A stretch of DNA of 39,571 nucleotides, from NCBI GenBank assembly GCA_965649215.1, contig CBFGJZ010000002.1, positions 63,555 to 103,125 on the forward strand. The letters run 5' to 3'. How positions within the stretch are numbered: position 1 is the first letter of the stretch; each line of letters begins with the position of its first letter. Under the pieces are notes generated by a model, which was given only the letters and a program-made list of their open reading frames with translations, was not told the origin of the DNA and ran no database searches. This stretch comes from a candidate division WOR-3 bacterium. GTDB lineage: Bacteria > Hydrothermota > Tepidihabitantia > Tepidihabitantales > CAIPLT01. Of the stretch, positions 1-39,571 are shown one piece after another. The position numbers were made by a program, and so were the translations under genes.

Positions 1-795
1 GATTTCACTTTCTTTAACCATTACCCCATATCGTTCTGCTTCGCGTTTGACGGTTTCAAAAACACGGTATAAGGGAGTTTCTAAGTAGTTAGTCATATTA
101 ATAGAGACCTGCACACAGTTTTTTTCTTTTATTTCAAAACCAAGTGCTTTGACATAACGAAAACCACCGCTGCGAAAACGGATTGCTTTAGCAATTTTTT
201 TAGCAATTGATAAGTCAGTTGTGTTAAGGTTAATATTATAAGCAATCAAGGGAAACCGAGCACCAACCACAACTGCACCAGCTGTGGGATGTAATTCGGC
301 TTTACCAAAATCAGGTTGACGGTTAGGATCGGTTTTGATTAAGGTTTTCAATCCTTCATATTCACCCTTGCGAATATTCGCTAAGTCAATCCGGTCGGGT
401 CGGGTTGCTGCAGCTTCATAGAGATAAACAGGTATTGACAATTCATCAGCAATGCGTTTACCTAATTCTTTTGCTAAGAATACACATTCATCCATTGTCG
501 TATTGGCAATCGGAATAAAAGGAATGACATCGGTAGCACCAATGCGGGGATGTTCACCTTGATGGTTATTTAAGTCAATCAATTCAGTTGCTTTTTGACA
601 ACCACGAAAAGCAGCTTCTAATACGGCTTGGGGTTCGCCGACAAAACTGATAACAGCCCGATTATGGTCGGCGTTCATCTCTTTGTCTAAAAGGACAATT
701 CCTTCGACTGACTGAATAGCATTAGTAATTTGGTCGATTACTTCTTTTCTTCGACCTTCGGAAAAATTTGGAACACATTCAATGATTTTTGCCAT
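1..795 (-). CDS. ftcD: Glutamate formiminotransferase (3' end runs off the window)
   Basis: Not in the ORF track. Manual translation from ATG at 795 gives MAKIIECVPNFSEGRRKEV, followed by DHNRAV, HQGEHPRIGATDVIPF and HPTAGAVVVGAR, all characteristic of formiminotransferases. Confidence 0.93.
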   Translation of the reverse strand, partial: MAKIIECVPNFSEGRRKEVIDQITNAIQSVEGIVLLDKEMNADHNRAVISFVGEPQAVLEAAFRGCQKATELIDLNNHQGEHPRIGATDVIPFIPIANTTMDECVFLAKELGKRIADELSIPVYLYEAAATRPDRIDLANIRKGEYEGLKTLIKTDPNRQPDFGKAELHPTAGAVVVGARFPLIAYNINLNTTDLSIAKKIAKAIRFRSGGFRYVKALGFEIKEKNCVQVSINMTNYLETPLYRVFETVKREAERYGVMVKESEI

Positions 796-814
796 ATTGA
801 GTTCTTAAATAAAT

Positions 815-842
815 ATGATACAGGATATTTATGTTTTGTCAA
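815..842 (-). promoter_or_regulatory. sigma70-type promoter for ftcD
   Basis: Minus strand TTGACA-16 nt-TATCAT, 19 nt upstream of the ATG. Confidence 0.6.
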
Positions 843-889
843 TTATACGCTCAACTAAAAAAAGTTTTATTTTTCTTACTAATAATATA

Positions 890-917
890 TTGACATTTAT
901 AACAATTTGATTAAAAT
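890..917 (+). promoter_or_regulatory. sigma70-type promoter for the tRNA-Ala/pdaD/DHS-like unit
   Basis: TTGACA(890-895)-16 nt-TAAAAT(912-917). Confidence 0.65.
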
Positions 918-955
918 CGTGTTAGGTGAAAAAATTTTCTCAAGAATTTTTTAGT

Positions 956-1028
956 GGGGCAGTAGCTCAGTTGGGAGAGCACTTGAATCGCACTCAAGAG
1001 GTCGCCAGTTCGAATCTGGTCTGCTCCA
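956..1028 (+). tRNA. tRNA-Ala (anticodon CGC)
   Basis: Acceptor GGGGCAG/CTGCTCC with the G3:U70 Ala determinant, anticodon arm CTTGA-ATCGCAC-TCAAG, T-arm GCCAG-TTCGAAT-CTGGT. CCA not encoded. Confidence 0.95.
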
Positions 1029-1059
1029 TTATTGATAATAAAGTAAACAGGATAAATAA

Positions 1060-1605
1060 ATGATATTACCAAAAAGAGTTTTTTTAACCAAAGGCGTGGG
1101 TCGACATAAAGATAAGCTATCTAGTTTTGAAGCCGCTCTCCGCGATGCTGGTATTGAACGTTATAATATTGTGCGAGTTTCAAGTATTTTACCACCAGGT
1201 TGTAAATTTATGCCTCGTAGTAAAGGTTTACAATATCTTACACCCGGTGAAGTTATTTTTTGCGTACTTTCGGAAAATGCAACTAACGAGCCCCATCGTC
1301 TGATTTCTGCCTCGTTGGGGGTTGCGGTGCCCAAAGATTCTAATCAATATGGTTATTTATCAGAATATCATTCTTTTGGTGAGACTGAAGCTAAAGCGGG
1401 TGACTATGCCGAAGATTTAGCAGCTACCATGTTGGCAACTACATTAGGTGTTGAGTTTGATCCTAATGCGAGTTGGGATGAGCGTAAAGAAATTTGGAAA
1501 ATCTCCGGTAAAATCGTACGCACGATGAATATCACCCAGACGGCAATTGGCGATAAGCGTGGCCTTTGGACAACCGTTGTTGCGGGTGCGGTGTTAGTGC
1601 CTTAA
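1060..1605 (+). CDS. pdaD: Pyruvoyl-dependent arginine decarboxylase
   Basis: [25 protein letters not shown] contains the Ser-Ser self-cleavage site; also YGYLSEYH and typical size (181 aa). Confidence 0.9.
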
Positions 1606-1629
1606 AAAGCAGCGCGGTAAATTATTTTA

Positions 1630-2676
1630 ATGCCAATGCAAAATAAAAAGTTTCTAAACCATCCTACTCAGCCTTTTATTGTCAGCGAGAAAAAATCAAT
1701 CCGAACAATCCTCAATGAAATGTCGAAAATATCTTTTCAGGGAAGAAATCTCGCTTTAGCATTTCAAATCTATCAAAAAATGCTTAGGGAAAAGACGTTT
1801 ATTTTCTTAGGGCTTTCAGGAGCAATGGTACCAGCAGGCATGCGTCGAATTATTAGTTATCTTATCAAAAATCGTTATCTCGATTGTATTGTTTCAACCG
1901 GAGCAAATATTTTTCACGATATTCATGAAGCATTGGGTCGATACCATTATTTAGGTTCAAGTAATTGTGATGATCGAGAACTTTATCGCTGTCGCATTGA
2001 TCGAATCTATGATACTTTTGCGAGTGAAGAAGAATTTATTAAAACCGATAACTTTATCTCTAAGTTTGCAGAAAAACTACCTGACCGCTTATACACCACG
2101 CGTGAGTTTTTCTATCTCTTAGGTAAGTATATCAAAAAATATCAACAAACAAAAGGGATAAAGATTACTGATAGTATCATTGTTTCTGCTGCAAAAGCTA
2201 ATGTTCCAATTTATTGTCCGGCTTTAGCGGATTCGTCAATTGGCATTGCATTAGCAGAACTTTTCTATCATAAAAAGAAAAAGATTAAATTTGATATTAT
2301 TAAAGACATCGAAGAGACTGCTTATTTGGCAGCAAGATTTGCGAGCTCTTCAGTTATTTATATTGGTGGTGGGGTACCGAAAAATTTTATTCAACAGACC
2401 GAAGTGACCGCACCTTTTTTGGGTTATCAGGTTAAAGGTCACAAGTATGCGATCCAAATTACGCAAGATTCCCCACATTGGGGCGGTCTTTCAGGTTGTA
2501 CCTTTACAGAGTCTCAATCATGGGGCAAAATTGCACTTGATGCCAAAACCGTCACGCTCTATGCAGAAGCGACCGTGGTTTTACCAATTCTTGTATCTGG
2601 TTTGGCACAAGTTAAAATCAAACGAAAATATATTCCTCATCTTATCATCAATCAAGATACCATTAAAAGTAGATAA
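1630..2676 (+). CDS. Deoxyhypusine synthase-like protein (bacterial DHS/homospermidine-pathway family)
   Basis: Motifs SGAMVPAG, STGAN, RIDRIYD, DSSIG, GGGVPKN and GGLSGCTFTESQSWGK, the last retaining the catalytic Lys. Confidence 0.9.
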   Translation: MPMQNKKFLNHPTQPFIVSEKKSIRTILNEMSKISFQGRNLALAFQIYQKMLREKTFIFLGLSGAMVPAGMRRIISYLIKNRYLDCIVSTGANIFHDIHEALGRYHYLGSSNCDDRELYRCRIDRIYDTFASEEEFIKTDNFISKFAEKLPDRLYTTREFFYLLGKYIKKYQQTKGIKITDSIIVSAAKANVPIYCPALADSSIGIALAELFYHKKKKIKFDIIKDIEETAYLAARFASSSVIYIGGGVPKNFIQQTEVTAPFLGYQVKGHKYAIQITQDSPHWGGLSGCTFTESQSWGKIALDAKTVTLYAEATVVLPILVSGLAQVKIKRKYIPHLIINQDTIKSR

Positions 2677-2682
2677 TACTAA

Positions 2683-2707
2683 GAGCTCCTATACAGTATA
2701 GGGGCTC
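2683..2707. terminator. Hairpin after the DHS-like gene (possible terminator or stabiliser)
   Basis: GAGCTCCTATAC-A-GTATAGGGGCTC inverted repeat. No clear U-tract. Confidence 0.4.
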
Positions 2708-2987
2708 GCCAGTGTTTCGGGTTTGGCAAAGCTGATGTTTGTCGTTAGTGGGTTGAGATAACCGCTTAGTGGCGAGCCTTAGAAGTTGGCATTGTAAAGA
2801 GAAATTGGTAGTCATAGAAAGTGTAAAATAAAAACTGAAGCGATAATTGCTTCGGGCGTAATCTATAATTATCGTAATATGATTTAGCGCACCTTATGAA
2901 GAGGAAAAGATGATGAAATTGTTTGAATATTTGAGATAATATCTGCTCAGTTGTATATTATTCATAAAATTAAATGGTTATATTGGG

Positions 2988-4199
2988 TTAATATGTTTTT
3001 ACAATTTTGATCTCAGCATAATAGTGTTTGAGAATATCTTGATAAGATTTTTTTTGGCGCGCCATTTCTAATGCACCATATTGACATAAACCAATGCCAT
3101 GTCCCCAACCAAACCCATTGATCTCGACAGTATCTTTGGTCATTTTTAAAGTAAATTGAGTAGATTTAAGGTTTAACGCTTTGCGAATTGCATCACCGCT
3201 TATCTTGTATTCGGTTAAACCAGTGAAGTGCAGATGTTCAACTCTTCTCGTAGTTTTATTAATATCCAGTTTGGGTATGAAATCAAATTTATATTTAACA
3301 TTAGCCAAGTTAAGCAGGGTGTCCTGAAATTGTTGACGAGTAAATTTAGTGGTCCATTGAAAATGTGGAGAGTTTTGACAATATGGTTTTTGTTTACTAG
3401 AATGATGAGGTGCGTCAATGATTGAGCGTAAATATGGGTATCGGCCATTTGTTGTCACTCCCCCACAACAAGCGTGATATTGGGCTAAAATTACTTCGTC
3501 TTGGTACTTTATTATTTCTCCCCGAGTTAAGTTAACAGCTTGCATTGCTAATGGATATTCCCGTAAAAGCCCTTTATATTCCTGATCATAGAGATATGAG
3601 TTGTAGATATCAAAATCTTTACGCTTGCCCAATAAAGTCATTGTATAACTGCGAGCAGCGACGGCTTGGGCTTTGAGCGCTTCGATTTCAATCTCTTTAG
3701 CCATACCCATTTCACAGCTGACCACACCATATAGATATTTTTCTAAAGATACGATGTTAATGGCAGTCAGTTTTTTCTTAACGGCAAAGCGATGGATGAC
3801 ATTTTTTTTAATCACAATCCGATTATGATATGGCGTCATATTTTGTAAGCTATAACCAATTGAGATTTCGGTGGGGCTTTCGAAGATAATTTGGTCCGGA
3901 CTACTTAATAGTCGTTGTTGGTTTGATTTTAAGATTAAAATACTGTCTTTATGATATATAACTACTAAATTAGTGTGAGCACTAAGAGTTGTTGCTTTGC
4001 CTTGCGAGATGGCTGAGTAAAGATTTTTACTAAAGACATAAATCGTATCTGTATCCCATAAGACTGCGATCGATACTTTTGGCTCAGCGATGGGAGCGAC
4101 AACTTCCGGCGGGCTTGTAATTGGGGTTCGGATGCGAAGACAACAACTGACTAGGACGCACCATAAAATACCAAAGGTTAATTTTAGAAAAAGACGCAA
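2988..4199 (-). CDS. SpoIID/LytB-domain peptidoglycan lytic transglycosylase, probably exported (possible lipoprotein)
   Basis: LEKYLYGVVSCEM, EALKAQAVAARSY, YHACCGG, GFGWGHGIGLCQYGA and YQDILKHYY motifs; hydrophobic N-terminus ending VSCC. Confidence 0.9.
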   Translation of the reverse strand: MRLFLKLTFGILWCVLVSCCLRIRTPITSPPEVVAPIAEPKVSIAVLWDTDTIYVFSKNLYSAISQGKATTLSAHTNLVVIYHKDSILILKSNQQRLLSSPDQIIFESPTEISIGYSLQNMTPYHNRIVIKKNVIHRFAVKKKLTAINIVSLEKYLYGVVSCEMGMAKEIEIEALKAQAVAARSYTMTLLGKRKDFDIYNSYLYDQEYKGLLREYPLAMQAVNLTRGEIIKYQDEVILAQYHACCGGVTTNGRYPYLRSIIDAPHHSSKQKPYCQNSPHFQWTTKFTRQQFQDTLLNLANVKYKFDFIPKLDINKTTRRVEHLHFTGLTEYKISGDAIRKALNLKSTQFTLKMTKDTVEINGFGWGHGIGLCQYGALEMARQKKSYQDILKHYYAEIKIVKTY

Positions 4200-4202
4200 C
4201 TT

Positions 4203-5465
4203 TTATTTCTTTAGTTTTAGTTTTGCTGTAAGAATACGATCTGATGAGAATATCTTTGCTGCAATGAGAGTGATAACAATTGCAAATAAAACCATATAGA
4301 GCATCCCGCCAATAATTATTAACAATTGATTAAAAAATACAGCTTGCGTCATAATAAAAGGATAAGTAAAAGGGTTAAGATAGAGAACTATTTGTAAAAT
4401 CGGGGATAATGATTTAATATCTGACATCAGGACGATAAGATATGGAAATAAAGCTAAGATATTTATAGGTGTGATAATGACTTGGGCTTGTTTAGCGTCG
4501 CTGGCAAAGATTGTTAAAAGTGTTGCTAAACTAGCTGCACAAATAATCGCTAAAAATAACGACAGCGCTAATATCCCATACAAGGTAGTTTGATTGGGAG
4601 CGGTGTTTACGAGATTCAATAAGTTAGGAGCCGATGACGGCGAATACATATTCATGGGGGTTAAATAGAAGCGAATACCAATTATGAATACCACTGATAA
4701 AAGAATCGCGACAAAGCCAGCTCCAAACATTTTACCAAGGAGAATTTTAAAGCGGCTAACTGGGAATGTTAAAAGCGTTTCTAAGGTCTTATTTTCTTTT
4801 TCCTGTCCCATTGCTGCACCGATCATCTGACTGATATAGATAATCACCATCAATAAAATTATCGGAATAAAGATAGTCTGCACGCGAATTGCATTTTTGA
4901 GTTGAACTGGGTCGGCTTGGATAAGTTGTTCTTTGATTTGAACATAATTGGTTAGTTGTAGGGGTTGTTTAATAGAAATAATCGGAATGTTGGGATTTGC
5001 TCGTCGAATGAGTAATGAACTGATGCTGTCATTAAAAAGATTTAATGCGTTTCTAAGCGTCGCGATACCGATGTCATCAAAAGGTGATAAGTTATTGATT
5101 AGTGAATATAATTGGATAGTGGGACGGTTAAAAGATTTTAATTCTGCTTCTAACCCCAAAGGTATGACTACGATATTGTTTATTTTTTCAATTTTAGCCT
5201 GGCTAAGGATTGTTTTGAGATCTTTATTAGATTCATTAACAATAAAGTTATGCTTTTTGAGATAATAAATAAAATTTTGACTAGTTTCGGTTTGGTCATT
5301 GTCAATAAGGTAGATTGGTGTTGGTTTTTGTGCTTTTTGCATTTCACCTTTCATCAGACGACCAATAAACGAAAAGAAAAAAACCATTATGACGATTGGA
5401 ATTAAAAGGGTCATCGTCAGTAATTCTTTAATTTCTTTTTTAATAAGCACTATAATCTGCTTCAT
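4203..5465 (-). CDS. ABC-2 type exporter permease (NatB-like)
   Basis: N-terminal TM, periplasmic loop, EKENKTLETLLTFPVSR..ILLGK motif and several C-terminal TMs. Confidence 0.88.
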   Translation of the reverse strand: MKQIIVLIKKEIKELLTMTLLIPIVIMVFFFSFIGRLMKGEMQKAQKPTPIYLIDNDQTETSQNFIYYLKKHNFIVNESNKDLKTILSQAKIEKINNIVVIPLGLEAELKSFNRPTIQLYSLINNLSPFDDIGIATLRNALNLFNDSISSLLIRRANPNIPIISIKQPLQLTNYVQIKEQLIQADPVQLKNAIRVQTIFIPIILLMVIIYISQMIGAAMGQEKENKTLETLLTFPVSRFKILLGKMFGAGFVAILLSVVFIIGIRFYLTPMNMYSPSSAPNLLNLVNTAPNQTTLYGILALSLFLAIICAASLATLLTIFASDAKQAQVIITPINILALFPYLIVLMSDIKSLSPILQIVLYLNPFTYPFIMTQAVFFNQLLIIIGGMLYMVLFAIVITLIAAKIFSSDRILTAKLKLKK

Positions 5466-6184
5466 TGCGTTGCTCCAAAAAAGATCTCTTCGAGATTGCG
5501 GGCATGATATTTTTCTTTAAGTTCACTCACAACACCACTTTCAATAACCCTCCCTTGTTTGAGGAGCGCAACCCGGTCAGAGAGAAATTCGATTTCGAGC
5601 ATATTATGAGATGATAAAAGAACGGTGCCGCCCCGAGCAACGAATTGTTTAATGATTTTACGAATTTCAAGCGAATTGATAACATCTAAACCGACTGTTG
5701 GTTCGTCTAATATAGCAAGACGGGGGTTCGTCATTAAGGCACGGGCTAAAAGTAGTTTCCTGGCCATTCCTTTGCTGTAGGTTTTAACTTTGTGTTTAAG
5801 ACGCTCGCCTAGACTTGCGATTTCAACTGCTTGGTCAATAAACTCTTTTCGCTCACTTTGATTAGAAGAATATAAATCAGCAATGAATTTAAGATAATCC
5901 AAACCGCTTAGGTTTTTATAGGCACCGGCCTCTTCTGGTAAATAGCTGATTAATCTTCTTATTTTGTTCGGCTCTTTTACAACGTCGATGTCGTATATTT
6001 GAACCTTACCTTGATCGGGTTTGAGTAAGGTTGCTAAAATTCTTAAGGTAGTAGTCTTCCCCGACCCATTTGGGCCAATGAGACCAAAGATTTCACCTTG
6101 ATTAATTTCAAACGAGACATTTTGTAATGCCACTAAATTACCATAACTTTTAGATAATCCTTGAACCAGACATGCTTTCGTCAT
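5462..6184 (-). CDS. ABC exporter ATP-binding subunit (NatA-like)
   Basis: Walker A GPNGSGKTT, signature YSKGM, Walker B ILDEPT, SSH switch. Overlaps the permease start by 4 nt. Confidence 0.95.
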   Translation of the reverse strand: MTKACLVQGLSKSYGNLVALQNVSFEINQGEIFGLIGPNGSGKTTTLRILATLLKPDQGKVQIYDIDVVKEPNKIRRLISYLPEEAGAYKNLSGLDYLKFIADLYSSNQSERKEFIDQAVEIASLGERLKHKVKTYSKGMARKLLLARALMTNPRLAILDEPTVGLDVINSLEIRKIIKQFVARGGTVLLSSHNMLEIEFLSDRVALLKQGRVIESGVVSELKEKYHARNLEEIFFGATQ

Positions 6185-6193
6185 TAATAATTC

Positions 6194-6221
6194 AGTATAA
6201 TTTGCGTAGTGGATATGTCAA
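6194..6221 (-). promoter_or_regulatory. Promoter for the ABC/SpoIID operon
   Basis: Minus strand TTGACA-16 nt-TATACT, 9 nt before the ATG, no SD. Confidence 0.65.
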
Positions 6222-6237
6222 TATTAATGATAAACTC

Positions 6238-6266
6238 TTTACAAGGTGCTTTTTTTTAGTGATAAT
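6238..6266 (+). promoter_or_regulatory. Promoter for rbfA-truB-ribF
   Basis: TTTACA-17 nt-GATAAT, 5 nt before the ATG, no SD. Confidence 0.5.
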
Positions 6267-6271
6267 AAAAT

Positions 6272-6628
6272 ATGCCATACCGAGAACAGAAGATAGCCGA
6301 AGCGATAAAAAGTGCCGTGGGAGAGATAATCTTGGAAGATTTAGCTGATCCCAATCTTGGTTTTGTATCAATTACCGCCATTAAACTTGCGAATGATTAT
6401 AAACAGGCAACTCTTTATTTCACTGCTTTTGGAGAAAAAGCCGATTTGCAAATAATTCTAAGTCATCTTAACCATGCCAAAAATTTTATTAAGCAACGGC
6501 TAAAGTATAAAGTTAAGTTGCGATATTTACCCGAATTAATTTTTGAAATTGACCGTCTCATTGAAACCGAACGAAAAATCGGTACGATGCTTGATCAATT
6601 AAAGCATTCAGACGATAAAGGGTTGTGA
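6272..6628 (+). CDS. rbfA: Ribosome-binding factor A
   Basis: DPNLGFVSIT and LRYLPELIFEID motifs; immediately upstream of truB. Confidence 0.93.
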   Translation: MPYREQKIAEAIKSAVGEIILEDLADPNLGFVSITAIKLANDYKQATLYFTAFGEKADLQIILSHLNHAKNFIKQRLKYKVKLRYLPELIFEIDRLIETERKIGTMLDQLKHSDDKGL

Positions 6629-7506
6629 TTTTACGCGGGGTCTTACCAATAAATAAACCAAAAGGGCTTTCATCTTATGATTGTATTAGAAAAATAAAAA
6701 TAGTTTTTCCGAATACAAAATTAGGACATGCTGGTACTTTAGATCCTCTGGCAAGCGGATTGTTATTAATTCTCTTTAACGAAGCTAATAAAATTGCTCA
6801 ATATTTAATGAATCAAGATAAGGAATATGTTGCGGTAATCGAATTGGGCAAACAAACGGATACGGATGATATTTCAGGTCAAGTGATTAGTCAAAGATCA
6901 TACCTCTCAATTAAACAAAATAAATTAGTGGAAATTTTACAAGGATTTTTAGGTAAACAAACTCAAATCCCACCTAAGTTTTCGGCGCTTAAACAAAATG
7001 GCCAACGAAGTTATATTTTAGCACGTCAGGGTTTTGACTTTACACCAAAGGCAAGAAAAATTGAGATTAAAGAAATCGAATTATTGGATTTTAATTTGCC
7101 ATTCATCACAATTAGAACATTAGTATCAAAAGGTACATATATAAGAGCGTTAGCCCGAGATATTGGTGAGCATTTAGGATGTGGCGGTACTTTAGCAGAT
7201 TTAATAAGAACTAAAATCGGAAGGTTTGAGCTAAATAAAGCAATTGATTTATCAGCAATCCAAGTGGAAACTATTGATTCGTATTTACAACTCATTAATG
7301 ATGTCCTTGTTGATATTCCAAGTATCATTGTAAACGAAAAAGATCTTACAAAACTCTTAACAGGACAGGCGCTTAAATGGTATCAAAATTGGCAGGTTAC
7401 TAGTGCGCTGTTAAGAGTCATTGATGAAAAAAATCGGGCATTGATTTTAGCTAAATATCACGATGATAAGATTTATCCCGAACGAGTAATTTATGCGGAT
7501 TTATAA
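6625..7506 (+). CDS. truB: tRNA pseudouridine(55) synthase
   Basis: INKPKG, GHAGTLDPLASG, QIPPKFSALK and SKGTYIRALARDIG motifs. GTG start overlaps the rbfA stop. Confidence 0.96.
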   Translation: MILRGVLPINKPKGLSSYDCIRKIKIVFPNTKLGHAGTLDPLASGLLLILFNEANKIAQYLMNQDKEYVAVIELGKQTDTDDISGQVISQRSYLSIKQNKLVEILQGFLGKQTQIPPKFSALKQNGQRSYILARQGFDFTPKARKIEIKEIELLDFNLPFITIRTLVSKGTYIRALARDIGEHLGCGGTLADLIRTKIGRFELNKAIDLSAIQVETIDSYLQLINDVLVDIPSIIVNEKDLTKLLTGQALKWYQNWQVTSALLRVIDEKNRALILAKYHDDKIYPERVIYADL

Positions 7507-8458
7507 AATCAAACCGGATCATAAATACGAAAACCTAACCGGAGCGGTGATCGCTTTAGGAAGTTTTGATGGGCTACATCGGGGACATCAAAAGATAATA
7601 ACAAGTGCAATTAAGTTTGCGCGCTCGATACAGCATCAAGCAGGGATTATTACTTATCAACCCATTCCACAAGTTCTCTTATATCCCGATTTTCATTTTC
7701 TTTTAACAACGGATCAGGAGAAAAAAGATTTGTTACGAAAGTTAAATATTGATTTTATCGGATTTGTAAATTTTACTAAAAAATTACAACAGTTAGAGGC
7801 GGAACAATTTATAACTGATTATATTGTAAAAACGATAAATCCTTTAATGATTGTAGTAGGAGTTGACCATCATTTTGGTAAAGAACATAAAGGAAATGTT
7901 ATTTTATTAAAGAAACTCGGTAAAAAGTATAATTTTAAAGTGAAAGTTATTTCTAACCTAAAATATTATGGGGCGTCAATTAAATCAACTCGGATTCGAG
8001 AATTGTTAATTTTAGGTAATATCAAAAGAGCCAATGAACTTTTAGGCCATCCTTACTCATTAACAGGTAAGGTAATTAAAGGCAAGGGATTAGCCAAGAC
8101 ACTTGGTTTTCCAACCCTGAATTTGAGTGTTTTAGACAAAAGGAAATTAATCCCAGCTGACGGTGTTTATCAGGTTTATGCCAAATTTCAAGGTAAACAA
8201 TATAATGGCGTTATGAATATTGGATTTGCACCAACCATTGCTGATAAATTAAATCAATATTCCCAACGTTCGATTGAAGTCCATTTGTTTGATTTTTTAC
8301 AAACCAAAGAATATTCTTTGAATAAAATCATTACTGTTCAATTAATTAATAGGCTACGCGCGGAAAAGAAATTTGATAATTTAGAAGAATTAAAAAAACA
8401 AATTGCGTTAGACATTGAATGTGCGAAAAAACTTTTTTATGAATTCAATAAATATTAA
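7493..8458 (+). CDS. ribF: Bifunctional riboflavin kinase/FAD synthetase
   Basis: GSFDGLHRGHQ, STRIR, LGFPTLN, GVMNIGFAPT, IEVHLFDF and LRAEKKF motifs. Confidence 0.96.
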   Translation: MRIYKIKPDHKYENLTGAVIALGSFDGLHRGHQKIITSAIKFARSIQHQAGIITYQPIPQVLLYPDFHFLLTTDQEKKDLLRKLNIDFIGFVNFTKKLQQLEAEQFITDYIVKTINPLMIVVGVDHHFGKEHKGNVILLKKLGKKYNFKVKVISNLKYYGASIKSTRIRELLILGNIKRANELLGHPYSLTGKVIKGKGLAKTLGFPTLNLSVLDKRKLIPADGVYQVYAKFQGKQYNGVMNIGFAPTIADKLNQYSQRSIEVHLFDFLQTKEYSLNKIITVQLINRLRAEKKFDNLEELKKQIALDIECAKKLFYEFNKY

Positions 8459-8466
8459 ACGGGAAT

Positions 8467-8565
8467 TTAAAATAAACGGGGAAGTACAATATCAGAATTG
8501 AAATTTTTTTGGTGGGGAAAATGGGGTATAGGGTATTTAATGGCTGAGTATTGTACTTCCCACAT
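8467..8565 (-). other. Candidate small transcript: structured sRNA and/or leaderless 32-aa ORF (MWEVQYSAIKYPIPHFPHQKNFNSDIVLPRLF)
   Basis: Lies directly downstream of a perfect promoter. The ends pair as a ~17-bp stem (8479-8495 with 8544-8561). Confidence 0.4.
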
Positions 8566-8572
8566 ATAAATA

Positions 8573-8600
8573 ATTATAATATTTCATAAAATTTTGTCAA
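8573..8600 (-). promoter_or_regulatory. Perfect-consensus promoter with no annotated downstream gene
   Basis: Minus strand TTGACA-16 nt-TATAAT. Confidence 0.6.
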
Positions 8601-8782
8601 GTATTATTTTTGAGAAGTAGAAAATAATCAATGGTTTACAAAATACCAGCAAACTCAATACAGATATAGGTTGTATGGTTTTAGTAGTTTTGTATTAAAG
8701 GTTTTTGTAAATAATGATGAATTAATTTGTTGGGGGGGGTGAAAAAATCAATAAAAATAACAATATACAGTGATTTTAATTA

Positions 8783-10372
8783 TTATAATATTTTTAATAT
8801 TTTGAGGGTGATGCTTTTATTTGGCAAATTTAATTTACAGAAATAGAGTCCAGCAGAAAGATTTTTAGAGTCAAGAGTTATAAAATAATTGCCTGCAGGT
8901 TTGTGTTCATCAGCTAAAATCTTTACTAATCTACCCGAAGCATTATACAGATGGAGTGATACTTTGCCTGCAATGGGTAATGAATAATGAATTGTGGTTT
9001 GTGATGTAAAGGGATTGGGCGATGTGGACAAATTTCCAATATCTAATTTCCAATTTCCAATATCTTGTTCAATACCAGCATAAGGCAGTGGAATAAAATG
9101 GCAGATGACTGGATTTAAAGTTGCTCGACCTTGTGTGATCATTGCAAAGCCAGCAATTGAATCAATGAGATACGAAATGACCAAGGTGTCAGCAAACACA
9201 CCGCCCGCACAGGGAAATCTTTTTGATGTTGTATTGGGAATAGTGATTGATTGTTGGTTGTGCCAGGTTTGACCATTATTAGGTGACTCCGCAATCCAGA
9301 TATCAGCCCGAGTCAGATAAGTAGATGGTTCATAATTGAGTGAATCAAACTGTTCCCAAGTAACATAGAAATGATTGGTAGTTGGCGATTGAACAATGGT
9401 CGGACGGGTTGCGAAAATGGCATTATAACCGACTGGTGCATTTAAAGTTTGTGGTGCATAATGATAAACCAGACTCCATTGTGGATTATTAATTGGGCAA
9501 AAATGCCAGATTGCAGCAGGCACAGTAAAACCCGTATCAGAAACTGAAGTGACAATATGTAAATTGTCTTGATAGTCAAACATTGCAAAGAGACCTGAGA
9601 GATCAAAGCAAGGAGTTATTCCTTGAGCAGGTGGAAATGGCAGTTGGACTGGGGAATCCCAGTTTATGCCCCCATCATTAGATATGCGATAAAATGCTCG
9701 TTCAGGATATGGGTCATTAAGACAACGCCAGACAACTACTACTTTATTTGATATTTTAGAAGCAGCGATGTTATAAGATAAATAATATGGTGGAACATCG
9801 GTACTAATATTAAGCGGTGTTGTCCAATTACACCAAGGTTGAATTCGGGCATACCAGAGAGTATCAATAGTAGTGTCTAACATTATACAATGAATTGCTT
9901 GATTGTGACTAACATTGATTACTGGATTACGATAACTAAGAGGTCCTTGGCAATAAACGAAAGTACCAGCCCCAGGCGATTGGTCTTTAGCACAAGTTAT
10001 TGTTAAACCGCCACTAACACTTTGATGAGTACTGGCAATCGCAACACCCGTAATTGGGTCATAATCAAGATTACCAAAACCGCTGATTTGTGGATAAATA
10101 TTCATACCCACAGGCCAGTGCCATTGGTGAGTTGTAAAGTTATAATAGTTATAACCCTGATTTCTATCAGTACTAGGATTGAAATTACTGGCAACCCATG
10201 AGACATGAATGCCATTACAAACCGAGTCAGTGCGACAACGGGTTGTCATGGGACCACCCATTTGCCAATCATAAGTCGTATAACCTATCACATCTTGTCG
10301 ACCAATTGCTAAAACGATTCCAAGATTACAAACTATAAGATTTAAGATAAGAAATTTAACGATTTTTCCCAT
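8783..10372 (-). CDS. Secreted Asp-box (BNR-like, probable beta-propeller) protein with T9SS-type C-terminal sorting domain; paralog 1 of 3
   Basis: Signal peptide; Asp-box-like ISNDGGINW and SPNNGQTW; C-terminal PNPF...LYNASGRLV...SAGLYFCKL...KILKIL; SD GGAGGT. Confidence 0.8.
   Translation of the reverse strand: MGKIVKFLILNLIVCNLGIVLAIGRQDVIGYTTYDWQMGGPMTTRCRTDSVCNGIHVSWVASNFNPSTDRNQGYNYYNFTTHQWHWPVGMNIYPQISGFGNLDYDPITGVAIASTHQSVSGGLTITCAKDQSPGAGTFVYCQGPLSYRNPVINVSHNQAIHCIMLDTTIDTLWYARIQPWCNWTTPLNISTDVPPYYLSYNIAASKISNKVVVVWRCLNDPYPERAFYRISNDGGINWDSPVQLPFPPAQGITPCFDLSGLFAMFDYQDNLHIVTSVSDTGFTVPAAIWHFCPINNPQWSLVYHYAPQTLNAPVGYNAIFATRPTIVQSPTTNHFYVTWEQFDSLNYEPSTYLTRADIWIAESPNNGQTWHNQQSITIPNTTSKRFPCAGGVFADTLVISYLIDSIAGFAMITQGRATLNPVICHFIPLPYAGIEQDIGNWKLDIGNLSTSPNPFTSQTTIHYSLPIAGKVSLHLYNASGRLVKILADEHKPAGNYFITLDSKNLSAGLYFCKLNLPNKSITLKILKIL
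9033..9067. repeat. Five imperfect 7-bp tandem repeats in the linker before the CTD
   Basis: tttccaa-tatctaa-tttccaa-tttccaa-tatcttg, encoding QDIGNWKLDIGN. Confidence 0.7.
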
Positions 10373-10589
10373 ACTTACCTCCGTACAAAGTTTTTCGAGA
10401 GTAATTCATACTTGCTCCTGTTTTAACCTTACTTTAATATCACATAAATATTTATTTTGTCAAGAGGTAAAAGCATAATTAAGGTCGGGTTAAATTAATA
10501 TAAAAATGTATACTTAAAAGTTTCCTAACTTTAGTAAACTTATATTAACGGTATAAGTCGAAAAACCCTTGTTTTTCGCTCTTTCTCTT

Positions 10590-10617
10590 TAATAACTAAC
10601 AACTAATAACAAATAAC
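10590..10617. repeat. Four imperfect 7-bp tandem repeats, intergenic
   Basis: taataac-taacaac-taataac-aaataac. Confidence 0.6.
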
Positions 10618-10869
10618 TCTGTTCTAAGGGGGAGTGTGGGGTGGGTCGGGTTGGCTTATGGGTTTTTGTTGATATTACTCTTGAATTTTAAAGTGTCGAA
10701 AGAATGCTAATTAAAATCGTGTACAAGCGTATTGTAAAGAGTCAATTATTTAACATGGTTGTAATTCTAAATGAGTTAGTAAATGAAGGCAAGAGTTATA
10801 TTCAGGAAGCAAATTGTAAATTACGAAGCGAGCATAACCAGATAGGAATCGGCGCTGGTTTGTTCAAAT

Positions 10870-12150
10870 TTACATATCAAAATAATAGACAAACTCGAGT
10901 GGATGTGGTGTGTATTGGATTTCTTGATTTTCTTTGAGTTTATTCTGATACCAAAATTCAATTAAATCTTGGGGGAAGATTTTATCACATGTCAAGTATT
11001 CTGAATCTTTTTTGAGTTCTTCCACTGCATTTTGTAATGATGTTGGTAGATAACCCTTTTTGAGTTTGCCTTTATGTCGAATACCATCCAGACCTGCTAA
11101 AAGTAATGCGGCTAAAGCTAAATAAGGATTACAAGTTGCATCGCCAACTCGATATTCAATGGGTAGACGATCTTTAGCATAACCAGGAATTCGAATTGCA
11201 GAGGTACGATCGGCAACACCCATAGACGCATCTTTAGCGGTTTCAAAACCGCCAGTTAACCGTTTATATGAGTTGGTCGTAGGATTAGTAAATGCGGCTA
11301 AACTGGCAAGATGGGATAAAATACCTGCCACATAGTATTCACCAATTTGTGATAATTCTTCTTTATTACCCTTAAAGATTGAATGACCATCTTTTTCAAT
11401 GATATGGTGATAATGCATACCAGAACCATGACGATTTTTTATTGGTTTGGGCATAAAGGTTACATATTTCCCGTGTGTACGAAAGTAGTTTTTTATTATA
11501 TATTTGGCAATGATAATGTTATCCGCGGTCTCAGCCGCATCTTGAAAAGTGGTTTCGATTTCCATCTGCCCGAACTCACCGCCTTCGTGGTGATGATATT
11601 TGACATCAATACCACATTGTTGAAGTAATTTAACTAAACGATTACGATGTTCGGCATAAAGATCGTGGGGCGGGGCAGAATGATAAGAACCAGTTAAAGC
11701 GGCTTCTTTTTCGTCGGACTCGACAGTGACCGTAAGTTTAGTGTTAGTTTGGGTTATTTCAAATTGGGAAAAGACATAAAATTCGAGTTCGGCTAAAAAT
11801 AAGATGTGATCAACCTTTAATTCTTTTTTTACTAAATCGATTGCTTTTTCTAAAATATATCTCGGCTCACGTTCGTAACGGGTTTTGCGGTCGTTGTAGT
11901 AGATACGAGCAAAGATTGAAAGGGTCGAGTCAGTATAAAATGGATCAACGAATGAATGGGCTTGATGCGGAATTAAAACCATATCACTCTTTTCGGTTTT
12001 CTTAAAGCCTTTTAGTGAAGAACTGTCAAAACCAATACCAACTGTCTTTGCAATTTCGTATTTATGATATGGGAAAGTTACATGTCTTAATTTGCCGAGA
12101 ATATCAACATATTTAAGGTCAATAAACTCATAAGGTTTTTGTTTTGGCAT
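10870..12150 (-). CDS. glnA: Glutamine synthetase family protein (type I-like, compact)
   Basis: FDSSS, SDMVL, ELEFY, HHHE, FMPKP, GSGMHYH, NPTTNSYKRL, IRIP and IEYR..D.TCNPYL motifs. Confidence 0.8.
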   Translation of the reverse strand: MPKQKPYEFIDLKYVDILGKLRHVTFPYHKYEIAKTVGIGFDSSSLKGFKKTEKSDMVLIPHQAHSFVDPFYTDSTLSIFARIYYNDRKTRYEREPRYILEKAIDLVKKELKVDHILFLAELEFYVFSQFEITQTNTKLTVTVESDEKEAALTGSYHSAPPHDLYAEHRNRLVKLLQQCGIDVKYHHHEGGEFGQMEIETTFQDAAETADNIIIAKYIIKNYFRTHGKYVTFMPKPIKNRHGSGMHYHHIIEKDGHSIFKGNKEELSQIGEYYVAGILSHLASLAAFTNPTTNSYKRLTGGFETAKDASMGVADRTSAIRIPGYAKDRLPIEYRVGDATCNPYLALAALLLAGLDGIRHKGKLKKGYLPTSLQNAVEELKKDSEYLTCDKIFPQDLIEFWYQNKLKENQEIQYTPHPLEFVYYFDM

Positions 12151-12158
12151 AGAAGAAC

Positions 12159-12187
12159 ATTATCATATAGTATTTATAAAAAGTCAA
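12159..12187 (-). promoter_or_regulatory. Promoter for the glnA-like gene
   Basis: Minus strand TTGACT-17 nt-GATAAT, 8 nt before the ATG, no SD. Confidence 0.5.
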
Positions 12188-12209
12188 GCCCCCAACAGGG
12201 GGCTTGATT
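12182..12209 (-). terminator. Intrinsic terminator after the small OMP gene
   Basis: TCAAGCCCCC-loop-GGGGGCTTGA stem followed by CTTTTT on the minus strand. Confidence 0.75.
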
Positions 12210-12232
12210 GTAATATATGTGGTGTTTACTTA

Positions 12233-12709
12233 TTATTTTATGCGGATGCCGCCTTTTAGGGTGACCGCATTGTGTAAGTCAGATCGATTTGAGTCATATA
12301 AATCAAGAATTGCTTCGACAAAGGGATAAAAGCGTGCTTCGTTGAGTTTAAATTCGAGTCCGCCGCCAGCTCTTAAAGCCCACTCCGTATAACCACCACC
12401 AGTGGAAAAGTTAATACCACCTATTGCATACGGATTAAATGTTTCCGATGGGAAAAACATTAAAAGGTCAACTGGTGTTAGAGTTCCGGCGTCAATGTAT
12501 ATATCTCCGCCTTCAAAGCATATCTTGGCGATTTGTCCGCGAATATACAAATTATTAATGACTTTAACCAGAGCGCTGCCATTGATAAAAAGATGATTAT
12601 TGTTGCTCTGCAAAACAAATCCAGCACCAGCTTCAACGCCCACTGGCCAATCCGCATAACTTAATGAAATAACACTGAGTAATGTTAATACTACTAATAT
12701 CCTTTTCAT
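12233..12709 (-). CDS. Small outer-membrane beta-barrel-like protein
   Basis: Signal peptide ending SYA; alternating Gly/aromatic beta-strands (NPYAIGGINF, LRAGGGLEF, YPFVE); SD AGGAGG. Confidence 0.65.
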   Translation of the reverse strand: MKRILVVLTLLSVISLSYADWPVGVEAGAGFVLQSNNNHLFINGSALVKVINNLYIRGQIAKICFEGGDIYIDAGTLTPVDLLMFFPSETFNPYAIGGINFSTGGGYTEWALRAGGGLEFKLNEARFYPFVEAILDLYDSNRSDLHNAVTLKGGIRIK

Positions 12710-12838
12710 GTTTCCTCCTTCTACTTAGATTACTTTCAGTATTTTTTTATAATTTCCATCACCAACTTTCTCTTAACAATTGCATTATGATTAGAAATAT
12801 TCTTTTTGTCAAGATTTTTTTTGTAATTGTAGTTAATC

Positions 12839-12866
12839 TTGACTTATTGATTGAAAGAGGTATAAT
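12839..12866 (+). promoter_or_regulatory. Promoter for the C25 peptidase gene
   Basis: TTGACT-16 nt-TATAAT. Divergent from a minus-strand TTGACA-17 nt-CATAAT at 12784-12812. Confidence 0.65.
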
Positions 12867-12927
12867 TTTTTATTATTAAGGGTTTTATTTTTTTAGCTAT
12901 TAAAGAAAAATCCTCGAGGGGGATTCA

Positions 12928-15900
12928 ATGAAAAAATATATTTGTTTTTTGTTGTTTATCATATCAATATCATTTGCAGGTAGCATTACACAAACTTTTA
13001 ATTTTCAAGAAACCGATTTATCTTTTAGTACTTATCAAGATTATGTAATACCGCATTTAGCTAATGTGGGATATAATCACGAAGTTGGCAATCCTTATCT
13101 ACCGATGGGAGTGTATTATGTGTTAGTGCCAAACGATGCAGAGGTGACATCAATTACTATTGAAAATATTACAAGCAAAGAGATTGCTGGCGAATATAAT
13201 GTAATGCCTACTCCCCAGTCTCAACCACTTTCGTTAATAAAACAAGCGATTGTTGAAGCGAATCCTATTATCTATGCACAAAACACCCCTTATCCATCGG
13301 AATTAGTTAAATATTATTCAACAACAACCAAGAGCGGTTATCGGCTTGCAGGATTTGTCTTATATCCGTTAAGTTATATCCCAACCGAAAAAAAACTGAT
13401 TTTACATACAACCATCACCGTGAAGATAAATTATGAGCAAGGTAAAGTATCACCGATAAACTTAACCACCCGTCAAAGAGAAGTTTTTGAAAAAGAGATA
13501 CGGTCAATTGTGCTTAATCCACAAGATATAAGGAGATTTGCACCATCGTTACATCATCCTGACAATGAATGTAATTATTTAATTATTACTACAGAACCAT
13601 ATGTAGCCAACTTCCAACCTTTAGCTGAATGGCGTAGTCAAATGGGTTGGCGAACCGAAATTGTGACTGTGAATAGTCTCACGGCGACTTATCCTGGTCG
13701 AGATGTTCAAGAGAAAATTCGCAACGGGATTATTAATTATTTTCAAAATCGGGGATTAATTTTTGTCATTCTCGGTGGGGATACACCACTTCTGCCACCA
13801 AGAATTGCACGCGTCGTGGCAAGTAGTTATACAGGCAATATTCCGTGTGATTTATATTTTTCTGATTTGGATGGTACTTGGGATGCTAATGGTAATAGTA
13901 TTTTTGGCGAGGTGCCAGGCGATCAAGTTGATATGAATCCAGATATTTATGTTGGCCGAGCATCAATTGATAATGAGACTGAAGCTAATACATTTGTGAA
14001 CAAGATTTTATTTTATGAAAAAACACCGAGTACGGACTATTTAAAAAGAATTCTTTTACCATCAGTAATGTTATTTTCTCAATATAATTATCACGGGCGA
14101 GTCGTAAATGATTCGATTGCTTTAATCACACCACTTACTTGGACTGACCGCCATTTAATTGATCCCCCGAGCACAACACCAATGCGAGAATCATTAAACA
14201 GCGGTTTTCATTTCTGTCATCCGGCTGCCCATGGTAGTGAAGTTGGTTATTATACTCAATCGAGTCAAGCTATTTATTTAACAAGTGATGCTTATGCCCA
14301 GACTAACAGTAGCCGATTATACATACTAAACTCGATTGCTTGTAATTCAGGTGATTTTGGATATTCTAGCGAATGTTTAGCAGAAGCGATGATGAATAAT
14401 CCAAATGGGGGTGCAGTGGCAACAATACAGAATTCTCGTTATGGCTGGGGAAGTCCGCCTGGATTAGGCCCCTCTGAAGCAATTGATGTTAGATTTTATG
14501 ACTTTCTGTTTAATCGGGACTCTTTTGTAATTGGTGTTGCTCACGCACGGAGTAAAGCATTATTTACTGCCCAAGCTAACGCTGACCCAGTTACTCGTTG
14601 GTGTGTTTACGAGTTAAATCTGTTTGGCGACCCAGCAATGCCAATGTGGACTGATGTTCCGCAACAGATAACTGCTCAATTTCCTCAGGTTGTACCATTA
14701 GGACCAACTAATTTATCAATTCAAGTTTCCCGCATATTGGGTGGTCCAGTTAGCCGCGCTTTGGTTTCTGTTCAAAAAGGTAGTGAAGTGTTTGCCCGGG
14801 GTTATACAGATAATAACGGATTTGTTAATCTTTTAATTCAACCAATGACACCAGGTCGTTTATATATTACTATTACCGCGCATAATTGTTATCCTTATCA
14901 AGATAGTGCTATGGTTCAGTCCAATGGTGCTTATGTTACTTATCTTCGCGCTTTTATGAATGATAGCGCGCGCGGTAATGGTGATGGTATTCCTAATCCA
15001 GGAGAAGGCATTAATATGCAGACCTGGGTTAAAAACTGGGGTACTTTGACTGCCTTAAATGTAATTGGTCATTTACGAACAAATCACACTGCTTTGCAAA
15101 TTTCCGATTCAATCAAATCTTTTGGAACGATTTTAGCAAATGATTCTGCTTATACGGGCATTAATGGTTTTGAGTTTACAATTGCACCAACTTGTACTAA
15201 CGGACAGAATTTAATGATGCAACTTTATTGTCATGATGCCTTGGATTCAAGTTGGATTTCAAATGTGTTTGTCCGAGTTGGGACCCCGGTTTTAACTTTT
15301 CATAGTAAATCAATTTATGACCCACCACCAGCTAATAATAATAGCCGACTTGATCCCGGCGAAATTGCTGATTTAATTGTAACTCTACGCAATCAAGGAT
15401 ATGGTAATGGTTACAATGTAATGGGATATTTAAGAAGTTATGATAGTCGATTAGTGGTATTGGATTCGGTAGGACAGTTTGGCACAATTATGTTTGAGAC
15501 AACTGGAATGAACGCAACAGACCGATTTACTTTACAAGCTGCATCAACGATTACACCGGGCACTCAGATCTTATGTTCCTTAAGAGTTTGCGCAGATGGT
15601 AATTATGAAAAGACAGTTGGTTTTACAATTAATGTCGGTGAGTTTCGAACTATTGATCCGATTCCTGATGGACCACGAACACCAGTGCGATATTGGGCAT
15701 ATGATGATATTGACTCACTTTATAGCCAAAGACCAGTTTATAATTGGGTCGAAATAAAGAATATTGGTACGCGGATCACTTATACTCATAATGATCAGGT
15801 AAGAAAAGTACCATTACCAGCAGGCTTTACTTTGCGTTATTATGGTCAACGGTATGATACAATTAGTGTTAGTGTTGATGGGTTTATTCGATTGGGAGCG

Positions 15901-16641
15901 GATACAACCAGAGATTATACAAACAGCGGTATTCCTGATCCTGATGGTCCAGCACCGATGATTGCAGTAAAATGGGATGATTTTCGAGAATCAGCGACAG
16001 GTGGTTCGGGTGCAATCTACTATTATCATAATCAGTTAAATAATACCTTCATTGTTGAATGGGACAGTGTCTCTTATTATAATGCGACAACCACAAGAGA
16101 TAAGTTTCAAATTATTTTCTATGATTCTACTTATACAACTCCAACTGGTGATAATATCTTTATCTTGCAGTATATGACTGCTAACCTAAACAATAGTTGT
16201 ACAGTTGGTATTGAGGATCCTACTGAAACGATCGGTATTCAGTATGTATTTGATGGTGTGTATCATCCTGCTGCAGCCGGATTAGTGAACAATCGAGCGA
16301 TTAAATTCACAACCATTGATGCGATCAATAGTATCGTCGAAAATCATGTTGAGAAGATTGGACAAGCTCAACTCTTCTTTACTAATACACCAAATCCTTT
16401 CCAACAACAGACCTATATTAACTACACAATAAATAAACCCGCACAGGTTACTCTGGAAATTTTCGATGCGTGTGGTCGAGTAATTAGAACCTTAGTGAAT
16501 GGTTTACAAGAGGCTGGTAATTATTATCTTAGTTGGAATGGTCACGATGAGCATAACAATAAGGTAGCTCAAGGTGTTTATTTCTGTCGTCTTAAAACTG
16601 ATGATAATACTATTATTCGCAAGTTCACAATTATTAAATAA
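12928..16641 (+). CDS. C25 (gingipain-family) cysteine peptidase with propeptide, Ig-like repeats and T9SS/FlgD-type CTD
   Basis: Signal peptide; YLIIT, VILGGD, CDLYFSDLDG and DIYVGR motifs; putative dyad AAHGS / SIACNSG; LNLFGDP; repeated GDG.PNPGE / NNSRLDPGE units; C-terminal PNPF...WNGHD...GVYFCRL...KFTIIK. Confidence 0.9.
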   Translation: MKKYICFLLFIISISFAGSITQTFNFQETDLSFSTYQDYVIPHLANVGYNHEVGNPYLPMGVYYVLVPNDAEVTSITIENITSKEIAGEYNVMPTPQSQPLSLIKQAIVEANPIIYAQNTPYPSELVKYYSTTTKSGYRLAGFVLYPLSYIPTEKKLILHTTITVKINYEQGKVSPINLTTRQREVFEKEIRSIVLNPQDIRRFAPSLHHPDNECNYLIITTEPYVANFQPLAEWRSQMGWRTEIVTVNSLTATYPGRDVQEKIRNGIINYFQNRGLIFVILGGDTPLLPPRIARVVASSYTGNIPCDLYFSDLDGTWDANGNSIFGEVPGDQVDMNPDIYVGRASIDNETEANTFVNKILFYEKTPSTDYLKRILLPSVMLFSQYNYHGRVVNDSIALITPLTWTDRHLIDPPSTTPMRESLNSGFHFCHPAAHGSEVGYYTQSSQAIYLTSDAYAQTNSSRLYILNSIACNSGDFGYSSECLAEAMMNNPNGGAVATIQNSRYGWGSPPGLGPSEAIDVRFYDFLFNRDSFVIGVAHARSKALFTAQANADPVTRWCVYELNLFGDPAMPMWTDVPQQITAQFPQVVPLGPTNLSIQVSRILGGPVSRALVSVQKGSEVFARGYTDNNGFVNLLIQPMTPGRLYITITAHNCYPYQDSAMVQSNGAYVTYLRAFMNDSARGNGDGIPNPGEGINMQTWVKNWGTLTALNVIGHLRTNHTALQISDSIKSFGTILANDSAYTGINGFEFTIAPTCTNGQNLMMQLYCHDALDSSWISNVFVRVGTPVLTFHSKSIYDPPPANNNSRLDPGEIADLIVTLRNQGYGNGYNVMGYLRSYDSRLVVLDSVGQFGTIMFETTGMNATDRFTLQAASTITPGTQILCSLRVCADGNYEKTVGFTINVGEFRTIDPIPDGPRTPVRYWAYDDIDSLYSQRPVYNWVEIKNIGTRITYTHNDQVRKVPLPAGFTLRYYGQRYDTISVSVDGFIRLGADTTRDYTNSGIPDPDGPAPMIAVKWDDFRESATGGSGAIYYYHNQLNNTFIVEWDSVSYYNATTTRDKFQIIFYDSTYTTPTGDNIFILQYMTANLNNSCTVGIEDPTETIGIQYVFDGVYHPAAAGLVNNRAIKFTTIDAINSIVENHVEKIGQAQLFFTNTPNPFQQQTYINYTINKPAQVTLEIFDACGRVIRTLVNGLQEAGNYYLSWNGHDEHNNKVAQGVYFCRLKTDDNTIIRKFTIIK

Positions 16642-16647
16642 AAAAAT

Positions 16648-16677
16648 AAAAGGGAGCTTTTTAGAGCTCCCTTTTTT
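16648..16677. terminator. Bidirectional intrinsic terminator
   Basis: AAAAGGGAGCT-loop-AGCTCCCTTTTTT between convergent genes. Confidence 0.85.
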
Positions 16678-16694
16678 ATAATTAGTCTGTTTTG

Positions 16695-17918
16695 TTATTT
16701 TTCTAATAGGTTTTTAATGCGTCGAATTGCTTCGTTAATGTTTTCAATTGAATTGGCATACGAGAAACGAAGATAGCCTTCACCATAAGAGCCAAAACAA
16801 GTTCCTGAAAGACATGCCACTCCAGCTTCGTGTAAGATTTTGTTTGCAAGTTCCCGGCAGTCATAACCAGTTTTGCGAATGTTTGCAAACGCATAAAATG
16901 CTCCATCTGGCTTACGACAACTAAAGCCCTTTATTGAGTTTAAACCATCCACAATAACATCGCGTCGTCTATGAAATTCTTGCACCATTTTATTGGGTGC
17001 CTCTTGACTTCCTGCCAATGCTTCAATACAAGCAATTTGTACAAAAGTAGTTGTACAAGAACTAATATTAGTATGGACACGGGATAATTCTTGAGCTAAT
17101 TCAGGATGCATAATTCCATAACCAGCACGCCAACCAGTCATGGCGTATATTTTAGAATAACCATCAAGGATTATAAGACGATCTTTATTGGCTAAAAATT
17201 TGCCGATGGTTTCAAATTTTACACCATAAGTAATCCGAGAATAGATTTCGTCGGTGAGTACCCATAAGTTTTCATATGGTTCAAGAATTTTTGCCATCTC
17301 TTTTAAATAGTCAGCGCTAAAGACGCAACCACATGGATTATGGGGCGTATTGATAATAAGCATCCGAGTTTTCTTGTTGAGCTTCTTTTTTAAGTAATCT
17401 AAATCAGGCATAAAGTTATTTTCTTCTAAGAGTGGCAAAGGGATTGGTTTGCCACCCATAAAGTTAATCATCGATTCATAAATTGGATAACCAGGATTGA
17501 CATAGATTACTTCGTCGCCATCATCCACTAATGCCATAATAGCAAAAGACATAATTGGCTTTGCTCCTGGAGTGACGACTACTTGTTCAGGTGTAAACTT
17601 CATGCCGCGGAATTCACCAGCTTTTTCAGCAATGACTTTGCGGAGTTCTGGTAAACCTTGTGCAGGACCATAATGAGTATATCCTTGATCAAGCGCTTTT
17701 TTACAAGCATCCTTGATATTTTGAGGGGTATCAAAATCAGGTTCGCCAATTTCTAAATGGATTATGCTTTTACCTTGGGCTTCTAAATTACGAGCTTTGA
17801 CAAGCATATCAAAGGCAGTTTCTGTACCCATGCGTTTCATACGAGGTGATTCTGGCAAGCCACAAGCTAAAGTACAGCTTTGAATTTTTTTCATTCTTTT
17901 TGATTTTTTTATTGGCAT
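16695..17918 (-). CDS. PLP-dependent aminotransferase class I/II (aspartate aminotransferase-like)
   Basis: IGEPDFDTP, NTPHNP, DEIY, SKIYAMTGWRAGY (PLP Lys), PDGAFY and GYLRFSYA motifs; SD AAGGAG. Confidence 0.93.
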   Translation of the reverse strand: MPIKKSKRMKKIQSCTLACGLPESPRMKRMGTETAFDMLVKARNLEAQGKSIIHLEIGEPDFDTPQNIKDACKKALDQGYTHYGPAQGLPELRKVIAEKAGEFRGMKFTPEQVVVTPGAKPIMSFAIMALVDDGDEVIYVNPGYPIYESMINFMGGKPIPLPLLEENNFMPDLDYLKKKLNKKTRMLIINTPHNPCGCVFSADYLKEMAKILEPYENLWVLTDEIYSRITYGVKFETIGKFLANKDRLIILDGYSKIYAMTGWRAGYGIMHPELAQELSRVHTNISSCTTTFVQIACIEALAGSQEAPNKMVQEFHRRRDVIVDGLNSIKGFSCRKPDGAFYAFANIRKTGYDCRELANKILHEAGVACLSGTCFGSYGEGYLRFSYANSIENINEAIRRIKNLLEK

Positions 17919-17986
17919 AAGACTCCTTTATTAAATAATACAATGAAAACTAAGACAATTAGTTTTAAAATCTAAAGTGTGATTTC

Positions 17987-20005
17987 TCATAGCATCTTTA
18001 TAGTATCGTATACTTGTTTAGCTTTTTGGGCTATATGTTCGCCGGAGACTTCAAATTCCCACATTAATTCCCAGGGGGCACCACTTTCGCCAAAACGGTC
18101 TTGGACCCCGATCATACCAAGCATGATTTTTTTGCCAACCAGTTCTTTACTTTGCATTATGACACCGGCAACTTGATTGCCTAACGCACCCACTTGATGT
18201 TCCTCTGCTGTAATAATAACATTGGTATCCTTAGCACACCGGATAATTGTTTTTTTATCGAGTGGTTTTAAGGTATGCATATTTACAACTCGGGTTTCTA
18301 AGTTATATTCTCTTTTTAAAATCCATGCTGCACGCATTGCTTCAGGGACTTCAGGACCGCAGGCAATGATTGTGAGATCTTCGTTTTCAGAGTGATAATC
18401 TGTTGCTAAATAAACATCAAATGCGTCAATAAAGTTTTCTTTTTCGACTCGGAATCGGTAGATATTTGCAACACCCCATTGATATGGTGTTTTTTCATTA
18501 GTTACAATCGGAGTTGCTTCTCGGGCAAAGCGGATGTATTTTGGTCCTTTGATATTAAAGAGCAGATGTTCAGTGGCTCGTTTGGTTTCTAAAGCATCAC
18601 AAGGTACTGAGACATGCATATTGGGCAGTCCACAAATCTGGAATAAATCTTCTAAAGTTTGATGAGTTGCGCCATCCGGTCCCACTGAAACACCGCCATG
18701 GGCACCAGCAATTAAAACATTAAAATTACCATAACAAACTGTGGTTCGGAGTTGGTCAAGATTACGGCCTGAGGCAAAAACACCGTAAGTGCCAAAGACA
18801 GGGATTTTACCTTCTTTAGCTAAACCAGCAGCTAAGGCAGTTGCTGATTGTTCAGCAATCCCTGCAGAAATCCAACGATGTTTGCGTTCGGGATGTTTTT
18901 CGTAGAAATGGCTGATTGTAATCGAACCAGAAATATCAGCACCGATACAGACAACTCTTTCATCATCGCCGCGTTCTTCTAGTGCTTTGCCAAACCCAAA
19001 TCGAGTGGGTTCCATTTTAACTTTCATATTCGTTTGGCGGTTCCAAAAATAATCTCTACTGAATTTAGGGATTTTTTTGCTAAGTTGTAAATCAACCTGT
19101 TTTTGATAGTCATTTGCGCGTTTGAGTAGTTTTTCATAATCTAATTTATCAATTAAGCCGAGTTCCGTGAGACCCTTAATCATTTCTTCTTTGTTTGGGG
19201 CTTTACCATGCCAAGCGGCAACATTTTCCATAAAACTGACGCCCTTGCCTTTAACACAGTGGGCAATAATTGCAGTTGGTTTACCTTTAATTTGTTTTGC
19301 TTTTTCTAAAGCAGCTAATATCTCCTCCATTTTATGGCCGTCGCATTCAAGCACATGCCACTTGAAGGCTTCTAATTTTTCTCTTAAAGGATCAATATCT
19401 TGTACATCTTTTACCCAACCATCAATCTGTAATCGGTTCTTATCAATGATTGAGCAGAGATTATCCAGTTGCCAGTTTCCTGCTTCCATCATTGCTTCCC
19501 AAATTTGTCCTTCTTGTAATTCACCATCACCGTTGAAAACATAGACGCGGTAGTTTTTCTTATCCAATTTTGCAGCCATTGCGATACCAACCCCAATTGA
19601 GAGACCTTGTCCTAAAGAACCAGTAGAGGCCTCAACACCAGGTAGTTTTAACCAATGGGGATGTCCTTGATAAGGAGAGTAAAGTTTTCTTAATCTTACG
19701 ACATCTTCAATATCATAAAAACCAGCCGCACCAAGTCCTAAATACAGATTTGGTGCTTTGTGTCCGGTTGACCAGATTATACGATCACGATCTTCCCAAA
19801 ATGGATTTTCGGGGTCTAAATTGGCAACTTTGAGATATAAAGCAGCGGTAAAATCCATCATTGACAAGGTACCACCACTGTGACCAGAGCCAGCTGCACA
19901 GAGCGCGATTAAGTTGTAACCACGCATTAAATTAGCCCAGTGTTTAAGTTCTTCAATTGAGTAATCTTTTCTAATCTTACCTGTTTTGGAATCAATTAAT
20001 GCCAT
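17987..20005 (-). CDS. tkt: Transketolase (single chain, resembling fused N and C subunits of split-type transketolases)
   Basis: GHSGG, TGSLGQG, TPP motif GDGELQEG...NRLQIDG, GIAEQ and GPDGATHQ; SD GGAGGAGG. Confidence 0.9.
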   Translation of the reverse strand: MALIDSKTGKIRKDYSIEELKHWANLMRGYNLIALCAAGSGHSGGTLSMMDFTAALYLKVANLDPENPFWEDRDRIIWSTGHKAPNLYLGLGAAGFYDIEDVVRLRKLYSPYQGHPHWLKLPGVEASTGSLGQGLSIGVGIAMAAKLDKKNYRVYVFNGDGELQEGQIWEAMMEAGNWQLDNLCSIIDKNRLQIDGWVKDVQDIDPLREKLEAFKWHVLECDGHKMEEILAALEKAKQIKGKPTAIIAHCVKGKGVSFMENVAAWHGKAPNKEEMIKGLTELGLIDKLDYEKLLKRANDYQKQVDLQLSKKIPKFSRDYFWNRQTNMKVKMEPTRFGFGKALEERGDDERVVCIGADISGSITISHFYEKHPERKHRWISAGIAEQSATALAAGLAKEGKIPVFGTYGVFASGRNLDQLRTTVCYGNFNVLIAGAHGGVSVGPDGATHQTLEDLFQICGLPNMHVSVPCDALETKRATEHLLFNIKGPKYIRFAREATPIVTNEKTPYQWGVANIYRFRVEKENFIDAFDVYLATDYHSENEDLTIIACGPEVPEAMRAAWILKREYNLETRVVNMHTLKPLDKKTIIRCAKDTNVIITAEEHQVGALGNQVAGVIMQSKELVGKKIMLGMIGVQDRFGESGAPWELMWEFEVSGEHIAQKAKQVYDTIKML

Positions 20006-20086
20006 TCCTCCTCCATCTTAAAAGCGAGTTGATAGTAGTGAAGATATCGGTTTGTATTTTCCGCATAGCTCACTACTTGATACTCT

Positions 20087-20737
20087 TTACTTTTTCGGGA
20101 TTTTTTGATAGTCTTCAAAAAATTTCTTAATACCGATATCGGTTAAGGGATGATTAATCATTTGTTTTAAGACACTAAAAGGAACGGTTGCGATGTGGGC
20201 ACCCATGCGCGCCGACTCGACAACATGTAGGGGATTACGAACACTGGCGACAATAACTTCAGTAGCAAAACCGTAGTTATAGAGTATTTGAACTACATCA
20301 CCGACAATCTCCATACCAAAATGTGAGATATCATCTAAGCGGCCGACAAAAGGACTGATAAAAGTAGCACCAGCCTTAGCCGCTAAAAGGGCTTGATTCG
20401 GACTGAAGACTAAAGTGACATTGGTCTTTATGTTTTTTTCGCTTAAGATTTTTACGGCTTTTAAGCCTTCAATGCCCATCGGTATTTTAATCGTGATGTT
20501 TTTCGGATTTATTTTTGCCCATGCTTCTGCTTCTTTAACCATTTCCTGCGCTTCGGTTGAGATTATCTCAACCGAAATTGGTCCATCTACGATTTGACAT
20601 ATTTCGCTAACGCATTCTTTAATTTCACGACCAGTTTTTGCAACTAAAGTTGGATTAGTCGTAACACCATCAAGAATGCCCCAACTTGCGACTTCTTTAA
20701 TTTCTTTGACATCAGCTGAATCAATAAAGATTTTCAT
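20087..20737 (-). CDS. tal: Transaldolase / fructose-6-phosphate aldolase family
   Basis: [22 protein letters not shown] (Schiff-base Lys), SPFVGRLDD and ASVR motifs. Start moved to ATG 20737, which has an AGGAGG SD. Confidence 0.93.
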
Positions 20738-20944
20738 TATGCCTCCTAAAAAGTCGTGAGCACTAAGCAAAGATATGTTTGATAATGCTCACACCTTGTT
20801 GTTAATAAATAAAAAAAGTTTATGGTTATATTCATTTTATATTCAAAAAGTTATGATTTTAATTATTGATTGTTATCGGTAAACAAAACTTAATGCGATT
20901 AAAAAAGTATAGTACGAACGTTGCCCTGATAACCATGAATTGAT

Positions 20945-20972
20945 ATTATACTGAAAATTATTAGTTTGTAAA
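20945..20972 (-). promoter_or_regulatory. Promoter for the tal-tkt-aminotransferase operon (~200-nt leader)
   Basis: Minus strand TTTACA-16 nt-TATAAT. Confidence 0.6.
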
Positions 20973-21054
20973 GGGGCAGTGAGATTTTAAATAAAAGTAA
21001 GAGTGCGTATAGAAAATATGAAATATTTATATGCTATGAGTGTATGATGAATAG

Positions 21055-21082
21055 TTGACATTTTAAAAAATCTGAGTATTAT
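21055..21082 (+). promoter_or_regulatory. Promoter for the PpiD-like gene
   Basis: TTGACA-16 nt-TATTAT, 8 nt before the ATG, no SD. Confidence 0.6.
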
Positions 21083-21090
21083 ATTTAACT

Positions 21091-22863
21091 ATGTCAGTTA
21101 TTACAAGAATGCGTCGTTGGAGCAAATTTTTATTTATTTTAGTGGCGGTGGTCTTTGTTTTGGGATTTTTATTAGGCGAACTATGGCAGATTTTAGGTCG
21201 TCGGGGAAGTGAGAATATGCTTGCCAAGGGGATTGTTGGCAAAGTTGGCAAAAAGAATATTACTTTACAGGAATATCAAAATACTTTCGATTATTTAGCT
21301 GCAAAACACAAAGTAGAGAATAATGTGCAGGAATTGTCCAAACAGGATATGGAAAGGATTAGCCAACAGACTTGGCAGTATGTTACAGAACAGAAAAACT
21401 GGGCAGATATTTTAAAGAGGAATAAAATTACAGTTACCGATCCAGAACTGATTGAAATAATCAAAGCGAATCCACCCCAAGATCTACGGATGCGAGAAGA
21501 TTTCATGACCAACGGTGAGTTTGACTATCAAAAGTATCAAGAATATATTTTTGCGCCTGAAAATCGTCTCCGACTTACATTGTATGCCTACGAGTTATCA
21601 GTAGGGTTACCCCGAGAAAAGTTTCGTTTAGATGTGGTTAATAGTTATCGTGTAACGAGTAATGAGATTAATGATGCGAAGATAAAAGAAAACACCGCGC
21701 TTAAAGTGAGTTATCTGTTGATAACTTCTAAAGTCCTACAAGAACAATATAAACCAAGCGAAGCGGAGATTAAATCTTATTACGAGAAAAATAAAAAGAA
21801 ATATGAACAAGATAAAAGATATCGAGTTCGGTATGTCTTCTTCCCGTTAACCATAACTAAACGGGACTCGCTTGAAGTTGAACGGTTAATGCAAGATATT
21901 TATCAGTATACTCGTAATGAAGAGTTTACGAATTTAATCCGTGAATTTTCAGATTTTCCAACCGATACGATAGCACGGTGGTTTAAGATTAAAGAGATGG
22001 ATATACCAACTCAAAATGCTTTGGCAGAATTAAAAAACGATTCGATCACTCCACCATTTCTTACATCTTTTTGGCAGATTATAAAAGTTGATAAGAAAAT
22101 CAAAGATAGCGTTTTAGTAAGAAAAATCATCAAACGGATTGAAGTGAGTCGGGAGACCGAATATGCTCTACGCGATAGTATCGACAATTTTCTTAATCAA
22201 GCCCACAGTATAGATTTTGACACATTGTGCCAATCCTATGGACTTGCTTTGCGAGAATTGCCGCCTTGGACAAAAGAACGGATTAATTTTCCTTCTTTAT
22301 ATAATCAATCGCCCTTAAAAGAGTTTATCTTAAAATCAAAGCCAAAAGCAATTTCACCTGCTTATAAAGGGCGGGGTGGTTATTTCGTCTTTCAATTAAT
22401 GGCAGTCGAGCCGAAGCAAATTCAGCCGTTAGAGCAAGTTAAATCATCGATTGAATGGCAAATCCGTCGGGATAAAGAAAAGGATTTGGTCAAAGCCTAT
22501 GCTGAACAAATTATGGATAAGGTGCGGCAGGGTATCTCGTTAGAAGAAATTGCTCAAACTGATAGCCTGATTGAATTTCATACAGAAGAGTTTAATAGTT
22601 TTCGTGAATGCCGTAACCGTAAAGGTTCTCAATTTGCAGGCACAGCTTACGCTTTAAATCCTGGTGAAATTTTTGGTGTGTTAGCAACTGAGATCGGTTC
22701 CTTTATCGTTCGCTGTGATGAGCGTAGGGAGAATCAAGTCTTTGATGAATTAATATTCCAAGAGAATCGTAAGACGGAAGTTGGAAATCGAATCTTTCAA
22801 CATGTGATTAAGCAGCCAGAAATTGTTGATTATCGGAGTGCTGATTTCTTTCAATATTATTAA
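21091..22863 (+). CDS. SurA/PpiD-like membrane-anchored periplasmic chaperone (peptidylprolyl isomerase family)
   Basis: MSVITRMR plus one TM, VGKVG..IT..EY, ITVTD.E, F.TNGEFD...Y and SEAEIKSYYEKNK. Confidence 0.8.
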   Translation: MSVITRMRRWSKFLFILVAVVFVLGFLLGELWQILGRRGSENMLAKGIVGKVGKKNITLQEYQNTFDYLAAKHKVENNVQELSKQDMERISQQTWQYVTEQKNWADILKRNKITVTDPELIEIIKANPPQDLRMREDFMTNGEFDYQKYQEYIFAPENRLRLTLYAYELSVGLPREKFRLDVVNSYRVTSNEINDAKIKENTALKVSYLLITSKVLQEQYKPSEAEIKSYYEKNKKKYEQDKRYRVRYVFFPLTITKRDSLEVERLMQDIYQYTRNEEFTNLIREFSDFPTDTIARWFKIKEMDIPTQNALAELKNDSITPPFLTSFWQIIKVDKKIKDSVLVRKIIKRIEVSRETEYALRDSIDNFLNQAHSIDFDTLCQSYGLALRELPPWTKERINFPSLYNQSPLKEFILKSKPKAISPAYKGRGGYFVFQLMAVEPKQIQPLEQVKSSIEWQIRRDKEKDLVKAYAEQIMDKVRQGISLEEIAQTDSLIEFHTEEFNSFRECRNRKGSQFAGTAYALNPGEIFGVLATEIGSFIVRCDERRENQVFDELIFQENRKTEVGNRIFQHVIKQPEIVDYRSADFFQYY

Positions 22864-22908
22864 AAGATCATTGACAATTAGTAGAGTTTAAGTTAATAAT
22901 AATATGAT

Positions 22909-22981
22909 GGTCCTATCGTCTAGTGGTTTAGGACATCACTCTTTCAAGGTGAAGACACGGGTTCGACTCCCGTTAGGACCA
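22909..22981 (+). tRNA. tRNA-Glu (TTC)
   Basis: Acceptor GGTCCTA/TAGGACC, anticodon arm TCACT-CTTTCAA-GGTGA, T-loop TTCGACT; TTGACA at 22871 upstream. Confidence 0.95.
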
Positions 22982-22987
22982 AATTTT

Positions 22988-23060
22988 GCGGGAGTAGCTC
23001 AGCTGGTAGAGCATAACCTTGCCAAGGTTAGGGTCGCGAGTTCAAATCTCGTCTCCCGCT
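22988..23060 (+). tRNA. tRNA-Gly (GCC)
   Basis: Acceptor GCGGGAG/CTCCCGC, anticodon arm TAACC-TTGCCAA-GGTTA. Confidence 0.95.
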
Positions 23061-23115
23061 TTAAATTTGGAAATAGTGTTTTAGAAAAAATCACTATTCC
23101 CCGTTGATTGAGATT

Positions 23116-23188
23116 GGCGGCATAGCCAAGTAGCTAAGGCGGCGGTCTGCAAAACCGCTATTCATGGGTGCAACTCCCATTGCCGCCT
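23116..23188 (+). tRNA. tRNA-Cys (GCA), atypical D- and T-loops
   Basis: Acceptor GGCGGCA/TGCCGCC with U73, anticodon arm GCGGT-CTGCAAA-ACCGC. T-loop is TGCAACT and the D-loop lacks GG. Confidence 0.9.
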
Positions 23189-23201
23189 GTTAATAATATA
23201 A

Positions 23202-23288
23202 GCCGGGATGGCGGAACTTGGTAGACGCAAGGGACTTAAAATCCCTCGTCCATTTATGGACATGCCGGTTCAATTCCGGCTCCCGGCA
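23202..23288 (+). tRNA. tRNA-Leu (TAA)
   Basis: Acceptor GCCGGGA/TCCCGGC, anticodon arm AGGGA-CTTAAAA-TCCCT, long variable arm GTCCA-TTTA-TGGAC. Confidence 0.95.
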
Positions 23289-23308
23289 GATAATTTTATT
23301 TACAGAAT

Positions 23309-23381
23309 GGGTCGTTAGCTCAGTTGGCAGAGCACCGGATTTTTAATCCGGTGGCCGCAGGTTCGAGTCCTGCACGACCCA
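23309..23381 (+). tRNA. tRNA-Lys (TTT)
   Basis: Acceptor GGGTCGT/ACGACCC, anticodon arm CCGGA-TTTTTAA-TCCGG. Confidence 0.95.
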
Positions 23382-23405
23382 TAATTTTATTTAGTGAGGA
23401 GAGCA

Positions 23406-23888
23406 ATGGAGATTAAAAGTATCAAAATCACAAAACCAGCTGAAGTTAACATTATTATCGGACAAGCACATTTTATTAAGACGGTTGAAGATTTATATGA
23501 AACCCTTACGAGTTATGTTCCTAATATTAAATTTGGTATTGCTTTTTGTGAGTCATCGGGTCCTTGTTTAGTGCGAAGTGATGGTAATGACCCAGAATTA
23601 ATCCGATTAGCCGAAGAAAATGCATATAATTTAAGTTGTGGCCATACTTTCTTTATCGCTTTAAAAAATGCTTTTCCTATTAATGTACTTCAACAAGTCA
23701 AAGCGGTGCAAGAAGTCTGTTCGATTTATTGTGCCACTGCGAATCCCGTAGAAGTGATTATTGCAGAAAGCGCTCAAGGCCGAGGAATTTTAGGAGTGAT
23801 TGATGGTGAAAAATCAAAAGGCATTGAAACGGAAAAAGACAAACAAGAACGAAAAAAGTTTTTAAGAGACCTCGGATATAAAAGATAA
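23406..23888 (+). CDS. DUF355 / adenosine-specific kinase family protein
   Basis: NIIIGQAHFIKTVEDLYE, FGIAFCESSGPCL, GHTF, CATANP, GRGILGVIDG and RKKFLRDLGYKR. ATG 23406 has a GAGGAG SD. Confidence 0.88.
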   Translation: MEIKSIKITKPAEVNIIIGQAHFIKTVEDLYETLTSYVPNIKFGIAFCESSGPCLVRSDGNDPELIRLAEENAYNLSCGHTFFIALKNAFPINVLQQVKAVQEVCSIYCATANPVEVIIAESAQGRGILGVIDGEKSKGIETEKDKQERKKFLRDLGYKR

Positions 23889-23972
23889 TCTTTGTCGTAA
23901 GATCGCAATAAATTTATTGCCACCGCGGTATTTCTAAATTAAAAATTAAAAACTAAGGGCAGGATAGTAGGG

Positions 23973-24176
23973 GTAGGTTATTTGGTTGATTGTTTAGATC
24001 ATAACTTAGTCCATAGAATGATTAGTAATATAGTGGATAATTTAATAGTTAATCGAATAGATAATCTTGTAAGTGAGTTATTTTATTGTTTGGTAAGTAA
24101 CTTATCAGTTAATCTATGAAGTAAGCCCCTAGGCTACCTGATAGGCGACCTAGTAGATAAGCTTGTAGGTGACTTT
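23973..24176. repeat. 17 degenerate tandem 12-bp units, consensus about GTAGRTAAYYTA
   Basis: Indel-free 12-nt periodicity read directly from the sequence, e.g. gtaggttatttg, gtggataattta, atagataatctt, gtaagtaactta, ataggcgaccta, gtagataagctt, gtaggtgacttt. Confidence 0.75.
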
Positions 24177-24313
24177 TTAATTGACAAAGATGGTTAAAGT
24201 CTGCTTGGATATTTAATTTGAGTTTCATTATTTAGCTAAATAATGAATGCTTTTTTAGAGAAGGTAAATTGATATTGATAATAATCGCTCAGATTACTTA
24301 GTTTGAAATTAAA

Positions 24314-24662
24314 TGGAGGCGGCGGGAATCGAACCCGCGTCCGAAGCGTTCGAGATTTGAATTCTACATAGTTAGTTATTCTATAGTTCTCGTCGGTTCT
24401 TTAACCGAATAACAGGTTTGAACCAACCAGCCTTAACTTGAAGATCCAGTTTCAACTGTAAGGCGAAGTTGAAACCTTAATCACCCTCATCGACCCTTAA
24501 CCAATCCCGGGTGAGTGAATTGGTAAGAGTGGTTGCTTAATTAAGCAGCCATTGCATAGCTGTTATTGGCAGCTGTTTGTTCTTCGGTTTTTTTACGAGT
24601 TCCCGAAGCAACTCGCTATGCCTTCAAACCTCTCAGTCACTCCGTCAACACCATTCGCCCCC
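24314..24662 (-). ncRNA. ssrA: tmRNA; encoded tag reading ANNSYAMAA* at 24570-24541
   Basis: 5' GGGGGCG...GTTGAC, 3' GGACGCGGGTTCGATTCCCGCCGCCTCCA with a G:U acceptor pair, tag ending in AA-stop, 349 nt. Confidence 0.95.
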
Positions 24663-24670
24663 TTTTTTAT

Positions 24671-24698
24671 ATTATATTTGTTATTGTGCTTATGTCAA
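24671..24698 (-). promoter_or_regulatory. ssrA promoter
   Basis: Minus strand TTGACA-16 nt-TATAAT, 8 nt upstream of the mature 5' end. Confidence 0.75.
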
Positions 24699-24760
24699 TA
24701 GGGTTGATATTGAACAAAAGCACTAAATTAGAATTTAGATTTTATTATAAAATATAACTC

Positions 24761-24788
24761 TTGACATTATAATAAAGATTTGTAAAAT
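24761..24788 (+). promoter_or_regulatory. Promoter of the exbB...porV operon
   Basis: TTGACA-16 nt-TAAAAT; SD AGGAGG before exbB. Confidence 0.65.
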
Positions 24789-24847
24789 TATATGATAATT
24801 ATGAAGCATATAAATATAAAAACTTTATTTTATAAGCAGGAGGAAAA

Positions 24848-25471
24848 ATGATACACGAATTTCAAGCTGGTGGCGGTATCATGTGGTTTTTATTAGCGTG
24901 TGCCGTGTTAGGTATCGCGCTACTGATCGAACGCATTGTTACAATCTTTGTGAAGATGCGTTTAAATACAAAAACTTTTGTCGCAAATCTTATTGAAACG
25001 ATTGATAAAGGCGGTGTTAAAGCAGGTATTGAAATGTGTGATAATACACCTTCGCCAGTTGCCAAAGTGCTTAAAGCAGCATTAGAAAAAGCAACGGGTG
25101 GACGAGCTTTAATGGAAGATGCGGTCTTGCGTTCGTCGGCAACCGAGCTGGCATTTCTTGACCGTGGTATGGGTCTTTTGGGTGGCATTATTACCGTCGC
25201 CCCATTTTTTGGTTTTTTAGGCACAGTGACCGGAATGATTCGAGCATTTGCCGCAGTTGCGGCAGTTGGTGAAGTTGAACCAACGGTTGTCGCAAGCGGT
25301 ATTTCTGAAGCCTTAATCACAACCAAATGGGGTTTGATGATTGCGGCACCACTTTCCATTATCTTTGTTTTAATTCAAGGTAAAATTAATTCGTATACCC
25401 GAGAAATGGAAGCATCGGCTTCAACTTTAATTGATTATTTAGCCGAGAAGTTTGTCTGTACTCCAAAATAA
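24848..25471 (+). CDS. exbB: MotA/TolQ/ExbB proton channel
   Basis: APFFGFLGTVTGMIRAF and GISEALITT..GL.IA.P motifs. Confidence 0.93.
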   Translation: MIHEFQAGGGIMWFLLACAVLGIALLIERIVTIFVKMRLNTKTFVANLIETIDKGGVKAGIEMCDNTPSPVAKVLKAALEKATGGRALMEDAVLRSSATELAFLDRGMGLLGGIITVAPFFGFLGTVTGMIRAFAAVAAVGEVEPTVVASGISEALITTKWGLMIAAPLSIIFVLIQGKINSYTREMEASASTLIDYLAEKFVCTPK

Positions 25472-25501
25472 TTAAACAGACAACAAGATGACGGAGGCGA
25501 A

Positions 25502-25909
25502 ATGAAATTTAGAGAGCGGCCTTCAACGAAGATATCGATTCCGACCGCATCATTAGGTGATATTGCGTTTTTAATTATCATCTTTTTTATGACGACTTCG
25601 ATTTTCAGTCGTGAGAAAGGTTTGAAAATTGTCTTACCAGAAAAAGGTCAAGAAGTAAAGATTAAGAGCGAAAACATTCTTACCATTTCAGTAAATCCGC
25701 AAGGAGAAGTTTTAATTAAAGATGCGATTGTCTCGATTCCTGATGTGAAAGGGATTGTTGAACAGGAATTAGCTCAAAACCCTGATTTAGTGATCGCTTT
25801 ACGAGTTAGTCGGATGGCACCGTATCGAACGATGATTAATGTTTTTGATGAACTGAAACTTGCCAAAGCAGAAAAAATAAGCTTAATACCAGTGAAAGAA
25901 GGAAGTTAA
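25502..25909 (+). CDS. exbD: ExbD/TolR biopolymer transport protein 1
   Basis: TM segment SLGDIAFLIIIFFM with the conserved Asp. Confidence 0.92.
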   Translation: MKFRERPSTKISIPTASLGDIAFLIIIFFMTTSIFSREKGLKIVLPEKGQEVKIKSENILTISVNPQGEVLIKDAIVSIPDVKGIVEQELAQNPDLVIALRVSRMAPYRTMINVFDELKLAKAEKISLIPVKEGS

Positions 25910-25911
25910 TT

Positions 25912-26325
25912 ATGAAACGCATTCAACGCATTGCCAAATCCCAGCCTGAAATCACAACCGCTTCAACATCAGATATTGCATTTTTATTAATTGTCTTTTT
26001 TATGCTCACGACAGTTTTTCGAACTGAAATGGGTTTAAAAATTACCTTGCCCACTGCTCAAGCTACAGAACGGATTATGAAAAGAAGAAATGTTGCCCAT
26101 GTCTGGGTTGATAAAGCCGGTCGGATTTCAATTAATGATAACTTCTTAGATTTGAACGGCGTGATTTCTGTTGCCCGTTCGAAATTTGAAGATAATCCTG
26201 ATATTATTATGGTGGTACGCGCAGATCAAGATGCAGAATATGGTAAGGTTTCTGATATTTTAGAAGCTTTAAAGGAAGCTGGTACTTTAAAGATTACTTT
26301 TGCAACTGAATTCGAAATGAAGTAA
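25912..26325 (+). CDS. exbD: ExbD/TolR biopolymer transport protein 2
   Basis: STSDIAFLLIVFFML TM segment; VRADQDAEYG motif. Confidence 0.92.
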   Translation: MKRIQRIAKSQPEITTASTSDIAFLLIVFFMLTTVFRTEMGLKITLPTAQATERIMKRRNVAHVWVDKAGRISINDNFLDLNGVISVARSKFEDNPDIIMVVRADQDAEYGKVSDILEALKEAGTLKITFATEFEMK

Positions 26326-26403
26326 GTGCTGATTATGAAAGATGTAGGTTTAAAGTTATGCAACTATAATGACCTATATAAGGTCTAATTAAGAGGGGAG
26401 AAT

Positions 26404-27021
26404 ATGAATAGATATGCTGATTGGGATAGTTATTATGCATATGCGTTGCGCTATAGTATTATCGTTGCACTCTTAATCGTCAGTTTAGCGTTTCTATTAT
26501 TACCCAAAGAGTTTATCTATCAGGCTTATCAATTAAAAAGAGAAACGACTACTATTGCTGAAGAACTACCACCCGAGTTAGAAAAAATTGCTGAACCACC
26601 ACCAGTTGAACGGCCCAAATTACCAGTCGCGGCAGAATCACCAGAAGAAGTCGAAGCTACAACCATTGAAAAGACCGAATTTCAAGAAATTGTAAAAAAA
26701 CCGGCGGAAACCGATATTCCAGTTGTACCGTATTGGGTAGTTGAAGTAAAACCACAGCCAATTAATATTCCGAAACCTGCTTATCCTGATTTGGCTCGAC
26801 AAGCAGGAATTGAAGGTAATGTGGTAGTTAAAGCATTAGTTGATGTTGATGGTAGTATAATTGAAGTGGAAATTTTAAAATCGTCAGGTAATAGTTCTTT
26901 AGATCAAGCAGCACTATCGGCAGCACGAGAAGCAAAATTTAGTCCGGCAAAACAACGAGATCAATTTGTTCGGGTCTGGGTTTCTATTCCATTTAAATTC
27001 AGTTTAACGAGCGGTAAATAA
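26404..27021 (+). CDS. tonB: Energy transducer TonB
   Basis: N-terminal TM, Pro/Glu-rich linker, C-domain PAYPDLARQAGIEGNV...SSG..LD.AA...FSPA. Confidence 0.93.
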   Translation: MNRYADWDSYYAYALRYSIIVALLIVSLAFLLLPKEFIYQAYQLKRETTTIAEELPPELEKIAEPPPVERPKLPVAAESPEEVEATTIEKTEFQEIVKKPAETDIPVVPYWVVEVKPQPINIPKPAYPDLARQAGIEGNVVVKALVDVDGSIIEVEILKSSGNSSLDQAALSAAREAKFSPAKQRDQFVRVWVSIPFKFSLTSGK

Positions 27022-27034
27022 GGAGTATAAAATA

Positions 27035-27190
27035 ATGATGCGAATCAATGTATTAACTTTAAAGAGAGGGGTGATTCGCAATCATTATAAAATATTAATT
27101 TCAAGAAAGGAGGGGTTAAGACAAAACAAACAAACTCTTAATCTCATCCCAATTAACACGATTGGGAAATTAAATTTATGGAGGTCGTAA
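27035..27190 (+). CDS. Candidate 51-aa basic small ORF
   Basis: AAGGAG SD upstream of the ATG; its TAA stop overlaps the next ATG (TAATG). No recognisable family. Confidence 0.35.
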   Translation: MMRINVLTLKRGVIRNHYKILISRKEGLRQNKQTLNLIPINTIGKLNLWRS

Positions 27191-28911
27191 TGAAAAAACT
27201 ATGTGTATTATTGCTCTTAGTAGCAATAGCAATAGCAAGCAACAATTATCGACGAATCCAAACCGTCCTACCGTCATTAGATGACAAAATTGATAACACA
27301 AGAGCGGTTCTAAATATTTCACGCAGTGACGACAATCCCCAAGATCGACCAATTATTGGCCGTCAAGAAGTAGTTGGTTATACTGATTATGACTGGTGTT
27401 TTAATGGGCCGAATTATAAGATGTGTATTGTCGATCCAGTTGCTAACGGTATTCATGTTGCTTGGATGTATCGTCAGGGAAGTAATCCCCGCAATATGCG
27501 TTATAATTTCTATGATTTTTCAACCAATACTTGGAACTGGCCCGGCACAGGTGTAAATGTTCATACAGTTTCAACTGGCTTTGGCGGCATGGATAATGAT
27601 CCAATAACTGGTCATGCCGTGATTACTGGTCATGGTACAATCAGTGGAGTTTTAGTACCAATTGTTGCCAGAGATATTTCACCAGGAGCAGGATTATTTG
27701 AGTATTCTAATCCGACTTTTTCATCGCTTTGGCCACCAGTAGGCGTAACGAATAACCAGATGATTCATATTGCTCCGACTTCTAATGACCCAGGCGGGCT
27801 ACGCGATACTGTTTATTATATGCGTATGACGGCATGGAACACCTGGGACGCACCATATTTGATTCATGATAATGCGACAATACCCAATTTCCCAACTCAA
27901 AATATTGCTGCATCTAAAACATCTAATAAAGTTGTGGTTTTGTGGGAATGTTCAGAAGATCCTTATCCAGAAAGAGCGTTTTATCGCCTTTCGACCGATG
28001 GTGGTGCAAACTGGGGCGCAATTACGCAAATTCCATTTCCACCTTCATACGGTGGTATAGTGCCTGGTTATCATATCTCATCATTATATGCAATTTTTGA
28101 TAACAACGATAATCTACGGATTGTTGCTTCAGTTTCTGATACTGGTTATACGCTTCCTGCTCAAATTTGGATGTACAGTCCGCATTTAACGAATCCTTGG
28201 ACTTTAATTCATCATTATGATGCTGATACTTTAACGGCACCAGTTGGTTACAATGCTATTTTTGCGACTCGTCCAACTGTTGCTCAAGCACCAAACGGCA
28301 ACTTTGTTGTTGCTTGGGAACAATTTGATTCGCTTAATTATGAACCGACAACCAATTTAGCTCGAGCCGATATTCATGTAGCTGTTTTAACAAATAACGG
28401 CCAGACCGTTGCTCGTAAAGGTAGAATTACCGATCCGAATACTACTTCAAAACGATTCCCGTCAATCGGTGGTGTTAAGAACGATACCATTATTCTAATG
28501 TATATGATAGATTCAGTTGCAGGTTCAGTAGTTCAAAGTCAAGGTCCCCTTACCAATAATCCAATTGTCGTGCATCGTCTGCACATGAACTCATTACCTG
28601 CAGCGGTTGACGAATACAACCCAACTCCAAGTTATGAACTAGCATTAAATAAAGCCCAGCCCAATCCATTTAGCAATCACACGGTAATTCGTTATTCACT
28701 ACCCACAAATACTAATATTGATTTGACCATCTATGATATATTAGGTAGACCAGTTAAAACCCTTGCCACTGGTTATGTCAGTGCTGGTAGTTATACTGCA
28801 ATATGGAATGGACGAACCGATAACAATGAACTTGCCAAACCAGGTATCTATTTCTACACCTTAAAGACAGCTAATCGACAGATTTCGCAAAAAATCGTTA
28901 AGACCAATTAA
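27190..28911 (+). CDS. Secreted Asp-box/CTD protein; paralog 2 of 3
   Basis: Signal peptide MKKLCVLLLLVAIAIA (start at ATG 27190, GGAGG SD); LSTDGGANW; PNPF...IYDILGR...WNG...PGIYFYTL CTD. Confidence 0.8.
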   Translation: MKKLCVLLLLVAIAIASNNYRRIQTVLPSLDDKIDNTRAVLNISRSDDNPQDRPIIGRQEVVGYTDYDWCFNGPNYKMCIVDPVANGIHVAWMYRQGSNPRNMRYNFYDFSTNTWNWPGTGVNVHTVSTGFGGMDNDPITGHAVITGHGTISGVLVPIVARDISPGAGLFEYSNPTFSSLWPPVGVTNNQMIHIAPTSNDPGGLRDTVYYMRMTAWNTWDAPYLIHDNATIPNFPTQNIAASKTSNKVVVLWECSEDPYPERAFYRLSTDGGANWGAITQIPFPPSYGGIVPGYHISSLYAIFDNNDNLRIVASVSDTGYTLPAQIWMYSPHLTNPWTLIHHYDADTLTAPVGYNAIFATRPTVAQAPNGNFVVAWEQFDSLNYEPTTNLARADIHVAVLTNNGQTVARKGRITDPNTTSKRFPSIGGVKNDTIILMYMIDSVAGSVVQSQGPLTNNPIVVHRLHMNSLPAAVDEYNPTPSYELALNKAQPNPFSNHTVIRYSLPTNTNIDLTIYDILGRPVKTLATGYVSAGSYTAIWNGRTDNNELAKPGIYFYTLKTANRQISQKIVKTN

Positions 28912-28922
28912 ATATTCTTATA

Positions 28923-28963
28923 TTATCCTCCAGCCCTTTTGCACGAAAAGGGCTGGAGGATAA
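28923..28963. terminator. Perfect 18-bp hairpin inside the operon (attenuator or mRNA stabiliser)
   Basis: TTATCCTCCAGCCCTTTT-GCACG-AAAAGGGCTGGAGGATAA. No U-tract on the + strand. Confidence 0.55.
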
Positions 28964-29050
28964 AAGCTTGCTTAACTAAATAGTGAGCAAGAAAAGAAGG
29001 AAGGTTTTAGGAGAAGGAAAATATTGCTCACTATATAAGAAGGAGGTGTA

Positions 29051-30808
29051 ATGAAGTATACAGTCGTTATATTATTATGTACTGTTTGTTTAATCCAAGG
29101 ATTCAATAGAGATTTAATTGAACAAAAACGCATATTAATCGATGAAAACTGCCAACTTGAAGCGGCTACTATAAACAATCCGAAGGTTAAAACAAATGAT
29201 CAAACTTCAATCAATGATTTTGTATTAGGACGAATTGAAGTAGTGGGAGGTACTTGTTATGATTGGGTAAATGGACCTTGTGCAACTTGGTGTATAAATG
29301 ATCCCACGAATGGAATTCATGTAACTTGGCTTTGGTCAAATACTTCAGGGCTTACGGACCGCAATATGCGGTATAATTTCTATGACTGGTCGACTCATTC
29401 TTGGAACTGGATTGACAATAACAATTATATGAATTCAGGAATTAATGTCTTTTCTCACACAATGACCAGCGTTGCTGGAGGTGCTGATTTAGACCGGACA
29501 ACTGGTAATTTTGTAATTGCCGGTAATTATGGAACCAGTGGTTCAATTTTACCAAAACTGGCGCGTGATTTAGTACCGGGAGGTGGTTTATTTGAATATA
29601 CTGAAGGTCCATTAGGTTGGCGTTGGCCTTTTCTTGCGTTAAGTCAAAATCAAGCAATTCATGTTGCTTGTGTTGATGTCACTACAACTGATTCATTATA
29701 TTATACTCGATGTCAACCATGGGGAACTTGGACAACTCCAATTAATATCTGTCCGCCTCAACCAGCACCACTATTCCCAAATCAGAACATTGCTGCTTCC
29801 AAAGTTTCTAACAAGGTTTGTATAGTTTGGGAATATTCTGAAGATATTGGTCAAGAACGAGCGTTTTATCGAATTTCTAATGATGGCGGCGTTAATTGGC
29901 AACCGCCACAACAATTACCATTTCCCCCATCAGTAGGTATTGCGCCATCATTTGGAGTGTCATCACTATTTGCTATGTATGATGCTTCTGATAATTTGCA
30001 TATTGTTGCATCAGTGTCAGATACAGGTGTGACGGTACCTGCAGAAATTTGGCATTGGTGTCCGGCTAATAATCCGCAGTGGAGTTTAATACATCGTTTT
30101 GATCCTGACACATTAACCGCACCGGTTGGTTATAACGCTATTTTTGCCACCCGTCCTTCTATTATTCAAGAGCCAACTACTGGCTATTTTTATGTTGCTT
30201 GGGAACAGTTTGATTCTCTTAATTATGAACCAGCTACAAATCGTGCTCGTGCCGATATTCACATTGCTCAATCCAATAATAACGGTCAGACTTGGAATGC
30301 TAAAGCACGTATTACAGATCCGAATACAACATCTAAACGTTTTTCCGTAGTTGGCGGTGTTCAGGTGACACCGAGCCCGACCGATAAAGATACTTTATTA
30401 GTATTCTATATGATTGATTCGATCGCAGGAGCATTCTTACAGAACGAACATCGTTTCTGTGTTAATCCGATGGTCGTGCATCGAGTGCCAGTACCATTAA
30501 GTCCAGCTATTGAAGAAAATAATAATGTTGTCAAGCCCAATCTTGAATTACAAATTATGCCAAATCCGATTACAAATAATGCAGTGATTAAATACAGTTT
30601 ACCAAAGTCAGGTAAAGTTAACCTGTTAATTTCTGATATTACGGGCAGAACCATCAAAATACTTCGTCAAACTTTTGAACAGGCAGGAAGTTATACAATT
30701 CAGTTTTCTTTAAAATCGAATAGTAATCGCAAATTATCAACCGGAGTTTACTTCATAACTTTAACAACTGGCGACGGCTCGATTACGAAAAAGATATTAA
30801 TAAAATAA
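29051..30808 (+). CDS. Secreted Asp-box/CTD protein; paralog 3 of 3
   Basis: Signal peptide; ISNDGGVNW and SNNNGQTW; PNP...DITGR...STGVYFITL...KKILIK CTD; SD AGGAGG. Confidence 0.8.
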   Translation: MKYTVVILLCTVCLIQGFNRDLIEQKRILIDENCQLEAATINNPKVKTNDQTSINDFVLGRIEVVGGTCYDWVNGPCATWCINDPTNGIHVTWLWSNTSGLTDRNMRYNFYDWSTHSWNWIDNNNYMNSGINVFSHTMTSVAGGADLDRTTGNFVIAGNYGTSGSILPKLARDLVPGGGLFEYTEGPLGWRWPFLALSQNQAIHVACVDVTTTDSLYYTRCQPWGTWTTPINICPPQPAPLFPNQNIAASKVSNKVCIVWEYSEDIGQERAFYRISNDGGVNWQPPQQLPFPPSVGIAPSFGVSSLFAMYDASDNLHIVASVSDTGVTVPAEIWHWCPANNPQWSLIHRFDPDTLTAPVGYNAIFATRPSIIQEPTTGYFYVAWEQFDSLNYEPATNRARADIHIAQSNNNGQTWNAKARITDPNTTSKRFSVVGGVQVTPSPTDKDTLLVFYMIDSIAGAFLQNEHRFCVNPMVVHRVPVPLSPAIEENNNVVKPNLELQIMPNPITNNAVIKYSLPKSGKVNLLISDITGRTIKILRQTFEQAGSYTIQFSLKSNSNRKLSTGVYFITLTTGDGSITKKILIK

Positions 30809-30831
30809 TATAAAAATATAAGGAAGAGAAT

Positions 30832-31884
30832 ATGAGTAAAAAAACTATATTTATCTGTACGCTGGGCATAATTATTGCAATGCTGTTATCTTCATGTGGA
30901 ACAGAAGCGCCGGCATTATGGCCTTGGTGGACAAAAGAAGATACCTTAGCAGTTAATAACGAACTTGCAAACTGGCGCGACACTATCAATGGGTATCTAC
31001 CGATAAAGAATCAGAGCTATGTTTATGATATTAATATACCTCTGCTTAGCACAGACACTAACCCTCGTAGTAATTATGTTGATTCAATAATTAAAGTTGC
31101 CCATTTGCTTGGTTTTAATTATACAGTTGTTGAAAGAGATCCGATTTTAGAATATACCTTTGGTCGTAAAAACGATACGATTATTATGAAAGATACTTTT
31201 TGTTATGTTAAATATCGGGATTCATCTAATGCGATCGTTGCAATTCAAGTTGATAGTATTTGGACAATTCGTTTTTATCCGGATACGACTATTGATACTA
31301 CAACAACTCCTGCCGAAACTATTATCACCTATCGTATGTTAAATTACACGAAAACTTATTATAACCGATTAGAAGAAGAGAAACATTTTGATTACCAAAC
31401 AACTCGCTATTTAGAACTTAAAAAAGACAGTGCGGTTTGTAATTACCGATTTAAACATCTTACTGGATTTGGTAGTTATTTGCCCAATAATACAATTGCC
31501 CCAACTATCAGTTATATTGTTTTAACTCGTATCACTGGCCAACGCGATACCTTCCGTTATAGCCCACGAGCAGACAATAAAGGTATCTTGAATCTACGAG
31601 ACAAAGACTCACTCTATTTAGTTGATCTTAATCAACCGTTAGAAGTCCAAGTAACATTAACAACCAGTGCTTCGCCCAATTATGTGTTTATCAGCTATGG
31701 TAATCCCACCGTTAGTAATAAAATCTTTGTTCCAGTGGTTAATAATGTTGCATCGACAACAATTACTCTACCGCAGGAGGGTCTTAATCATTTATATATT
31801 GAAGTAATACCGACCGATGCTTTATTCTATCAGCACATCGCATGGAAGACAACTATTTGGGCTTTGCCGGTGCGAGTAAGATAA
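30832..31884 (+). CDS. Lipoprotein of unknown function
   Basis: Lipobox-like LLSS-C22; beta-rich mature part; directly upstream of the TBDR. Confidence 0.7.
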   Translation: MSKKTIFICTLGIIIAMLLSSCGTEAPALWPWWTKEDTLAVNNELANWRDTINGYLPIKNQSYVYDINIPLLSTDTNPRSNYVDSIIKVAHLLGFNYTVVERDPILEYTFGRKNDTIIMKDTFCYVKYRDSSNAIVAIQVDSIWTIRFYPDTTIDTTTTPAETIITYRMLNYTKTYYNRLEEEKHFDYQTTRYLELKKDSAVCNYRFKHLTGFGSYLPNNTIAPTISYIVLTRITGQRDTFRYSPRADNKGILNLRDKDSLYLVDLNQPLEVQVTLTTSASPNYVFISYGNPTVSNKIFVPVVNNVASTTITLPQEGLNHLYIEVIPTDALFYQHIAWKTTIWALPVRVR

Positions 31885-31896
31885 AAGGAGGGAAAT

Positions 31897-34722
31897 ATGA
31901 AAAATAGGAATATTTCAATCATGGTGAAAAATTTAGTTATTATATCCTTGATACTTATTCCCTATTTATTATTTGCTGGTGAAACTGGTCGAATTATTGG
32001 GCGGGTCATTGACTCAGAAACCAAAGAGCCCTTAGCAGGAGTTAATATCATTGTGGAGGGTACTCCACTTGGTGCCGCGACTGATAATAACGGGAATTAT
32101 TTAATTGCTAATGTGCCAGCTGGAAAACAGGTTTTAGTTGCTTCTTATGTCGGTTATGAACCAGTGCGAATGCTTGATGTGTTGGTTATTTCTGATCAAA
32201 CTGTTACTATAAATTTTAATCTTCGTTCCACGGTAATACCAGTAGGTGCTGTTGAAGTTTCAGCAGAAAGACCTTTAATTGTCAGAACGCAAGCGTCAAC
32301 TCAACGCGTTATAACAACTGACCAATTTGATAAATTACCAGTTGCTTCGTTAGGAGCAATTGTTAACTTATCTGCAGGTGTTGTGACGAGTCCAGCTTTT
32401 GGTACCCATATTCGTGGTGGCAGACCCGATGAAGTCGTATATTTTATAGACGGAATTGCTACTTCTGATCCAATGTATGGTTATTCAGCAGCACGAGTCA
32501 ATCCTCAAGCCACTGCAGAAGTTTTGATTATATCAGGTGGATTTGATGCAGAGTATGGTGAAGCGATGTCAGGAATAATTCAAGTTATTACAAAAGAAGG
32601 AAGAGACTATACTTCAGCACGAATAAAATACACAAGTGATGCTTTCTTACCAAAAACAGTTAACTTTGGTTATAACCGAATTGAAGCATCATTAGGTGGA
32701 CCAACACCACTTGATAAACTAAAATACTTTTTGTCAGGTGAAGTTTTTATTGCTGAGGATTATGCACCTCGTAAACACAAATTACCTCATCAAAATCGTT
32801 CTGATTATAAAATGACTGGTAAAATAACATACACACCTCCCTTTGCGTCAGGATTAAAAATAACTGGAGACGGATTTATGGCAAGAGAACAATGGGAACA
32901 ATATCCATCCGAGCGAGAAGGTTCAGGTGCATTAAATCATATTGGTTTTAAGTATCATCTTGATCATTTCTTGTCGCGTCAAGAGCGAGTAAGAAAAGCA
33001 GGCCTTTCAGCAAATCATATGTTGACTAAAAACACATTCTATACGGTTCGTTATGGTTATTTCTGGGATGAACGAGTAATTGCAGTCCGTGATTTAGAAA
33101 AAGAAAAAGAACTCGGTTATACTTTTGGATGGCGATTTTGGCAGGACTATCAGTTCAAAGCATTGGACTCAGTAAGAGCAAGACCAGATATAATCCGTGG
33201 TGTTTTACCAGGATACGAGCAGCAACGAAACAATGTTGTCAACAATCCATTTGGTGTAAACAATCTATTTTATGGAGTTGGTGATTATCGTTATTTTATG
33301 TTACATGGTTCAACTGTACGTACTATCAAGGGAGATTTAACTCATAATATCGGTAAGATTCATGAAATCAAAGGCGGCATTGAAATGCGTAATAATTATC
33401 TGTTTCGAAGGTATAATTCATTACCATGGGATCCTAATCCCTTTTTTGATACTTATGACTTTTATCCTGTCAATCTCGCAACTTATATTCAAGATCGAAT
33501 GGATTTCGAAGATTTAGTTATTCGTGCAGGGTTACGATTTGATTATTTAGATCCAAAAGCATATAAGCGGGCCAATCCAACCAACATAGAAGATACATCG
33601 AAAGTTGCGGCAATGCAGAAATATAAAATTTCACCAAGACTCGGTGTTTCATTCCCGATTGGTGAAAAAGCCAAATTCCGATTTTCATACGGTCATTTCT
33701 TCCAAACCCCACCTTTTAGATATCTGTATGATAATATCAGTGATGCGGCTTATCGTCGTGGCAATCAGATTATTGCCAATCCTGATTTAAGAGCGCAACA
33801 GACGGTTGCCTACGAAATCGGGTCCGAAGTTTTACTTACTCCGATTTTGGCTGCTGATTTTACTGCCTATTACAAAGATATTTATGATTTAATTGGTATT
33901 CGATTTATTCCTGCGGTTCCAACTGGTTATTATCCAATTCAGAATGAAGATTATGGAAATGTCCGTGGTTTTGAGATTAGTGTGATTAAACAATTAGCTG
34001 ATTATTGGTCCGCTCGATTAAGCTACGGACTTTCTTTTGCTAAAGGCACTTCTTCTTATGGTTACGAATATTACTATGAGCGTTATGCTTACGGTGTTGA
34101 TCCGGTGTCCGGTCAAGAAATGCAGCCACCAAAAGCAGATTATGCTTTGGATTTTGATGAAAGACATTCAGCTAAACTTGATCTTGGTGTTGATTTCCCT
34201 TCCGATTTTGTTTTTATCCCGGCTCGCAATTTAAAAGCAACTCTATTATTTAGTTTTGGTTCTGGCTTACCATACACGCCTCGTGAACCAGAATTACGGC
34301 AAGGTTTAAATAGCGGTCGACGAACTGGTGAGAAGAATTCTTTACGTATGCCTGCACGTTTCATTACTGACGCTAAAATATCCAAAGGTTTTAGTATTAG
34401 TGAAAAAATAAAATTTAACTTAGTTTGCGATATCACAAATTTATTTAATGCGAAAATTGTGGAATGGGTTTACGGATATACGGGTAGTCCTTCGGATGAT
34501 GGCAATGCAATTACTTATGCAACACGCGCAATAAATCCTGCTGATGATATTAATTTAACATATGCGAGTTATCATCCAGCTCGTGACCGTAATTCAAATG
34601 GTGTTGTTGATGATTATGAAGAATATGTAGCTTATTTAATGGCATGGCGTGATTTTGTTGATAATCCGATGAATTATGGCGCTCCGCGGCAAATTAGATT
34701 TGGCATTGATTTTGAATTTTAA
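31897..34722 (+). CDS. TonB-dependent receptor with N-terminal carboxypeptidase-regulatory-like domain
   Basis: GRIIGRVID..T.EPL.GVNI; plug HIRGGR..E..Y.IDG and GGFDAEYG.A.SG.I...TKEG; barrel motifs AGLRFDY, ISPRLG, YGHFFQ, NPDL; C-terminal beta-signal RQIRFGIDFEF. Confidence 0.93.
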   Translation: MKNRNISIMVKNLVIISLILIPYLLFAGETGRIIGRVIDSETKEPLAGVNIIVEGTPLGAATDNNGNYLIANVPAGKQVLVASYVGYEPVRMLDVLVISDQTVTINFNLRSTVIPVGAVEVSAERPLIVRTQASTQRVITTDQFDKLPVASLGAIVNLSAGVVTSPAFGTHIRGGRPDEVVYFIDGIATSDPMYGYSAARVNPQATAEVLIISGGFDAEYGEAMSGIIQVITKEGRDYTSARIKYTSDAFLPKTVNFGYNRIEASLGGPTPLDKLKYFLSGEVFIAEDYAPRKHKLPHQNRSDYKMTGKITYTPPFASGLKITGDGFMAREQWEQYPSEREGSGALNHIGFKYHLDHFLSRQERVRKAGLSANHMLTKNTFYTVRYGYFWDERVIAVRDLEKEKELGYTFGWRFWQDYQFKALDSVRARPDIIRGVLPGYEQQRNNVVNNPFGVNNLFYGVGDYRYFMLHGSTVRTIKGDLTHNIGKIHEIKGGIEMRNNYLFRRYNSLPWDPNPFFDTYDFYPVNLATYIQDRMDFEDLVIRAGLRFDYLDPKAYKRANPTNIEDTSKVAAMQKYKISPRLGVSFPIGEKAKFRFSYGHFFQTPPFRYLYDNISDAAYRRGNQIIANPDLRAQQTVAYEIGSEVLLTPILAADFTAYYKDIYDLIGIRFIPAVPTGYYPIQNEDYGNVRGFEISVIKQLADYWSARLSYGLSFAKGTSSYGYEYYYERYAYGVDPVSGQEMQPPKADYALDFDERHSAKLDLGVDFPSDFVFIPARNLKATLLFSFGSGLPYTPREPELRQGLNSGRRTGEKNSLRMPARFITDAKISKGFSISEKIKFNLVCDITNLFNAKIVEWVYGYTGSPSDDGNAITYATRAINPADDINLTYASYHPARDRNSNGVVDDYEEYVAYLMAWRDFVDNPMNYGAPRQIRFGIDFEF

Positions 34723-34734
34723 AAGGAGAGAATT

Positions 34735-37700
34735 ATGAGAAAAATTATTAATTTAAAACTTTTTCTAATTGTAACTATATCTTTGGTGATTAGCTCTGTG
34801 AGTTTTGCAAGGACTGCAGAAAATCCCTGGCGACCAGGTCGGCTATTAGATTTTAAATGGTATGGTAAGAATCAATGGCGAATGTCAATTACAAATTACG
34901 GTACTTTTGGTTATGGTATTGGACGCGCCGGTGGTGAGTGGCCTCGAGGTTCTGGAAATTATTATATTTATGGTGCTGGTATTTGGGTTGGGTGTATGCC
35001 ATCACGAACTGAAACATTAGTTACTTGTGGTTATAATCCATCGTCAGGTGCTTCTGAGTTTACACCAGGTGCCTGGGAAAATGCACCGGGTGGTTATTCT
35101 GCTCGGTCTTTTGAACGAGTTTATATATATCCTGAAGATTGGCCACCAAATCCTTTGGATTTTCCAGAAAGTATGCGAGATTCTTTTGAAACGCCACTAC
35201 GGATTCCAGTATCAGGTGCCGATACACTCGTTGGTTATTTATATCCAATCCCGCGAAAGACAACATCTTCATATGATGCCTGGACTGTGTTAAATGATCG
35301 TGATCCCGATCGACACACAACACCCAAAATACCTATTGGTGTTGAAATTTATCAGACAGTCTTTGCATGGAACTTACCATGGAATCGAGACATTGTTTTC
35401 TTTATTTATAATGTTAAAAATATGACAAGTGATACGCTAAAAAGGTTATATTTAGGAATGGCATGCGATGCGGATATTGGTGGTGCTAATGATGATATGT
35501 GTGGATTACTCTTACGTAAATATGTCAAAAATCGTCAAGGCACCGATTCGGTTTTTGCAGATAATGTTGGTTATGTATGGGATAATGATTTTGATGAAGG
35601 TTGGGCAACTCCTCCTGGATATGTTGGTTTTGATTTTCTCCAAAGTCCCTATGCTTATAACGATGGTATTGACAATAATGGCAATGGTATAATTGATGAA
35701 GGACCTGATGGTCTGGACAATAATGGTAATGGTTTGATTGACGAACCAGCTGAATTGGAACAACTTGGAATGGTAAGCTTTAAAATGTTTACTTTACAAG
35801 CAGGCGACCCGGTAACGAATTATACACAATATTTAGCAATGTCAGGATATAATTATTGGGAAACACCACCAGTTTATTCACCTTTTGATTCAATTGATCC
35901 CGCACCAAATGATAAGCGATTTTTACAGTCGACAGGTCCTTTCAATTTAGCTCCTGGTGAACTAGCAACAATTACAATTGCAGTCATGGCAGCACCGTCT
36001 AATCCCGTTGGCGGGGTCGGTGATTTATATCAACTTGGGCTTACTTCAGCTGCCGCACAAGCCGCATATGATAATTTCTGGATTATGCCCGAAGCTCCCC
36101 CAAGTCCTAATTTGACTTTGATTCCCGGCGAAGGCCGAATTACATTAATTTGGGATAATGCCTCAGAACAAGCACGAGATGGTTTCTATACTTTAGCTGC
36201 AACTCTCCGCAATCCATTTTATCGAGAATTTGATTTTCAGGGTTATAAAGTATATAAATCTTTAACCGGTAAAGTCGGTGAATGGACATTGCTCGATCAG
36301 TTTGACAAAATTGATGGTATAGTTTATGAAGATACTACAGTTGCGGAATCGCTTCGTACCAAAGCGACTGATAAGGGTTTGAGTTATGCTTATATCGATT
36401 CTTCTGATATTAGACTCGGTTTTCCTTATTATTATGCAGTTACTGCGTTTGATGTTAATGTATTAGGTGGTGATCCGAATCCTGCCGATACAACACGTTT
36501 ATCTTTAGAATCAGGACTCGCACCAAAAGTGGCTACAGCTCGAACTGCACCATCTAATTATACTCATCCTTGGTTTAATATTAACAAGCTGATTGGTGGA
36601 GAAAAATTGTATCTTAATCTTAATCCGTTGGCATTAGCAAATTATGCTATTAAGAGCGATATCTACACTTTGAAGTTTTTGCCGCCGAAACCAAGCGGTC
36701 CCGCAGCAAGCCGTATCCCCCTATATGAATTTTTAATTACAAATGCCAATAACGATACAGTCGTGCCGATTCAGAGTTTTTCAATTAACATTCGTAATTC
36801 GTCAAGCCCACTTACTTTACATCCTACCGTTTTTGATGATATCATAACGAATATCAAGGAAGTAACGTATGATACAGTTATTAATGGTCAAATTGTTACT
36901 TTAACTCGTATTGATACGACTTGGGCATATATGCCAATAATTGATATTGGTATGACATTACGAATGGACTCAATACCACTCCAACCATTTGACCGAGTTA
37001 TTGTGAAGAGTGGCTCCTATCCGCAGGATTCATTACAGATTTCAGTGGTTTCTAATAATGCTGCTTTATGGGCATATCGGGGTTCAAATTATCAAATTGT
37101 CTGGAAATTAAAACGGCCAAATGATCCTCAGAGTCCATTGACGGCTGAAGTTTATGATTTGACTATCGGAGAATATGTACCATATCGTAGGATGCGTAGT
37201 TTAACTTTAGATCAAGACTCAGCTAATGGGTGGAGTTTCTTTTTGGGAGCGGATACTTTACGATTGAACTCAACAATTAATATGACCATTTGTGGTGGCC
37301 AGTTTAATTTCAATCAGAATCGGCCAATCCGAATACTACCCGCTCCTGAAGATACGTGGATTGTTTATTCAAAACCACTTTCATGTGCCCCAGCTTACGC
37401 TCAGTTCCAGATTGTTGCTCATCCGATGCAGTCGTTACCAGAAAGTATCGCTTCGAAACTTAAAGTGAAAGTAGTACCGAATCCCTATTTAGTTCGAAAT
37501 GCTTGGGAAAGACATCCTGATTATCGTAAAATCAAGTTCATTAACTTACCTGATAAGTGCACAATAAGAATTTATAATTTTGCTGGTGATTTGCTAAAAA
37601 CGATTAAACACGATGCGACCAAAGTTGCTGGGAGCGGTAATTTGCCTTTACAATCAGGTGGAGATGAAGATTGGGATTTACTAACTGAATCAGGTCAAAA

Positions 37701-37779
37701 GCCGGCACCGGGTATCTACTTGTTTCACATTGAATCCGATATAGGTAATCAAGTTGGAAAATTTGTGATTATCTACTAA
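34735..37779 (+). CDS. 1014-aa secreted protein with Ca-binding-type repeats, FN3-like domain and T9SS-like CTD
   Basis: Signal peptide; ITNYG...EWPRGSG..YIYGAGIWVG N-domain; 2x DG.DNNGNG.IDE; PP.P.L......ITL.W...DFQGYKVY...YYYAVTAFD; VVPNPY...FINLP..CTIRIY...G.L...WDL......APGIYLFHI...GKFVII. Confidence 0.8.
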   Translation: MRKIINLKLFLIVTISLVISSVSFARTAENPWRPGRLLDFKWYGKNQWRMSITNYGTFGYGIGRAGGEWPRGSGNYYIYGAGIWVGCMPSRTETLVTCGYNPSSGASEFTPGAWENAPGGYSARSFERVYIYPEDWPPNPLDFPESMRDSFETPLRIPVSGADTLVGYLYPIPRKTTSSYDAWTVLNDRDPDRHTTPKIPIGVEIYQTVFAWNLPWNRDIVFFIYNVKNMTSDTLKRLYLGMACDADIGGANDDMCGLLLRKYVKNRQGTDSVFADNVGYVWDNDFDEGWATPPGYVGFDFLQSPYAYNDGIDNNGNGIIDEGPDGLDNNGNGLIDEPAELEQLGMVSFKMFTLQAGDPVTNYTQYLAMSGYNYWETPPVYSPFDSIDPAPNDKRFLQSTGPFNLAPGELATITIAVMAAPSNPVGGVGDLYQLGLTSAAAQAAYDNFWIMPEAPPSPNLTLIPGEGRITLIWDNASEQARDGFYTLAATLRNPFYREFDFQGYKVYKSLTGKVGEWTLLDQFDKIDGIVYEDTTVAESLRTKATDKGLSYAYIDSSDIRLGFPYYYAVTAFDVNVLGGDPNPADTTRLSLESGLAPKVATARTAPSNYTHPWFNINKLIGGEKLYLNLNPLALANYAIKSDIYTLKFLPPKPSGPAASRIPLYEFLITNANNDTVVPIQSFSINIRNSSSPLTLHPTVFDDIITNIKEVTYDTVINGQIVTLTRIDTTWAYMPIIDIGMTLRMDSIPLQPFDRVIVKSGSYPQDSLQISVVSNNAALWAYRGSNYQIVWKLKRPNDPQSPLTAEVYDLTIGEYVPYRRMRSLTLDQDSANGWSFFLGADTLRLNSTINMTICGGQFNFNQNRPIRILPAPEDTWIVYSKPLSCAPAYAQFQIVAHPMQSLPESIASKLKVKVVPNPYLVRNAWERHPDYRKIKFINLPDKCTIRIYNFAGDLLKTIKHDATKVAGSGNLPLQSGGDEDWDLLTESGQKPAPGIYLFHIESDIGNQVGKFVIIY
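35662..35748 (+). repeat. Two ~45-bp coding repeats (DGIDNNGNGIIDE / DGLDNNGNGLIDE)
   Basis: Visible in both DNA and protein; DxDxNG-type calcium-binding-like loop. Confidence 0.75.
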
Positions 37780-37791
37780 AAGGAGAGAGAT

Positions 37792-38841
37792 ATGAAAAGA
37801 GAATTAAGACGATATAAGTATTTGATAACAGTTTTAATATGTTTATTGATCTGGTTTAACTCAACAGAAGCAATCTTTACAAAACTTGGTAAAGCAGGTA
37901 TGCCATTTCTGAAAATTGGTATTGGCAGCAGAGCTAATGGACTGGGAGATGCATTTGTGGCAATTGCTGATGATGTTTCGGCAACTTATTGGAATCCAGC
38001 AGGACTTGCTATTTTAAAGAACCGCGAAGTGATGTTTAATCATATTGACTGGATTTTACAAACACGGCTTGAATATTTAGCCGGCGCATTTCCAACTAAT
38101 TTAGGAACTTTTGGGATTGCTTTGACTAATGTCTCTTACGGCGATTTTGAACAGACAACCATTGATAATTATCAAGGTACAGGAGAATATTTCAGTGCTG
38201 CTGATTGGGCTTTAGTTGCTTCATTTGCTCGTATGTTTACTGATAAGTTCTCATTTGGTGCTTCAATTAAAACAATGCAACAACGAATATGGGATATGAC
38301 GGCGAATGCCTTTGCTTTTGATTTTGGCACGTATTATAATACAGGTTTTAAGAACATCCGATTGGCAATGACAATTTCTAACTTTGGTCCTGATGCTTCA
38401 TTTAGCGGAAAACAGTTATATTTTAACTATTATCCTGATTATGGTTGGCCTTGGACAGTTACTCCGATCCAAAGTGAATTGCTCACAGAAAAGTTTATTT
38501 TGCCAATAATCTTTCGTTTTGGGGTTGCTTATGATATTTTCCAAATTGAAGATAAATCGCGATTAACAATGGCAATCGATTTAGCTCATTATAACGATGT
38601 AAATGAAAAAGTTAATATTGGTTTAGAATATGAATATCTTAATTTTGCATTACGAGGCGGTTATATATTAAATACTGATAGTGAATATCGAAATGCAGTT
38701 GGTGTCAGTGACGGTTTATCTTTTGGTGCAGGTGCCTGGATTAATGCAACATCGCAATTAAAACTAAAAGTTGATTATGCTTATCGTAATCTTTCTCGAT
38801 TGGGTATTTCGCATCGGATTGGAGTAAATATCGGATTTTAG
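37792..38841 (+). CDS. PorV/PorQ family outer-membrane beta-barrel
   Basis: FLKIGIGSRANGLGDAFVAIADDVSATYWNPAGL signature, AFDFG.YY, LP..FRFG, LRGGY, C-terminal SHRIGVNIGF. Confidence 0.88.
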   Translation: MKRELRRYKYLITVLICLLIWFNSTEAIFTKLGKAGMPFLKIGIGSRANGLGDAFVAIADDVSATYWNPAGLAILKNREVMFNHIDWILQTRLEYLAGAFPTNLGTFGIALTNVSYGDFEQTTIDNYQGTGEYFSAADWALVASFARMFTDKFSFGASIKTMQQRIWDMTANAFAFDFGTYYNTGFKNIRLAMTISNFGPDASFSGKQLYFNYYPDYGWPWTVTPIQSELLTEKFILPIIFRFGVAYDIFQIEDKSRLTMAIDLAHYNDVNEKVNIGLEYEYLNFALRGGYILNTDSEYRNAVGVSDGLSFGAGAWINATSQLKLKVDYAYRNLSRLGISHRIGVNIGF

Positions 38842-38856
38842 TTAATAACTAATTAC

Positions 38857-38896
38857 AAGGGGTGAGTATTTATTGTGCTCGCCCCTTTTTATTTTT
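38857..38896 (+). terminator. Intrinsic terminator closing the exbB...porV operon
   Basis: AAGGGGTGAGTA-loop-TGCTCGCCCC followed by TTTTTATTTTT. Confidence 0.85.
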
Positions 38897-38939
38897 ATAG
38901 TTAGATTTTAAAATCGAAACTGTTTAAAAAATATAAAGC

Positions 38940-38967
38940 TTGTATAAATTTTTGCTCTTATTATAAT
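38940..38967 (+). promoter_or_regulatory. Promoter for hutI
   Basis: TTGTAT-16 nt-TATAAT, 7 nt before the ATG, no SD. Confidence 0.55.
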
Positions 38968-38974
38968 TAACAAT

Positions 38975-39571
38975 ATGAAGACAATTATAGCTAATGCCTC
39001 AGAGATCTTAACCCTTGAAAATCAGGGCTTAGGTATTGTCAAAGACAGTAATATTATAATTGAAAATGGTAAAATAGTGAGTATTACAAACGATTTTGTA
39101 AATTATCAAGATAGTAAAACAAAAATTATCGATGCCAAGAGAATGACGGTGATGCCTGGGTTTGTTGACTGTCATACTCATTTAGTTTTTGAGAAGGACA
39201 GAGTTGATGAGTTTGCAATGCGTCTTGAAGGAAAGACATATCAAGAAATTCTTTTAGCAGGTGGTGGGATTTTGAACACGGTTCGTGCAACTCGAGAAGC
39301 TTCGTTGCAAGAACTTTTTAGATTGGCTCAAAAGAGAATTGATAAATTAATTAGTTGGGGTACAACAACGGTTGAGATTAAATCAGGATATGGTTTAAAT
39401 ACTGAACAAGAGTTGAAAATATTAAGGGTTATTAAAAGATTGAAAGAATATTATCAAAATAAAATATCAATAATTCCTACTTTTATGGCTGCTCATGCGA
39501 TACCACCAGGTATAAACAAAAATGATTACATCCGTACGATAATTAAAGAGATGATGCCAATCGTAGCGAAA
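38975..39571 (+). CDS. hutI: Imidazolonepropionase (3' end runs off the window)
   Basis: Not in the ORF track. Manual translation MKTIIANASEILTL... includes MPGFVDCHTHLVF, EFAMRLEGKTYQEI, GGGILNTVRATR, GTTTVEIKSGYGL and PTFMAAHAIP. Confidence 0.95.
   Translation, partial: MKTIIANASEILTLENQGLGIVKDSNIIIENGKIVSITNDFVNYQDSKTKIIDAKRMTVMPGFVDCHTHLVFEKDRVDEFAMRLEGKTYQEILLAGGGILNTVRATREASLQELFRLAQKRIDKLISWGTTTVEIKSGYGLNTEQELKILRVIKRLKEYYQNKISIIPTFMAAHAIPPGINKNDYIRTIIKEMMPIVAK

Follow-up and report, generated by a model that had tools for sequence, protein, structure and literature searches.

A conserved TonB-dependent transporter-partner-barrel triad and a putative SusD-free uptake operon in a candidate division WOR-3 bacterium

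In this work, we analysed a ten-gene operon carried by a 39,571-nucleotide stretch of DNA (hereafter the window) from a small hot-spring bacterium of candidate division WOR-3. Comparison of gene neighbourhoods strongly supports a conserved unit composed of a TonB-dependent receptor (TBDR), a secreted protein of about 1000 residues and a PorV/PorQ-family barrel, a triad that is widespread among the relatives of Bacteroidota and so far unstudied. We propose that the operon encodes a SusD-free uptake system, in which a Ton motor would serve the TBDR and a partner protein exported by a type IX secretion system (T9SS) would be retained on a private barrel, a reading to which we give a probability of roughly 0.6.

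The ten genes all lie on the forward strand, in the order exbB, exbD, exbD, tonB, two genes for proteins with a T9SS-type C-terminal domain (CTD), a lipoprotein gene, the TBDR gene, the gene for a 1014-aa protein and a porV-like gene; this order, content and co-orientation confirm the initial annotation, which was also right in finding no SusD, sprA or porKLMN gene within the window. The upstream boundary is firmly fixed by a divergent tmRNA gene outside the operon (ssrA, 24311..24662, minus strand; Rfam RF00023, 167.6 bits; tag peptide given by ARAGORN), with its own minus-strand promoter-like site (24698-24671, 12/12 matches). The forward promoter-like site (24761..24788; TTGACA and TAAAAT separated by 16 nt), which sits in the 185-bp divergent gap 5' of exbB, has 11/12 matches to a consensus that may not be that of the host phylum. 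Promoter-like sites are not enriched in the window (70 vs 59.3 +/- 8.1 expected) and terminator-like sites are (21 vs 10.6 +/- 3.6 expected). A strong intrinsic terminator, seen in the site search and in the fold, closes the operon (38857..38887, forward strand; 13-bp stem with 6 GC pairs, T-run).

The promoter and terminator proposed previously therefore exist as sites, but the accompanying picture of one tightly spaced transcript is too strong, because two internal gaps fold strongly. The 156-bp gap 3' of tonB (27022..27177, forward strand; MFE -36 kcal/mol, z -6.0 when folded from 27028) contains a weak terminator-like site (27147-27167) and is possibly a transcript boundary or a regulatory leader. 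Within the 139-bp gap between the two CTD genes (-50.8 kcal/mol, z -7.0) lies a perfect hairpin of 18 bp that lacks a U-tract (28923..28963, forward strand); its core occurs once in the window, where chance would give 0. A look through RNA runs turned up none with this locus. Tight coupling is limited to the genes from the second CTD gene through the lipoprotein, TBDR and 1014-aa genes to the porV-like gene, which are separated by 23, 12, 12 and 12 bp.

Neighbourhoods were compared at 80 loci from many FCB phyla. The TBDR gene was found upstream of the partner gene in 72 of the 74 testable loci, i.e. all except L037 and L087, and the barrel gene adjoined the partner gene in 68 of 69 (63 times downstream and 5 times between the TBDR and partner genes). 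Within the host phylum the order of the triad was unchanged (20/20 loci). The source genome itself carries a second lipoprotein-TBDR-partner-barrel set on contig C33, with no adjoining Ton genes and with 41%, 36% and 41% identity to the TBDR, partner and barrel of the operon, respectively. That such triads are common in FCB genomes outside Bacteroidota, as stated previously, is thus borne out. Adjacency this strict across phyla points to a joint function and would otherwise be hard to explain.

The 941-aa TBDR (31897..34722, forward strand) comprises a CarboxypepD_reg N-terminal extension (PF13715, 69.3 bits), a TonB-box-like motif, a plug (PF07715, 29.3 bits, cut-off 23.9) and a 22-strand-type barrel domain (PF00593, 99.6 bits, cut-off 27). 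The motif, x-V-x-V-x-A, lies between the extension and the plug in 21/21 aligned sequences and resembles the TonB-box consensus. By sequence, the only solved relative is RagA (6sli, E 6.7e-7, residues 33-249), the TBDR of the peptide importer RagAB. Membership in the SusC/RagA family was considered and rejected, as TIGR04056 gave 61.5 bits against a cut-off of 368.25 and matched residues 34-248 only. Weak matches to PF25183 were obtained for this TBDR (29.3 bits) and for that of C33 (38.9 bits). Three Plug-domain proteins are encoded in the genome, two of them within triads.

The motor genes encode ExbB, the proton-channel stator (24848..25471; PF01618, 87.2 bits), two ExbD copies that are 35% identical by tblastn (25502..25909 and 25912..26325; PF02472, 84.7 and 92.4 bits) and TonB (26404..27021; PF03544, 82 bits; TIGR01352, 80.7 bits), all on the forward strand and all above Pfam cut-offs. 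This is the only Ton system found in the genome: tblastn with the operon TonB returned the self-match alone and no second copy, and the sole further MotA/ExbB-family gene found belongs to a Tol-Pal cluster on contig C26.

The 1014-aa partner (34735..37779, forward strand) has a Sec signal and no lipobox, and is predicted to be a secreted surface protein that begins with an N-terminal beta-supersandwich (~34-450), continues with FN3/Ig-like domains and ends in a CTD that is divergent yet highly conserved (~905-1014; AF2 pLDDT 77.9). The supersandwich resembles (VIA Z 18.6 to 16) the N-terminal domains of GH15, GH116 and GH94 enzymes, i.e. non-catalytic domains of glycoside hydrolases and phosphorylases; the FN3/Ig domains are adhesin-like, and Foldseek lists PorZ (5m11) and PorU (6za2). 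As for the CTD attributed to this protein by the initial annotation, the full-length sequence received no such call from Pfam or NCBIfam, but it was recognised by a CTD profile from the same genome (E 1.5e-15, from a profile iterated on the genome's own proteins and in which drift is possible). The tail alone reached 19.7 bits with TIGR04183 (cut-off 23); its matches to TIGR04183, PorZ and PorU are all sub-threshold, the best being to the C-termini of PorZ and PorU, and a C-terminal beta-sandwich is present in the AF2 model. Within the family, conservation is highest in the tail, which has a GKFAVIK-like terminal strand in 60/60 complete pairs. This unannotated family numbers 14,774 cluster representatives at E <= 1e-3 and extends over WOR-3, Ignavibacteria, Calditrichota, Marinimicrobia, Cloacimonadota, KSB1, Zixibacteria, Rhodothermales and others; members in records titled Melioribacter and Ignavibacterium album (L058, L062) make the triad testable in cultured organisms.

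The third member of the triad is a 349-aa, 14-strand-type barrel of the PorV/PorQ family (37792..38841, forward strand; NF033709, 202.6 bits, cut-off 90), whose profile matched the solved PorV of Flavobacterium johnsoniae (6h3i, E 6.6e-31). Its assignment as PorV, PorQ or PorV2 proper was rejected (68.6, 91.4 and 78.2 bits, against equivalog cut-offs of 250, 220 and 325). When barrel residues 27-349 were modelled together with the C-terminal 128 residues of the partner, the complex scored 0.88, vs 0.00 for the best of three controls. This score was reached by 58/80 solved complexes and 2/110 mismatched pairs, a rough calibration given that custom alignments were used and that likeness to solved PorV complexes could inflate the score. 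The runs share at least 94% of contacts, the partner has a pLDDT of at least 69 and the interface falls on conserved motifs. As modelled, the barrel is probably a private anchor holding the CTD of the 1014-aa protein.

The 350-aa lipoprotein (30832..31884, forward strand), with a lipobox Cys22 invariant across 15 homologs, is a conserved companion of the TBDR within part of the host phylum, a homolog being found 5' of the TBDR gene in 10/20 of its loci and at C33. This protein, predicted to be almost all beta, has an all-beta AF2 model (pLDDT 81.7) in which the beta-strands are long and the C-terminal domain is Ig-like; it belongs to no known family, and in a fold search of 48,161 chains no match reached Z 8. 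No match to any protein of the operon was obtained with the SusD families of Pfam and NCBIfam.

In the mechanism we propose, the ExbB-ExbD-ExbD-TonB motor of the operon would energise the TBDR, and the 1014-aa protein would be the extracellular partner of the latter, not lipid-anchored as SusD is. The partner would be exported through the SprA-type T9SS of the cell, and its CTD would stay uncleaved and bound to the neighbouring barrel, as that of PorZ on PorQ and of PorU on PorV. Together, its beta-supersandwich and its FN3/Ig domains would catch substrate and pass it on to the TBDR, and the lipoprotein would be a lineage-specific additional subunit. That the CTD binds the barrel is predicted by the complex model; contact between partner and TBDR, retention of the CTD and the direction of transport are what we infer. 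Of the uptake model in the initial annotation, the triad module thus stands and its core, i.e. tethering of the 1014-aa protein by a PorV-like barrel, gains support from the predicted binding, but it overlooked the lipoprotein as a TBDR companion, its motor is the only Ton system found in the genome and not a dedicated part, and its Asp-box lids find no support.

It seems unlikely that the large protein instead makes up, with its barrel, a surface adhesin or coat module unrelated to transport, with linkage to the TBDR gene reflecting outer-membrane co-regulation. The adhesin-like domains of which the partner is made would suit such a module, and so would the FadL-type barrel that holds a surface protein in the Bacteroidota BAM complex, which plays no part in uptake (PMC12578637); the near-constant presence of the TBDR, in fixed order over many phyla and with gaps of ~12 bp here, speaks against it.

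A genome-wide search for T9SS parts, as suggested at the outset, recovered SprA (TIGR04189, 439 bits, cut-off 200; an ORF of 1874 aa that lies on the same contig but outside the window), a PorU-like sortase with C25 peptidase and propeptide domains (full-length match, 409.8 bits, cut-off 420), along with eight PorV/Q paralogs, but models for GldL/PorL and GldM/PorM gave no match in the source genome (95.1% complete). In the host phylum, GldM_1st and GldL were each above cut-off in 0/41 genomes, divergent forms of which could escape these models, although positive controls worked (128 bits in genome G076; 7/7 genomes of its family). TIGR03525 and TIGR03523, for GldK/PorK and GldN/PorN and run without a positive control, gave no match in the source genome. 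SprA was present in 59/61 genomes of the phylum, and the source genome encodes 91 CTD-like ORFs among 1,354. The co-occurrence of SprA and a large CTD secretome, put at about 90 cargoes per genome in this phylum, without detected GldLM raises the question of the power source of type IX export outside Bacteroidia.

It has been suggested that the Ton motor of the operon powers export or display of CTD proteins, perhaps beside import; we regard this as improbable, and just as much so a TonB motor with double duty, driving TBDR import and, besides, moving CTD proteins outward in type-IX style or handing them over at the surface; if this were true, TonB would be an energiser of the T9SS translocon, either ancestral or alternative. 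The undetected GldL and GldM, set beside SprA and the many CTD-like ORFs, would favour such a role, as would the homology of ExbBD and PorLM/GldLM as motor types noted in a review (PMC10202324). Ton genes also lie directly 5' of the triad in 10/20 host-phylum loci, from three families, and in the source genome, but they adjoin it in just 3/80 loci across FCB. Moreover, Plug domains occur in 61/61 sampled genomes of the phylum, which gives Ton an ordinary role; the TBDR has a conserved TonB-box-like motif; SprA and exbB lie 15 to 100 kb from each other in every case where the two positions are listed; the triad is also found in G076, a genome with GldL and GldM; and divergent motor proteins could evade both models used. 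With SprA, a PorU-like sortase and eight PorV/Q proteins encoded and the triad mostly devoid of Ton neighbours, Ton-powered export is left unsupported. Likewise improbable is a self-contained display system in which the large protein would leave the cell through the TBDR-like barrel and be taken over by the PorV-like barrel: Myxococcus Oar and PopC offer a precedent for such a conduit, and the CarboxypepD_reg domain, the weak PF25183 matches and the strict adjacency would agree with it, but the partner tail is homologous to T9SS CTDs, SprA and the PorU-like sortase give it an ordinary export route, and exporter-specific features were not found.

The SusD-free uptake reading is best placed by comparison with known systems. 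Like SusC/SusD and RagA/RagB, the operon sets a CarboxypepD_reg-type TBDR gene beside the gene of a large surface-exposed partner, and RagA is the sole solved relative of this TBDR, in a source organism that is protease-rich. It differs in that SusD/RagB is absent and the TBDR fails the SusC/RagA model, in its partner of ~1000 aa, all-beta and unlipidated with a T9SS-type tail, and in the obligatory third gene for a PorV-like barrel. In the P. gingivalis T9SS, PorZ is retained on PorQ and PorU on PorV by the CTD, according to a 2023 review (PMC10202324). Here too a CTD protein, the tail of which best matches the C-termini of these two, has a PorV/PorQ-family barrel as its counterpart; however, the barrel falls under the equivalog cut-offs, the partner lacks a PorZ/PorU body, and the pair is tied to a TBDR and not to secretion machinery. 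In F. johnsoniae, the destination of type-B CTD cargo is described as set by linked, cognate PorP/SprF-like shuttles (PMC12618676), likewise genetically linked and specific pairs of CTD and barrel, whereas there the barrel is PorP/SprF and not PorV/PorQ, the CTD is of another type and no TBDR is involved. In BamG-BamH, the extracellular loops of a FadL-type barrel hold a surface protein beside a large barrel (PMC12578637); the likeness is one of architecture, but this is BAM machinery, with neither CTD nor TBDR involved. Among systems that couple TonB-dependent uptake to a surface partner, only the SusCD/RagAB type is understood well. A partner that arrives through type IX secretion and is kept in place by a private PorV-like barrel would join two outer-membrane systems that are usually studied separately, and the large, widespread partner family may be the main means of polymer capture in these lineages.

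Regarding the substrate, peptides or protein fragments from surface peptidases are more likely here than free glycans, because 20 of the 59 annotated CTD-tagged ORFs (out of 91 CTD-like ORFs, the remaining 32 being without annotation) have peptidase domains and none (0/59) a glycoside-hydrolase catalytic domain. The C33 triad is directly followed by a C11 peptidase gene and faced by a C25 peptidase gene, and genes for FTCD, HutI, arginine decarboxylase, an aminotransferase and a C25 peptidase are present in the window as well. The one solved sequence relative of the TBDR, RagA of the peptide importer RagAB, points the same way. The GH-like N-domain predicted for the partner would argue against peptides as the general substrate.

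Finally, the two proteins encoded upstream of the lipoprotein, a secreted one of 577 aa (27178..28911) and one of 585 aa (29051..30808), both on the forward strand, carry ordinary type-A T9SS CTDs, canonical in the former (TIGR04183, 47.9 and 44.8 bits, respectively; cut-off 23). They had been called Asp-box proteins: the motifs exist, one in the first and two in the second, but Pfam BNR matches are below cut-off. The N-terminal ~480 aa of the 577-aa protein are otherwise unannotated; for the 585-aa protein, a search for a solved homolog gave none, and the Atlas yielded an 'exo-alpha-sialidase family' lead at 0.84 and nothing else. Their CTD type and narrow distribution do not support a role as lids beside the TBDR, and we place both outside the module because such genes are found within the operon only in the source genome, in locus L025 and in six sampled loci of family f2, one such gene lying between tonB and the lipoprotein gene in L025 and in 6/6 of the f2 loci. 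The two proteins are paralogs, 47% identical by BLASTP.

All ten genes that the initial annotation had assigned to one operon were found, co-oriented and at the claimed positions. Profile annotation recognised exbB (PF01618, 87.2 bits), two exbD (PF02472, 84.7 and 92.4 bits), tonB (PF03544, 82 bits), two paralogous type-A CTD proteins sharing 47 % identity (TIGR04183, 47.9 and 44.8 bits), a TonB-dependent receptor (TBDR) composed of a CarboxypepD_reg N-terminal extension, a plug and a barrel, and a PorV/PorQ-family barrel gene (NF033709, 202.6 bits vs a cut-off of 90); the lipoprotein and the 1014-aa protein had no family match in this annotation. The promoter proposed at 24761 was confirmed as a promoter-like site (11/12) and the terminator at 38857 as a 13-bp stem. 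The upstream edge is well defined, since a tmRNA gene, whose tag peptide is ordinary, occupies the opposite strand at 24311-24662; a five-tRNA cluster (Glu, Gly, Cys, Leu, Lys; 22908-23382, + strand) also lies just upstream of the operon, and no riboswitch or other regulatory RNA was found in the tmRNA-containing gap ahead of exbB. The proposal of a single transcript was weakened: tight coupling is confined to the final five genes (gaps of 23, 12, 12 and 12 bp), and the 156-bp gap after tonB and the 139-bp gap after the first CTD gene are strongly folded, far better than shuffled sequence (z -6.0 and -7.0, respectively). Among sequencing runs screened for words sampled from the locus, no RNA run matched, and DNA runs contained at most 0.23 of these words. 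Between the two CTD genes lies an 18-bp perfect hairpin devoid of a U-tract (28923-28963), unique in the window, which might serve in transcript processing, as a partial terminator or in stabilising the mRNA.

The TBDR, the 1014-aa protein (hereafter the partner) and the barrel form a triad, of which the same genome (G000; 1.64 Mb, 39 contigs, 95.1 % complete) carries a second copy on contig C33, also including a lipoprotein, with 41, 36 and 41 % identity to the TBDR, partner and barrel of the window, and without adjoining Ton genes. The partner family is large: 14,774 cluster representatives match at E ≤ 1e-3, 7,572 at 1e-10 and 2,377 at 1e-30. Of 587 candidate stretches taken from species genomes, 583 contained a relative according to its profile. 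Neighbourhoods were surveyed for the best 80 loci among these profile matches, labelled as WOR-3/Stahlbacteria, Cloacimonadota, KSB1, Ignavibacteria, Calditrichota, Marinimicrobia, Zixibacteria, Eisenbacteria, Rhodothermales, Balneolia and Bacteroidota. A TBDR was located directly upstream of the large protein in 72 of them, six others being interrupted by a contig end and two (L037 and L087) having none; the PorV-like barrel was directly downstream in 63, between TBDR and large protein in five, absent in one (L087) and not assessable in 11. The adjacency expected across FCB genomes is thus conserved. Ton genes were found near the triad in only three of these best 80 loci, all from close relatives.

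Within the phylum (20 loci, 19 genomes), triad order was maintained in every locus. The exbB-exbD-exbD-tonB set stood directly upstream in 10 of the 20, in families f2, f4 and f9, a layout shared by G000 (family f1), and a lipoprotein homolog preceded the TBDR in 10 of the 20; one Asp-box/CTD gene separated tonB and lipoprotein in all six family f2 loci. From these two surveys, i.e. from gene order, we infer that the triad is an ancient, FCB-wide unit; lipoprotein and Ton linkage are traits of part of the phylum, and the CTD/Asp-box genes represent local additions. Records titled Melioribacter sp. (L058) and Ignavibacterium album (L062), i.e. from cultured carriers, contain the triad as well. 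Some record labels seem unreliable (L036/G001, L044, L093 and L087). Triads were also seen in records labelled archaeon and Paceibacterota, and a 'Chloroflexia' record contained large-protein fragments only, TBDR and barrel being absent.

The partner possesses a Sec signal and no lipobox. In its AF2 model (pLDDT 77.9), an N-terminal beta-supersandwich (about residues 34-450), FN3/Ig-like domains and a C-terminal beta-sandwich can be distinguished. Whole-chain Foldseek returned chiefly FN3 strings at low TM-score, and the N-terminal domain was placed by VIA, closest to the non-catalytic N-terminal domain of dextran dextrinase (Z 18.6, 254 residues aligned, rmsd 3.3), followed by those of GH15 glucodextranase (Z 17.6), GH116 (about Z 16.9) and GH94 phosphorylases (about Z 16). 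Nothing in the partner was recognised as a catalytic domain. Conservation within the family peaks in the last 110 residues or so, which close with a GKFAVIK-like strand in each of the 60 complete pairs. Taken alone, this tail scored 19.7 bits on the type-A CTD model (cut-off 23), with the C-termini of PorZ and PorU as best matches. An iterated CTD profile built from the genome itself recovered the partners of both triads (E 1.5e-15 and 1.7e-15), which should be taken as supporting evidence only, as iterated profiles can drift.

As for the barrel, a profile of 45 homologs matched the solved F. johnsoniae PorV (E 6.6e-31), and none of the PorV, PorQ and PorV2 equivalog cut-offs was reached. The tether suggested between barrel and partner CTD was recovered as a predicted interface: modelling barrel residues 27-349 with the last 128 residues of the partner gave 0.88, the best of three controls giving 0.00, with the reservation that PorV structures are in the PDB and that our own alignments were supplied. 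Among solved complexes, 58 of 80 attained this mark, against 2 of 110 mismatched pairs. Runs shared at least 94 % of contacts, partner pLDDT was at least 69, and the modelled interface coincides with conserved motifs. Such a model shows a likeness to the PorV-cargo interaction, not binding in the cell. A 2023 review (PMC10202324) describes the CTDs of PorU and PorZ as retained, bound to PorV and PorQ, and suggests that cognate PorV-like barrels shield a CTD from cleavage. By analogy, the partner CTD would be retained on its cognate barrel and protected by it from cleavage.

The lipoprotein, whose lipobox cysteine is invariant, was modelled (pLDDT 81.7) as very long beta-strands with a C-terminal Ig-like domain. 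Fold searches with Foldseek and VIA returned only generic Ig-like matches, none at Z ≥ 8 among 48,161 chains, which does not make the predicted fold a new one. A SusD-like lipoprotein was rejected, no SusD-like fold being among these matches. Atlas clusters matching the lipoprotein were mostly labelled WOR-3. Because it is conserved and its gene lies 12 bp upstream of the TBDR gene, it is likely an extra subunit. For the two Asp-box/CTD proteins, no solved homolog was found, and the Atlas provided unannotated clusters and one 'exo-alpha-sialidase family' lead (0.84).

Regarding energy supply, the TBDR carries a TonB-box-like x-V-x-V-x-A motif between N-terminal extension and plug in 21 of 21 aligned sequences. 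Searching G000 by tblastn with the tonB of the window revealed no second copy; the only other ExbB-like gene belongs to a Tol-Pal cluster (TolQ, TolR, a TonB_2-domain protein, a TPR protein and an OmpA/Pal-type protein), and two of the only three Plug-domain proteins are triad members. For these reasons, we read the Ton motor as serving the cell in general from a place in front of its main client, rather than as a dedicated machine.

The whole-genome search for T9SS components proposed with the initial annotation succeeded in part. SprA (439 bits; on the contig of the window, about 70 kb upstream of exbB), a PorU-like C25 sortase (409.8 bits vs a cut-off of 420) and eight PorV/PorQ-family paralogs were identified, several of the latter near CTD-tagged C25 peptidases; GldL and GldM (PorL/PorM) were not found by the TIGRFAM models. 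Neither exceeded its cut-off in any of 41 genomes of the phylum, and the positive controls worked (128 bits in G076; seven of seven genomes of its family). Searches of five other genomes likewise gave no GldL or GldM match, and G003, the genome of L058, had none; GldM was also not matched in the 31 genomes of the class around G001 (labelled 'Chitinophagaceae'), and GldK and GldN had no match in G000, with models run without a positive control. SprA was present in 59 of 61 phylum genomes. The picture is that of an SprA-type pathway with a large cargo set, lacking a recognisable PorLM motor. It is this combination that keeps alive the proposal that the Ton motor powers export or display of CTD proteins. 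We nevertheless consider this very improbable: all 61 phylum genomes have TBDRs (Plug domains), so that no further role has to be assumed for Ton; SprA and exbB do not adjoin each other wherever both positions are listed; the triad mostly lacks Ton neighbours; and it also occurs in G076, which has both GldL and GldM. GldL also matched weakly, below its cut-off (19.6 to 23.8 bits), within 720-745-aa frames of three family f9 genomes (G061:C22:25397-25759, G073:C9 and G048:C4), reflecting either chance or a very divergent motor-like protein.

Read as an uptake machine, the triad would work on the principle of SusCD and RagAB, i.e. a TBDR with a surface partner, but the present TBDR misses the SusC model and SusD is absent, so it is not a member of that family. 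The proposed anchoring mode is like that of PorQ-PorZ; the present proteins are neither PorQ nor PorZ. For type-B CTDs, pairs of a CTD and a genetically linked barrel have been described (PMC12618676), and in the Bacteroidota BAM a surface protein is held by a FadL-type barrel (PMC12578637). Our literature search retrieved no published description of a TBDR-large protein-PorV-like triad and no paper on T9SS in WOR-3. What this locus brings to the picture is a Ton linkage, a GldLM-less context and a protease-rich setting.

This last aspect bears on the substrate. Of the 1,354 ORFs of G000 that reach 120 aa, 91 end in a CTD-like domain, and 59 of these were annotated. Peptidase domains were found in 20 of these 59 (C25 x12, PorU-like included; M6 x2; M14 x2; S8, M1, C11 and M28 once each), glycoside-hydrolase catalytic domains in none. 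The C33 triad is directly followed by a C11 peptidase and faced by a C25 peptidase. The window itself contains a 1237-aa C25 peptidase with propeptide and CTD (12928-16641, + strand) among genes for FTCD, arginine decarboxylase, an aminotransferase and HutI, and RagA is the only solved sequence relative of the TBDR. On these grounds, we slightly favour peptides or glycopeptides as substrate in G000, against which stands the N-terminal fold of the partner, common to sugar-handling enzymes; within the partner family, the polymer bound may differ from lineage to lineage.

Other CTD-like ORFs of G000 encode Kelch, SBBP and FG-GAP propeller proteins. PorV/PorQ paralogs on contigs C14, C38 and C35 (L111, L112 and L113) lie beside or near CTD-tagged C25 peptidases, which suggests that pairing a cargo with a barrel of its own is common practice in G000. 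A co-oriented run on another contig (G000:C18; L114:1011-4637, - strand) combines a 264-aa PorV/Q-like barrel, a 436-aa CTD-like protein and a 5'-nucleotidase/metallophosphatase, and may constitute a nucleotide-scavenging surface module.
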